Origin: Phallusia mammillata
Lineage: Eukaryota
Direction: 5' to 3'
Assembly (NCBI GenBank): GCA_965637545.1
Contig: OZ281494.1
Location: 12,834,001-12,898,000 of the forward strand
Length of the DNA stretch: 64,000 nucleotides
A program made the position numbers and the translations under genes. This document shows positions 1 to 64,000 of the stretch, piece by piece. Positions within the stretch are counted from its first letter, which is position 1. Every line of letters begins with the position of its first letter. The notes under the pieces are model-generated. The model made no database searches, was not told where the DNA came from, and was given only the letters and a program-made list of their open reading frames with translations.

Positions 1-999
1 CACTATGGTTTTCAAACCGCAGGTTCAGTATAGTTCCGTTGAGAATGACGTCACGTTGTGTTATGGTCGCTTGTGTGTTTAGTGCAACGCTTGATTTGAC
101 TTTTAAACATTGCTTTAAACTGAAGATATTGAGCCACATCCCCCGCCCACCTTCATAATTTTTTTTTAAAATGAAAAGGAATATTTGTATACGAACGTAA
201 TCTGTTATTAGTACTTCCCACCACCCACGTTTTTTCATTACGCTAATGGAGGGTGTAGCGCCCAGGATGTGCATGAAGTCATGTTTTAAAATCGTTTAGA
301 AATGTTGCAATCCGACGAATTTGATACGCTTTTCAAAGCGAATATGGTACTGTCTTCAATTTTCAGAGAGGCCTGCAAAAAAAGTACTATGGATTGGCTT
401 TGGGATATGTTTTCAAGAGATTCTATCCATTCATCTTTAAACTTTCGTCATAAACCTTATTACAAAAAGCATACCTGGTTCAAACAACTTTTACACACAC
501 AAGCAAACACCAGTAACCCGTTTTGCTAATATTTGCACTTCCCGGCCAATTAGTGTCTGCCATAAAATTTTGTTTATCACTTTTTGATGTAAAGTTTTTT
601 AAACGCCAACTGATTGAAATTGTTATTTGTGGCAAAACGAATCGTGTCATGGTCGCTTGTGTGTGTTCGTCAATTGATATGTTTACGCACGAAACCCAAC
701 TAATCGTGCAATTTTGTAATGTTTTTTCACGGATGCCTTGTCGAAGTATGGTGGTCAGAGTTATAAGCCGAGTAGGCTTAGGTTCGGGCTTAAATTTAAA
801 TAGAACTGGCTTGATCCGGGCCTGGTATAGAACTTGGCCACATTTATGTCTAAATTTCGCAAGGTTTAAGCCTAAAACGAGGTTCAAGGGGACACTTTCT
901 GATTTTACATAATGTTGTTGTTTTTTCTCGTTGTTTTTTTCTTCCCTGAAGTTTGTTTACCCCCTTTTGCCATGAAATGTTTAATAAGCTTAGACTTGG

Positions 1000-1252
1000 A
1001 TGAAATTTTCACAGATGGTAGTCATGTAGATGTCATTTGTTTCGTTTGACTTGTCCCCACATTGACCCTACTAGCCCCCTAAAATAGATGAATTTTTAAA
1101 CAATGTCCCAGTTGAATGAAATTTGGACAGTTTTATAGAATATGCTATTATTATTCGTCAATTGTTACGTTTAACCCTGTAGCCCCAACATTTACCCCAC
1201 TGGCCCTTTAAATAGGTAAATTATTTTAGCCATGTCGAATGAAATTTGACAG
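1000..1252. repeat. Degenerate tandem repeat, ~120 bp period, ~2.5 copies
   Basis: Motif ATGAAATTT(T/G)(C/G)ACAG recurs at 1000, 1116 and 1239. The blocks CCCCACATTGACCCTACTAGCCCCCTAAAATAG and CCCCAACATTTACCCCACTGGCCCTTTAAATAG precede the 2nd and 3rd copies. Probably a transposon relic. Confidence 0.5.
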
Positions 1253-4200
1253 CTTGTAGAATTTGTCATTTATAAGTGTTAAGTGTTGTGTTTTACACTT
1301 AAAATAGAACAAATATCAAACACTGTCTGAATTTAATAAGACTTGGTTAGATTGTACTTTACATAGCATGATTATTTAAGCCCAGTACCGATGTTTGATG
1401 TTTGCCCTAACAACACCAAACTTTCTCATGGCTATCTCTTGAAATGCATTATTTTCAACTTTGCATGTGTGATCCATGAGTTTCTGCCCTCAGAAGTAAA
1501 ATAAGGTTATAAAAAAACAGTGACCCATATGGACTTAGTATGAAAGAAGTGGAGGAAAATATTACGTTTCAAAAAATATCATAGTGTATGTGCAATGACA
1601 ATAAGTCCTAAGCCACCATGTTAGTTTAAATAGTTTCGGGACGACTTTTAGGCATATTTTCTTGGCAAGGGTTTGGACCCCAATTGTTGCCTTTGTAATA
1701 TGTTCCTACAAAACTTCGGCGGAACGCAAAAATGTGATTATTGGTGCAAAGATCGCCAACCTTAGAGCGTAGTTTATGTAGGCACGATTTGCGGTAAATT
1801 ATCAAAATAGAACATTAATTTGACCAAAGCGAAGAAAGCCTATGAATATATTTAAAGCTGAAAGAATGTTATGTATATTGAACAATGGTTGTTTTTTACC
1901 TAAGCGATATAAAAAGCCCGGAAACCTATACGTATAGGATTTTATTTTTACTTCCTGGAATATTAGAAATATCTTCTCAAAAGCTTTAAAAAAATATCTT
2001 TGGGCTAAATAAAGAACACCACACTCTAAAATAGCAATCGGCGGTGCTAATTCTGTCGAAGGTTTTTTGTCAAAATCCGCCTGTCTGCGCCAGTAAAGCG
2101 TATCAACGTAACTTGTGTCGTCACATAGGTATATTGGTTGCCTATGTAAATTAGGGGAAACTCAAAACCCCTTTGCAGATCAAACTGCCAACGAAAAAAC
2201 ATTTTCTGCAAGTCTATCGGATTTTCGGCTTATTCATTGTAATCCAAGTTTAGTATTTGTGGATCCAAATTCCAAACAGAATGTTAAATAATGGCAACAC
2301 TAAAAGTCGTTTATTGTAGTACACTATACACAAATCTGTTAGGTTTAATGACGGATGTAGCGGCCTAAATAAAAGCGACATGTTTTGTAGATATTACTGA
2401 TGATGACATGAGCATTTGCCGAAACGTTCAAATATTATAGTATTTTGGTTTTTATCTATTTGGGTCGTTATATTCGTCATTAAACATACTGGTCTCCTGT
2501 TTTTTTGTTATTTTGTGTTTGCAAGGACTTCGCAGGACTTAATCCATGTTTACTATGTTAACAAGGTCTCATGCTTTTTGAACCAGTCGGTGTGCGTGTG
2601 AATAAATCTAATCTAAAACTAAAAAAAAACGTGTGCGTTGTAAATTAATTCCTATGTCAACTGAAATTATCCTTTATTACTAAATGCATAAACTTACTGA
2701 AAAGGTATGGTTCAAAGGGGTTACTGCATTTTTCATTATTGACGTTTTAAGAGTTTGTTTTTTGAGCCTCTGCTTTACTTGGCTTCAAGGTATATACAGC
2801 AGTTAAGGTTTAAAATCCTGTATTACAGTCCATTTATTGGCAATAATCTCGTATTATGTGATTGACATGCGTTAATCAGGTGGCACAGTTGGAAGAATTA
2901 CCTTCAAAATTTCCGCCCTGTCAAAGTTCCGCAATTGCGTTCCCGGTAAACTTCCATCATTCCCAAGCGCGTGCCACTGTTTACCCGAATTTAAGTTACT
3001 TGTTGTTCCTTTCTTCAGTACTTGTAATACCTGGGGTGGTTTTGTTGTTGGAATTTCACAACCCCGTGTGTCACAGACAAACAGTTTGAAAGGAAATTTC
3101 CTCGGTCGGCCGGTAGTATTAGGTTTCAAAACACAATGGATAAACACAATGGGTTATTGATTGGTAATCAAGTGTTAACAGTTGACACCAAAGTTTTTTT
3201 TTGCCTTTTTCCTGAACAGTTTATTCTTCAGCGAGTTGTGTGGTGTAAAAATCGCCTTCAGAAGTTAATGTGTATAACCATGACTCTAAAAATTCAAAGC
3301 TTATATCAAAACATCTTGCAACGCCCCTTTCCGAAACTTCCACAAACTTCCACAGAGCACTGTTGTGTTTCACAATTTACAGAAATGGCAATGTAAAGCT
3401 TGTGACATCACTATATTTTTTCATGGGACTACTTTAAATTCCTGCAATTAACAATTACAATTAAGAAGATCCCTATAAGATTGATATTGTGTCTGGCAGA
3501 AACAGTTTATATATTTGTGCAATTGGTCCATATTTTTGGTAAAGCTTTAAGTTCAAAATAACTAATCTAACAATGTTGCTTGTTTTACAGGCGAGAGGTA
3601 TGCGAGTGCCCCCAAGAAAGCATCAAATAAATACAATAACTTCACAGAGGAAACGATAATAAAAAACGAGAGTTTTGGACCGAGCATAACTCCCAAAGGC
3701 AAATTTTTCCGATTTTTGTTGTTGCAAGTTGTTTGACGGGTTGTTTATGATTTTGTACTTTGTGTTGTATATTTATTGTTTGTTTTAAATTTAATTTTGA
3801 AACTATTTTGTGCGTAGTACTTTAATAAATTGAATTTCCTACAAAGTGGTGTTGATCACATGCATAAAGGCACTGCCCAAACTTTTAAACCTTCCTTCTA
3901 TTATGTATTGTATAGTTCAGAAGCAGTATTACAAATCCGAAATGTTTTGTCAGAAAGTAACTCAAAATTTGTTTTTTCATTTGTTTATTTCAACAAAATA
4001 AATAATCAGTTTTGTAGCAAAAAAACACACAGTAAATACACGACAATAACATGAAACTTAAATAAAAGTGCCCAACATCATTTTTTCAAATCAGTGGAAT
4101 ATTTTTCAAACACGCTCAGCGTTTAACAATGGATGGGAAGAATTTTTGAAAGTTACTTGGTCGCTGAACAAAGCAAGTGTAACATTATCTGGCAGCGTCA

Positions 4201-4835
4201 AACGCCTTGACAAATGTATATAAGCCTGGATTGAACACCATTTTTTGGCTGTTTACATTGAAGTAGAAGTAATAATTAGGCAAGAAGAACGATGATTTGA
4301 AGATTTGGCAATTGATGGTCTGCATTTCTAAAGCTGGTATCGGGAGGTATTTATGTTATGCTTCTGTAAATTTATTTTTGGTAAAAGTTTGAAAATGCAA
4401 ACAAGAAAAATGGATAGAAAAATATAAGGTACATGAACTTTCACAATAAGACGCAAAACGTCATTTACTATTAGGAATACAGATAAAAAATGACCTACAC
4501 CTTTGCATCGCAAACCGTTGGCGCACACACAAAAATCTGGCGATTTTATAGTTTGAAGATTATCTCGGTTTTAACTTCAAATCACCATGTGTCCGATGCA
4601 ATCATTTCGTTAAAGTCAAGCATCAAGGTAATAGGATTAAGTTTATTTTGAGTTTTTTTCCAACGGTGAAAATTTGCACCTTTCCCAAACCGGGGGTGTC
4701 ATGCCTCCTCAGGGCCCAAACCTTAACTTTCAATCCCGCTTATAAGTTAAAGATGTCATGTTTCCAAAATATCGTGCAAACAGTACGCAAGACATAAATA
4801 TAAAAATAAAATCACTGAAAATTCCTTTAACTATT

Positions 4836-7723
4836 TTATACGTTCTTTATGAGTTGTGCAAGTCTTTTCTTTTCCTTTTTCTCGCGTTTTTGTTGTCTTA
4901 AATATTTTTTATGACTTTTTTGCATGCTGTCCGGTATTCTCTCGTGGCTAAACCAGTCAATCTCGCCGCGAAGCTTGAGATTTCTTTCCATCGGCTTGTC
5001 AGTGCCAATTAAATACCATCCAGTTTCTAACGCTGTTGCATTGTTGTTAATCCAAGTAACTTTGACTTTGTTGTAAAGAAGAGTCGGTATTTGGGAGCCG
5101 AATTTGCTTTTCTCTGCAGGGTTCATTACAGAGCCTTTGTAAGCACATTGCCTGCTGCCCATTCTTAATTCACACCTTGACCGCTTTACAAAAAAGATGT
5201 AAGCGTATACTTGTTTGAAATCCTTTTCGTCCTCTGTAAACAAAGTTAGATTTAAAAAAGTGCAACGTTGACAAATACAAGTGTAAATGTTTCAAGATAG
5301 ACAAAAACTAAACGGTTAAAACCACATTTTAAGCAGGTTTGTACTGAGTTTCCTATTTAAAGTCGAGTTCTATTCAAAGCTAGCAGCAAAGTTTTACTGT
5401 GTTTCACCAACTTACTGCATTTGTATTCGTTCCAATTTTTCGGGTGCAGGCCATCATCACAGCATTTTAAGACGCTTGGGTTGTACTGCTGGTTGCCGCA
5501 ACACTTTATTCCATCTATTTTACCATTAGGAACGTAGTGACCATCGCAGCACTGGTCACGTTCGGGGTTAGAGATGTGTTGTCCGCACGACTTTTGCCCA
5601 TTGGGAATGTTGATTACTATGTTGGCCGGGCCACATTTCTGAAAAAAACAATAATGTTCTTAATGTGGACGTTATTGAAGTAAGAAAAATGATTAGCCTG
5701 CGTTATACTCAAACAATGTTTGGGCAAAATTAAATGACGAAATTAGGGACGTATAGCAGGGCTTTAAAACCCATAATTTGTCATTTTGTCTTCGAATATT
5801 TGCGTTTCTAGATATCTGAAGCACCTAACTAGTTTCTCACGAAATCTTATAACAAAAACAACCTACCTGATTTTTGCTGTTGTAAGTCGTTCCTCCGCAG
5901 ATTTCATCATCTTCAGGGCTTTGTTTTGCTACAGACCACCCATCATGTATATTACATAGATAACCCTTGGGCGGCGGCTCGCCACCACTGCATGAAAATC
6001 TGCCTAGTTCAATTTGTGTCACTTCATGTTGTGGACTTTCAACCGAATCGTGTAGGACCGGTTCAGGAAACGCTGTGAACAAAAACAGTTGTCAAATTAA
6101 AATTAATGCCAAACTTGTCTACGACAGACGAAATTCTGTGTTTTGTTCAGGTTTAGTATCTAAACAACTGAGTTTGAAAATATTTTACGAAATAACCGAC
6201 TTCTTAAATGCAAGAAACTTACCAGGCTCGGGTTTATCTCGAATGTAAAAGTTTCTTCCTTCGCTTATACAAACTTGGCTCAGCGATCTGTAGACCTTGT
6301 TGGGACCGCATTGTTGTAGGTCTCCAGTTATGGGAACGACAGTTGCGCCATCGCACAACTCTGTTATTTTGTCGTACACTGGCTTTGGCGCATCTGTAAA
6401 ACAAAACAAGTTGTAATTACCGTAGAGCACATTAACCTGTACCATTTAGCATTTGGTCCGATTAACGATTTTGTTTTATTATTTTTGCTTAGCTTCAGCA
6501 TGGAATATTTGTAACTTACCGAAACAACATTTTTGTCTTGACTTTCTATCTGCAGAAATCATAATATTCCCATTCGGTCCCTCACAACAATCCATCTGTA
6601 CTTCAGCACAGAAGTGTTGTATTCCATTGACAGTGCATATTCTTTTTCCGCATCTGTCGTTTGGCCTTGCGGCAACTATAACAAACAATAGCCCGTGTTT
6701 ACTTCGTTTGTAGGTTTATGATTGGCATAAATGTCTACGAACCGGTATTTAATTTCATTGAGCGGTAAGCACCACGCAGAGTGCGAAATGAGAAGGTGTG
6801 GCGCAAGACCTAATCGACAACTTCCGTAAAGTTTCGTAAAGACGCAGATCGAAAATCAACCCCGCTATAGTAACCAACATAGCAAACGTTGGAAAAGCTC
6901 TTTAACAGATGATATGATAAGTCCCGGCAATACATAAAAAGGCGTACAAGTCTTGCAATGTGTTTGTTTTCTACTTTCGAACCCTGCTTTCAGCTCGCGT
7001 GTTGTAGAGAAAGACTCAAACCATAATGTTCGTTCACTGTTGAAAGCAGGCAGGGCATCAGTATGTCAGGACAAAGTGCAAAAACTCAGTTTTAATTGTT
7101 TTATACGTTTAAGGTTATGGGTTTTATGATAATGCCGACCACTACAATACTTTGCATTGTAGTCAGGTTCGTCTAGTTATTTATTTGCGCTTAATGATAG
7201 GCTAATCAGCAGACATATGCAGCTGCTGGATGTAATTGGCGTGCTTACAAATACTAAGGGGATAATTTCTACAGATTTCAGTGATAAGCCAGAATCTCAT
7301 AAAATTCTCATTGGATTTCGTAAAGCTTTTGTCATTGAATCACGGCGCTCCTAAACCAAACTATACATTAGATTCAAGCGTTGCATTAGATGTGTTAAGG
7401 GTTTGAACTGGTTCATGTTTCTTGCAGTGTCTAGAGCACTATGTAATATTCCAAGCGCTGAAAACGCGTGTAAAACCAATCAAGACCCGCCAATTCAAGC
7501 GCGCCTACAGTCATGCTTCAGTGAACAAAATCGCAAAGCCGACAACGAGCTAGAGTGCATGATTCACTATCATAGCACAAGGCTTGAAGGCTTGGATAAT
7601 ACACAAACTTCAATAGAGTAAATTTGCTTGACACTTCTCAATACCTTCAGCGCTTCCAAAGACGGCCAAAGCAATGCAAATCTTCACAAGACAGCGCATT
7701 AGTGTTGCTTGCATGATATCCAT
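4836..7723 (-). CDS. Secreted cysteine-rich galaxin-like protein A (~410 aa, 6 exons)
   Basis: Exons 7645-7723 (MDIMQATLMRCLVKICIALAVFGSAE, signal-peptide-like), 6520-6675, 6223-6393, 5867-6072, 5416-5638 and 4836-5233. All introns are GT-AG with compatible phases; total 1233 nt, open. Repeated CC/CCG motifs (DQCCDGHY, IKCCGNQQYNPSVLKCCDDG) resemble galaxin/usherin-type repeats. C-terminus is very basic (KKYLRQQKREKKEKKR). The family label is by motif resemblance only. Confidence 0.8.
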
Positions 7724-7873
7724 ACGGTAGGCGGTCAAATGCTTATAAAATCTGTATTGATGTTCCTCTACCCGTTTGTCACGTTGACTGCTTATATATT
7801 TTGTAAGTGTAGTCGTTTTACTTCGCCAGTCCGTTATAAAGGCCCGCCGTTTTTTTCAGCGATGATGCCACCG

Positions 7874-7883
7874 GGGGAATTCC
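7874..7883 (+). promoter_or_regulatory. Consensus NF-kB (kB) site ~150 bp upstream of gene A ATG
   Basis: GGGGAATTCC matches GGGRNNYYCC. A second site, GGGAAATTCC on the minus strand, lies at 9493-9502. Motif match only. Confidence 0.35.
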
Positions 7884-8662
7884 AGATTGTATGCGGAACA
7901 TAATAGCGGAAACTCCGGCCGGCCTTTTTCCCCGAATATTGGTCTTGAATTTTGTTTAACAGATCCTTTTTTCCAATTTTGTTTGCTTGATTTATTTTAG
8001 GATTTGACCACACGGTTTAATTTTGTTTTGTTTTTTGCAAATATTGTTTACGACTTGTAATCGAACTCTGGGTAATTAAGAATTGATTGATCGTACTATA
8101 TAGTGTAAGGTACCAAACGTTTGTTACATACATTTTTTTGCAGCACTTTAACTTCTTACGGCACCACTAATTTCTTGTTAGTAATCCAGTATCTTACGCA
8201 ATTGTTAACAAAAGGGTGTGCTAGCCGTAAGTTAGTGATTCCGAGATTTAGTTACAAACTGGGCGAGAAACGATGACCCGTGGTTAAAGCACGCAAAGTG
8301 GATTTACTTTTGTGGTGTAGTCAATAATAGCTGTAAGTTTACGTCATACGTGTGTATTTTTGCAAAACACACCACATTGACAGCTTTCCAACATTAAATA
8401 TGCGTTTGGGAATATTTTGCACTGTGAAAAAATCTTTTTTCGCAAAATTGGAACGGCTACATATGTTAACATGTTTCATTTGTGGCCTCATTAAGCACAC
8501 GCTGTACACATACTGTGACTGTTATTTCGTTTTGAGTGCAACACAAGCGTTTGAAGAGCCATCGGATTACGTTTATGCGTGATTTCGTTTGCTTGTTTGG
8601 CACTCAATGACTTTGTTACGAAAGGTTTGTTGACGTAGCTGTATAGGAGCGTAAGCCTTTGT

Positions 8663-8875
8663 GTTTCACGTTTTTTATGCCTGACGTTCCCTATTCGGAC
8701 AACACCTTGGGCTACTTGAACACACGCGGCCTAAAAACTCGTTTGAAGTGATAAAGTCCCTCGAAAATTTTGCTTGCGGGACGAGCGTCAACCTTTGTCC
8801 TCGACGTTTCACGTTTTTTTTACTAGCGACGTTCCTCATTACGTCAACACCTTGCGCCACTTAAACACGTGACCC
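8663..8875. repeat. Degenerate direct repeat, two ~70 bp units 143 bp apart
   Basis: GTTTCACGTTTTTT...GACGTTCC..ATT....CAACACCTTG.GC.ACTT.AACAC occurs at 8663 and again at 8806, roughly 70-75% identical by eye. Confidence 0.6.
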
Positions 8876-11800
8876 CGAGGAACTTATTGGCGTAATATCG
8901 ACGTGATTAAACAGGAACCGGAATTTTTCGAAACGTTTTCCAACAATTTGTTTTTCTACATCTATACGTACTTTAAATAACTTGAAAAGTTTGTGGATAT
9001 GTGCAACATTTTTCTGTGCCATTCCTCTTGTTACGTTCTTTCAGTTCGAGAACCCTTGTTGCACAATTACTTGCTCGTTCATGTTGTTTTACCGTCCGGG
9101 CAAACACTGGGGGTTTCCCCATGCTGATGCGTAATAAACGATTTCCTTTCTTAAAGGCTATTGTTATTTTTGGGTTAGTGGTGCAATTAACACTGATAAA
9201 TCCAAATTCAACCCTGCTTCGAGTACACCTAAGCGTTCCAAATAGCTTGGTTCATCAGTAAACAAGTTGATGGCGCATAACATGGATCGTCATTTACGCC
9301 CACTGCGCACATTCGTCCGGTTTTGGGTTTTAATTCGATTCTTACCACAGGGGGTGGTTACGGGGGATTTACCCATAATTTTACTGTAAGAAAATTTCGC
9401 AATCATAATAGGGGATGTGTCGTAGAAAGAGATCAGCACTCAAAATGTTAGGAGAAAGTTACTATAGTACCTGTATACTGGTCCGTTTTTCAGGAATTTC
9501 CCTGGGCAAACCCCGCGGGTGCCGGCCGGACGACAGTGACCAGTCAAAATGAAGCAAGGGTTAAGTTCGAAAAGATCTATCTCTCATAAAAATGAAAGAA
9601 ATGAATATGACACCGTCTATAGTAACTTTATGCGTTTATTCACACAAAACAAAAACAGAAAAAAAAAGAATAACGAAGCAGTTATAAAAACAAGTTTTTT
9701 TTACCCAAATCACTGTTAAACAATAACGCCTAATAGATTTAATGCAAATTTGACTGTTTATTCCAATTAATGTAACGTGGCAGCACAAACATTTTAAAAG
9801 ATTCCTAAAGTGTGATAAATCTTGCTTGTTAGCGACGTTTAGTGTTGGAACTTTTGTGTTTGTGCTATTCGCTTGGTGAAGCATTGAGCAGCTTGCACTA
9901 GGTCTCGGTACTTTTACTATCTAACACAGCCTGACAGAGCCAATGCTTCTTTGAACTGCTTTTGCTTAGGTTGTGTTCATTTGAAAAACTTTAGTCTCAA
10001 ACTGACAGAAAGGTGAACAAGAAAACAACCAACCGTTTCCATTTTTCTGTTTTTTTGTGTTTTACTTAAAACCAAAGTTTCGGGACCAGACATTATATCG
10101 CTACTTATTGTGAAACTTATATGAATCATGCTCAATGTGATATGTTTTATTATCATAAGGAATAGGTACATTCTGTAAATCATTCCTAATAATACGATGG
10201 TACAAAAATAACCTAATTTTCAACAAAATTCTGCGACGTATTTAATCACGTATACGTCAGAATGTTGTGCGATTTTGAACCTAACAATTTATAAGCAACT
10301 ATCTCCATCAAAATCTGTTCATAGACCATAAAACCAAACATCCAACTTTCATTGCGCTAAGTAAACCATGTTGAGCATAGATTTTTACATTTTACTCATC
10401 GGTCAAAATAGTTTCAAAACAAATTTATTTAAAGCGAAATTCCGACGTCAGGAAAACGTTCATTATGTAGTAACCAAGCCGCCCAAAACGTCATTGGTTT
10501 CGTTTACTTTTGCCTGCGTCGGTTTTAAATACGTCCTTCTTCGATTTTTGTGTCTATAAATATCCAAATCTAGTCTAAAACAGTATTAGCTGCGAAACGG
10601 AATAGCTTTGTTGACATTAGAAAAAAAAACACGGCCTGAGCTTTTAATTCGATACCAAGGAATTTTTCTGCGTTCCGCCGGTCACCGTTGCACTTGGTTA
10701 GTTTTGCCGGTCTTGTGTAACGCACACTTGACATCTGTAGTATAAAAAAGGAAGTTATTTCAAATGAAAATTAATTCAAGCATAACTATTTTTACAAAGG
10801 GGTTGATATGCTAAAATAAGTGCTAACGCTAGTTTTTAGAATGTGTGGACAATTTATAGTTTTGCGGGGTAGTGAACGGTGTTTTAAATAAGATGTTTTA
10901 AAAAGCACCTATCTAAAAACATTGGTGTTTATGAAGTGAATCGATATAGGTTTGACAGCAGCTTTGTGGCATAATAAGTTGTTCCGTAAAGCATGTCCAG
11001 ACGGTAAAAACGTTTGATAAAAACTCTTAGTCCCGGGATTTCAACCCAATGCAAGATGCAAATTCGGGGTTGGCGCTCCGCCAACGGAATTGCGTAGACT
11101 CAGCGATCCCGTTAAAATTCGAATCACATGCACTGCTGGGTATACTGTACAATCAGTAGATGCAAGTTCGACCACAGTGAACGACTGTAAAAGCCTGGTG
11201 CGTCCATGCACACCACAACGATAACGACAAAACTTTGCATAAAATTACAGCAAATCATGCTTGCAAGAAGTGTCTCAACGTATATTTATACTTCCATGCA
11301 CACTAAGCTCAACACTTCAGTGCATACTTGAAAAAAGGCCACCAATCGCATACCTTTGTATTTGTTTTTGTTTTTTACAAAAGTAGCAGTCTGTGTAAAG
11401 GAAAAAGTTCAGTTATCATGTTTCGAATGGTTTTGTCTGCTTGCAAAACGACCTAAAAATGTACACAGGTAATTAGGGAGTTGTTAGTTTGTAAATATTT
11501 AATTCGCTTAACGCCCTTTCTCTCTTTTCTCTCGAACTGAACCTAAACTATTTGCTAAACACGCTACTATTTCGGGAGTAGATGTGTTTGCCGATTTGGG
11601 ACTGACTGGTGGGGGCGAGTGGGGTTATTTTGGGATGATCTCAAATATACTTGACTCCCCTGAGAGTGTATTTTTGTCCACAAACTTTCCGTTCGTTGGT
11701 CTTTCTTATCTTATTCTGTGTTTAAAACCCTGAATTTTTCGTTTGCTGATTTTTCTTCGACCTGACCTATGCTGGGTTACAACCCCCACCTCACGGGGAG

Positions 11801-12569
11801 ATTTGTGGGGTAACTATATCGTGCTCTGTCTAAAACTTGGAAAGTTAATCGTGTTTGACATCCAGACATAAATAACTTCGAATTCTTAAAAGTTGATTTC
11901 GGCAGAACCGTTCAAAAACTTAAAATCTCAAATGCCATTGGTGTATGGTATAACGACCACAAGAACCCGTTGTGTTTGCACAAACAAAACAACAAAGCAT
12001 CGATATTTTATTGATGGCATTAAACCGCACCTAAATCAGCATGGGCTAAAAATTGATTCAAGCAACAATCCCATGATTTCTCCGACCATGTTTAAACACT
12101 TGCTGCGAACCCAGCCTGCGAACACAGCTGGCAGCACGTTTGACGTCATACTTTAGGTCGTTACGGTCCACTGAACTTGCATTTTATCATGTAAACTTTT
12201 GGAGTTTTTTTGCAGAATTTCCGAAACACTTTGTAAAGGTTGGAAAGTCCACGGATTTGGCTACAGCAAGTTGACATTTCGAAGCCAACAAAAGTCCGAA
12301 CGTTTTGGTTATTTGCAGAGACATTTTTAAGCCTAGCAAATTAAACAAAAAGATGGTGTGTGATGGTGTTTTCTGACTGGACTGGAAATTTTCATGCTAG
12401 CGTTTTTGTTCTTCTTTCGAGAGATATCATTGCTCTGCACTCAGGTCATGTGTGTTTGTTCAAAAGCTGCTAACTGTTCCGTGTAATGTAAACACATTCC
12501 GGTTAGAAATGTGTACCTTATCGATTGCAATTATATTTTTTCATTAGTTCTTTGCTCTTTATTGATGAC

Positions 12570-13260
12570 TAAGGCGATTATTTTTTGACTTGTCAAAATT
12601 GTGTCAAAATTTATAGAATAGGTCAAAAATTGTCAAAATTTTTTACAAGTCAAATTTTTTTACAAAGTTAAAATTGTTTACAAACTGTATTGTTATGGTG
12701 TTGTAGAGTTTGCACTGTCAGTGAACTGTTCATTTTACACCTTGTAGCCTACTTTATACTATTGTAATTGGCCCATTGCCTACTTATTGTATATCATAAA
12801 CCATCAAGTGAGTGAAATAATTAAGTTGATATGGCGCGATGCTCAACACACCTCAAAACGTGCAAAATTTTGGTGAGTCCCAAGTCATTTTACGGCAGCT
12901 GCAGGTTAGGTGCAGCTCTTGCTTCGGTTTTGCTTTAGATACTTCATGTATCTTTCGTTTAGACAAATGTATTGAATAATTTTCGTTGTGTCTTAGCTGC
13001 AGTTTTTTGGCAGTGATTTTTAATTAGCTCATTTCCCTTTTCAGAATAGGTTTGTGTTCGGATTTTTGCCCTTCTGTTACTTTTGCACATTCTTTCGCTC
13101 TAGTTAGATTAGCCTACAGCCATATTTTAACTTTTTGTACAATAATGCGTAATTTAGCTACTTGAATTCTTCATAGGTCAAAATTTTGTCAAAATTTGTC
13201 AAAATTTTCAATTTTTAGGTCAAAATTTTTCATTTTTTAGGTCAAAAAATAATCGCCCTA
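12570..13260. mobile_element. Non-autonomous hAT element (Ac-type), 691 bp
   Basis: 20-bp TIRs TAAGGCGATTATTTTTTGAC / GTCAAAAAATAATCGCCCTA (19/20). Perfect 8-bp TSD TTGATGAC at 12562-12569 and 13261-13268. Many subterminal GTCAAAATT repeats at both ends. No transposase ORF. Confidence 0.9.
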
Positions 13261-16200
13261 TTGATGACAAACACGAACAAATATGGCAACTAGGCTACTA
13301 GGGCAATCAGCGTCGCACATTTTTAAACTTGAATCGACAGAGCCGTCAAAGTATATTAAACTTACTCAGTTTTTAATTAAGGATAACTTTGTACCTTAAC
13401 GCGTAGATCGGTGACGTTCAATATTACAACACTCCGTTATCAAGTGTCAACAATTACTTTAAACTTCAATGTTTTACAAGCGCCCCAGTGACGCAAAAAT
13501 AGGATGAATCATCGAAAGGTTGTGACGTACCTAGCTCCGTTTTTCGCAAGTTTTTACGTAGGTTCGAAAACTTTGGACTCCGCTGAGTTTCGGAAAATTT
13601 GTTGCAACACCTCGATCAGATCAGTTTAAAAATGTGGAAATTTTGTGAAAGCAATTTGTAAAGATTCAGTCCGCAAATCACTCAAGCGGCAAACCTTGCG
13701 TAAAGTTTAAATCATCACAAGGTACAGTTTTACCGCATTCCTGCTCAAATATAGTCACAACCTTTTAATGTTAAAGGTTCCCAGTTTCATCTTTCAACAC
13801 TTTTCTTCTTCTTATTTAACAAAATATTCACCAAATAGTTTTAAAAAATCCCGGAGAACTGCCGTGCGTTGTCATAGCGACGTTTACGGTATAAACACGT
13901 GACCGATTTGTCATAGGGAACTTTGTGGTAATTTGTGGTCAGGGATGGTTGACGAACAATTGATAAGCTTTCCCGTCGGACAAACCTAATCAAATTGTAC
14001 CAGATTTAGTTTTTATGTGACAATGTACATCCGCTGCAGCATGGGAAATCTTGCACGCTGCTGTTCTGTGTTAACCAAGCGTAAATTTAAGATGTCTATG
14101 GACGAAGCGTTTTCATAAAGTTGGATTACAGGGCATTTCTCAATGCAAATTACAAAATTAATCTGAACTTTTTCACACATCTAAAACCGATTTTTTTTTC
14201 TCAACACTTTCTGTAAAACGTCGTTTGTGACCAGACAAATTGCGCGATTGTGTTGTAATCGGTTTCGGTTTAAGTGACCACCACATGCGCCGTTTAACCA
14301 TGCGTAACATCCACGCTGGCCGGGTGAAAATGCTTTATTAAAAGTCGCTAAAAGGACCACTATCGCTTGTACTTTATAGTGCAACATTTAACCATAAAAA
14401 TCCCCCCTTGGACGAATAGCTGATGTAATCGAATTTTCCATGACTACATCAAAGCTACATTGCTGAAAAAAGCCGAATGTTAGAAAAGTTAGCGGGAAGT
14501 CATAACCGCGAAATTTGCGCTCAAGAGACACAATAACCCTCAGACACAGTGTTGTATTGTAAACAAGCAAATTCGACTTGATATCCCAAACAAAAGATCG
14601 ACCACCGGTTCCCGGACGCCTCCCTGACGTCATTGGCCACTTTCGAGAGCCGGGCCGGCAATTTGGAGGGGGCACGAACCCCCCAAGATTTTACAAGGAC
14701 AATAGGACAATTGGTTCTCAGCACTGTGTTTTGTAAACGAGCGCTTTGTGATCGGTTATGACTCATTCACGACATAACTCCAGATTTATTGTTTGTGTTA
14801 CCGACCGTGGTCTTTATGTAAACTTGTCGCCAAGTGGGTTTATATTGCGATGATGCGATCTCGTCAGTGTGAAAAAGTCTAAACATTTCGACATGGGATT
14901 TTTTGATGTTTTGCCATTTGGCAATTGGACACAAACTGTGTTTCAACAGTTTCGGTTTCTGGTTGTTGAATTTGGATTTTTGATGTATTCTCACGCCTCG
15001 CAAAAGTTAGTATTTTTTCTTAGCTGTCAGCCCATCACGGGGCGTAATTAGAAAATGTGTTTTAACACTTTTGATCTTGTTCTTGTTTAAATCCGCTTTT
15101 AAATATTCCCAGGCCCAACAAAAGTTTGCATTTGTTTCGCTTGGGTTACTATAAGCTCATCACAAGACCCAATTAAGAAATTTGATAGCGTTTCGTCAAA
15201 AATTATCGCAAGTTTCACTCTGAAATCGCCGGAAATAAACTTCAACGCCGTTCCGGTGCATTACAGCACAATGTATCCGTGCCGTTGAAATCAAAACAGA
15301 AGTTTTTGTTTGCTTTCTCCGACCCTTTATGTGGGATCAATATTTTCTATTCCTAGCCCAAAACAAAAGTCACTTTAGTGGTGGGAAAATCATCGAAGCA
15401 CGTGCGAACTATCAACAAACATTTAAAACCGTTTAATGTCGTGGTTGTATTTTTCACGGTGTGGTATTGGGTGTATGGAACTGCCAGGTGTTTGATTTCA
15501 GTTCAAGTTGTTTCTTGTTTGCGTAATAACATATATGATGTCACAACTCAGGTGTTATGTTTTGCGACGAAAAAACGGCACAAAAAGGGAAATGTAGTTT
15601 TTATTTACGCTCCTTGCTTTATCTATGCACGAAATTTTTGGTTATATTTTTAGTACACCGCTTTACTAAACAAATTTATTTGCAGTTTTGCTGCAGGTGG
15701 CGTATGCAAAACAACAGTTTGGTAGTTTACAGCAGTTTTCGCCCACTTTTGTATCGCCATGTTCACCAAGCGAAATAAACTCATCCCATCTCAAAAATAT
15801 AAGATATCAGTGGGCCGTACTTGAAACCGTTACCGAAAGGTCTAAAATGCAACGGTAAACTTGTAAGGCAAATTACAATTCTCCACTGGATTCCGCTATA
15901 ACCACACAGCACGCCCCCGGACCCCTTGTAACTGATGGATTGCTCGCAGCTATAACCAGTGGTAATGTATGCGGTCATAAAGAAAGCGCGCGAATGTTTG
16001 AAGTCCTACGCAAACCATGCGATGAGGTTACGGTGAGGAAAAATCCCAGCTTATTTCCAAACGATTTAATGACGCCCCCGTTTTATTGGAGTTCCGTTTT
16101 AGTGACCGGCAAAAACGGAACAAGCGTTCTATTTTTAGCTTTTCTGACCTGTTTTGTGTGCCTTGTGACGTATCTGTATGTAATTGGTAATCACAGTAGG

Positions 16201-17070
16201 TGTTTTACGTCAGAACACCAGCCCACGCGCTTTTGCCGGGATTTTTTGCTAACATTGTGTTATTTTTCTTTCAGTATATTTTCCGCTGTTTCAAGACCCT
16301 AAATATTCTGCTTGGGCCGACTTTAAAGCAATCGGACAATAGCATATATGCACACTAATATTCACACAATATTGAAACTAATAAAACTTATGCATTGCTG
16401 TTCAAACTAACCTGTTAAATACGACGACCTTTTGAGTTTTTTTTGTATCCTTAACTGTCAATTCAAACATGTACTTCCAAAGAGAAACGCTCTCAGAATG
16501 TTTAAACAGTGAGTTCTGACATATAATATGACATAATCCAAGTAATGAATAAATGATCAATACAATACGCAAACCACCTAATCATATTGGCTTCAAGGTT
16601 TTTTAAATATCACCCTTGCGATTTGCAGTGCGAATATTTTGTCTGGCAATTCAATTAAGATTTTGTTTAAACAAAGCGTAAAAAAGTTTGAAGTTTGAGT
16701 GATACTGAGTTTGTTTTTATTGTTTACTTACTGAGCAAATACGGTTAAAAACTTTGAGGTAAATATTGACATGCCGGCAAATATCCGTGTCTACAGGAAG
16801 TTTTCTCTCGAATCTGGGCTGTGTATTGACGAATTTTTGATTAATGTTTGTGCCTTGTTTGCGTTGCTACAGAAAAGAAAATTTAATTTTTTGAAATTTT
16901 CTGGGCGAAAGCCAGTTCTACGGAAGAGCGTCTTGATTGATTTCGTCCGGTCATTAAAAATGCTAAATAAGCACATTTTTTCAAGTCATATCCGGAGATC
17001 AATATAACAAGGGAACATTGATGGCGACCAACACACCTTGGAGTTGTTGTCATATTGCGCGTAGAGTTGG

Positions 17071-17124
17071 TTGGTTCAACCAATTTGAGTTCTTAAGAAC
17101 TCTTCAATTGAAATTCAATTGAAG
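17071..17124. promoter_or_regulatory. Cluster of abutting palindromes containing three TTC(N4)GAA sites
   Basis: TTGGTT-C-AACCAA (17071-17083), GAGTTCTTAAGAACTC (17087-17102) and CTTCAATTGAA-A-TTCAATTGAAG (17102-17124). The palindromes are certain; a regulatory role is inferred. Confidence 0.4.
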
Positions 17125-18407
17125 TTGGCTTGTATGTTAGCTCCTATTTTATCGATTCGCTTGGAGTCTTTGGGATGTTAAGTAGCAAAAGTCAAAAAAA
17201 TGATTAAAAAAGAAAACGAAATAAAACGCGCCGTGAAACCACTGTACTGTATAGCTGAAGTCCTATTATGTACCAGTGAAACACAATTTTGTATAACCAT
17301 CGTAATTCCATGATCGTTTGTCACTAACCATGAACAGGTTAAGAGTGCTCCCGTCAGACACGAAAGAGATGCCTTAGTTTACAAAAGCGGTTCCACCTGG
17401 AGCAACAACGTAACACATCAACTATTAATACATTGTCTTGAATTCGTCACATACTGTCATCACATCGTAAGTACCATTTTCGGTTCCGACAGAGTTTACA
17501 TAAGCGATTCCCGCGGATGCCTTCAAGGACACTTGATGGTTATGAGAAATTCCGCTTCATTTCATGACTACGTGTGGAAAGCGGTTTAAGCGTAGGCGAC
17601 GTGGGAACCTGAGCGCCGGGTTTGTATCAGCAATATTTTTGTAACTCATGATAAAAACGTTTTGGGGATATTTTCGTGAAAATTAGTGAGGATGTAACTT
17701 TCCATAGCACGTTATGAATCTAAATATCCAAACGCCGTTGTCTTGTGAAGATGTGAGGCATTTTAAGGCAGTAAAAAGTTTGCTAAAAAAAAGAAACATC
17801 TGTTTCGCAAATGAAAACAAGTTCGCTATGGTTGTGCACATGCGGGTGGCACACTTGGTTGCAAACGCCCTTTACCTCTTTACGTTGTTCACTCTGCTGT
17901 CTGCCAGAGTTACAAAAAAATCTGTTTCAGTCGGTTGTGAATGTTTTAGGGCGTAACTGTCCAGACAGTAGCTGACAATCAAAAGCACCGTACGTCTTGT
18001 TCCAATCGATCTCTGGCAAACAGTTTCTACTTTATTCAAAATGACTCATGCCACTTTTCGACAGCGGCATGTGCCCATTAGTGGGGTCTCACTTTTCACA
18101 AAGCGACACGCGACACCGTTTCAAATCGCCGGCACGCGACATACAAGCACGCAGGGGTCTGCGAATGCTAGCCATCCCATGGGCGTGAAAGTATTGGCAA
18201 CATGCGAGGCTCTGTAGAACTGTCATTGGCCACTTAGCCTCGATTATGAGTTGTTACCTTTAAGTGCTGGGTGGTCGGTTCAGGCTAAAACAAAGGACAG
18301 AACCGAATTTGTAATGTAAGTTAATTATAAACCAGTGGTTTCTTCTTTTGTAATTTTTCTACAAGCTCCCGGAGTTTTTTAAAACTGAACTTGTATCTCA
18401 GCTAAAC

Positions 18408-18642
18408 CAGTGGTCGGCAACCGCCGGTCCGCGGCCCGGTACCGGTCCGCGAGCAGTTTGTTACACGGCCGTAAAATTTTTCAGGTTAAATGCTATGAAA
18501 CATTTTGCCCATGTATCCGGGGGGTGATAAACTAATTGAGCGTTTTTATTGCTAAATATTTGTAGTTTTTTTAAAGACCGGTCCGCGATAAAGTTTCCCT
18601 TTCAAAAACGGTCCGCAGTGCAAAAAAGGTTGCCGACCCTTG
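18408..18642. mobile_element. hAT MITE (Buster/Charlie-type), 235 bp
   Basis: TIRs CAGTGGTCGGCAACC / GGTTGCCGACCCTTG (13/15). Perfect 8-bp TSD AGCTAAAC. Internal GGTCCGCG repeats. Confidence 0.9.
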
Positions 18643-18777
18643 AGCTAAACGATATGTTAACAACTAAAAGTTAACAGAAGCTATTTACTCCATGCAAACG
18701 TTTTCCTACAATAACATGGATTATTAACACCCATGTAAGAAGGAACAATTGTCACACATATTTATGAAATTATAGAA

Positions 18778-18820
18778 CAGTGGTTCTCAACCTTTCATGC
18801 ACCGTGGCCCCCTAAAAGTA
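18778..18820. mobile_element. Truncated hAT MITE left end
   Basis: CAGTGGTTCTCAACC followed by GTGGCCCCC, the same terminus class as the other MITEs here. No matching right TIR or TSD was found. Confidence 0.5.
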
Positions 18821-20007
18821 ACTTTTGGACAAATAGTGTGGAAAATAGTCGATTAAATTAGGAAATTAAATCATTTGCAACACACACCTAATTCTGAGCA
18901 TTATAAAAGAAAATGGCTCACTGACTTTTAGTGGATGTTTATAGTGAGTCTAAACCCGTAGCCCCTCGGAATGCAGCTCTGTATTAGAACATACTTCGTT
19001 ATGCCACAAAGAAAACTAAACCATATTTATCAGACCGTGCGTTAATTTTTTGGCATTGTTACTCAAAGTAAATTGCTTGGCGCAGGAAAACCATTCGCAA
19101 AATTTGCATTCATGCGATCCTACGATCTGAAATCGCATAAGATTACAAAAATACCCTTAGCTTTTGACAAAAAATCGTTAACTGTTGTGCAGGGAGGGCA
19201 AGCAAAACCTCAAACGAAAACCTTTGTGAATTGCCACTGGCTGTAACACAGATTTATGTCTTCATGAAATAATAGTTATTTTATATCTTTTATTATAAAG
19301 CAACATCGAACACAAACAGCGGTGCATACAGTGACGAGCTATAAGAATACCGTGGAACTTTCGTGCGTCATCAACACATGATGTCAGCATAACACATTGG
19401 GAAAAAAAAAGACGAAAAAAGGCAGAGTAAGAGCTCTGTGGGGTGCTTCAGCCATTTTGATTTTAGTAAAAAGTATCGGCGCAAAATATTTTGTTTTGTA
19501 AAGCGCCGTAATCGGCTGTGATTTTGTTTTAAAACACAGTGGCTTATTCCAAAGAAGTTTAATAAATTGCAGTAGTTAACATAAGTAAGGTATAGTCATA
19601 AACTTGACCCCACAATTTGGTAGCAACTATAGATAGGCAGTAAAATGTCATGAAACTGGTGAATGACTCCACATTTTGAAACAATATTATGTGTGATAAC
19701 AGTTAACCCAATATATGTCGAAACGGAGAAAGGGAAAAAAACAGGCTTGGAAAATAAACTTCTTTATAACGTAGGAAAATAAACTCTGTTCTATAGGGAA
19801 ATAAGGAAAAATAATTGGAAACTTTTCGAAAATTCCATAAGTGGTGAGACACAATGATTTAACGCGATTTCTACTTAAAATATGCTGACCCAGACGAGCG
19901 CAATGAACTTTATAAGCGTAAAAAAACTAAAAAATAAATAATCTGCAAGTACCACACATAAAGTAATTCATATGATTGCATTACAAAAATGTTTTTTAAC
20001 CGTTGCA

Positions 20008-22581
20008 TCAGATGCCGAAAATTGCTCCCCACACTCCATCTATGGGAAAAACGTAAACCTGTGGCTTCTTTTTCTTATTATTTCTTGAACGCCTTGGCAG
20101 CCTTGGTGTTTTAGTAGACAAAGCTTTTTTTGAGATAATTAAGTGGATCGAATTTTCCTTCACTTGCTGGAAACATTCCGTGGTGTTAAGAAGAATTTTG
20201 TAAGTTTCCCCCGAATTTTCGGCCTTGATTTTCTTTTTTCCTTTGCCTTTCAGCTGTTTTACGCCATCGAGGTTCCAAATTTGTAGGTTGTTTTGTACAT
20301 TTGCGTTCAGCGAAAAATTGGCTTTGTAGACTGTACAACAAAAAAGAAAGGCGTAAAAAACCTTAGCACGAAAAAACAACAACACATTCAAACGCTTAAA
20401 CCTTCTTATGTTGTATTGGACAAATTTTTTTTATAAAGCACACTTATCACGATTAATACTTACCAAAACTGCCCTTTTTCATAAACTTTTTTAGTCCGGG
20501 AAGTGACACCTTTTTGCAGTCTGAAAAACAAAATCAAAGAACTTTTACCTTTTTGGAAACCCTGAGAAGAAACTATTTGAAAAACTATTTTAAATTACAT
20601 TTTATATAAACCCACATGCGTGCTTACAGCAGTGAGTAACGTACAGTTTAACACTGTTATTTAGAAACTATTCATGTAGATTTTACCTGTGACAATGTTC
20701 CCATCCTTGCACATTTGTGTGTTTGAGTTATAAGCTCGACCTCTACAGCATCTGTAAATGTATTCAATTATATGTTACAAATAAAAAATATAGAAACAAA
20801 ATGGCGATTTAAAAAATTGTTAGTATGTCGTGCTAGTTATAGGCAGACTCATCAAGTGAACAGCTTTTGTTCTCGAAAAGCTTACTTACATGCGTATTAT
20901 CGCAAAAAAGTATTACACCACCCCCATTCTTAACTGATGAAATAGCAATCATTGTTACAAATTTTTTTTTACCTTCCACCATCATTTTCCGCAATTGATT
21001 CGTCAATTCCAGTATTACAACACGTCGCTAGTTTCGGGTAATAGTAGTTAGCCGCTTGGTGGCAACATTTTCTGCCCTCCCTCTTTGCTCCCCTAAGCTT
21101 TTCCCCACCGCAACAGAGGTCCCTGCCAGTGTGATAGATCTTGGGCTTAGTTTCTGTGCCACAAACCTCTTCATCCGTTTGTAACTCTATTACTTTTCCA
21201 TGACAAACCCGCTGAGATAAAAATGGCACTTTAAAATCATGTCTCCAAAAGTAAGCATATGCATTATAATTTTGGTAAGATTTGCGTTACGTCACTAAAA
21301 TTAATGTTACGTCACGTCTTACCCTTATTCCGTTGTCTCCGACTGGACTGAATGAAATGTAATCGTCGCCGATTTTGCATGCTTCAGTGTGACTTGGCGA
21401 ACTTTTTCTTACAGCTTGTAGGTTGCGATAACAAACTGTTGTGGTTCTGTTGTAACGACCCCCGTTACAACATATTTCAGTACTGTTGTTGTATACCACC
21501 CCACCACATCTTGGCATGTTGTGTTCCTCTGTACATGCAATCAGAATACGTACATGTAAGATTGTTCTTCTTCCAAAATTAAGTTAATCTTTTTACAAGG
21601 TGTCTCGAAAACTACACCATTATCATCAAAAATGAAAAATGGAATTAACTATTCACGATTTCAATAAACCTACCAATGCTGACAATATTTAGTTGGTCTT
21701 CACACATATGGGTCCTTGGATCAAAAACCAGGTCCACGCAGCACTCCTGATTCGCAACATGATGAAGGGTGTCAAGACAGCAGGTGTGGGTGAGCTTGCT
21801 GTACGGTCGGTTATTGCAGCAACCGGTTTCACGATCAGTCAAATATGATCCGTTGCAACACTCTCCGTAGTATTCTGAGGTAATTTCATTTTGACATTAA
21901 ACATTTAATTTTGTTTGGTATTTTACTTTTTACACATATCATATAGTACAGTGGCAAAATAGCATAGCTTTAAATTGGCCGTAATCACACGAGAAACAAC
22001 ACTATACACACCTTTGTCGTACACATTTCCTCGAAATCGGTCAACCATGCAGCACTCTTGTGTTCGGTCATCAAACACTGCAGTTCTTCCACACATGTAC
22101 TCGTACAAGTTTGCTCGAGTTCTTACAACTTTATTGTCGCAAACTTGGGTATGCGTGTCATAAATCTTTCCCGATCCTGCAAGCAAAAGTTTAAAAAATG
22201 ATGATACCCGCATCCAACAGATAGGCCATGTATGCTTTGTCCAAGCGATAGCAGCGAGTTTTACATCGGGCTGTGCATACAATACTCGTACTTTAAAACT
22301 AACAAAGGAGTCACCCAGCTTGTTGCTTGATAGATAAAGATTAATGCACATTATGGCAATATATTTAAACATATACGTTTTACACGCATTGAATACTTTC
22401 TTACCGTCACAGCAATCAAATCCGACTCCAGCTGCTGTGTTTAAAACGTGTTGACCGATTCTTTCATCATAGCAACATTTCATTTGTTTTTCCGCACACA
22501 AAAACGGATTGTTTTCAGAATCCACACAAACGCTACCAATGCATCGATTTGTTGGGGTGCGTGATGATTCGACGAAAAAAA
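20008..22581 (-). CDS. Secreted cysteine-rich galaxin-like protein B (paralog of A; ~460 aa; first exon not fixed)
   Basis: Exons 22405-22581, 22012-22176, 21674-21874, 21323-21528, 20973-21211, 20687-20751 and 20008-20330, GT-AG and phase-compatible. PTNRCIGSVCVDSENNPFLCAEKQMKCCY aligns with gene A PNDRCGKRICTVNGIQHFCAEVQMDCCE. Many CC/YN repeats; basic tail (PRLPRRSRNNKKKKP). A candidate start is ATG 22702 with donor GTAAGC at 22695, which is uncertain. Confidence 0.8.
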
Positions 22582-24575
22582 CTGAAAAAGACCAGACTGT
22601 TGAACTTGGACTAAGTCTGCACTGATTTAAACCGGTTAAAACGAGGTGCTGCCCCTATCGGGAAAGCCCAGTCGCTTTTGAAGTTTCTTGCTTACATAGC
22701 ATTTCTGCTTTTTGTCAATTTTTTAGTGTACACCTGTACGCCATGACCATCAATGCCTAGCGCTGCATGCCCAAAGTTCGTGCAATCGTGTACAAGCACG
22801 TTTTTCGTCGTCTTTAATTGCCGTTTGGAGAACCGTTTCGCAAAACTAAATTGATGTAACAGTGGCGCAATCACCAGCTGCCAACGCATTTCCAAACAAC
22901 GAACAGAAACGTGGTCGCTCAGTCTAAAATGTCCAGTGCAAACAACCTAAATTATCTAACAGTTTGGTTCCTTCATAATCGCTTAAAAGGAGTGCAAACT
23001 CTGCTTAAAGGGGGCGCAAGGATAGGGCCTAAGCATTATACGCACCTAAAGATAAAGTCACCAACAGAAACACTTCAATATTCATCGTAGTTGTCAGAAC
23101 TTTTCTTCTTTGTGAGTTGCTTTTTAGGGTTCACACTGTTCACCTTAGCTGATTATAATGATCTGTACGGAAGAACGTTTGGAAATGTTTATAAAGGTCC
23201 ATGCTTTTTTTCTTCAGGTCAGAATCTGGGGTTTTACGCCATGACGTTACTTAGGTTGCATCACGGATTCACGGTGTACCACGCAACAGGCGCCGCTTTT
23301 TACTTGGGCGACGCAAAACGTTTTTGCACACTTGTTTCTTTTTTTTACCCCACGAGCAAGCGTCAAGAAAAAAGGCAACGCGTACGCCATTGTAGAAAGC
23401 CGACTCATTTGGCCTCGCCGGTCATAGCGATCGTTTGCCTGTTTTTTTGTTTTATTGATGGTTTTAGACATAGAATTCTTTCATTATACATTTTGAAATG
23501 TCTGGTTTTTATGGAAGTTTTAAAGTTAAGATTTTTTCCAAAGATATAATAGTTTAGTTTAATAGAAAAGTTGAGTCAAGCTGCAGGTGGCAGCCATGTT
23601 AATTATTAGTCTAAGCCACTCTTTACTGGGTATGGCGACGGAAAGGTGATTTTGCCAAAGTAATTACGTTTTAAAATCAAGTCGGCTTCTATCAATTCAT
23701 TACAAGGATGTGCAATGCAAAACAATTTGTTCAGAATTTAGATGTAGCTTTCAATAAACAGGGTTTCATGCTGATTGCAATAGTTACAAATGTAAAAATC
23801 ACATATTTTTTTGATTCTAAAACTGATATCCTCAGATCCCTATAATAATACCCTTACAGTACTTATATTTTTTGCTTTTAAAATAAATGTTATTGTGTCA
23901 ATAGTATACAGTGGTCTATCTCAGACAAACATTTAAGCTCAACAAATCATAAACTATAACACATTTCTTAAAGTAAGGCTACAATAAACCATGAACTTAA
24001 TCATAAAATCATTTGATTATGTACACAATGTTCTGTTTTTTTTTGTTCTTACATCATAAAACAAACTATTTTGCTACTCTGTAAGTTGCTAAAAATAAGA
24101 GAAAAAGACCTAGCTAAAGTTGTTCAGAAATAAAGATTTTTTACATGACATGAAATATATACTCTACTATCAGTTCCTGTTCGAAATATCCCCATCAGGG
24201 AAAAATGTTTATTTAAGGTGTTTTTGAAGGTAATGTCCATCCCTTGTTGCAATCATTGATTTTTTGATGATTCATTGTTTTTTGACATGTAAAAGTTTGT
24301 TTAGAAATATGTAACAATGTGGTGAAAGATATTGGTACAACATTTTTAAAATGGCACCAATACCAACAGACAAAAGTGAGTTTGTGAGAACATAAATAAT
24401 GTTGTTTGGTTTGCATTGGCAACATGTTAAAATTTCCAAAATTTTGTATTTTGTTGTTGGTTGGGCACTTTTTTATTTGATGTAAGTTATAAAATGCAAC
24501 ACTATTCGTTAAGTATATATGGTAGATGAACATTAAAACTAAATTAAAATTGTTCGTTTTACAAATCTTTTGCAG

Positions 24576-27500
24576 ACAATCAATTGGGGTTGTCATGGCA
24601 AGACCCAGCATGGGTTCCACACCTCAGCAAGGAAAATGTACTCGATTACTTTTCAGAAAGGAGCAATCCGTTTTATGACAGAACCTGCAACAATGAAACC
24701 ATTAAAATGCAGAGACTGGGTCTGGAACATTTGGAGTAAGTGTAAATTTTGCATTTGCAAACATTAACAAAAATCAGTCCCTCTGCAATTGTTGATTGCG
24801 TCCAACGAATCATAACTTATACTGGATTTTTTTAGTGAGCTAATACACATTATTCCTAATTTCCTTTTTAGTAGTGTACAATACAACACAGATTTTGTCT
24901 GGTCCACGTGACTCTCAACTAAAATATAACTCTTTGATACAAAAAATGTAGTTTGTACCCTGTTTAGTACAAAAACTACTGATCTGTGATTAGGCCCTGG
25001 TGTGTAATGCAAGATTTTAAACAAATTTTGGTTTGAAACCTTGTACTTGTGCAAATTAGTTTTTTCAAGTACAAACCTAGTGCACAGTTTCCAAACTTAG
25101 CTCTCAAAATTAAAACACGAGGAATTATGTAGAAAAACTACCACTAATGATGATCCTTAAAGTGTTTGTGTACTGAATGATGGTCCTTTTAATGTGTGTG
25201 TACTGAATGAACAACATAAGAATTAGAAACCAGTTGTCAACTCTGCTTCTCCATTGCTCCCTCTTGTGGTAGTGCTTTTTTTAAATTGGGCCAAATCACC
25301 GTTTCAAAAGGCTACTGATAACGGGGTATGGTTTTTAAGGATAGTTGAGACTTATTCTAGGAGTTCAAAAATGTAACTTCGGTTTATGATTCATAAAGCG
25401 CATTTGGACTCGTTATAAGGTTACAAAACCATGGTTCGGTTCGGGTTCACTTCGTTTTGTTTTTAAGGGTTCGGGTTCGGTTCAGGTTTTGAAAAATGTA
25501 CATTTTCGGGTTTGGGTTTTGTTTGGGCAAATTGTCCGGTCGAAACAGGTTTGCGGTTTTTGAACCGGTTCAATTTTGGTTTTGATTTAATTCTACCCAT
25601 TATCTACTTGGCCTTATCAAACTCCAAAATAATTTTGACCGTGCACTGTTATTTTTGACACGCCCTATAAGTGTTATCTCGCGTATTTTTCAGTGCGCTG
25701 TTTTGAAAAAAAAAATCACAAATATAAAACGGACTGCATTTTTTTCTGGTTCAGCTCCGGTTCGGGTCCAACGCCAAACAAAAAATAGGGTTCAACTCCG
25801 GTTCGGGTTTTTAGATAATCGTTATTAGCGGTTCGGGTTTAATGAAATTAACCGCTCAAACCGGTTCGTAGGTTCGAGTTCAGTTCCGGTTCGGCTTGTG
25901 ATTAAATTGTAATGTTTATGTTGACTTGATCGTCGAGTTTTTTATTTGTTGTTTCCATAGAAACATGGTCGGCCTGGAGTATGTGTTGTTACATCACCAA
26001 GCACCTATACTTTACGTCATTCGAAAACAACGACGACAATCCCCAAAACAAGGTAAGTTGATCTCACCTAAGCCGTTTCACACGCCGAAGTTACATTGTT
26101 CATTGATAAAATGGTATATATTGTTGTTTTGGTATGCGCTTTTTAATCTATATTGAGTGATTAGTAATACGAAAATCTTCTGGTGAAAATATCTTTTGGG
26201 GTGAGGTCATACTTAAAAATTCCAATATTTTTGCTGATAAAGAAACTTCGCAAGGCCTCTTTGTGATTGTTTTTTTGCAACTTCGCTAAAATGCAGTTTG
26301 CCAAGTGCGCGAAGGCTAACCGATGTTCAACACTTCAGATACAAACTATTTGCTACTGGCAAACTTATGTACTTGCCACAATACGAAACAAGTGGCGGTA
26401 ATTTGCAACAAGTATTTCGTACATGTTTACTTGTTGACGAAGTTGTGCAGCAAAAGCTTTTGGTTGCTGTATAGGAAACTTGTTTAGTTTCCATATTAGT
26501 TTCTTACTACTTCTCTCTACTCTCAGTGGCGACAGAAATGGCGTCACAACTGAAACTCGAAAACACTGTTTTACATCTTGCGATATAAGATTTAGTAGCG
26601 TCTATATTGGACCTCAGTATGATCAATTTATTTTAATAGCTTTACGGATTCTATGTTATTCCGGGGGATCGAAGGTAGTTTTGTGACGTCACACACTGCG
26701 CAACTGTCACAAACACTTTCATTTGCTGTTGCGATTGTAAGTGTTCCTGGGGGTGTGCGTAATAATCTACGGAAACAAAAAGTGGTAAACACCACGTTGC
26801 AACTGGTGTTACGTACATCTGTAGTTTCCTATTTCCGTCCGTTGTTCAATGTCAAAAATGGTGTTTTCTATCTGCGCTTTACGTTTTATGTTTCTTTAAA
26901 TATTTGCTATACCAGATATAGTGACGACTCTATACATTTGCGGAAAACGATATTGATTTGCGGATGCGCGATATGCAACAATAGAAGTCTTTTGTTTAAT
27001 TTCACGTATTTCGAGACTTGTTAAAATTATACAAGCCTGGAATTTTTGCATTTAGTTTTGTTTTGAGACTGAAAGCATATGATACTATTTTTGATTTTGT
27101 CTATTATAATAAAACAGTTATAAATTGTCCTTGTCAATTTGCTTTGACAAAATAAAACGTTCTTGCTTCCGGACAAGCACGCACATTTCCCAAAGAAAAT
27201 AAGTCCACCGAGAAAAGCGTAGTTTACCGAATCGTAAAATTGGACATGTGTGATATGGCCACAATATTTTTTGTTGCAAACACTCAGATTTTACATTTCA
27301 ACCTTCTCAAACCTTTGGTACGCGCCACTTGAATAGCAACATTGACGTCAATTGCTGTTGGCCACGTCACACAAACTTAGTTCCCATTATTTTGACATCT
27401 TAGTTTTACTTCACAACGGGGAGCATTATGAAATGACGCGATTGCACATCATTACATGTGGTGAAATTTTGTGGAAATTCCTCAGCTTCGCTTTCAGTGT

Positions 27501-29970
27501 TTGCAAACTTGGTTTTCCAGATGGCGTTTATTTACCAAATGGTCCAACTAGGTGATTTCATGACAGGAACTACCCCTTTGTACATCCAGGACATCGGGTA
27601 TTTTGTTTCCACTAGGCGAGTTACAGATCCCTTAACTCCGGCCCAACCCCTTTTACAAATCCGGCTACAAGTAGCGTTTTAAGAAAATGCAAAATTGCTC
27701 ACACGCTATCTTCCTAAAATAGTCGCAAAATTTTGGCACTTTGATTCTAGACTTACATTGCATTGCTTAAAGTCTGTTATTTAATAAACCCTTGTCGCCA
27801 CCTTGTGGCTGTAATTACTCGCGCAAAATATTTGCCAATGCAGTCAGTTTGTCTACTTGAAGTATGACTGGAATCAACCTACCAACTCTGGCTCTACGAC
27901 CGAGACTTGCGATAACCACTCGAGTCATGCTCCGCGATGAACGGATATAAGTCGTACCTTTTGCTGAGTGTGGTTCAAGCCAAGGGTTTACGAAAGAACA
28001 ACAGCAAACTGTACAAACTATTCGGTTGGTAACTATTTGGATGCAACATGCCTAGATACTGTCTTATCAAAAAGCAGTTTTGATTTACTTGTTGCTTAAG
28101 TATTTTGTGACTGTTACCAAGACGACTTAAGTGCGAGCTCTCAAATGTTATTTTTAGTATTGCGTGCGTCACCAGTGGTACTAGACCCACAAGACAGGCA
28201 AACGAATTTAGCTGGGACCACTTGCCTATTGTCTGGTGGTTACTGAAATAGTACCACAAGATGCTCTGCTTATTTCCGTATGAGAGAAAGTAATTGTGAT
28301 TTCAACGAAGTGGTTGCCAAGTCGATTTTGCTGTTAGATGGATCTTTCAGAACCACTTGAGAATTGAAGCGAAACCATACAGCCACGTTTGTTTTTAACA
28401 TGATAACTGAACTTTGCCATATTTTTAAAGCTGCGGTCTCAGAAATTTTTGAAGACACTTTCGAAAGCAATGGGTGACTTAGTTTTTCTATGTTTCATTT
28501 AAAAAGCATAACAATAACCCGCGAAACAGGCCAATACGTTGTGATCCCAAAGTACTCATTGTAATGTTTCCAAAAACCAGTTGGCTCGTTATCTTTTTTT
28601 TCCATTTTGACTACGTAACATCATCGTGCTCGTAAACTGTTTGCTAAGATCATCGTAAAAACGGTGCCGTCCGGTCGCCGAAAGTTGCGACACTGTGGCG
28701 CAACACCTGACGCCATCGTCATGACAACGTGCGTAGCGCTTCACGCAGCTACGTAGTGATCAGGTGTAGTGGCGACACGATAAACGCAATTACCGCATTA
28801 CAATGGAATGTGAAGCCGACTTCTGGCTTTTAAATTGTTTTTCCCCTTCGGCCAGGCTTAGGGTTTTCACCTGGAGAAAAGGGCATTTTACCGTTGCCAG
28901 CAACAAATATTGTTTGCTGTGTTGCTCTGTTTGGTCATTTCATACGCCTAACAGTTTTTGTTTGTTCTCTACAGTAACCACGATTGCCGATTACCACATC
29001 ATAGCAGGAACTGTATACCAATCTCCTGATTTGTCATCAATCTGCAATTCAAGATTGGTATGTTATATTGTGATGTAACAAAGTGTGACAAAAAATATTT
29101 TATTTGTCGTATTTAACTTCAGTTTTTTTCGTTTTGATACAGCATTTACTTGAAAATAAAAGTATAGCTTTCATGTTGCTTCAAATCCGTACAGTTTACA
29201 TTAAAAGTGTTTTGAATCTATATTGAGGTAATTTTCTTTGTAAAGAGATTATGTAACCAATAAATATCTGCTAACTATTAACAGTTGCCTTTAAGTTTTA
29301 TTGCATAGTTTCCATTTATGCAGATGACCACATTTCATCGGTTGGAGGCAGCCTTTTCAGAAGGTTAGTGTACTGACTTTTATTAACTTGCAAAAAATGT
29401 CAGTTTATGAATCCATCATCAGATAACCTTAAATGAGCATATCGTGTAACAATCCCAATGTTTAAGGTTACATGGTGTTTTACAGCTCTGTCTTACTCAC
29501 GCTATCATCCTGCCAAAGGTTACTCATGGCAGTTCAATAAAAAGGATCAAAAGGAAAACAAAAAACCTGCCAAAGTAAAGGAAGAACCTGGTTCTTCATT
29601 CCAGTGTCGAAGAGTTGATGTTCTATTAAGCACGCTTACATCAAAGTTTCCTCATAAATTTGTACAGGTCTGTATTTGTCCTTAAATTCAGTGGCAAGTG
29701 TTAAGGTCTTGCAATATTGTAGTTTATTGCAAGGTTTGTAGTACAACTGATGAATAACTTTCTGACCAAAGTTTTTTATTTTCTCAGACACAACCAGGTG
29801 AAAAACCAGTGCCAACACAAGCATTGACATCCGCTGAAGTAAAACCTGAAAAGTTAGCAAACCCTGCTGCTGCTCAACCCCTGACAGCTGCACCACGCCC
29901 ACCTGTGGCCAATGTGACAGTAAAACAAGAGCCAAAACCTCCCCCTGATAAACGAATGAAGTTTATGTGA
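24576..29970 (+). CDS. MED6: Mediator of RNA polymerase II transcription subunit 6 (first coding exon not fixed)
   Basis: Exons 24576-24735 ([15 protein letters not shown]...[27 protein letters not shown]), 25961-26052 ([28 protein letters not shown]), 28975-29057 ([16 protein letters not shown]), 29324-29363, 29486-29667 ([11 protein letters not shown]...[18 protein letters not shown]) and 29788-29970 (QPGEKPVP...PPDKRMKFM*). These match the human MED6 sequence as I recall it. A phase-compatible first-exon candidate is 23596-23629. Confidence 0.95.
25430..25897. repeat. GGTTC(G)GG-rich strand-biased repeat array in MED6 intron
   Basis: About 20 copies of GGTTC/GGGTT(C/T) motifs in ~470 bp. 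Resembles the subterminal array of a non-autonomous DNA transposon; no TIR or TSD was resolved. Confidence 0.6.
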
Positions 29971-30254
29971 AGTGCACAAATTAAACCACTGGGCAAATAT
30001 AAAAGTATGTTTCCTGCGTGCTGCCCACTTGTTATACACTTGCAGTACCCTATCAGTGCAAAACATCATGTGCATGGTCAAGTTTCCAAAAGTTAGAATA
30101 GATACTTTGTTTGTGGCAATTAGTACAAACATACCTTTTCATTAAAGGTAAATGAAATATCTGCACCTATTACTGGAGTTGAATACCTAGACATATAGAT
30201 AGACCCATTGTCATTGTTTAGCAATAGCATTTATTTCGATGCACAAAAAAGGGT

Positions 30255-30854
30255 TTATGTGTCTGTTTCTTCTGAATTGTGTTTTTTAACAAAATACATG
30301 TACACTTTCAAACTATTGCTTTCAGTGCCTATCTCTGTAAAAGAAACATTTATTTGTGTTTCACTACATCTCAAATCATCCAGCCTTACTTCTGGAGGCT
30401 CAGTTGTGATTTGAACAAAGATTCCATTAGGTTTAAGCACACGAAAAACTTCTTTCATCAACATTCCAAATTGTTTTTTACCATCGCAATGTCGTAGAAT
30501 AGCATCTGAAGTACCCTTATCAATTACCATGTCTATACTACAAGTTGCAAAAGGAAGTTGATTGCATATGTCACATACAACATAAGTGCATTGTGGAAAT
30601 TGTGTTGATAATTTCACTAAGCATTCGATTGATGCATCAAGGCAATATACTGATAGATCCGAATGTTTTTCTGCTAATGTTGGACCAAGTGATGATGTTC
30701 CACAACCAATATCCAATGCATTTTGACATGAGTTGTGATGAATAATATTGTCCAAATGATCCTTTATATCTTTGTATGACACAAACCATTCTCTTGACTC
30801 ATCTGATGAATTATAAAAGTTTGACCATGCTTCTTTCATTCCCAGATTCATCAT
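30255..30854 (-). CDS. CSKMT: Citrate synthase-lysine N-methyltransferase-like (METTL12 family), single 199-aa coding exon; possibly the last exon of an NME6 fusion
   Basis: EWFVSY, motif I ALDIGCGTSSL, post-II IDKGTSDA and QITTEPPEVRL match human CSKMT as I recall it (DWFFGY, VLDVGCGTSSL, LDKGTWDA, QFSDEDPDVRL). The true ATG is at 30854; the ORF track starts on TTG. No mitochondrial presequence. A strong splice acceptor lies 11 nt upstream of the ATG. Confidence 0.85.
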   Translation of the reverse strand: MMNLGMKEAWSNFYNSSDESREWFVSYKDIKDHLDNIIHHNSCQNALDIGCGTSSLGPTLAEKHSDLSVYCLDASIECLVKLSTQFPQCTYVVCDICNQLPFATCSIDMVIDKGTSDAILRHCDGKKQFGMLMKEVFRVLKPNGIFVQITTEPPEVRLDDLRCSETQINVSFTEIGTESNSLKVYMYFVKKHNSEETDT

Positions 30855-30989
30855 CAAATTTTTAGCTAAAACAATGTAACACCTGGTAATTCTTGCAACA
30901 TAAACTTAGTTAAAATCAAAGTGGAGGGTAGGTTCCATAGTTCTTACAAATTTAAGCTAACTTCATGTGGATTTAATAATATTTCAGTG

Positions 30990-31902
30990 TTATAAATTGA
31001 TGAACATACCAGCATCTGAACTTTGGTAATCATTGTTATGTTGGTCACCAAATATGTGATGTGATGAAGTGGGGTCAAAAATGGGTTCTTCACCTAAATC
31101 AAGCTGTTCTAGCCATTTGTTTGCATTGAAGTCAGGAAAAAAGAAGGAAGTTTCTTCAGCTGCTGATTGCACAGAATCTGACCCATGCACAGTGTTTCGT
31201 GTATCAGTTAACCCAAATCTTCCTCTGATTGTGTTTGGGTCTGTGAACTGACTCTAAAAATACATTTTGGGAATAGACTGAACAAGTGAAAATGTTAAAC
31301 ATTGATATGATATTGCTTTAGGTACAGAAGTTGACCAAACACAAAAAAAGTTTAAAATAATCTTCATTAACAAACAAAGCTTTTGATAAGTGGTGGTTAC
31401 TTGACGTTAGTTGTAATAGAAAGTATTGATGCCTTTGTAGTTGGCCATTTGCAACTGGATATATGAAATTGCAGACATTTTTTCAAGTTGTTTCGAGTTT
31501 TACAACCAAGCTTGCTTTCACTGGTCACAATTAATTCTTTGGACCCAATACACTATCCTAAATTTTGCATCACCAGCAAAAGAACCTCTTAAAAAATCTT
31601 ACCTTGTAAACTTTTGTTGGGCCCATTAGTTTACGCCAGTCCGTGATTCCGTTCTCCTTCGCCAACAGTAAAGCTATTATAGGACCAGATGTCATGCAAT
31701 CAACTAAACGGCGATAAAAAAAATTCTCTTTGTGTTGTTTATAAAACATTTCCGAGTCGCGTTTTTGCCATCGAACCACTTTACGTTTTAAAATATAAAA
31801 CTTCTTTTTTAAAATCTCTTGCTCAATCAAGCTGACAATTGTTGGATTTCCAGCAATATCAGGTTTTAGAAGTCCAACAGTAAGTTGAAGTTTACTCTTC
31901 AT
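30990..31902 (-). CDS. NME6: Nucleoside diphosphate kinase 6 (187 aa if unfused)
   Basis: Exon 31603-31902 (LQLTVGLLKPD...FFYRRLVDCMTSGP...WRKLMGPTKVYK) and exon 30990-31253 (IRGRFGLTDTRNTVHGSDS...FFPDF). The catalytic His in HGSD is retained. GT-AG intron, phase 0. Confidence 0.93.
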
Positions 31903-32630
31903 TTGTGTTTGATTTATACTGTTTTTTTTTTTGCAAATTCTCAAGTTTGTTTTGATCACGTGTTCGGAGTGTTCCGCTCTGGTGAATATCTGTTAAGTCC
32001 TGAGCGGCACAGTTAGATATGCAGCATTTGTCTCTTAATCACAGTATCTCGTTATTTGTTTTATTTGCTTCCTATTGGGTGTTCAATTTTGGGCTTTTGT
32101 ATCTGTCGGTATTTAACGTCCTACTCAATTTAGACGTTACTGACGTCAAAATGTACCCTAGCGGAAACTGAAATGTCACCGTTTTGCTGCTAAACAAAAT
32201 TTCCGCAGTCGTTAAAATTCATTGACCTTATATCACGTTTGGTGTAAAACAACTAGCGTTATTGTGTTTATAACAACACTTGGTTGTAAACACGTCACGA
32301 CATCGAAAAAATCAATTGATATGTGATCCGACGCCCGCGTTAGAGAAATCGTGTTGAGATTACGCATCACACTAAAGAAACATTGTCGCCTAAGAGAAGA
32401 ACTGAGAAGTAAAAACATACCATGGCATGGATACCAAAATAACAACGAAGAACATGTTCAGAAGAAGAAATTTATTTTTTGAGTTGAAGTTTGGAAGATT
32501 GCCGAAATGGGTTGATACGTGCTTGCTAACAGATACATCAAATCTTAAAGTACAAAATTTGTTGTTTCAAAATTTTCATCAGAAAATAGTTGTCATGTTC
32601 TGTTTTCTTGGTTAAGGCACCATTCGTGCA

Positions 32631-35600
32631 CTAACCAAAAATTGGACTCCAAAGAAATACTGTAAATAAAAACGATTTATAAGGTTTGCATCCATTTCAA
32701 GTTTGATTTATAAGACAAGTAGCCTACATATGAACGGTTAGTGGGACAAACTTACCAGCCATAGAGGTTGTAGCGAAAAACGCAATGGTTGTTGCAGAGA
32801 GAATGTACAAGGCCGTTTGGGAATCATCTTTATCCAGATCTAGACCAAGGAAGTTTGTTTTTTTGTCAACACCTCCAACTGGGGATGTCACGTTGTCAAA
32901 GGTCATGCAGGCAAGCAATCCTTCAGCAGGGTACGATTTGGTGAAAATTTCCTTCAGGCAGAGAGTCGACTTCTTAGGTATCCGGGGTCGTTCCGGGTCA
33001 CTGAAGTTGACCCAATGTAACCCGAATCGCTCGCTATAACCCGAATTCCACTCAAAGTTGTCCATCAGAGACCAGGCTGTATAGCCAGTGACATTTACAC
33101 CGTCTAGTTTGATTGCTAAACAACAAGAAACAATATGTGCTAATTAATGTAGGTGAGTAATTTTCCAAGCTGCAGCCTTGTGACTTGCAAGTAATGTCTT
33201 AACCCAACGGAATGTTCGTTGGCACAACAAACTGTTACTCAATGAATTTTCTACTAGTCTACTCAATATTCTATTTCAACCTTTGAGCACTTCGTTGATG
33301 TAGCCATGATAAAAGTTTGTCCTCCAATAATCATTAAGTTCCACGGATGAGCCTTTTTCAGAGAATCCGTTTTCAGTGATAAGGATTGGAGGATCGCCAT
33401 ATTGATCCTTAATCCAAGAGAGAAGACGACGGACACCCCATGGAACCTATGAGAATAAACCGTAATGTAGGATAGAGCATTTTAAATGTCTAACTTCAAT
33501 TCTTGTTGGAAACCAGTTACCAAACAGTTTTGTATTTTGTACGTTTGAACAAATATGTGTGCGTTCTATTAAACATCGTCTTACGTCTTTGAGCCAAGAT
33601 GAAGCCGATTGTGGCCAAGTAGTGTCCTTCGTGGTTCCCGCCTCTTGATCTTGAAAGTATCCCACGGAATTGATTGACGATGGGTGGAACGAATCAAACG
33701 CCAAGTTGGTCGTGTAGTGGTTAAAACCGAAGAAATCCGAACTTCCCTTAATAAGGTTTTTCTCTTCTTCGGTAAACTTCGGAAGCCGGGAGACGGGTTC
33801 TCCTTGGGCGGCACTTCGCGCATCAATTAGTTCCTGCCCAACATTTGTTTCAACAAATTACATGTATTAAATCATACATGTCCGTAACATTTTCGATCGC
33901 AACAGCTTTGTGAAATTTACAGTCTGTACCTTCATAACGTCCGGGTAATCCCCATTGACAAAGATCGGATGAGCCCACCAACCCATGTAGAACTGCAAAA
34001 TGCGATCGCTGGCATCATGATCGGTTTCGCGAAACATGTTTCTAGCCTCATGCCAGTCGCAGTTGCACGTGATAGCGACTTCTCCTTGTTGTTCAGCTGC
34101 ATATTTTGCATAGTACAATCTGATGATAAAGACAAATTGTTGGTTGTTAGGAACTTTATCAATCAAAGAGTGAGTCTGTAACCAAATTTGGCATAATGTT
34201 CGTCGACTTTGTGGCAGTGTAAACAGGGAAATGCGCAAACGTAATTGTAAGTTAATGAGAAAAATCCCTTTGCATGGAAACTTAAAAAGCTAATCTGACG
34301 AATTAATATTTCTTCCTATTATGTTATTTTCCCCAACCGATGTGATTTCAAACTTTCTCAGGCTAACGTAACAGGTAGAGCTACTAACACTGAGCTTGGG
34401 CTGGCCCCCGCTCTGGGAATTTCTGGTAGGTGGCGCTAAGGAACATTGGCGTTTATGGTGCTGTTAGAGCAGTTTGGGTTTATGGTAAGAATAATTGCTG
34501 AGTCAGCACCATAAACGCCTATGCTCCTTAGCGCCACCTACCAGAAATTCCCAGAGCGGGGGCCAGCCCAAGCTCAGTGTTAGTAGTTCTACCAACGTAA
34601 CAATTGTCCTAAGATGTCACAATTGATAAGACAATCAGCGTTCTATTGACTGACGTCAACTGCCTTTTCACTGTATACCAATTTTGCAATTAGTTTGTAA
34701 GTTGCGTTTAATGCGTTGTGGTTCGCCGGTTGTAGCTTTCATGTGTTGTTGAAAAGTGTAAATCGTTATGTTCAGGCAACGATAAAGTTAAGTACTGAAT
34801 CTATTTCATGCCAAATGATGAACTGGAAAATGTTGCTTTTATTGCTGTCGTGTCTAAATCCATCAGTACTGACGTTTTCGTTGCCGGTAAGTTTTGTCTT
34901 AGAAGTTAGAGTAATTTTGAAATATTTGCTTTTGTACATAATTATTGTACTTTGCGTTGATGTGTACTGGCGGTCCGCAATTTATCCAAACTTTTTAAGT
35001 GATTTAATTGTTCTTTTGCTTGTGGCATGTGAAAAACAATGTATACCAAAATTGAATGAAACATAATTTTACGTTGATAAATGTTGCTTGTAATATATCA
35101 TGTCAACTTTTACCGGTAAGCCTTGGCATGAGCTAACAGGACATTGTGCCCAGCTTTGTAGTCAGAACGACCAGAATCTCTGAGATTTGGCGAATGAACT
35201 GCAACAGAATATCCGAGCACGGTGAATACCCAAGGCTCGTTGAATGTGATCCATTTCTTTACTTTGGATCCGAATGCGTTGAAACAAGCATCAGCATATT
35301 CCACGAACAAATCGATTATCTGGCTGTTAGGCCATCCACCAAATGTATCCTAAAAAGGTAGCAAAAGCTTTTTTGTATGTTTTTGTTAATAAAAGGTTTG
35401 GAACATCATCGACTTTGCACAATTGTTTTGGTGCATTGACCAGTTTTTCAAAAAATTAACTCTAACCTGATACACCAAGGGCAGATCCCAATGATAAAGA
35501 GTGACCATTGGTTTGATGTTGGCAGCGAGAAGAGCGTCAATTAAACGATTGTAGTAATCCACAGCTGCAGGGTTGATTCCATCCGATACGTTACCGGTTG

Positions 35601-38600
35601 GAACCATTCGTGGCCAAGATATAGAGAATCTACAAAAAGGCACCAACGATTGGATTTAAGATATTCCTTTTGCACAAAGGTAACAAAATAAATATAGTAC
35701 CTATAGTAAGACACCCCAAGATTCTTTAATAACGCTACGTCAGTGTCGATTTTGTTGTAACTGTCACAAGCGACGTCGCCGTTCCTACCATCCTATGAGA
35801 AACCAAAAAAATAATCACCCAATTCACATACCTTTTTACAAGGATTGCCACGATAAAAAGTGTTAAATGTGTATATTCGACTTGTTGGCTAACTGCTGAA
35901 TTGAGTTACTTACAGCAACTAGCCAAGGAGTGTGAGATGTTTTGTCCCAAATTCCAACAGCTTTTCCATCACTTCGCCAACCTCCTTCAATCTGAATAAA
36001 CATTAAATTTATTCTGATTTTGATTAAACCCCAACTCCGGATGTGATATATCAGACTGAAAAGCCGTACTTGATATGATGACGTAGCAACTGCCCAAATA
36101 AAGTCGGAAGGAAATTCTCCTACCAAGCGTTCGTCGCGTTCTAGAGGTGGAAATCCGTTTTCACGAATCACTTGGCTGAAAAACCAATTAAGCAAATCCG
36201 TTAATATCTAACCTTATTTTGCTGGGTTAAGATGTAATGATTTTTCTTCTGATTTTGGCTTACTTGTAATAGATAGATGATCGCCTCGGTGTTCTGGGCC
36301 GCACTGGGTCGTTGAAATCGACGTGGAACAGACCAAACTTTGCGCTGTAACCGAAATTCCATTGAAAGCCGTCCAGAAATGAATAGGCAGAATAACCACG
36401 GACATCAACTCCATCAAGGGTATGTGCTGTAAACAGTATGTTCGAAATTTTAAACAAGGAAAATGTCAATTGAAAATTGTCCACCATAGTAAACTCGCCT
36501 TTCAATGCTTCGTTTATGTTGGATTTGAAGAACATTACTCTTTCTTCGTCGTCCAAAGTTGGGTCGGTACTCCCCACACCGTTTTCCACAATGTATATTG
36601 GAGGGCTTCCATATTCCCTGTCGATCCAGTTTAGTAAACGACGCAAACCCCATGGAACAATTTGCTGCCAAGGTGGATAGGCTGTAGTCGTGCCAGGAAT
36701 CGGGACCTGAGAGTTATCATGGTGTCAGGCCGATTGAAGGCGCCATATCGAACCAACCGGTCACCAAGCATTCACCACCATATGACAAGGCGTATAGGCT
36801 AGAAAAATCTAGTCAGCGGTGGGATTTGAACCCACGACAGGAGTCTTTCCGGGACTGCAGCCTATTGTATTTTCCTTATTAATGCGTAAAAACAAATTAT
36901 ATAACCTAAGCCGCTCCACTATTATTTTGAAGCTACCAAGTTCGTTTCCAACAGGGCCTTAACAATTGTGTGAGCTAATTATAAGTGCCTAGCCTACGTC
37001 GGCGCTGAAAAAACAATGCTTTTAGCGGTTGGTTGTCTTACGGATCAAAATATCAAAACCCACACCTCATTTGTATCTCGGTCATTTTCGTAATTTGGAG
37101 TTGACGAATCTTTCAGCTGATGGTTGACGAGTCGCGAAGTAAAACTTGTTACGCCAAAGAAGTCGTAACTTCCTGCGATTTCTCGCTTTTCAGCTTCGGT
37201 AAACACCGGCAGTCGAGATTCTGGCAGACCTGAGATGCAGAACTTGAGAATGTTTTCTTCTTGATAAAAAAAACTGAAGCACAAGTGACAAACCTTGCAA
37301 GGCGCTCTTGTCTGACACCTGCTTTTTAACGATCTCTGGGTAATTCCCGTTCTTGCAAATCGGATGAGCGAACCAACCGAGACGAGACTTAAACAAAGAC
37401 AATACAAGTTGTTACTTGACTTAAAAAATATGATGCTGCACTATCAATCATACCTGTAGCATTCTATCAGCAGCTGCCACGTCATCTTGACTATTTTGAT
37501 CTTTCGGCTCCGCCCAATCGCTACTCATAGTTATTCCAACTTTTCCAGCTTGCAAATTCTTGTAATCACTCTCGTAAAGTCTATAGGCCCTTGCATGTGC
37601 CCTAATGATGTTGTGGGCACACAGGTACGGTGTCGTACCCGGTGCGTCGGATGTTCCAGGAGCAAAGACGCCCAATCCGTTACTACGCAATCAGGTACAT
37701 AGCAAGAAAAGTTTTGTTTTGTGAATTTGTTCTCTTACTCACCCCAACCAACAAGTCTTGTAAGGTTCATTGAATGTGTTCCAAACCTTAACCCTGTCTC
37801 CGAATGTGTTGAAGCAAAAATCCACATAGTCGACAAAATTTTGAATGGTGTTATCGTTTTGGAAGCCTCCAACGTCTTGCAAGGCCTGTCGAAACGTTAA
37901 ACAACAGCTTAATTTCATCAAGGGTTTAGGTCAGGGGTCGGCAACCATTTACACGACGCGTGCCAATTTGCTTTTTATTTCCATGTGTTAATGACCTCGC
38001 GTGCCAACGTTTTGCTAAATAATAGTACTGCGTGCCAGCAGTTATTAATAGTAAAGAGAAAGCTGAGTGTTTTGTGCATGTAAGGCAAAATTTTAAGGCA
38101 ATGGCATAGTAAAACAAGAAACAAGCAGTGTAACATGTTAAATTGTTACTTCAATACAAACATGCAAATCAGTTGGCGTGCCATGAAAAACCCTCTCGCG
38201 TGCCAATGTTGGCACGCGTGCCAGGGGTTGCCGACCCCTGGTTTAGGTACTATGGATGTGCTAATGTCAAAATCGTCCTAACCAATAATGCTTCGTGCAG
38301 ATCAGTCACAAATATATCGCACTGAAAGCATTAGCTGTAGAACAACGTTTTAGTGTCACAGTAAACGAAAATGTAGGTACAAGACAATGTAGACACGTAT
38401 AACCATCAGAAACCGCCAGTTTTTTCACAGAACAAAAAAATTAAAGCATGTTTAGGATTGACGCATACAAAGTATAAACCTGTGGCAAATCCCAATGGTA
38501 AAGAGTAACTATTGGTTCTATTCCCCGAATAATTAAGGAGTTGATCAATTTGTTGTAATAATCAACACCAGCTTGATTCAGGTTGGCGTTAGTTCCATCA

Positions 38601-41600
38601 GGAAATATTCTGGTCCATGCGATTGAAAAGTGGTAGTGACTCACGCCAAGCATTTTGAGAAGGTTTACATCTTCAGCAATCTGAAAAAAAGAAAACGAAT
38701 CACATTTGTAATCAAACACTCATGACCATGGGATTATGTCACAAATTACTTTGTCGTAGCTATTAGCAGAAACGTCTCCAGTTTGATTTTTGTTGCCGGG
38801 AGTCTGTGAAAATCTGTCCCATATACTTTCACCCTTGCCGTCTTCGTTCCAAGCTCCTTCAATCTAAAACATTTGCCACGGTTTAAATGCCATTTTTCCA
38901 ATAGCCTAACTTTATGTGCTTTGATAGCTGGAATGATTGTTGTCAAGTCGGTTTTACCTGATAAGCTGAGGAAGATACGCTCCAAGTGAAGTCTTCAGGA
39001 AAAGTCCCGTAGTAGAAACGATCTCTTGCGATCGGTAGCACAGCATTAAATTCCTGCGTGCCAATAAATTTATAGTCCAAGTTTGCTTTATATCCAGTCC
39101 ATAACCGCTGCTACTAAGTTATACAAGTTGTTTGTGCACAAATCCAATATCAGAGCAAGAACATAAGATCCAATGCATTAGAATGGTACCTATCATAAGT
39201 ATAACAAACTTCAAACCTTCCAAACTGAGACGCTTGCAGCTGATGGGATGGCCGACGCCTCTAGTTTAGTAAAGCTGAATTCTGATGAGGCAATGCCGTC
39301 CCTTGTTGATGAAGAAGTGGATTGCATTGAATTTGTGGGTGGCTGGTCAGTAACAAATCCGTTTTTGCTTGCCACTCCTTGATAGAAAGTCGCCGAACTT
39401 TTGGGAATTCTTGGTCTAAACGCGAAAACATGCAAAAATTAGAGACTTTCTAGATTTCCACTGTTTTTTTTTTATGTTGTCACTTTGTTTAAAGCAGTTG
39501 TTTATTGACATATATCTATGTCGAGTTACGTTAAACTGAACCAATCACAACATGATATTGAACCTGTCAGGATCGTTGAAGTCAACGTAATGTAAACCAG
39601 CTCTTCTTGTATAACCGTGTTCCCATTCAAAACTGTCAAGTAGCTGGGCATAAAAACCTCCAACAGAAACCGATTCCCGATATTGAGCTGAAAACACGAA
39701 ACGTTTTCTTAGAGTTTGAAAAAGTGCAATGCTTTCAGATAAAACTCGAAGCATGTCTGTAATTCGCTTTGTTCAATCATCTGTAACATATATAATACGA
39801 TTTCCCTTGATTTTGACGAAGGTTCCTTTAGATTTTAAAAAGTTTTAAAACTTGAAATATTTATTAATGCCACGAATCCTGTTCAACTCTTTAGTGATAT
39901 TCACCTTTCAACATTTCATTGATGTAAGACTTGTAATATTCTTTACGGTCCGTATCGTCCAGCATCTCTGTGACGTCATCAGTTGCAAATCCAGAGTCGT
40001 AAACCACGATAGGTGACATCATCGCTGTTGCTGATGACGATGGCAAGACGTAAAAGGCGTTTGCAAGATATAGCAGGCGACGAATTGACCATGGAACTGG
40101 AGCCTGGGCTGGATCAACCCCCGTTTGGGGCCAGCTGGGGTCTTTGGATAAAGCTAAGTCCTGATAAGTTAAAACGAGTTGTTGTTGAAACAGTTAGTAC
40201 ATTGCATTTTTAATATCTTTCAACCGCCCTGCAAAGTTTCTGAATTAATTGTTTGGCCTAACCATGACAAAAAAATAGTTTTGTTCCGAGGTTTTGTGCA
40301 GTTTTGCTTTTGAATAAAAAAAATGCAATACGTTTGTATTTCCAGTTACAAGCAACACAATGAAAAGGACAGACTTTTTCACATTATCTACCTGGTGTGT
40401 CCAGTAGTTTTGTGGTGATACAGCTGAGTTATCTTGGTATGCGACAAGTTGTGCAGTTCCAGGTATTAAGATGAAACAATCGGCAGAACCTTGGATACAA
40501 AACAGGTATTGATTGCTATACATTTTGATACATTACGAAATGGAAATTGTTTTTTTATGAAGAGTACTTCTGAAGGGAACCACACATACGATTGCCGATC
40601 TTCAGATTTTTACAGAGATATTATACCTTTAATTTGAGTTTTTTCTTCAGCTGAAAGCGTTGGAAGGTAGCTGGCTCCCGCAGCTGACTTGCTAGCTACT
40701 TGGTCTTTCATAATCTGTGGGAAATCGCCGTTTATAAATACCGGGTTTGCGAAAAATCCGAGTCGAAATTCCGAAGCTCGAATTGCGGCGTCAACATCTT
40801 GCTGCGAGGTGGCGTCAGCAGGTTCATACCAGTCGGAAGAAAGGGCGATTGATACCTAAAAGAAGACGGCCACTAATGTTGATTTGGGCGAAATGTTAAA
40901 ACCATATACCAATTTTGGGAATAAATTTGGGACCTTACCCTTCCATCTTGTGATGAACGATAGCGGTTGTTGTAAATCTTCCAAGCTGCAGCATGTGCCA
41001 ACAACAAGTTCTTTCCAACTTCATATGTGTCGCTTTCCGGTGAACTGGGCCCTGAAAAAGTCGGTTTAAGGTATAATCCTTACTGTTTTTTCAAAGCCTT
41101 TTTGTAAAACGCACGCTTTATCGGCAGTTAATTTTTACCTGGTGGATGTTTCCCGCTTCCATAACCCTTCCACGCCACTGTATAGGGATCGTACATCGTC
41201 ACCCAGTCCTTTACGCGATCGCCAAATGTGTTGAAGCAAAAGTTGGCATATTGTTCGAACCAGCTTTGAGATTTAAAATTGAGCCAACCTATAACAGAGG
41301 AGCCAATTTGTTGTAAGTTTCAAATTTTTGCACTGTATGTGAACATTTGCTGTAATGTGCGAGAATGACGCTTTTTTGCGTCTGTTTGAGCCAGTATATT
41401 TCTTAATTTGTATTTTACAGGTTTTCCGATGCTTTTGAACCTTACAAGTTTTTTTTTGTTAAATACGACAAAGATTTGCTGCTTTTAGAAGTCCCTCCTA
41501 CATAAAAAAAACACTTGTCTCACCTCCGAGTTCAGCTAACACCAGGGGCATGTCGAAATGGTGCAACGTCACTACGGGGGTGAACCCCCTCGCAATTAGT

Positions 41601-43335
41601 TCATTGATGACGTCATTGTAGTGGTCGACCGCCATTTGATTTGCTTGTTCGGTTCCGTCGACGTTTCCGTTTGGAAAGATGCGTGACCATGACAACGAGA
41701 ATCGATAATGAGAAGTACCGAGACCAGTTAAAAGCTAATAGAAAAATATAACTTATTTGCTTTTTACATTTTTTTGGTATTTGTAAGATTTATATGCAAG
41801 TTTTCTAATACTTTTCGGATTAATTTTAAAATTGTTTGCTTATACAATCTGATCCTGTTTACCTGTGCGTCATATAGAGTTTTAAAGTAGGAATCAGTTG
41901 CCACATTTCCAGTCGACAAGCTGGAATTGTCATCAACTATACTTTCTTGTACGTGATTCGCTTTCATGAAATCTGATACTGGAATCTTTCCTGACGTTTG
42001 TGTGAAGTTATCCCACAAACTTGGACCTAAAAAACAAATGTGCCAAACTTTATCAGAAGCCAAAGTAACCCCGGTATTTGCTATTTCTAAAAGTACTAAA
42101 GTTTTAATGCCAAAAAATATTGCATGTACGAGTTGCTTTACTTTTTCCAAACTTTTTCCATGCTCCTTCAGTCTGATAAGCAGATGACCCAGCTCCCCAC
42201 ACAAACCCATCGTAAAATATTCCCTCAATAAATTCGCTTGTGTCATTGTCGCTTCTGCATGTAAATTATTGCAGTTGTGCACAACAATTTTATATCTTTA
42301 TAATAATGATACCAAAATTGTAACAACATCCAACCGATTTATTACGTCACACCTTGACGTTACAGTTTTTTTTTTAAATGACACTGCGTACAACAGCACG
42401 TCAAATCTACTGGTTATCTGGTCACCAATGTTTTATGCTGAACTTGAAGGTTCTAAATTACTAGAATTAAATATGGTTGGCTGAGCTTTTGTGTGAACAT
42501 TTTGTAAGTGTTGAAAATAGATTGGTTGGACGGCGTCACGGCTGATCTATGAAACAGGTGACACTGATGTCATTATCAGTAGATACCCAAGCAGTAATTA
42601 AAAAATGTATATTCAATAGTATACTCTATTAAAAAATGTCATTATATAACTCTCATCACTCGGCAGATCATTTCGTTGAAAGTTAGGAACAGATTTATAT
42701 GACGCCCCTGGACAATTCGCGTACCTTGACCAAAAATATTGCCAAGGTTCGGTTGTGTTGCGAACTTCAATGGAATCTAAAAACAAATCGTGTTAGGTAG
42801 AGGCTTACAGTTGGTGTTATACATGCCACACACCCTCAAAGAAAAGGTCAGATTTCAATATGCGTGAATTCTAAGATGAAATGGGCCTAATTAAGCCACT
42901 TATACGTTGTGGCCGGTTGCGGTCAGACATACGGTCATAGGCTACTGTTTAAAATAGATTTTATAATGTCAGCATAGCAACCTCGTGAGCGATGTTTATC
43001 AGACACCTGTGTGTAGTTCAAACCCTGCCAAACGCGTTTTATTTCGGTCAAACTCAGTATACCGAGCGATTAAGTTTAATTCAATATAATCTTCTTATCT
43101 TTGTTAGTTTAATGCAGTAAGGCACAGTGTTAAGGTGGAAAAAACATACCAGAAAAAAAGTTGCAAATAGGTTCAAATTCGCTATCTTGATAACATCATT
43201 AAAGTTTAAAAACAGCTTGTTGTGTTTGCAAAGTTTGATTGATGCAAACTCACCTACAACACTGGACCAAACGACAATTTCCACCAGAACCAAAGCCAGA
43301 AAACATTTCAATTGCGATCTACCACCAGCCAACAT
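32631..43335 (-). CDS. LCT: Lactase-phlorizin hydrolase-like protein, copy 1 (three GH1 domains, ~31 exons, ~1650 aa)
   Basis: Signal exon 43254-43335 ([27 protein letters not shown]). Domain 1 ([26 protein letters not shown]), domain 2 ([37 protein letters not shown]), domain 3 ([36 protein letters not shown]). Juxtamembrane [18 protein letters not shown] resembles human LPH. Last exon 32631-32659. No frameshift or premature stop was seen in the exons traced. Confidence 0.92.
34374..34593. mobile_element. Mutator-like (MULE) foldback MITE, 220 bp, in LPH copy 1 intron
   Basis: 90-bp inverted arms 34374-34463 and 34504-34593 (87/90 identical) with a 40-nt spacer. Perfect 9-bp TSD AACGTAACA at 34365-34373 and 34594-34602. 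Termini GG...CC. Confidence 0.9.
36811..36863 (-). pseudogene. tRNA 3'-half-like fragment (tRNA pseudogene or tRNA-derived SINE head)
   Basis: Minus strand reads GGCTGCAGTCCCGGAAAGACTCCTGTC-GTGGG-TTCAAAT-CCCAC-CGCTGAC-T followed by AGATTTTT. It has a perfect T-arm/B-box, a 7-nt acceptor 3' strand and a T5 run. No convincing 5' half. Confidence 0.45.
37932..38240. mobile_element. hAT MITE (Buster/Charlie-type), 309 bp, in LPH copy 1 intron
   Basis: Perfect 15-bp TIRs CAGGGGTCGGCAACC / GGTTGCCGACCCCTG. Perfect TSD GTTTAGGT. Internal CGCGTGCCA repeats. Confidence 0.93.
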
Positions 43336-44172
43336 ATTTGCTGGTAGAAAATCCTGCAATGTATTAACATAAAGTTATAGCAGTAAGAAAAAATATATCA
43401 TGGCGTCGTACTTAAAAATATGAGACTGCTGTACCTAAAGCACTGAATTATATTAGCTAACAAAACTAACCAGTTTCAGAATAAAGTCGTTTTTAATGCT
43501 TGTAAATCCAGTGTTTCTGTAAAACAATTGTAACCGCAACTACACAGAGCTTAAATGCAAACATCAAGTCCAAATAAAGTGGCCTTTATATAAATGCTTG
43601 AATGCAAACAATCTTCACTGAAAGCGTAAATTTTATCATAACCGTTTTATGCAGGAGTTTTGTACTCAAACTTCTTTTCTGGCAAAACCTTTGACGCAGC
43701 ACAATAGCAAAAACAAACTCTTGCCGCAATTAATCATTCCAGCCTCTCTTTATAAAGCATTGCAAACATTTCAGTGTCTCTACTTCGAAATCAAAGTATC
43801 ACATTTAACTCGCTAGTCGGGCACTTGATTGACCCCTACAGTAAAACACAGCCTAAAACTTTAAAATGCTTCGCGGGCCGCAGAAAAAATATTGGAGTGC
43901 TGCGTGTTTAAAACCTTAAAACTGGGCACAAGAAACGTTTTTGCATAGATTGTTAAGTCTGAAATTGTATTCACATTTAACAGAAGCTCAAGAACTAATA
44001 AGACGAAGGCGTCACGTGATTTTTCGTATTGCATCTTTATTGCAGGGTTGACAGCAAAGGTTCACTCTATCTAATCCCTTCGGTAGGGCTCTTTTATCCT
44101 ATTGCAAACGTCTGTGAAGTACTCTTCTATAAGATATCTTTTTCTCTGCTTTCTTTTTTTCTCGGCTTGCAT

Positions 44173-44236
44173 CGTTCCCAAAGCGTGTTTAACTTAGCGC
44201 GTTTAACTTTTGCCGTTCCCAAAGCGTGTTTAACTT
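44173..44236. repeat. Short tandem duplication
   Basis: CGTTCCCAAAGCGTGTTTAACTT at 44173 and 44214, with a partial copy (GCGCGTTTAACTT) between. Confidence 0.8.
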
Positions 44237-45871
44237 TACTTCACCTTTTTGTGGCTGCGGAACACTGGGCCACCGGCAGCCTATTTAAGTTTGTTGATTA
44301 CAGAGATGATTTTATTGCAAAACGGCGCCGGCAGCCATTCTCAGGAAAATCGTGTTGCAGCCATATGCTGCGTATAGTTGTTGTATTTTATTCAACGAAA
44401 AAAATCGTTTCGCGCAAAATCCGCTTAAACCGGTTTGCAACCTGCAGGGATGAAACACACTCTTGCTTGAACCCAACGGGCAATTGACCGGCGTTGCTTT
44501 CGAGTTTTTTACGCTTTTTTGGGGGGTTAACCCGTGGTCGCGTTCGAAGATGAAATTTACTTCTAAGTTATACGTTGTTACAAACAGAAAAAAAGTGTCA
44601 AGACGTTCCGTGTTGGTGACGTTATTAGCAAAACGTTACTAGCATGTGTACTTGATATTCTGAGCAAATTCTGAGCGTCAAACGTTACCCCTTGGGGATT
44701 ACATCTACCCCCCAGTTGAGAACCTCATTCCACTTCAAGTTGTTTTGATAGGAGGTGTTACAAAATACCATTGCAACAGAAAAATGATATTAAACATTTA
44801 TATTTTTATGAGGCCTGATTTAAGAGTGCTGCACAAATGCCGGGAACACCATAATACCTGTAAACTTGTGTTATAAATATTCAAGACCTTCCCAACGCAG
44901 CAAAACTTTTAGCTCCCATTCAAGAAGATACTAATCCCCTTTATCGATTCGGGTTCCCATAAGATGCGATTTAATTTAAGATTACAATCAAACGCCGCAA
45001 ATACCGCCCTTGGCTGCCGAAAAGCACAAAAAATGCGGGTTGGCTATCTAGAAACTCAAAAAGGCAAACCTTCGCTGAGGGTGCACTTTACACGAACTTT
45101 TTTTTGAGCAATCGTTTTGACATTTTGCCGTTGGCAGTTCGTGCAGTGCAACTATGTTTTTTAACCATGTCTTAAACTCTTGCCACTTATCTCTACAAGG
45201 ATGAAAAATGACCTTACCGTATATTTATTTCTTGCAGCTTGCTAGCATGCATAAACAATTTTCTATGCATTGGCAGAGGTATTGCGTTTTTTCTATGTTC
45301 AATATTTTAAAGCAAGAAAAACTTTTGTGGCTTTAATTGTCGATTAAGTTGGTTGTTAATCAAAATGCGCCCGAACATCCTATTTTCATTCCCGCAGCAC
45401 GAATGTATTTTACAGGTCACGTATTTTACAGGATCCGTCAACAATCAACAACAAACTGAAGGTCATCCCTTCCGCCCGGGTAATTAATCGTTGCGTTCAA
45501 TACGTGGTTGTCAGCACATCGTACACGAAAATATTTTCAGTCAAACGATTTCAAGTAATGGCCTTTGAAATCATTACACAATCCAAAACAGTAAAATACG
45601 CACAAAACCATGGAATTGAATGACATGGATAACAGCTGATTGTATTGTGACTAAATACTATCTTGAAAGAAATATATTTAAATAATATCTTTAATTTTTT
45701 TAAGAATGAAAGAATGTTTAAATAGTTGGCTTATATACCATCTGGTGTATAACATAATCACATCAAATCTGAAATCTGCAAGTCTAAAATTTATTGTTTG
45801 AAACTTTTACACAATGACCATCAGCAAATGTTTGACAAATCATGATTTCTTGTTCATTGCAGATTCGTGAA

Positions 45872-48800
45872 CTATCCAAAAATCGGGCTCCAATAAAATA
45901 CTGTAAATAAAAAAGGTTATTAGGTTTGCAACGTTGAAAGTTCATCAGAAAGTACATATTGACGCAGTAAACTTACCAGCAACGGAGGTTGTTACGAAAA
46001 ACGCAATAGATGTTGCTAAAAGAACATGCAGTGCCGTTTGAGAATCCTCTTTATTCAAAACCACGCCCAAAAAATTTACTTTTTTGGTACGATCTTCTAC
46101 TGGGGATGTCACGTTAGGATAGCTCATGCAGGCAGGCAATCCTTCCGCTGGGTAGGACTGGCTAATAATTTCCTTTAGACAGAGAGTCGACTGTTTTGGT
46201 ATCCGGGGTCTTTTCGGGTCACTGAAGTTGACCCAGTGTAACCCGAATCGCTGGGTGTAACCCTCTGCCCACTCAAAATTGTCCATCAAAGACCACGCTG
46301 TGTAGCCGGTGACGTTTACACCGTCAAGTTTGATAGCTAAAAAACATCAAGTTATTAGATGTACTGGTGAGATAAAAACTGAAACGTTTTGCGTAGTTTC
46401 TAACGCGCTAAATCTATAAAATTAAATCTTTATACTCATCATTGTCATCAATGTCACTAAGAACTCTACAGGAATACTTTTATTCAAACCTTGTTTTCTG
46501 ACTAAGCAAGGATTTAGGTATATTGCCTATTATTTTATATAATAAACTTTTGAACCTTTGAGCACTTCGTTGATGTAGCCATGATAAAAATCTTTTCTCC
46601 AATAGTCATTAAGTTCCACGGATGAACCTTCTTCGGAGAATCCGTTTTCAGTGATAAGAATTGGAGGATCGCCATATTGATCCTTGATCCAAGACAGAAG
46701 ACGACGGACGCCCCATGGAACCTAAATAAAATTCGCGTAATTTGGAATCGGTTAATGTCACACTCAAGAGCTGATTAAGCCAAAAAATCTACAATCACTT
46801 ACGTCCTTAAGCCAAGATGAAGCTGACTGTGGCCACGTGGTGTCCTTAACAGCTCCCGCCTCTGGATCTTCAAAATATCCCACAGAATTTATTGAGGATG
46901 GATCAAACGAATCAAACGCCAGGTTTGTTGTGTAATGGTTGAATCCGAAGAAATCTGCACTTCCCTTAATGAGGATTTTCTCTTCTTCGGTAAACTTCGG
47001 AAGCCGGGATTCTGGTTCGCCTTGGGCGGCGCTTCTTGCATCCACGTATTCCTGTATAATACTTCAGTTTCGTAGGGGCTGCTCCAAAAAACGCAATCTA
47101 TACACAAACTATGACCAACAATGAACTAAGCTACAATAATAAAATCAGACTTCATGTAAACGCAATCTATTCCAACCTACTGTAGCATGTCATTCATCCG
47201 CTTTCTGCTATGAAATACGCAATTTACTATTCTACAGTATTTGCGTATTTCGCACTTTTTGTGGCAAATAATATTGACTGGAATAAATGACGTTTGCATA
47301 AAGCTTGGGCACTGTATTGATTGCGCATTATATTTTAACTTAATTACATTGTTTGAATAATACATTTTAGTTATATATTAAGACTTTTTTTAGTCAAAAA
47401 GGCAGGTACAAAGCATTTCTTGTTCTAGTTATGTATTGCATATTTTAGAGTAGCCCGTTTCAAACTGTGTTCGTTTTTACTTTCATAACATCTGGGTAAT
47501 CCCCATTGACAAAGATCGGATGAGCCCACCACCCTAAGAAGAATTGCAAAACGCGATCGCTGGCATCGTGATCGGTTTCGCGAAACATGTTTCTAGCCTC
47601 ATGCCAGTCGCAGTTGCAAGTGATAGCGACTTCTCCTTGTTGTTCAGCTGCATATTTTGCGTGATACAATCTGGAAGAAAACATATTGGATTGTCAGAAG
47701 TTTTATGAGCCAAAGAGTGATGTTTTATTGAACTGTTGGCAACGTGTGTTGGGTGTGGGTAAAGCGTGAAACCGGAAAGTGGGCTAAGAAACTAAGAGAA
47801 GTCGAAAAATTGTGTTTGCTTTGACACTTGAACATCGGTAAATCTATAAAATCAAATGTTTCTGAAGGTTTTTTTAAGGTTTGGTTTGGGTGACCGCTAA
47901 GTAGTTTTAAGAGACCGCAAGTGTTTCATCTAAATACCAAAAACTGTAGTTGTAGTTGCAAGTCCAAATTTTGGGAAAACGCTGGAGAAATTTGGGGGAC
48001 CGTTTCGGTCCCCCAAAACACCTTAAAAAAACATTGTTTCTGCGTATATACCACTTTTTAAACAACGTCAATTCATTTTGCTACATTTTTGTAACATTGC
48101 GTATAACATAGTAATTTAACTTTTACCGGTAAGCCTTGGCATGAGCTAACAGGACATTGTGCCCAGCTTTGTAGTCAGAACGACCAGAATCTCTGAGATT
48201 TGGCGAATGAACTGCAACAGAATATCCGAGCACGGTGAATACCCAAGGTTCGTTGAATGTGATCCATTTCTTCACTTTAGATCCGAATGCGTTAAAACAA
48301 GCATCAGCATAATCCACAAACAAATCGATTATCTGGCTGTTAGGCCAACCACCGAATGTGTCCTATAAAGATTACAACAGCTAATTCATTTAAACATTCT
48401 GTGGTGGTTTTTGTTACATCTTATTTGCCAGTAATTGCCGATTTCTATAGATTCCCGCATTTCCTTAGTACAACTTGTGTTGTAACCTAGTGCGTTGTGT
48501 GACGTAACAATGGACTGCCAGTTTTGTGTGATAACGCAACGTGGTTTAGTTCTTTTCGTTGCTGACTTCCGTGGAGCACGGTGTTGCGTCGGTTGTTGTA
48601 GAAAAGCTGTTTATTGTCGTGTTGACGATTATTGGTGAGTCACTTTGTATATATATATGTGTTTAATGACTCAATATTGTGAATTACCATAATGAATGCT
48701 AACCGCTGGAAACTTGGCCAAAACTGCAATGACCTAAAATGTAATTTCCCTTTTTTAATAGTCGTACTGTACGTGTAGTTGGGTTCATTCAAGTTGCTAA

Positions 48801-51800
48801 AGTTGTAATTGTTTACGCAGCGTTCTTGTACGATACTCACGTGAAGCGTGACTTTCTACACTGTTGCTCTACATAGCTTGGTAAGGATTGTGTATGACGT
48901 CATAATGGCATATTGTGGTCTCATGTTTTATTGTGTATTTAGGTGTGTGATAGTGATTTCTGGGATCGCCCATGTTATTTGTTTTCTTCCGGTTCCCATA
49001 ACAGTTGGTGAGCTTAAAGTTACATTCCTACATTTTAAGCGCAGTGCTAATGCCATGTCTTTGTAGAAACCGTTTCCTATTCGTTTCTATCGCCTCCCAC
49101 CGTCCTCTTCATTCTTCATTGAAAGTGTTTGAATATAAGATCTACAAAACACCCTATCTGTGTGGACTGCGTGTTGGAGACCTTTAGGAATCGCGTTTCA
49201 ATCCCCCCCTCGTGTGACGTTCCGCGCTGTAACCGGGGCGCGTTCACGGGACGTTACAGTTTTAAACCAATTTGTATAATTTTTGAAGACATACGGCATT
49301 GCACATGTGTTTTGGTTTGAATGGTATTATTGACAAGTTTAACAAAATCCGACCTGGTACACCAAGGGCAGATCCCAATGATAAAGAGTGACCATTGGTT
49401 TGATGTTGGCAGCGAGAAGAGCGTCAATTAAACGATTGTAGTAATCCACAGCGGCAGGGTTGATTCCATCCGATACGTTACCGGTGGGAACCATTCGCGG
49501 CCAAGATAGAGAGAATCTAAAAGAAGAAAATAATCATTCTTTGAAATCAACCTCTAACAATTCCAATTCAGGATTGCTACTTAAAGTTATACAATAAATA
49601 AATCTACCTGTAATATGACACACCAAGGCTCTTTAATAGCGCCACGTCAGTGTCAATTTTGTTGTAACTGTCACAAGCGACGTCACCGTTTCGTCCATCC
49701 TAAATCAAAACAGACAGCATTGTTTACAAAAATCTATTCACATTACAAGGATTGCAATAGCTTGCAAGTTTTTTGATGTAAAGGCGACTTTTTAGTTTGC
49801 TAACAGACATCGCTTACAGCAACCAGTCCCGGAGTGTGAGATGTTTTGTCCCAAATTCCAACAGCTTTTCCATCACTTCGCCAACCTCCTTCAATCTGAG
49901 TAACGTTTATTGAAATATATTTCAGTAATGATTTTATTTAACTATCCAATTAGTTTTTATTCTTAACAAATCCGATTAAACCTCTGTCCGAACTAGAAAC
50001 ATGTGTTTATACACTAGACCAGTGGTTCCCAACGAGGGCCCATGGCCCCCCAGGGGTGCCACGAGCTGTGTTTCGGGGGGCCACGGGCGTAGATTCACAA
50101 GAAACACCCACTAAACGTCACTTTTACTTTTACTTTATTTCCAAATTTAATCGACTATTTCACGTACTATTTGTTTATAGTGAGGTTTATCACGCTCATT
50201 TACTCTATTAGACTAATTGTTTAGGGCCAAAATTAATACCGCATTCCAACGCGAGATTGCTATCTAACTTAAATTTTAGGGGGGCCACAGGTCCTACATG
50301 ATAACTTGAAGGGGGCCACGAGGCCAAAAAGTTACTTTAAGGGGGCCATGGTCCACGAAAGGTTGTGAACCACTGCACTAGACTTTCTATGCGAACGTAC
50401 TTGGTATGATGACGTAGCAACTGCCCAAATAAAGTCGGGAGGGAATTCCCCTACCAAACGTTCGTCGCGCTCCAAAGGAGGAAATCCGTTTTCTCGAATC
50501 ACTTGGCTAGAAAAAAAGAGTCCAACAATAAAGCAAAGAGCGTTTTTTTTTCTTGTCGCTTTCCACAGGATTATTATTCAAGGCAAACTGATTCGCTTAC
50601 TTGTAAAAGATAGATGATCGCCTCGGTGTTCTTGGTCGTGCTGGGTCGTTGAAATCAACACGGAACAAACCATACTTTGCGCTGTAACCTACATTCCATT
50701 CAAACGTGTCCAAAAATGACAGGGCAGAATAACCACGGACATCAACTCCGTCAAGGGTGTGAGCTGTAAACATTCAGAAGTGCTAAATCATAATCTCAGA
50801 AGGTTAAAAGTTGTAATATAAGTTTGGGTCCACCATATTCAACCCACCTTTCAAAGCTTCGTTGATGTTGGATTTAAAGAACATTACTCTTTCTTCGTCG
50901 TCCAAAGTTGGGTCGGTACTTCCCACGCCGTTTTCCATAATGTATATAGGAGGGCTTCCATATTCCCTGTCGATCCAGTTTAGTAAACGACGCAAACCCC
51001 ATGGAACAATTTGCTGCCAAGAGGGATAGGCTGTTGTGGTGCCAGGAATCGGGACCTGAGAAATATTAATGTGCTTCAAATTAAAGATTGACGGCATTTG
51101 CGACTGAAAAATACTTTTTTTAAAAGACTTTTCATGTTTGTTACTATTACTAGCTGTATCAGTATTTTCACGGCATCTGACACAATTCACAATTAACGCC
51201 TTGTAAAAAATGCCCACACAGGTTTTGCTTTATCGTTTGCAGCTTGAACTACAATGTTTTGGCGGTCTGTGGTTTTACAGATTTGCAGATTACTGAAACC
51301 CAAACCTCATTTGTATCTCGGTCATTTTTGTAGTTTGGAGTTGATGAATCTTCTAGCTGATGATTAACGAGTCGCGAAGTGTAACTTGTTACGCCAAAAA
51401 AGTCGTAACTTCCCCGAATTTCTCGCTTTTCAGCTTCGGTGAAAACCGGCAATCGAGATTGGGCCAAACCTAAAACGTACAGAGATTAGCAAATGTTTTT
51501 TGACATAAAACTAAAGCATATGTGGCAAACCTTGCAAGGCGCTCTTGTCTGACACCTGCTTTTTAACAATCTCAGGGTAATCTCCGTTCTTGCAAATCGG
51601 ATGAGCGAACCAGCCAAGACGAGACTTCAATCAAGAAGAGAGTTTTATTTTATTCGGTCACAAAAATATGAATATTCCCCATACAACACTTGTTTTTAAG
51701 TTGAACCGTATGTACTGAAATATTATGTTTTTATTTTCTGACTTTAATGACATTAAAAATCAGAGTTACTAACTATTTTCTGCATTTCACTGTAGTCAAT

Positions 51801-54800
51801 CATACCTGTAGCATTCTATCAGCAGCTGCCACATCATCTTGACTATTTTGGTCTTTAGGTTCGGCCCAATCGCTACTCATAGTTATTCCAACTTTTCCAG
51901 CTTGCAAATTCTTGTAATCACTCTCGTAAAGTCTATAGGCCCTTGCATGTGCCCTAATGATGCTGTGGGCACACAGGTACGGTGTCGTACCCGGTGCGTC
52001 GGATGTTCCAGGAGCAAAGACGCCCACTCCGTTACTGCGCAATCAAGCACATTGCAAATAGAGTTTCATACACAGACGTTTTGTTACTCACCCAAACCAA
52101 CAAGTCATGTAAGGTTCGTTGAACGTGATCCAAACCTTAACCCTGTCTCCGAATGTGTTAAAGCAAAAGTCCGCGTAGTTTACAAAATGTTGAATGATGC
52201 TGTCGTTTTGGAAACTTCCAACGTCTTGCAAGGTCTGCCAAAAAAAAAACAATTCATAAAGGATTCTAGTAATTAAACTAAAGTTCTTTGGGTAAAGTTT
52301 AAAATGTGTTTTGTTTGCCGTATGTGAGGTACAAACCTGTGGCAAATCCCAATGATAAAGTGTAACTATTGGTTCGATTCCCCGATTAATTAAAGAGTTG
52401 ATCAGTTGGTTGTAATAATCAACACCAGCTTGGTTCAGATTGGCGTTAGTTCCATCAGGAAATATTCTGGTCCATGCGATTGAAAACCGATAGTGACTCA
52501 CGCCAAGCATTTTAAGAAGGTTTACATCTTCAGCAATCTGAATAAAAAACGAATTATGTCGGAACTTTGTGACAATAAATGATAAACACCGTTAAAATTA
52601 CTTTGTGGTAGCTATCAGCAGCAACGTCTCCAGTTTGGTTTGTAAAAATGTTGCCCGGAGTGTGTACAAATCTGTCCCATATACTTTCACCCTTGCCGTC
52701 TGCGTTCCAAGCTCCTTCGATCTAAAACATTCATTAGGAACAAATTGTGACGAGTTTTCGTTTGAAAAAATAGTTAAGCTAGTTCACCTGATAAGCTGAG
52801 GAAGATACACTCCAGGTGAAGTCTTCAGGAAAAGTCCCGTAGTAGAACCGATCTCTTGCGATTGGTAGCACAGCATTAAATTCCTGCGTGTCAATATATT
52901 TTGTAATAAGCGTAGCAGTTCTGTTTTCTTGTTAACTATACGTTCCTTGTAACTATGGGTAAGTTTTAGCAATACTGTTGTATATGGCGAAAACCAAAAT
53001 TTTAGGTTCAAATCTTATTGACGTCATTTTTCAAGTAACTTATATGGATAACAAATTTCAAACCTTCCAAACAGAAATGCTTGCGGTAGATGGGATGGTC
53101 GACGCCTCTAGTTTAGTGAAGCTGGATCCCGATGAGGCAACGAGATTTCTTTGTGATGAAGGTGTGGGTTGCATTGACGGCTGGCCAGTTACAAATCCGT
53201 TTCTGCTTACCACACCTTGGTAGAATGTCGCTGAACTTTTGGGAGTTCTCGGTCTAAACGTAAAACAATGCAAATAAAATAAAATAACTTTTTCTAGATT
53301 TTCGCAGTTCATTATGTTGGAATTTTGCTTTTATTTTTTCAAGGTAGTTGTTTACTAACTATATCTGTGTCGAAATACGTTAAACTTGGCCAATGACAAC
53401 ATTATAAATTATTGCACCTGTCAGGATCGTTGAAGTCAACGTAATGTAAACCAGCTCTTCTGGTATAACCGTGTTCCCATTCAAAACTGTCCAGCAGCTG
53501 GGCATAAAAACCTCCAACAGAAACAGATTCCCGATATTGAGCTGAAAACAGAAACATGTTTTGGTAAAATTGGAAAGCTCTATTATTTCATTCACAATAA
53601 AGCGTGCCCGTAACTCCATTTGTATGATGTCTATTATATGATCTCGGTGTAAAAGCAGGTTCCTTTATAAAGTTTCAAAGCTGGAAAGATTTTCCTTATG
53701 GGTTGAATATTAACTCAACTTAACAAACCCGCCAAATTTAGCATAGACCTTATCCAATTTTTTAGTGCAGTAGTTCTCAAACTGTGCGTCGTGACGCCCT
53801 GGTGCGTCGTTTCAATTTTCCAAGGGCGTCGCAGAATAGTTCCGTTTCGTGGCTTTTGGTGGTTGTATCAATAAACACAACTTTCATAATCAGTTTCCTC
53901 ATTAACTTTTATTTGCTGGTGCGTCGCAAGACCAGAAAACTTTTCCAGAGGCGCCGCAAGAAAAAAAGTTTGAGAACCACTGGTTTAGTGATATAAACAA
54001 CTTACCCTTCAACATTTCGTTTAAATACGACTTGTAATACTCCTTGCGATCCCTATCGTCAACCAGTTGCGTGACGTCATCGGTTGCGAACCCGGGATCG
54101 TACACTACGATAGATGACATCATCACGGTCGGTGATGACGATGGCAAGACGTAAAAAGCGTTTGTGAGATAAAGCAGGCGACGAATTGACCAAGAAACCG
54201 GGGCCTTCGTTGGGTCAACTCCCTTTAGGGGCCAACTGGGGTCTTTGGACAAAGCTACGTCCTGATAAGTAAAAAATAAAGTGATGCTGAAAAAGGGGTC
54301 TTGCGTTTTATTAATGTATTTGAACTGCCTACAAAGTTTCCTACCTGGTGTGTCAAATAGTGTTGTGGTAATGCTGAGTTATTGTGGTATGCGACAAGTT
54401 GTGCAGTGCCAGGTATTAGGATGAAGTAATCGGCAGAACCTTGGATACAAAACCATGTGTTGGTTGCGGTATAGTTGGATGTTTAGAAGGAAACAATTTT
54501 TCTAGAAGAATTTATCTAACGATGGTTTACAACTAGGAGCCAAGAAAAAAGAATTGGTATTTTACAGTCACTCATACATATATTTGCATTTTTACCTTTA
54601 ATTCGAGTTTTTTCATCTACGGAAAGCGTTGGAAGGTAGCTGGCTCCCGGAGCTGACTTGCTAGCTACTTGGTCTTTCATAATCTGTGGGAAATCGCCGT
54701 TTACGAATACCGGGTTTGCGAAAAATCCGAGTCGAAATTCCAAAGCTCGAATTGCCGCGTCAACGTCCTGCTGTGAGGTGGCGTCAGCAGGTTCATACCA

Positions 54801-57492
54801 GTCGGAAGAAAGGGCGATTGATACCTTAAAGAAGTAATACTCATAAGATAGGCAAAATTCTAAAACCTAGTATACTTTGTGGCCTTGTGCTGAAATATAA
54901 ATTGCCTCACTTACTCTTCCAGCTTGTGATGAACGATAGCGGTTGTTGTAAATCTGCCAAGCTGCAGAGTGCGCTAATAACAAGTTCTTTCCAACTTTAT
55001 ATGTGTCGCTTTCCGGTGAATTCGAGCCTTGAAAGAGTCGAATTAATCCCGTTTTAAAAAGTTTTTTGTAAGGATACATTTTAAATGCAAGTTTGTTTCG
55101 GCAATTAACGCTGTGTTACCTGGTGGATGTTTCCCGCTTCCATAACCCTTCCACGCCACTGTATAGGGATCGTGAATCGTCACCCAGTCCTTTACGCGAT
55201 CGCCAAATGTGTTGAAGCAAAAGTTGGCATATTGCTCGAACCAGCTTCGAGATTTAGAATTGAGCCAACCTGAAAAACGACTATTTCGTCATTGTTTGTT
55301 GTAAATTGTCATTGTTTTTGTTATTCTTTTTTGTTGTAAAGTTATACTATTTAGATACTGCCTTATCTGTAAATTTGGCTTATTTTGAACTTTGAAATCT
55401 CCGCGCTTATAAGCACTGTCGTAACACTCTGAAAAAATGATAAAAAACAATTCGACTCACCTCTGAGTTCAGCTAACACCAAGGGCATGTCGAAATGGTA
55501 CAACGTCACTACGGGGGTAAACCCCCTCGAAATAAGTTTATTGATGACGTCATTGTAGTGGTCGACCGCCATTTGATTTGCTTGTTCGGTTCCGTCGACG
55601 TTTCCGTTTGGAAAGATGCGTGACCATGACAACGAGAATCGATAATGAGAAGTACCGAGACCCGCTAAAAGCTAAAGTAAAAGTGTATTAAGGTGCATGC
55701 GGATTTCGGCTCCTAATGTGCAGATCTAATCCATTCGTTACCTTAAATAAGAAAAATAGGTATGTTATTTGATTTGTTTTACATTATTTGTTTATGAGAT
55801 TCAATTGTTCTTGTCGCTTATACTTCTATTTCGTCTCCTGTGCGTCATATAAATTTACTAATTAGAAATTGTTCTGCGCTTTGGCGTTTAATCAGGATAT
55901 TTCATAACTAGTGGTATTTAGCTAGTGACAAGTTTTTAATAAAAAACAAATATGACATTTACCTGTGCGTCATATAAAGTCTTAAAGTAGGAATCTGTTG
56001 CCACATTTCCAGTCGACAAGCTGGAATTGTCATCAACTATACTTTCTTGTACGTGATTCGCTTTCATGAAATCTGATACTGGAATCGTTCCTGACGTTTG
56101 TGTGAAGTTATCCCACAAACTTGGACCTGAAAAACAAATGGGCATTTGTCACATACCATTTCGTTGATTCGGTGAAAATTAAATTGCGTATACGAGTTGC
56201 TTTACCTTTTCCAAACTTTTTCCATGCTCCTTCAGTCTGATAAGCAGATGACCCAGCTCCCCACACAAATCCATCATCAAATGTTCCTTCAATAAAGTCG
56301 TTCGTGTCATTGTTGCTTCTGTAAACAACACAAAATTATGACGCACATTAATCTCAATTACCAGTACCTAACAAGTCTGGTTGAGGAGTAAACGTGCTTG
56401 GTCGACCCTTGATGAACTTTAATTTGGGGTTCGGCAACCTTAAACACGCCGCCTGCCAAACTGCTTGTTACGTGATAATGACGCGTGCAAGGAGTCACTG
56501 ATCCCTGCTGCAATGGTATTGTTTTACGAATGTCGCCAGCGTTGTAAATAACCGGCAATTTTTAACATGTTATAATGCCATTTTGACTTGATTTAACGAA
56601 TAAAGATGTACTAATACAGAAATTGTCCTGATCCACGGGTGCTTAACATACGATTCTAGTTATATACATTGACATTACTTAGCTGACAAATTCAGTCCAC
56701 CCAAATCAGTCTGTGTATTTTTGATTGCAAACCACTGCGGATATCGACTTCGCCCGAAAATATGGCACTACATTTCTAAACAAGAAATAAATCACGATAT
56801 AAAATGTAAATAATAAATCCGCAGTGGTTTGCAATAAGAAATACACAGAATGGTTTGAGTGTGCTGAGTTTGTCAGCTAAATAATGTTGCTTTAACGAAG
56901 TCATATGCGGAACTTTATAAAGGCATGTCGCCACTGTACAATACCTTGACCAGAAATATTGCCAAGGTTCCGTTGTGTCGCGAACTTGGCTCGATTCTAA
57001 AAACATGTTGAGTTATGTCGGATTTTGTAGCTGTGGTTAACCATGCCATTTAAATAGAACTACTCGTGTAAGACAAAGTGTTCGTTATAGACACGTTTTT
57101 TCTCTAAAAGGATTTAATGAAGATTATCAGCAATGCAAATTGGCGGCTGATGCCCTTTCGACAGTTGTGTAGTTCAAAACCGGTCAAACTTGTTATGCAT
57201 CCAACTATTAAACTGCTTGTGTTTGCAAACCTCTAATGCAGCAAAATACAGTGTTAAAAGAGTTCATACAATACAGGAATTATGTTTTTACGTTAAGTTT
57301 TACGTTAATTTTAAAATATTTTGAGGTATACCAGTGCAGATGGAACACTTTAATAACGAAGCGAGGGATTAACGTTGTTTTTGCTACAAATATCGTTCAT
57401 TCAAACTTACCGACAGCATTTGACCAAACGACAATTTCCACCAGAACCAAAGACAGGAAACATTTCAATTCTGACCCACCACCAGCCAGCAT
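45872..57492 (-). CDS. LCT: Lactase-phlorizin hydrolase-like protein, copy 2 (tandem paralog, same exon structure)
   Basis: Signal exon 57411-57492 ([27 protein letters not shown]). Domain 1 WVTIHDP and IVVYDPG; domain 2 WITFNEP and IYIMENG; domain 3 [14 protein letters not shown] and [10 protein letters not shown]. Last exon 45872-45900. Exon boundaries match copy 1 wherever checked. Confidence 0.92.
48481..49258 (-). mobile_element. Probable solo LTR (Gypsy-like), ~778 bp, in LPH copy 2 intron
   Basis: On the minus strand it begins TGTAACGTCCCG and ends CTAGGTTACA (TGTAAC...GTTACA inverted termini). A TATA run is followed ~40 nt later by AATAAA near the 3' end. Flanks GTGT/GTTT could be a 4-bp TSD with one mismatch. 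The equivalent intron in copy 1 is only ~115 nt. Confidence 0.55.
50020..50375. mobile_element. hAT MITE (Buster/Charlie-type), 356 bp, in LPH copy 2 intron
   Basis: TIRs CAGTGGTTCCCAAC / GTTGTGAACCACTG (13/14). Perfect TSD CACTAGAC. Internal GGGGGCCA repeats. Confidence 0.92.
53768..53982. mobile_element. hAT MITE (Buster/Charlie-type), 215 bp, in LPH copy 2 intron
   Basis: TIRs CAGTAGTTCTCAAACT / AGTTTGAGAACCACTG (15/16). TSD TTTTAGTG / GTTTAGTG (7/8). Internal G(T/G)CGTCGC repeats. Confidence 0.88.
56672..56887. repeat. Degenerate inverted repeat (old MITE-like hairpin) in LPH copy 2 intron
   Basis: Arms 56672-56742 and 56817-56887 (~70 bp, ~85% identical, e.g. TTAGCTGACAAA...CTGTGTATTT...ATTGCAAACCACTGCGGAT). 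TSD not resolved. Confidence 0.75.
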
Positions 57493-60012
57493 ATTTGCTG
57501 GTTAAAAATCCTGAAACATATATAGACATAAAACTAATAACAGTAACCTAAGTCCAATTCAAAATTACCAAAATATGACTGTTCTGCACTGAAAGATACA
57601 ACTAAATTTTAACATTATTTTGTAATATAGTTGAAAATTTGATCTTGCAAATCCAGTTGGATTAAAATACAATGGTAACTGCAACCACGTCAAGTTAAAT
57701 GCAAACATGAAGTGAATATAAAGTGCCATTTTTTGAAACATTACTCATTTGCAAACAAATCATTTGCTCTAAAAGCGTAAATTAAATCACAGCGGGTTTT
57801 TATTGCAAACGACATAATCTGTCTACTTGCTAATGCTAAACGAAAATATCGTTGTTCAATACAATTTTTAGCCTCCGGTCGAACTAAATAGACGCAAATC
57901 TTTGCAATAGTAGCGTTGATGTAAGGTCTTTTATGGCTTTGTCTGTCTGTCACAAAGTATTCGGGGTCGTGTGCTGAGTTGCCACTGTGTTAGTTTTACA
58001 TCTTAATCTGCAGGGTCGAGGCCAAGGGCCAGTCGCGGGTACAGTTTTTCAGTGTACAGCAAAAGACTTCAATCAAAAGTCAACTTATTAAACCCTGCAA
58101 AATAACGAAGCACTCCTATCCGCAGACCGCTAACTCACACCACGGTATTCGAGTCTGTTGATTTTATCGACCAGTAGTCGATTGCCAAGCAGCGCCGGAA
58201 GCCATTCTTTACAAAGTCGTTTTGCAGCTCAGTGATGTAGTTTTTATTTATTTTTTTGCACGTCAACTTGCTCGAACTGGTTTGTTTGCTCTTCTCGTTT
58301 TAGCCATAAGACATGAAGCAAAATATCATTACAACTCCAAAATAATTTTAAAGTACGTAAAGCCATTGTCTCTTCAAGACTGGCAAAACGCCAAACCTAA
58401 ATGAGGGTTTCACGTACATGCTTATTTTTTGCAGAATTTTGTTAGACGTTTCGTCGTTGGAGATTCATGCAACAGGTAACCACATGTCGCTTTGTTATGC
58501 ATTTTCCTTTTTTTATTACCAATCTTGCCAAGAATACTGAAAAAAACTTATAGCACACACCCATTCCTACAATTTGCTGGGCGTGTATAAACAATTTTTG
58601 CACGCTATTAACGATTATAAAATGCCAAAGGCATCACGTGTTTGCAATGATTATTATTTTTCAATGAATCATGGTTGCATCCATTTGAGCCGATGTCATG
58701 ATCATGATTTTGAAATGGTCCATTTCTAAATTCATTGAAATTTCTGAGTATATTTCGTTACGCAAACAAATTTTTCATGCTTTTAGCACGAATGCTTTGA
58801 CCGTCACGAGTTTCTAACGAGATTTTCTGCAATCAACAACAAGCCGAAAGTCGTCCCTTCCGCTCGTGATTAATCATTGGATTTAACCTTGACATCATTG
58901 GCCGCTTTGTTGCACTTAAAAGATCAACTCTGGTGTCATCAATTTTTTTGGACCGATATGAGTTTTTGACATCAGTTATTTGACCATGTTGCTGAATTAG
59001 AGCCATTTCACTTTAGATATTTACTCAGAAAACAAGTATTCGAAAGGGCATGATCTTGGAAAATGCGTGATTTTAGATCATGACTTTCTAAAGTTCAAAA
59101 TCTTGTTTCTAATTATTTGTTGTTAATGTGTTTATATTTATCAAATACTGTTAATACTGTCTTTGTTTTTGCATCCCTAAAAAAAGAATTCACACAACAT
59201 ACGCCGCCACGCGAGTATGCTCGTTGCAGAGCAAAGATGCCCCGGGCAATTTCTTAACTTCGCTTGTGATTGGAAAACGTGAATTTTGTTTTTATGCTTG
59301 CTTTGATTAAGAGTTGTACGTTTACCTAAATTACTTGCTGCAGTATCTTTTTGCTAAATTCAAAAAAGTTTATCGAATAGCACAAAAAGTTGAATCGGCA
59401 AATACGTATTCTATTTCCGCAAGAGTTATACTTACTTTGATGCTAATAACTGTGTGTTTTAGTAGTAGTAACAATCAGAGCAATGAATATTTTTCCTAAA
59501 GTAGAAATTTTTACATGAGGTCTATTTAAATAAAGCTACGAGCAGTATAAGGTATGCTAACCAACAGACAGTAACTTCAGTTTTGGTTTTTCATGAAATC
59601 ACTTACCATTCAATTAGACACGGACCATCACATCCGAAAATTGGGTCCTTTACACAATAAGGGTTTTATGCGGAATTTCGTTAGATTCCTCTATTCTGCA
59701 GTCTGGTTGTTAAGCGCATACGTGGTCAGAAATCTTTCATATACTTTTGAGGTTTATGGTATTTTACTTGACCTATAAGTAATGGAGCGCTTGTGTCGAT
59801 GAATTCAGGCTTGTTCCTTTGTAATGATTTAAATAAATAGTGTGCATTATTGTGCAGAAAAGTTACAGTCTTTTAGTTAAAAGTCTGGAAGACAATGCTT
59901 GCTGATTGGAAAACTTACAGCAGCAAGTAAGTAAAGTGTGTTAGTCATGATTTGACATACTTTTTAAATTCCTATACTAACTTGAAAATTAATTTTATTA
60001 AAGGCTCGATAG

Positions 60013-61873
60013 ATGCAGTCATCACGAAAGTTTATTACGATTGTGACGTTTATCATTACGTCACAAGTAGTGCGAATGATTCTGGAGTCGTATTACACGA
60101 ACCAAATCGACGTTGACGATATTACGATTATCGAAAGAACTTTAACTGGAGTTTCAGAATCGTTGGCGGCCGATCAATATGTGGTTCGACACTTTTACAA
60201 ATCTGAGGGATTCCCCATCAATGACGTCACTCCTTATGACATCACACTAGTGCTTCACGGTTCAGTTGACAAGCTATATAAGCTGATAGAAATTGCCGAA
60301 GTGTGGGATGGACCAGTGTCCATGTCTGTATTGGCACCGGACAGTGATGCAGCATTTGTTGATGACGCCATCGATGGCGTCAGGCTTTGCTGGAACCGAT
60401 TGCGTCACACAACTTCCTTTCATCTGGTCTTTCCGTCAAGAGCGCCGCCAAATATGACGTCACTCGGCAGTTTTGTATACTTATCGTGCAAAGACGTCAT
60501 CAGAAGATTGCGCATTCGGAAACCTCGTAGTTCAACGTCAATGTACCCACACAACGTCATGCGTAACGTAGCGCGAAGAGGAGCTTTGACCAATTACGTA
60601 CTGCACGTAGATGCTGACGTCACACCCAGCAAGGGTTTGCGTCAGAGATTTTTGGAATTTGCGAGGAGAAATTCTTTGCATGAAAATTTAAGGTAAAACC
60701 ACTTATGTTAAAAAAATCGTCAGAAAACTTTTTCCACGATATCCTTCAATCTTAATACCTTTGATTCTCGTAGGTCATCACATGATGTCTATGTACTTCC
60801 GGTGTTCGAAGTGCGGCGATCGTCATATCCGGTTCGCACCAAGCGAGAACTGCTCACTGCGTTGGAAGATAAAAATGCGCGCGTCTTATTACAGGTACGT
60901 CTAGAAGTGTGAAGGTTTAACTAAACAAAGTGTCGAGGCTTTGTGGCAATGTCATATGCCAAAGTTATTAAAATTCAATCTTGTTGATGTTTTTACTGGC
61001 ACTCAGGAAATTTGCCCACAATGTCACAAAGCAACCGACAGCGATCGTTGGCTGCGTTCAATCACGTTTTCACCAGCGGATGAAATGAGTATATCTTACG
61101 AGGTTCAGTGCACCAAGGGTTGGGAACCTTACTTTATCGCATCCCGGTATTCCCCACTGTATGGCATCAACTTCACTGCATACGGACAAGATCGTCTTTC
61201 TCACGTAAGCGTTTGCCTTAACATGTAGATTTTCACAAATGAAAAAAACACATTCTAATCAAGTAAAAGCATTGAGCCAATACATAATAAGAAAGCTGCA
61301 GATGGTGCACACTGTTTTGACCGAGATCTCATCAGTACAGCTGGCACCGAACAGGAGTGCCGTAAGGTGGCTACATTTAGCTCATTTGGTCAATCTCTTT
61401 TACCAACTGCACTGAGATCTTATAGGCCAAAGGAATGTACACTGTGTGTAGCTTACATTCCATTTAGATATCTATTACTATAATAATATGTTTGTTATAT
61501 GCTACTTCATTTTTCATGTTGCGTTTGTGGTGACTTATTTGTACAATATAATATACTATAACGAGGTATACATTTTCGTCAACTACCTTCATTTTTTTGC
61601 ATAAAACCTAACCTAAATTTGTGTCTGCGTTTTGAAATAGTAACGATTTCATACAAACCGTCCATATATGTTTAGATGTGTGAGTTACAAGCCAAAGGTT
61701 ACAAGTTCAAAGTTTTGAACGACGAATTTCTTGTATACGATGGATACAGAAGTAAAGCAAAGATCACACAGCAAGAGAAAAGACGGAAGGACGAATCTCG
61801 AAAGTTTCACGAAATGTTTGCCGCAAATTTACGAAGATTCGGTTACACAAACGAAGCGTACAACAAATGTTAA
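60013..61873 (+). CDS. B4GAT1: Beta-1,4-glucuronyltransferase 1-like (GT49), ~398 aa, 4 exons
   Basis: Exons 60013-60692, 60774-60894, 61007-61204 and 61676-61873 (1197 nt, open). N-terminal signal anchor, YPHNVMRNVAR, DxD in VLHVDADVTPS, VLPVFEV, ICPQCH, WEPYFI and YGQDRLSHMCEL..KGYKFKVLN. Family is secure; orthology versus paralogy is not established. Confidence 0.85.
61301..61423 (+). mobile_element. Possible 3' relic of a Rex1/Babar-type LINE in B4GAT1 intron 3
   Basis: Translates DGAHCFDRDLISTAGTEQECRKVATFSSFGQSLLPTALRSY. This resembles the D..H...L..SG.R.R....F.NSF.P.AIR C-terminal motif of such RT ORFs, and an AT-rich tail follows. Weak, by-eye match. Confidence 0.35.
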
Positions 61874-62610
61874 TTTGCAAAAAAACGCATTCTCAGAATC
61901 TGTCATTTTTGCTTTTTATGTAATACATTCAATCTCTATTTGGGATTGGAAACGCAGCAATGCCTGAGATATACTTTCGAACGACAATTCCCTATCACTA
62001 TTAATAAGCGATGTAAGTGTTGAAGGATGTTATATTTTATCTGCTAATTGCAATTTTGTATTTTTGAGCACCTTATTTTAACCAAGTGAAATCACAAATC
62101 TTTTCACTGTGTGTTTATGCAGACAGGCGTCACTGCAAGTCTTCAATCTTATTTCATGCATAAAATAATAAACACGAACAATTTATTTGTAACGTTTTGT
62201 TTTTGAGACAACTATGAAAGGGTAAGTAGCGAAACCGACGACAGCCACGGAAGCATGCAGAACAACTTTCGTGGCAAATTCTTTTTAATATTATGTTCTG
62301 AATGTTTCAAATCCACCTGATAGTGAAACAAATGAATGTTATTTTACAATGACGCCAAGTGAGTTTCGTGGGACAATGAATTGAAAAACAAACGAAGTCA
62401 GTCCGTTTAATTGCATAGAGATTGCAACCGTAACCAGCTGTTGCCAAAATCGTACGGTTAATTGCACAAAAAAGTTTGTGAATTGGTTATGCGATTAACT
62501 GGATTCGTTTCCATTTTGCCTTGCCTAGATTTTCCTGCCCCTGCGGCCTTATAGATCTAATCCCCTTCCTAAATACCCCTACAAAGAAATATATATATAC
62601 ACCATTAAAC

Positions 62611-63702
62611 CAGGGGTGCAAATTTTTTTTTAAGTTTGGTAGCGCGCAGAAAATTAGCAGCACACATGTTTTTGTATATGTGTCTATTTCCACATTATGC
62701 ACAACCATGTCGCTATTAATAGCCATATCGCAGGTTCCTAATTTACAAACGGCCACCAAATGTCTCAATTTTTTGTAATAATCTGGTGATTCAAAAAAAA
62801 ATCATTTATTTCACAGTGTCCCATTTGCTTGTGCCTGAAAGTTTATACCTAATCCACAGATTGAACTGAACAGTTTGATGATCGGTCTCAATTGTTAATG
62901 ACGTCACTATCTAGTGTTAAGTTGTGTGTTACTTGAACATTTGGCATTGTTTGCATACAATAGCGTACAAGCGAGATCTCTCTAGAAGCCCCGCAAAATT
63001 TAGTTATACCACTTTTTAAACCCTAAAAATAAGTTTAAATCAACGCATGACCGCCAACACATATACTTTAATATACAGTTACAGTATCACAAATTCGTCT
63101 GCCGAAGGCACATATCCAGTTTTTAATTCGACACCTGACGAATCGTCGTTAAAATTGCTGATTCGGCAAATCGGTCTTTAGACTTATCTCTTACGTTTTT
63201 CTTATACGAACAGCAAACGTTCAAACCTGACGCACAGATTGTGTTGCAATATGGCAACTGAATCAAAAGTCCGTGTGAAGTAACTGTTCGCAAAAGTAGT
63301 TAAGAAAACGGCTGACTAAAGCACGTTTTACTCGTTTATAAATGTATCGGTGTTTGTTCTGATGCTGCCTAAGTATGGTATATTTTAATAAACTAGAAAT
63401 TAGTCTATTTTATTAAACTAAAACACAGTTAGCATCGCGATAGTGCCTCAAAAATTTAAAAGTTGCGACTAACATAAATCGGTCGAGGCTTGATCCAAGC
63501 GTGTTTTCTCGCGAAAACAATCTTGGTAGTTGCCTGAACTCTATATTTCCGCTAGTTGTGCCACTGCCTCGGTACTTTATTAATATTCTGATAAATGAGT
63601 TATGAAAATATAACCACCTATAATTGTTTCTGCAAATTAGGTCGCGCACGCAAGTTTATTGGTCGCGCGGCGCGACCGTGCGACCGCATTTTTGCACCCC
63701 TG
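62611..63702. mobile_element. Non-autonomous hAT element (Buster/Charlie-type), 1092 bp
   Basis: TIRs CAGGGGTGCAAA / TTTGCACCCCTG. Perfect TSD CATTAAAC at 62603-62610 and 63703-63710. GGTCGCGC subterminal repeats at the right end. No transposase ORF. Confidence 0.9.
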
Positions 63703-64000
63703 CATTAAACTAATAATCGGAATATATTTATTTCTAAAGAAGGCACAGCATTTACAGACATTGCATTCAAAGCACCCTAGAATGTAAAATTGTTACAATT
63801 ATACAACAACACGAACTAAATTGCACAATAAATAGATATAAGCAGGTTTCATGTTGTGGAACAAATATAAGCACACCCGTTACATCTGAATATCAGTAAG
63901 CATGTGACCAAGAGTGCTTTACTATGCATATATTATACACCGAGACATGCATAAAAATCTGGGTAACAGCACAAATTGAAATTTATCCCAAGTATCTCTG

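Follow-up and report, generated by a model that had tools for sequence, protein, structure and literature searches.

Do an NME6-type nucleoside diphosphate kinase (NDK) and a CSKMT/METTL12-type methyltransferase, lying one behind the other on the minus strand of Phallusia mammillata DNA, represent two genes or one? The question arises in a 64-kb window (the whole stretch that was analysed, which contains no N), where the original prediction held that a 144-nt phase-1 intron joins the kinase in frame to the methyltransferase. This claim was borne out by RNA contigs, a deposited cDNA-derived protein, tunicate orthologues and phylogeny, and when read on the minus strand all its coordinates (exons, donor, acceptor, the 11-nt offset and the 144-nt intron) were correct.

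The fusion ORF starts with the ATG at 31902 (minus strand), preceded by a 5' UTR at 31903..31932 (minus strand), within which RNA contigs stop anywhere from 31917 to 31932. A separate contig of low depth extends upstream of this ATG to 32040. Coding exon 1 (31603..31902, minus strand) comprises 100 codons (residues 1-100, phase 0), covers the first two thirds of the NDK domain (NME6-type) and ends at a contig joint, with the donor AAG/GTAAGA. Intron 1 (31254..31602, minus strand; 349 nt, GT..AG, phase 0) separates it from coding exon 2 (31010..31253, minus strand; residues 101-181 and the first base of codon 182), which encodes the C-terminal part of the NDK with the catalytic NxxHGSD motif, followed by a variable, disordered linker. 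The domains are joined across intron 2 (30866..31009, minus strand; 144 nt, GTATGT..TTTTAG, phase 1), whose donor after 31010 reads GCTG/GTATGT and whose acceptor, TTGTTTTAG followed by CT, lies directly before 30865. This intron contains an in-frame TAA (30992-30990), six codons (GMFINL) past the donor, which would terminate a stand-alone NME6; an ATTAAA lies at 30977, also inside the intron. Coding exon 3 (30255..30865, minus strand) encodes the methyltransferase (residues 182-384 and the stop codon 30257-30255); the methyltransferase ORF itself runs over 30255-30857, and its first ATG, at 30854, lies 11 nt past the exon start at 30865. Splicing out 30866-31009 gives 1152 coding nt, a stop-free frame of 384 aa that reads ...QSSDAAKNLMMNLGMKEAW... 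across the joint, and the predicted junction peptide of the fusion protein is ...SSDAAKNLMMNLGMK... An AATAAA about 20 nt past the stop codon (30231..30236, minus strand), read from the sequence, probably serves the fusion gene as poly(A) signal. The convergent neighbour is MED6, whose last exon and 3' UTR (29785..30291, plus strand) are covered by an RNA contig ending at 30291 (run X13, record 3); its CDS ends at 29970, and its 3' UTR overlaps the last codons of the methyltransferase exon.

RNA spanning the junction 31010/30865, which the original prediction had proposed as a check, was found in contigs of all four runs, each from a different study; 144 nt are removed, with CT..AC on the plus strand corresponding to GT..AG on the minus strand. 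Contigs of the same four runs also carry the joint 31253/31603 and thus span all three exons. The evidence consists of assembled contigs from runs guessed to be RNA, and such contigs drop rare isoforms and cannot show transcript ends; five GT..AG introns are removed from them, indicating that the runs are spliced RNA. A minor NME6 mRNA that keeps intron 2, or a separate methyltransferase mRNA trans-spliced at 30865, may have escaped such contigs. Independently of these, the predicted fusion protein is identical at 383 of 384 positions to a deposited, cDNA-derived Phallusia mammillata protein (CAB3262926.1 / A0A6F9DIY5, 384 aa), the single difference being D302E. The original prediction had further suggested that retention of the intron yields a stand-alone NME6, and this part found no support: among the assembled contigs of the four probable RNA runs, which lose rare isoforms, none retains intron 2, and the Ciona gene is a single uninterrupted ORF, so that this route to NME6 is impossible in Ciona. 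A TAA soon past the donor is unremarkable because a stop is expected early in any AT-rich intron, and we infer that it belongs to ordinary intron sequence and is not a regulated alternative end.

The N-terminal half is an NDK of probable NME6 type. Pfam recognizes NDK both on exon 1 (E 1.8e-20, 73.7 bits) and on exon 2 (E 4.8e-10, 39.9 bits), and the whole deposited protein scores 119 bits against NDK (PF00334), for which the gathering cut-off is 27. K13, Y54, R90, T96, R110, N120, H123, G124, D126 and E134 are invariant among six fusions and two stand-alone NDK6 proteins. The best named relatives of this half are annotated 'nucleoside diphosphate kinase 6-like' (about 52% identity), a 186-aa chordate NDK cluster is its structural match in the ESM Atlas (TM 0.87), and Desvignes et al. 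2009 (PMC2777172) had classified the Ciona orthologue as Nme6. With human NME6 (NP_005784, Group II NME) the fusion shares one NDK domain that has every classical NDPK active-site residue, the catalytic His among them, and a short N-terminus lacking a conventional presequence (PMC11312278); in the fusion (MKSKLQLTV...) no presequence is recognizable and the fold begins at residue 5. The two differ at the other end: vertebrate and arthropod NME6 proteins have about 186-230 aa and finish with a short C-terminal tail, whereas the tail of the tunicate fusion leads over a disordered linker to a methyltransferase domain of 200 aa. The multidomain Group II proteins NME7 (DM10 + NDK) and NME8/9 (thioredoxin + NDK) likewise carry an NDK and an unrelated domain on the same chain (PMC2777172), while the NME-family surveys by Desvignes describe no member with a methyltransferase domain that we could find.

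Exon 3 matches Methyltransf_25/11/31 of Pfam (E 8e-12) and carries the seven-beta-strand AdoMet methyltransferase fold with motif I (LDIGCGTS), post I and a DKGTSDA motif. In a careful IQ-TREE analysis, all fusions grouped with named CSKMT/METTL12 proteins at 99/96 and were split from EEF1AKMT4/METTL13-like proteins at 100/98; FastTree (96) and a quick IQ-TREE (96) agreed on the placement. These trees were built without EEF1AKMT2, and their outgroup half, which holds almost no named clusters, was calibrated against PDB 2pxx and 5wcj. Within the CSKMT clade the ascidian sequences form a clade on a long stem, and identity to named CSKMTs is 27-34% (about 30% to vertebrate CSKMT). Although the closest solved structure by sequence match is 2pxx (E 3.5e-7), an EEF1AKMT4 identity was rejected on the tree split and on bit scores: true EEF1AKMT4-like proteins reach 125 bits against 2pxx and the window domain only 33, and the distance to human EEF1AKMT4 is equal for fish CSKMT (30.7 bits) and the window domain (33.2 bits). 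In vertebrates, EEF1AKMT4 is also expressed fused to another enzyme, ECE2, so that fusion with an unrelated enzyme has happened at least twice among methyltransferases of this small family. That read-through product, of which 2pxx is the methyltransferase domain, involves another paralogue and carries the methyltransferase at its N-terminus, whereas in the tunicate fusion it is C-terminal.

CSKMT/METTL12 trimethylates citrate synthase at Lys-395 (human numbering). The tunicate domain resembles it in the seven-beta-strand fold, in motif I (LDIGCGxS), in the family motif DKGTxD(A/S) and in clade membership. Human CS-KMT stands alone, has about 240 aa and bears a cleavable MTS at its N-terminus (PMC9006661), whereas the tunicate domain, at about 30% identity, is attached to the C-terminus of NME6 and has no MTS. 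The original observation that the methyltransferase lacks a presequence of its own was confirmed, since the NDK domain precedes it and a conserved Trp lies about 13 residues past the splice junction; named CSKMTs carry at least 30 extra N-terminal residues.

AlphaFold2 modelled the whole protein with a mean pLDDT of 87, above 90 in both domains and below 50 in the linker at 161-178. The protein consists of the NDK (residues 1 to about 150), some 30 residues of disordered linker and the methyltransferase (about 185-384). Foldseek matched this model to 2pxx (E 1.3e-13, TMt 0.77) and to NDKs. Catalytic and cofactor motifs are conserved in both halves, which argues for an active methyltransferase. 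Among ESM Atlas clusters with at least 50 members, the only ones searched, no large cluster combined NDK with a methyltransferase, and this blank is uninformative given that size limit.

The search of related genomes and of domain architectures revealed the fusion in five other tunicate sequences and a compatible layout at three metagenomic loci. Pfam assigned NDK plus Methyltransf to proteins of Ciona intestinalis (XP_002129729) and Styela clava (XP_039258645), to two Styela-like transcriptome sequences (P0162 and P0163) and to an Oikopleura mRNA (P0179), at whose start stand the final 29 nt of the spliced leader of Oikopleura dioica (PMC6883708). In Ciona, the fusion gene (L002:3001-4161) is one continuous, intronless ORF. 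In Styela, exon 1 likewise ends after codon 100, the position of intron 1 being shared with Phallusia, and the intron at the domain boundary is of phase 1 as well. At the ascidian-like metagenomic loci (L001, L008 and L009), NDK exons lie upstream of the methyltransferase on the same strand, and the DNA alone shows, immediately ahead of the NDK stop, a donor in phase 1 and, ahead of the methyltransferase exon, a candidate acceptor that keeps the frame. The fusions surfaced in an exhaustive representative search; a word-indexed search with the methyltransferase ORF alone gave only three matches because its length filter hides fusion proteins.

Among the assembled transcripts the fused ORF is the main form, and other species keep it, Ciona as a single exon; this is an old, probably tunicate-wide fusion gene and not a read-through artefact. 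Because Ciona, Styela with its relatives, and Oikopleura all encode the fusion, a single origin in the stem lineage of tunicates, followed by retention, is most likely. Tunicate monophyly of the methyltransferase domain was not rejected (AU p = 0.33), and the Oikopleura domain has a very long branch that falls outside the ascidians in the free tree, so a single origin is allowed by the trees and not demonstrated by them. No NDK sequence was found within 10 kb of CSKMT-like genes in sea urchin or in Priapulus. Around the intronless Ciona gene there is no poly(A) remnant and no obvious target-site duplication, so the idea that it is a retrocopy stays speculative.

Taken jointly, a genuine Phallusia gene for a 384-aa two-enzyme protein, old in tunicates and with mitochondrial roles suggested by its relatives, is the reading we favour, at a probability of about 0.8. 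In the matrix, the kinase half would help to provide mitochondria with nucleotides, and citrate synthase or some other matrix protein would be the substrate of the methyltransferase half. Human NME6 is imported into the mitochondrial matrix without a conventional presequence, and its activity is RCC1L-dependent (PMC11312278). By analogy, the NME6 half would bring the fusion protein into the matrix, and we propose that such presequence-free import made a transit peptide on the methyltransferase dispensable, explaining its absence. Import through the NME6 half, methylation of citrate synthase and the originally proposed coupling of this methylation to nucleotide supply are inferences.

The most serious competing account accepts the fusion and holds that the methyltransferase is an offshoot of the CSKMT family peculiar to tunicates, which has lost or never had activity on citrate synthase and acts on something else, or that the protein is not mitochondrial; we regard it as possible, at clearly less than even odds. 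Fusion partners often act on one another or in one complex, and the substrate might, for instance, be the NME6 half, its RCC1L-type partner or another mitochondrial gene-expression protein. The low identity to named CSKMTs (27-34%), the long ascidian stem and the missing classical presequence all leave room for such a change, and paralogues within the small family do differ in substrate, eEF1A versus CS (PMC9006661). Against this stand the placement in the CSKMT/METTL12 clade at 99/96, the NCBI name of the Styela protein (CSKMT-like) and motif conservation suggesting an active enzyme, and nothing in these data speaks positively for another substrate.

Very improbable, by comparison, is the account in which NME6 and CSKMT are separate genes, perhaps in a tunicate operon, and the joined transcript is a read-through or conjoined by-product. 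NME6 would then end at the TAA at 30990, and the methyltransferase would start from the ATG at 30854, its mRNA possibly receiving a spliced leader by trans-splicing at 30865. Tunicates do employ operons and spliced-leader trans-splicing. The in-frame stop six codons past the donor and the ATTAAA at 30977 are compatible with such an arrangement, the methyltransferase exon opens with ATGs of its own, rare isoforms are invisible in contigs, and the Oikopleura mRNA carries a spliced leader. However, all four runs assembled the spliced fusion form only, the Ciona orthologue is uninterrupted and has neither the stop nor the acceptor, the fusion ORF is retained in Styela, its two relatives and Oikopleura, and the methyltransferase, unlike named CSKMTs, has no targeting sequence; Desvignes et al. 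2009 also give no other Nme6 for Ciona (PMC2777172). Pure read-through was rejected on the RNA contigs and the continuous Ciona ORF. An assembly or annotation artefact, either mis-joined neighbours or a chance GT/AG pair, is practically excluded, with nothing found in its favour, and is refuted by the contigs from four studies that cross all three exons, by the independently deposited protein with 383/384 identical residues, by the continuous ORF in Ciona and by the same architecture, which recurs in five further sequences from tunicates and at three metagenomic loci.

The original prediction knew of no description of the fusion, and this stands for published accounts: literature searched by domain, gene and accession yielded no description of an NME6-methyltransferase fusion. 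It does not stand for databases, where the Ciona, Styela and Phallusia proteins are already deposited under uninformative names. Names for the one orthologue range over 'Nucleoside diphosphate kinase', 'uncharacterized protein' and 'CSKMT-like', which makes it a clean example for annotators. In the literature searched, the Ciona accession occurs only in the two Desvignes papers on the NME family, neither of which contains the word 'methyltransferase'; in Desvignes et al. 2009 the protein appears as 'Nme6', and no extra domain is mentioned (PMC2777172).

The tunicate 'Nme6' is not the simple single-domain protein that the NME-family literature assumes. Domain fusions of metabolic enzymes are common, and the finding is not a new kind of biology. 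NME6 and CS-KMT are recently characterized and still poorly understood mitochondrial enzymes: the link of NME6, which enters the matrix without a presequence, to mitochondrial pyrimidine supply dates only from 2023, and CS-KMT has, to our knowledge, a scattered distribution and no established physiological role. The fusion provides a natural experiment on whether NME6 can carry an attached passenger domain into the organelle, and, probably kept since the tunicate stem lineage, it gives a testable hint that the two enzymes share a workplace. It seems unlikely that the fusion is a Rosetta stone in the true sense, with NME6 and methyltransferases of the CSKMT type sharing a complex or pathway in animal mitochondria generally. 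If it were, possible targets of the methyltransferase would include NME6, RCC1L and other components of mitochondrial nucleotide supply or gene expression, or NME6 might adjoin citrate synthase, and the tunicate gene would predict an undiscovered vertebrate interaction and a physiological role for the patchily distributed CS-KMT.

Re-reading of the minus strand, in a window free of N bases, found the exon, donor, acceptor and intron coordinates of the original prediction to be correct throughout. NDK exon 1 runs from the ATG at 31902 to 31603 (100 codons, ending before GTAAGA), and exon 2 begins at 31253 after TTTTTAG and has its last base at 31010; Pfam assigned both to NDK (E 1.8e-20 and 4.8e-10). 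Left unspliced, the exon 2 frame ends at the TAA at 30992–30990, six codons after the phase-1 donor GCTG/GTATGT. The exon resumes at 30865, after the acceptor TTGTTTTAG/CT and 11 nt ahead of the first ATG in a class I methyltransferase ORF of 200 codons (30255–30857; Methyltransf_25/11/31 in Pfam). With 31010 joined to 30865, the coding sequence is 1152 nt long and encodes a stop-free protein of 384 aa. The next same-strand ORF upstream (32724–33065) is a lactase-like exon of glycoside hydrolase family 1.

A run search returned 14 runs matching about 60% of the words of 30100–32100, the share expected with introns absent, and we placed contigs from four of these, belonging to four studies, on 28800–33200. 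The predicted junction 31010/30865 was present in all four, skipping 144 nt bounded by CT..AC on the plus strand (GT..AG on the gene strand), as was the joint 31253/31603, and the 144-nt intron was covered by no contig of the four runs. That the runs are RNA is a guess, but five GT..AG introns are missing from their contigs, which therefore derive from spliced RNA. Because such contigs are blind to rare isoforms, transcript ends and abundance, a minor form of the mRNA that retains the intron or starts separately may exist. The proposal that intron retention yields stand-alone NME6 found no support, since no unspliced contig was seen and the route is impossible in Ciona, whose gene is a single ORF. 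A stop shortly after the donor occurs in Phallusia, Styela and three metagenomic contigs (L001, L008 and L009) and is the chance expectation in AT-rich intron sequence. Run X1 also contained a separate contig (31821–32040, minus strand, depth 4 versus 68 for the main contig) that reaches upstream of the usual 5′ end at 31917–31932 and has one additional T at 31921; the AG at 31920–31919 could be a spliced-leader acceptor, and this low-depth contig an outron.

The fusion protein is already in public databases. An exhaustive search of representative proteins, queried with the methyltransferase ORF, gave as top match residues 185–384 (99% identity) of a 384-aa protein from the ascidian Phallusia mammillata (CAB3262926.1, UniProt A0A6F9DIY5), named ‘Nucleoside diphosphate kinase’ or ‘uncharacterized protein LOC100185269’. 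It differs from the spliced translation of the window by a single residue, D302E, which assigns the window to this species. An A/T polymorphism in this codon (window 30504) turns the family motif DKGTSDA into DKGTSEA, with the E form in the deposited protein and run X13 and the D form in the window and runs X1, X2 and X5.

The predicted architecture, NDK plus methyltransferase as scored by Pfam, recurred in five further proteins, from Ciona intestinalis (XP_002129729, 386 aa), Styela clava (XP_039258645, 382 aa), two Logan RNA contigs (P0162, 384 aa; P0163, 372 aa) and a Tara Oceans metatranscriptome contig (P0179, 424 aa). The Ciona gene (L002:3001–4161) is one uninterrupted ORF, so the fusion there is independent of splicing. 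This orthologue has lost both introns, and its neighbours are RPAP1 (upstream, opposite strand) and a FAD_binding_3 gene (downstream), MED6 being absent. It could have arisen from the spliced fusion mRNA as a retrocopy displacing the parent gene; its flanks showed neither a poly(A) remnant nor a target-site duplication. In Styela clava, exon 1 likewise ends after codon 100, and the inter-domain intron is again phase 1 (A/GTAAGG ... CACAG/AT), with a stop seven codons into it. NCBI also predicts a second Styela isoform (XP_077965890.1, 291 aa) that has nine residues of its own, MLRFFTTST, followed by exon 2 onward, and would thus keep the methyltransferase while missing the initial 100 residues of the NDK fold. 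The P0179 mRNA starts with TTTTGAGTCCGATTTCGATTGTCTAACAG immediately before the ATG, matching the final 29 of the 40 nt in the Oikopleura dioica spliced leader (PMC6883708), and therefore comes from an appendicularian. As the leader adjoins the start codon (…CTAACAG/ATG) in this Oikopleura fusion mRNA (L004:1–32, L005:1–28), the gene's own 5′ UTR is absent. The methyltransferase exons of L001, L008 and L009, metagenomic eukaryotic loci identified through the tree only, fall with the Phallusia/Ciona branch; NDK exons lie upstream on the same strand, and the DNA offers a phase-1 donor 1–15 codons before the NDK stop with a candidate frame-restoring acceptor. In L009 the 8 kb preceding the methyltransferase exon did not contain the first NDK exon. 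That space (1–6400) is taken up by retrotransposon ORFs (rve, Chromo) and a BIR/RING gene on the opposite strand, so the gene may be disrupted there or have a very long intron 1.

The convergent neighbour of the fusion gene is MED6 (plus strand, 24563–30291; tblastn matches at 24563–24733, 25962–26051, 28968–29063 and 29443–29967). Its 3′ UTR extends to at least 30291 and so into the final 12 codons of the methyltransferase exon, giving a tail-to-tail overlap of the two mRNAs, which the assembler merged into a single contig in three runs. The same tail-to-tail arrangement is found in Styela clava (L003) and contigs L006 and L007; convergent MED6 lies downstream of the P0162 and P0163 genes.

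The fusions grouped with named CSKMT/METTL12 proteins in FastTree (175 domains, support 96), quick IQ-TREE (52 domains, 96) and careful IQ-TREE (LG+C20 PMSF, 99/96). In the careful tree, from which EEF1AKMT2 was left out, EEF1AKMT4/METTL13-like proteins split off at 100/98 and the ascidian clade received 98/93; P0150, another compared protein, is METTL13-like. The best named matches of a tunicate-domain profile were the CSKMTs of Apostichopus, Astyanax and Hoplias and a Priapulus ‘METTL12’, and NCBI names the Styela protein ‘CSKMT, mitochondrial-like’. Together, these results support the original assignment to CSKMT at family level. The closest solved structure, human EEF1AKMT4 (2pxx, 33 bits), suggested another identity, which we rejected because a named fish CSKMT scores likewise against it (30.7 bits, versus 125 bits for an EEF1AKMT4-like protein) and because of the tree split. 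In Foldseek the C-terminal half matched 2pxx, and the N-terminal half matched many NDKs.

Classical NDPK residues, including the catalytic histidine in NxxHGSD, are invariant in all the proteins compared (six fusions and two stand-alone NDK6 proteins), and methyltransferase motif I (LDIGCGxS), post I (C-x-D) and DKGTxD(A/S) are conserved; the linker differs in length and sequence among fusions. AlphaFold2 (35-row alignment; mean pLDDT 87, pTM 0.60) placed both domains mostly above 90 and residues 161–178 below 50, a model of two well-folded domains joined by a flexible tether.

The fusion was found in phlebobranch and stolidobranch ascidians and an appendicularian, and this recurrence suggests that it is old. 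Among the searched proteins and the sea urchin and Priapulus loci, none was seen outside tunicates; no NDK-like sequence lay within 10 kb of CSKMT-like genes in sea urchin (L010, GCA_000002235, which we take to be Strongylocentrotus purpuratus) or Priapulus caudatus (L011). The Oikopleura methyltransferase domain stood apart from the ascidians in the free tree, and an AU test did not reject a single tunicate clade (p = 0.33). One origin in the tunicate stem is the simplest reading, not a proven one.

The gene thus yields one mRNA and one ORF for both domains. Human NME6, a matrix, inner-membrane-associated NDP kinase, is required for the mitochondrial supply of pyrimidine ribonucleotides and enters mitochondria without a conventional MTS (PMC11312278). 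Human CS-KMT, whose orthologues are scattered in distribution, carries a cleavable MTS of its own and trimethylates Lys-395 of citrate synthase (PMC9006661). We infer that the tunicate methyltransferase swapped its own presequence for the NME6 module, which would carry it into the matrix, where each half would perform its ancestral job. Less likely, though appreciably so, is that the fusion is real and its methyltransferase acts on a different substrate or outside mitochondria. That the two enzymes cooperate, as the original Rosetta-stone reading held, is possible but unsupported and seems improbable. An origin as an operon or read-through, with each product functional on its own, is very improbable given the single Ciona ORF, the conserved reading frame and the lack of unspliced contigs. 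An artefact of assembly or annotation is excluded.

Desvignes et al. 2009 gave XP_002129729 as Ciona ‘Nme6’ and stated that chordates conserve the domain structure well. The word ‘methyltransferase’ occurs neither there nor in the 2010 follow-up, and no other paper in the open-access library searched contains any of the fusion accession numbers. The proteins have been public for years, but we found no paper describing an NME6–CSKMT fusion, which appears undescribed within that library. The fusion introduces no new principle and is of moderate interest for the NME6, CS-KMT and mitochondrial-import fields.

What the first reader, a model, noticed from the sequence alone, without database searches (positions are those of the whole stretch)
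39560..55174. GH1 domain 1 has both catalytic glutamates replaced by aspartate in both paralogs
Seen: acid/base NEP becomes YDP (41185-41193) or HDP (55166-55174). Nucleophile TENG becomes YDSG (39990-40001) or YDPG (54091-54102). In addition GxNxY becomes ILIPG, the AWS Trp is lost ([11 protein letters not shown]), and a Ser-rich insert precedes the nucleophile strand. Known: Glu-to-Asp at either position cripples retaining GH1 enzymes; Klotho and LPH pro-domains are pseudo-enzymes that lose these residues in other ways. Inferred: keeping carboxylates at both sites in both copies points to selection, e.g. an intramolecular chaperone, a lectin or co-receptor pocket, or a widened site with different chemistry.
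Basis: partly seen in the sequence, partly recalled or inferred. Interest (0 to 1): 0.7.

Follow-up and report, generated by a model that had tools for sequence, protein, structure and literature searches.

The report
Conserved double-aspartate dead GH1 domain
The first of three sugar-cleaving (GH1) domains in two neighbouring sea-squirt lactase-like genes really has both catalytic glutamates replaced by aspartate; related species keep this, but it is a variant of the known inactive leading domains of lactase-type enzymes.

Summary
Two tandem minus-strand genes (A about 32.7-43.3 kb, B about 45.9-57.5 kb) each encode a signal peptide, three GH1 domains and a C-terminal membrane anchor.

In domain 1 (D1) the acid/base motif NEP reads YDP (A) or HDP (B), and the nucleophile motif TENG reads YDSG (A) or YDPG (B). 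Domains 2 and 3 keep NEP and ENG. The ILIPG motif, the lost Trp and the Ser-rich insert are also real.

- **Expression:** spliced RNA-derived contigs from three studies give GT-AG junctions for copy B. Its D1 is an intact reading frame joined to domain 2.
- **Selection between copies:** A and B are recent duplicates (dS about 0.25), so "both copies" is not independent evidence. D1 is still under purifying selection (dN/dS 0.19, against 0.15 for D2 and 0.08 for D3).
- **Conservation across species:** orthologous D1 domains on contigs from six other public samples keep Asp wherever the position is covered. Four lineages show both sites and two more show the nucleophile only. Both Asp codons (GAT, GAC) occur at each site, while neighbouring pocket residues vary.

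Best reading: D1 is a non-catalytic pseudo-glycosidase domain. It is the counterpart of the LPH pro-region and of sea-hare akuBGL GH1D1, which has Asp at the acid/base site and was inactive in assay. Its role is untested. This is a new variant of a known kind, of moderate interest.

The parts
45951..57492 (-). Paralog B, whole gene: signal-peptide exon (ATG 57492-57490, exon low end 57411), D1, D2, D3, membrane anchor, stop
   Evidence: Open segments; spliced contigs; exon joins; D2/D3 cores
53064..56318 (-). Paralog B D1 plus linker, exons 1-10: 56206-56318, 55963-56126, 55461-55671, 55120-55269, 54915-55027, 54596-54824, 54345-54439, 54006-54261, 53418-53541, 53064-53253. Upstream exon 0 is 56945-56996.
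   Evidence: GT-AG joints in RNA-derived contigs of three studies, absent from the DNA run; intact frame; Pfam PF00232 on exons
55166..55174 (-). B D1 acid/base motif HDP (CAC GAT CCC) in place of NEP
54091..54102 (-). B D1 nucleophile motif YDPG (TAC GAT CCC GGG) in place of TENG
54408..54422 (-). B D1 ILIPG in place of GxNxY; the active-site Tyr becomes Gly in all orthologs
54112..54147 (-). B D1 Ser-rich insert of about 8-9 residues before the nucleophile strand; present in all orthologs except L004/L005
56017..56073 (-). B D1 insert of about 19 residues in the loop after strand 1, carrying a DD-x-SSL motif conserved in all D1 orthologs and absent from the active domains and LPH II compared
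53477..53509 (-). B D1 [11 protein letters not shown]: the Trp of AWS is lost, the Glu and Trp of FEW are kept
32730..43335 (-). Paralog A, whole gene (ATG 43335-43333), same architecture as B
39216..42254 (-). Paralog A D1 plus linker, exons mapped from B: 42142-42254, 41863-42026, 41524-41734, 41139-41288, 40939-41051, 40627-40855, 40392-40489, 39905-40160, 39564-39687, 39216-39415. Exon 0 is 42725-42777.
   Evidence: blastn mapping and a splice-site/frame search give an intact frame. No RNA was laid on this copy.
41185..41193 (-). A D1 acid/base motif YDP (TAC GAT CCC)
39990..40001 (-). A D1 nucleophile motif YDSG (TAC GAC TCT GGA)
50603..52883 (-). Paralog B D2 with canonical FNEPY and IYIMENG
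45951..50502 (-). Paralog B D3 with canonical FNEPW and ILITENG, then a hydrophobic C-terminal anchor and a short tail

Best explanation
D1 is a folded but non-catalytic GH1 (beta/alpha)8 domain at the N-terminus of a lactase-phlorizin-hydrolase-type (LPH-type) membrane glycosidase. It is made on the same polypeptide as two canonical GH1 domains.

It most likely acts as LPH pro-region domains I/II are reported to act, and as proposed for akuBGL GH1D1: as a built-in folding and secretory-pathway helper for the catalytic domains. It may stay attached afterwards.

The Glu-to-Asp changes at both catalytic positions were fixed before the sampled lineages split. So were Tyr-to-Gly in the NxY motif and Ile-to-Thr next to the glycone Gln. 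These changes have been held since by purifying selection as part of a rebuilt barrel centre. They are not there to run retaining hydrolysis.

Shown: the residues, the expression and splicing of copy B, purifying selection, and cross-species conservation. Inferred: loss of activity, the chaperone role, and why the carboxylates are kept.
For: Residues and architecture:
- Residues and alignment.
- Signal peptide, three GH1 domains and an anchor; D2 and D3 keep NEP and ENG.
- In copy B, D1 is spliced in frame to D2 in contigs of three studies.

Selection:
- dN/dS is 0.186 for D1, 0.148 for D2 and 0.077 for D3.
- Asp is at both sites in L004/5, L006/7, L008 and L009, and at the nucleophile site in L001/2 and L003.
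- Both Asp codons occur at each site.
- Of 139 columns invariant in four active domains, 80 are unchanged in D1, 51 vary among D1 domains, and only 8 are fixed to a new residue. Both catalytic Glu and the active-site Tyr are among those 8.

Loss of the canonical pocket:
- Asn of NEP is H or Y; Tyr is Gly; Trp of AWS is lost; Gln is Q or K; His is H or Y.

Known relatives:
- The closest solved relative of the acid/base exon is akuBGL, whose GH1D1 reads IDDP.
- GH1D1 has Asp192/Glu404 8.4 A apart, against 5.1 A in its active domain. It showed no activity and is proposed to be a chaperone (PMC10619976).
- The LPH profragment is described as an intramolecular chaperone (PMC6412902).
- The linker after D1 matches the bird LPH II-III linker.
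Against: - No activity, folding or processing data exist for this protein, so the chaperone role rests on analogy.
- A scaffold does not need carboxylates. The extra dead domain (D2') of sister species has lost both, and bird LPH domain II has lost the nucleophile, yet these domains persist. The strict retention of Asp/Asp in D1 therefore hints at a more specific role.
- D1 also carries its own conserved loop inserts near the former pocket.
- About 38% of all D1 columns are invariant. Two invariant sites are not statistically striking on their own.
- The nucleophile position of D2' is also fixed (Ala in three lineages), so barrel-centre positions evolve slowly in any case.
- No structure model could be made.
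Confidence: 0.55

Rival explanations
1. D1 is a ligand-binding pseudo-glycosidase module that acts as a lectin, substrate-holding or partner-binding pocket, in the way Klotho proteins use dead GH1 pockets. The two Asp, the kept Glu and Trp of FEW, and the lineage-specific loop inserts would form the binding site.
For: - The Asp/Asp/Gly/Thr centre and the FEW Glu and Trp are invariant while other pocket residues vary.
- The nucleophile-site Asp is invariant inside an otherwise variable strand.
- There is a conserved DD-x-SSL loop insert.
- Other dead GH1 domains drop the carboxylates, so keeping them is not a fold requirement.
- The acid/base exon strongly resembles beta-Klotho KL1, IHNPY-VAW-GYG.
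- In the shipworm multi-domain GH1, the inactive domains stay in the mature enzyme and substrate interaction was suggested (PMC5840672).
Against: - Several canonical glycone-binding positions are not conserved among D1 orthologs (Q/K, H/Y, N to H/Y, Trp lost), which argues against a conserved sugar-binding pocket of the usual kind.
- There are no binding data and no structure.
Confidence: 0.25
2. D1 is still an enzyme. A widened Asp/Asp site would carry out different chemistry, such as an inverting-type or water-mediated mechanism, or act on a different substrate.
For: Both carboxylates are retained and constrained. Shorter side chains and Tyr-to-Gly would enlarge the centre (inference).
Against: - The Asn of NEP, the catalytic-site Tyr and the AWS Trp are gone, and the Gln and His vary.
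- akuBGL GH1D1, which has Asp at only the acid/base site, was inactive on a standard substrate, with carboxylates 8.4 A apart.
- From general GH1 knowledge, Glu-to-Asp at either site reduces the rate by orders of magnitude.
Confidence: 0.08
3. D1 is a decaying relic, and the Asp residues are chance survivors.
For: The nucleophile exon is so divergent that it gives no PDB hit alone and falls below the Pfam cut-off.
Against: - Both copies have an intact frame, and copy B is spliced into mRNA.
- dN/dS is 0.19.
- Exon structure and many D1-specific motifs are conserved across lineages about 0.8-0.9 substitutions per site apart.
Confidence: 0.03

Closest known systems
Pro-region (domains I and II) of vertebrate lactase-phlorizin hydrolase (LPH)
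   Same: - Both are N-terminal non-catalytic GH1 domains ahead of two active GH1 domains, with a signal peptide and a C-terminal anchor.
- The linker after D1 resembles the LPH II-III linker.
- Bird LPH domain I has Asp at the acid/base site, and domain II has His in place of the Asn of NEP, as copy B does.
- The LPH profragment is described as an intramolecular chaperone (PMC6412902).
   Different: - Phallusia has one dead domain, not two. Sister species have a second one.
- LPH domain II keeps the acid/base Glu and has Gly at the nucleophile, whereas D1 has Asp at both sites.
- Whether D1 is cleaved off is unknown.
- The tree does not resolve which LPH domain is the ortholog of D1.
GH1D1 of Aplysia kurodai beta-glucosidase akuBGL (PDB 8IN1)
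   Same: - It is the best solved-structure match of the acid/base exon, and it has Asp at the acid/base position, IDDPFSVAYKG.
- It is an N-terminal inactive GH1 domain before an active one.
- It lacks the glycone-binding and catalysis-related residues, was found inactive, and is proposed to be a chaperone.
   Different: - akuBGL GH1D1 keeps the nucleophile Glu404.
- The protein is soluble with two domains and no anchor.
- It is from a mollusc.
Klotho and beta-Klotho KL1/KL2 pseudo-glycosidase domains
   Same: They are dead GH1 domains in a type I membrane protein. The beta-Klotho KL1 acid/base stretch IHNPYLVAWHGYG is very close to D1's [13 protein letters not shown].
   Different: Each Klotho domain has lost one carboxylate outright, and Klotho has no active domain. 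Here two canonical catalytic domains follow D1. FGF co-receptor function is not testable here.
Inactive domains of molluscan multi-domain GH1 enzymes (CjCEL1A, LpMDGH1)
   Same: They are tandem GH1 domains, some of which lack NE and TENG, and they are suggested to help folding or substrate interaction.
   Different: They are secreted without an anchor, and the domain numbers differ. The residues at their dead sites were not examined here.

Membership tests
Glycoside hydrolase family 1 fold (Pfam PF00232) | Significant, colinear match to the GH1 profile over the whole domain | tested here: met
   D1 exons match profile positions 3-29, 66-129, 133-181, 216-283 and 395-431 above the cut-off. The nucleophile exon matches 321-391 weakly, at 18.4 bits for copy A and with no hit for copy B. 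Solved GH1 structures also match.
Active retaining GH1 beta-glycosidase | Acid/base Glu in the NEP motif | tested here: not met
   YDP in A and HDP in B; Asp in all orthologs that cover the site
Active retaining GH1 beta-glycosidase | Nucleophile Glu in the (I/V)TENG motif | tested here: not met
   YDSG in A and YDPG in B; Asp in all eight orthologous exons
Active retaining GH1 beta-glycosidase | Glycone-pocket residues Gln, His, Asn, Tyr, Trp and Glu-Trp | tested here: not met
   Asn is H or Y, Tyr is Gly, and the Trp of AWS is lost. Gln and His are kept in Phallusia but are K and Y in some orthologs. The Glu and Trp of FEW are kept.
LPH-type multi-domain membrane glycosidase | Signal peptide, tandem GH1 domains, C-terminal single-pass anchor | tested here: met
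   The N-terminal exon has a hydrophobic leader, followed by three GH1 domains and a hydrophobic C-terminal stretch. Leader and anchor were judged by eye, not by a predictor. There are three domains, not four.
LPH-type multi-domain membrane glycosidase | The two C-terminal domains are catalytically competent | tested here: met
   D2 has FNEPY plus IYI(V/M)ENG. D3 has FNEPW plus ILITENG. This holds in both copies. It is sequence evidence only.
LPH pro-region (intramolecular chaperone) | N-terminal non-catalytic GH1 domain(s) preceding the active domains | tested here: met
LPH pro-region (intramolecular chaperone) | Needed for folding and ER exit, and proteolytically removed during maturation | not testable with these tools
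   No furin-type motif was seen in the linker. A single Arg lies upstream of the conserved linker motif in both copies. That is not evidence of cleavage.
LPH pro-region (intramolecular chaperone) | Orthology of D1 to LPH domain I or domain II | tested here: inconclusive
   The D1 clade has 99/100 support, but relations between domain types are unresolved and LPH I sits on a very long branch. Exon-level scores slightly favour domain II.
Klotho family | Two GH1-like domains, each lacking one catalytic Glu, and no active domain | tested here: not met
   There are three domains, and two have a full catalytic set

The most novel reading that the evidence does not exclude
The rebuilt D1 centre is a working ligand-binding, ion-binding or re-tooled catalytic site fused to two live glycosidases. 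That centre consists of invariant Asp/Asp/Gly/Thr, the kept Glu and Trp, and conserved lineage-specific loop inserts. On this reading D1 is a Klotho-like pseudo-glycosidase pocket with its own function, not only a folding helper.
Probability: 0.25. Interest if true: 0.65.

Novelty: new variant of a known kind. Interest (0 to 1): 0.4.

Why it matters
Dead GH1 domains recur in animal lactase-type and Klotho proteins, yet what their former active sites do is mostly unknown. This domain kept a carboxylate pair, shortened by one carbon at each site, across deep divergence, while the rest of the sugar pocket drifted. It also sits next to sister dead domains that lost the carboxylates entirely.

That gives a natural contrast for asking whether such pockets are only structural or have a second function. 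It also shows that the LPH-type layout of a dead leading domain, active domains and a membrane anchor predates vertebrates. The practical value is modest, because the general phenomenon is already described.

Tried and rejected
- **Nucleophile exon against solved structures:** the single sequence gave no hit. A profile of eight orthologous exons was needed.
- **HMMER search of 1.84 billion representatives with the nucleophile exon:** it returned only exon-size fragments and one bird LPH. No full-length relative could be used by reference.
- **Profile of LPH II plus exon fragments for a word search:** MAFFT scattered the fragments, so alignment A2 is unusable and the search was not run.
- **Automatic junction finder for D2 and D3:** it gave unreliable joints. 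Conservative exon cores were used for dN/dS instead.
- **Tree of domain types:** it did not resolve whether D1 corresponds to LPH domain I or II.
- **Taxonomic names of loci L001-L009:** They are called orthologs on exon structure and 40-65% identity. That they are tunicates is an inference.
- **Rfam scan of the high-copy intron repeat:** nothing found.
- **Literature search for ascidian LPH or Klotho GH1 pseudoenzymes:** nothing relevant.
- **Rejected explanations:** assembly or sequencing error (RNA contigs agree), a pseudogene, and misalignment of the catalytic positions.
Full report
**What is there**

The stretch holds two tandem genes on the minus strand: paralog A (about 32,730-43,335) and paralog B (about 45,951-57,492). 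Open segments and homology show the same layout in each:
- an N-terminal exon with a start codon and a hydrophobic leader;
- three GH1 domains, D1 to D3;
- a hydrophobic C-terminal stretch and a short tail.

I did not test this.

**Check of the observation**

Translation of the cited coordinates gives the following:

| Motif | Paralog A | Paralog B |
|---|---|---|
| Acid/base | VTMYDPY | VTIHDPY |
| Nucleophile | VVYDSG | VVYDPG |

- The acid/base exon aligns without gaps to many solved GH1 chains. The Asp sits on the Glu of NEP.
- The nucleophile exon alone finds no solved structure.
- BLASTP against a bird LPH places the nucleophile-site Asp on the nucleophile position of domain II.
- A profile of eight orthologous exons aligns to termite beta-glucosidase with the Asp on the Glu of ITENG, after a 9-residue insert.
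- In ortholog L004, which lacks the insert, the spacing is exactly canonical.
- The other three claims hold in the multiple alignment. GxNxY reads ILIPG, so the active-site Tyr is Gly. The Trp of AWS is lost. A Ser-rich insert is present.
- D1 exons match Pfam PF00232 colinearly from profile position 3 to 431. The nucleophile exon is the weakest part.
- D2 (FNEPY, IYI-V/M-ENG) and D3 (FNEPW, ILITENG) are canonical in both copies.

**Expression and gene model**

Contigs from runs of three studies hold about a third of the words of the 4.1-kb D1 region of copy B. When laid on it they show ten joints, all with GT..AG ends on the minus strand. None of these joints is present in a DNA run of the same organism.

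- The joined exons give an uninterrupted frame of about 566 residues.
- The contigs continue upstream into the leader exon and downstream into the first D2 exon.
- No sequence differences are listed at the Asp codons.

So D1 is the first domain of the protein and is made on one transcript with D2.

Copy A was modelled by mapping the B exons. All splice sites and the frame are conserved.

**Selection between the two copies**

Nei-Gojobori estimates between A and B are as follows:

| Region | dN/dS | Codons | Note |
|---|---|---|---|
| D1, GH1 part | 0.186 | 485 | dS 0.24 |
| D2 | 0.148 | 457 | exon cores |
| D3 | 0.077 | 461 | exon cores |
| D1-D2 linker | 0.29 | 57 | |
| C-terminal tail | 0.26 | 72 | |

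D1 is therefore under purifying selection of the same order as a catalytic domain. With about 90% amino-acid identity, the two copies are recent duplicates. Their agreement at the Asp sites is not independent evidence.

**Orthologs**

An HMMER search of 1.84 billion representative proteins with the B nucleophile exon returned only ten hits. Six were exon-size fragments and one was a bird LPH.

The contigs that encode the fragments (L001-L009, from six public samples) carry D1 with the same exon structure at 40-65% identity.

| Lineage | Acid/base | Nucleophile |
|---|---|---|
| L004/5 | IHDP | ISDEG |
| L006/7 | IYDP | IGDPG |
| L008 | IYDP | IGDAG |
| L009 | IYDP | IGDDG |
| L001/2 | not covered | VHDPG |
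| L003 | not covered | VGDDG |

- Both GAT and GAC occur at each Asp site. At the nucleophile site they differ even between A and B.
- In a tree the D1 domains form one clade (support 99/100), with about 0.8-0.9 substitutions per site between Phallusia and the others.
- I could not name the species. That they are tunicates is an inference.

**How special is the Asp pair?**

About 38% of D1 columns are invariant, so two invariant sites are not remarkable by count alone. The pattern is more informative:
- Of 139 columns that are invariant in four active domains (Phallusia D2 and D3, bird LPH III and IV), 80 are unchanged in all D1 domains and 51 vary among D1 domains.
- Only 8 are fixed to a new residue: Ile to Thr next to the glycone Gln, Asp to Asn, Tyr to His, Glu to Asp (acid/base), His to Lys, Phe to Leu, Tyr to Gly (active-site Tyr), and Glu to Asp (nucleophile).
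- Four of these eight lie in the catalytic-centre motifs.
- Other former pocket positions drift: Gln is Q or K; His is H or Y; the Trp of HWD is F or Y; the Asn of NEP is H or Y; the Asn of ENG is P, S, E, A or D; the Trp of AWS is Q, P or N; Arg is R, K or Q.
- The nucleophile-site Asp is invariant within an otherwise variable strand.
- D1 also has two conserved inserts of its own: one of about 19 residues after strand 1 with a DD-x-SSL motif, and the Ser-rich one.

Two cautions apply:
- The extra dead domain found only in the other species (D2') reads ITIANP or ITIASP, and IITANG, ILISASG or LLIAASG. It has lost both carboxylates, yet its nucleophile position is also fixed, as Ala. Barrel-centre positions therefore evolve slowly in any case.
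- The same comparison shows that carboxylates are not required for such a domain to persist.

**Comparison with known systems**

- The best solved match of the acid/base exon is akuBGL of the sea hare, whose first domain reads IDDP. Next comes beta-Klotho KL1, which reads IHNP.
- The akuBGL paper reports Asp192 and Glu404 8.4 A apart in GH1D1, against 5.1 A in the active domain. It also reports loss of the glycone-binding and catalysis-related residues, no activity of recombinant GH1D1, and a proposed chaperone role. It cites similar inactive domains in CjCEL1A and LpMDGH1.
- In the bird LPH, domain I reads FSDLP, and domain II reads FHEPW with IAGNG.
- The linker after Phallusia D1 resembles the linker between LPH domains II and III.
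- The LPH profragment is described as an intramolecular chaperone that is later removed.
- Phallusia has three domains, whereas the other sampled species have D1, D2' and then active domains, closer to the four-domain LPH layout.

**Interpretation**

The most likely reading is a non-catalytic GH1 domain that helps the two downstream catalytic domains fold and travel, as in LPH and as proposed for akuBGL. The Asp pair would be kept as part of a rebuilt barrel centre (confidence about 0.55).

| Rival reading | Confidence | Comment |
|---|---|---|
| Binding pocket in the manner of Klotho | about 0.25 | Open; gains from the specific retention of Asp/Asp and the conserved inserts |
| New catalytic chemistry | about 0.08 | Unlikely given the lost Asn, Tyr and Trp |
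| Decaying relic | about 0.03 | Contradicted by the data |

Loss of activity and the chaperone role are inferences. The residues, the splicing of copy B, selection and conservation are shown.

**Novelty**

Inactive leading GH1 domains are known, including one with Asp at the acid/base site. A conserved double-Asp state in an LPH-type protein outside vertebrates was not found in the literature searched. I rate it a new variant of a known kind, with interest 0.4.

Noticed in passing
L004:3600-7300, L006:11600-18200, L009:11150-17000: In the other species a second dead GH1 domain (D2') follows D1. Its acid/base motif is ITIANP or ITIASP and its nucleophile motif is IITANG, ILISASG or LLIAASG. Phallusia lacks this domain in both copies, although the linker after its D1 resembles the linker that follows D2' elsewhere. 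This suggests a domain loss in the Phallusia lineage.
   Followed up: partly
window 53685-53960 (intron between B D1 exons 9 and 8): A stretch of about 270 bases has a summed word depth of about 70,000-120,000 in a DNA run, against about 110 around it, and it also appears in RNA-derived contigs. It is a very high-copy repeat. Rfam gave no match over 53500-54050.
   Followed up: partly
window 36263-36420 (paralog A D2) versus 50603-50764 (paralog B D2): In D2 the NFEW-type motif reads DGFQW in A but DTFEW in B, so a glycone-binding Glu is Gln in one copy only. D2 also has a higher dN/dS than D3. This is the subject of another first-reader note (s1-399189).
   Followed up: no
L004:411-551, L006:2525-3361, L009:1860-4268: In three other species the last exons of another LPH-like gene lie just upstream of D1. 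The tandem arrangement of LPH-like genes is therefore not peculiar to Phallusia.
   Followed up: no
window 42142 versus 56206 (last base of D1 exon 1): The last exon base before the donor site is A in copy A and G in copy B, which turns Gly into Ser at the split codon. The donor GT is kept. Splicing of copy A was not checked with reads.
   Followed up: no
window 53064-53253 and 39216-39415: The linker motif after D1, of the form L-x-AS-x-IPS-x-AS-x-SVW, is recognisably conserved with the bird LPH II-III linker, near which the reviewed literature places the mature LPH N-terminus. A single Arg lies about a dozen residues upstream in both copies.
   Followed up: no
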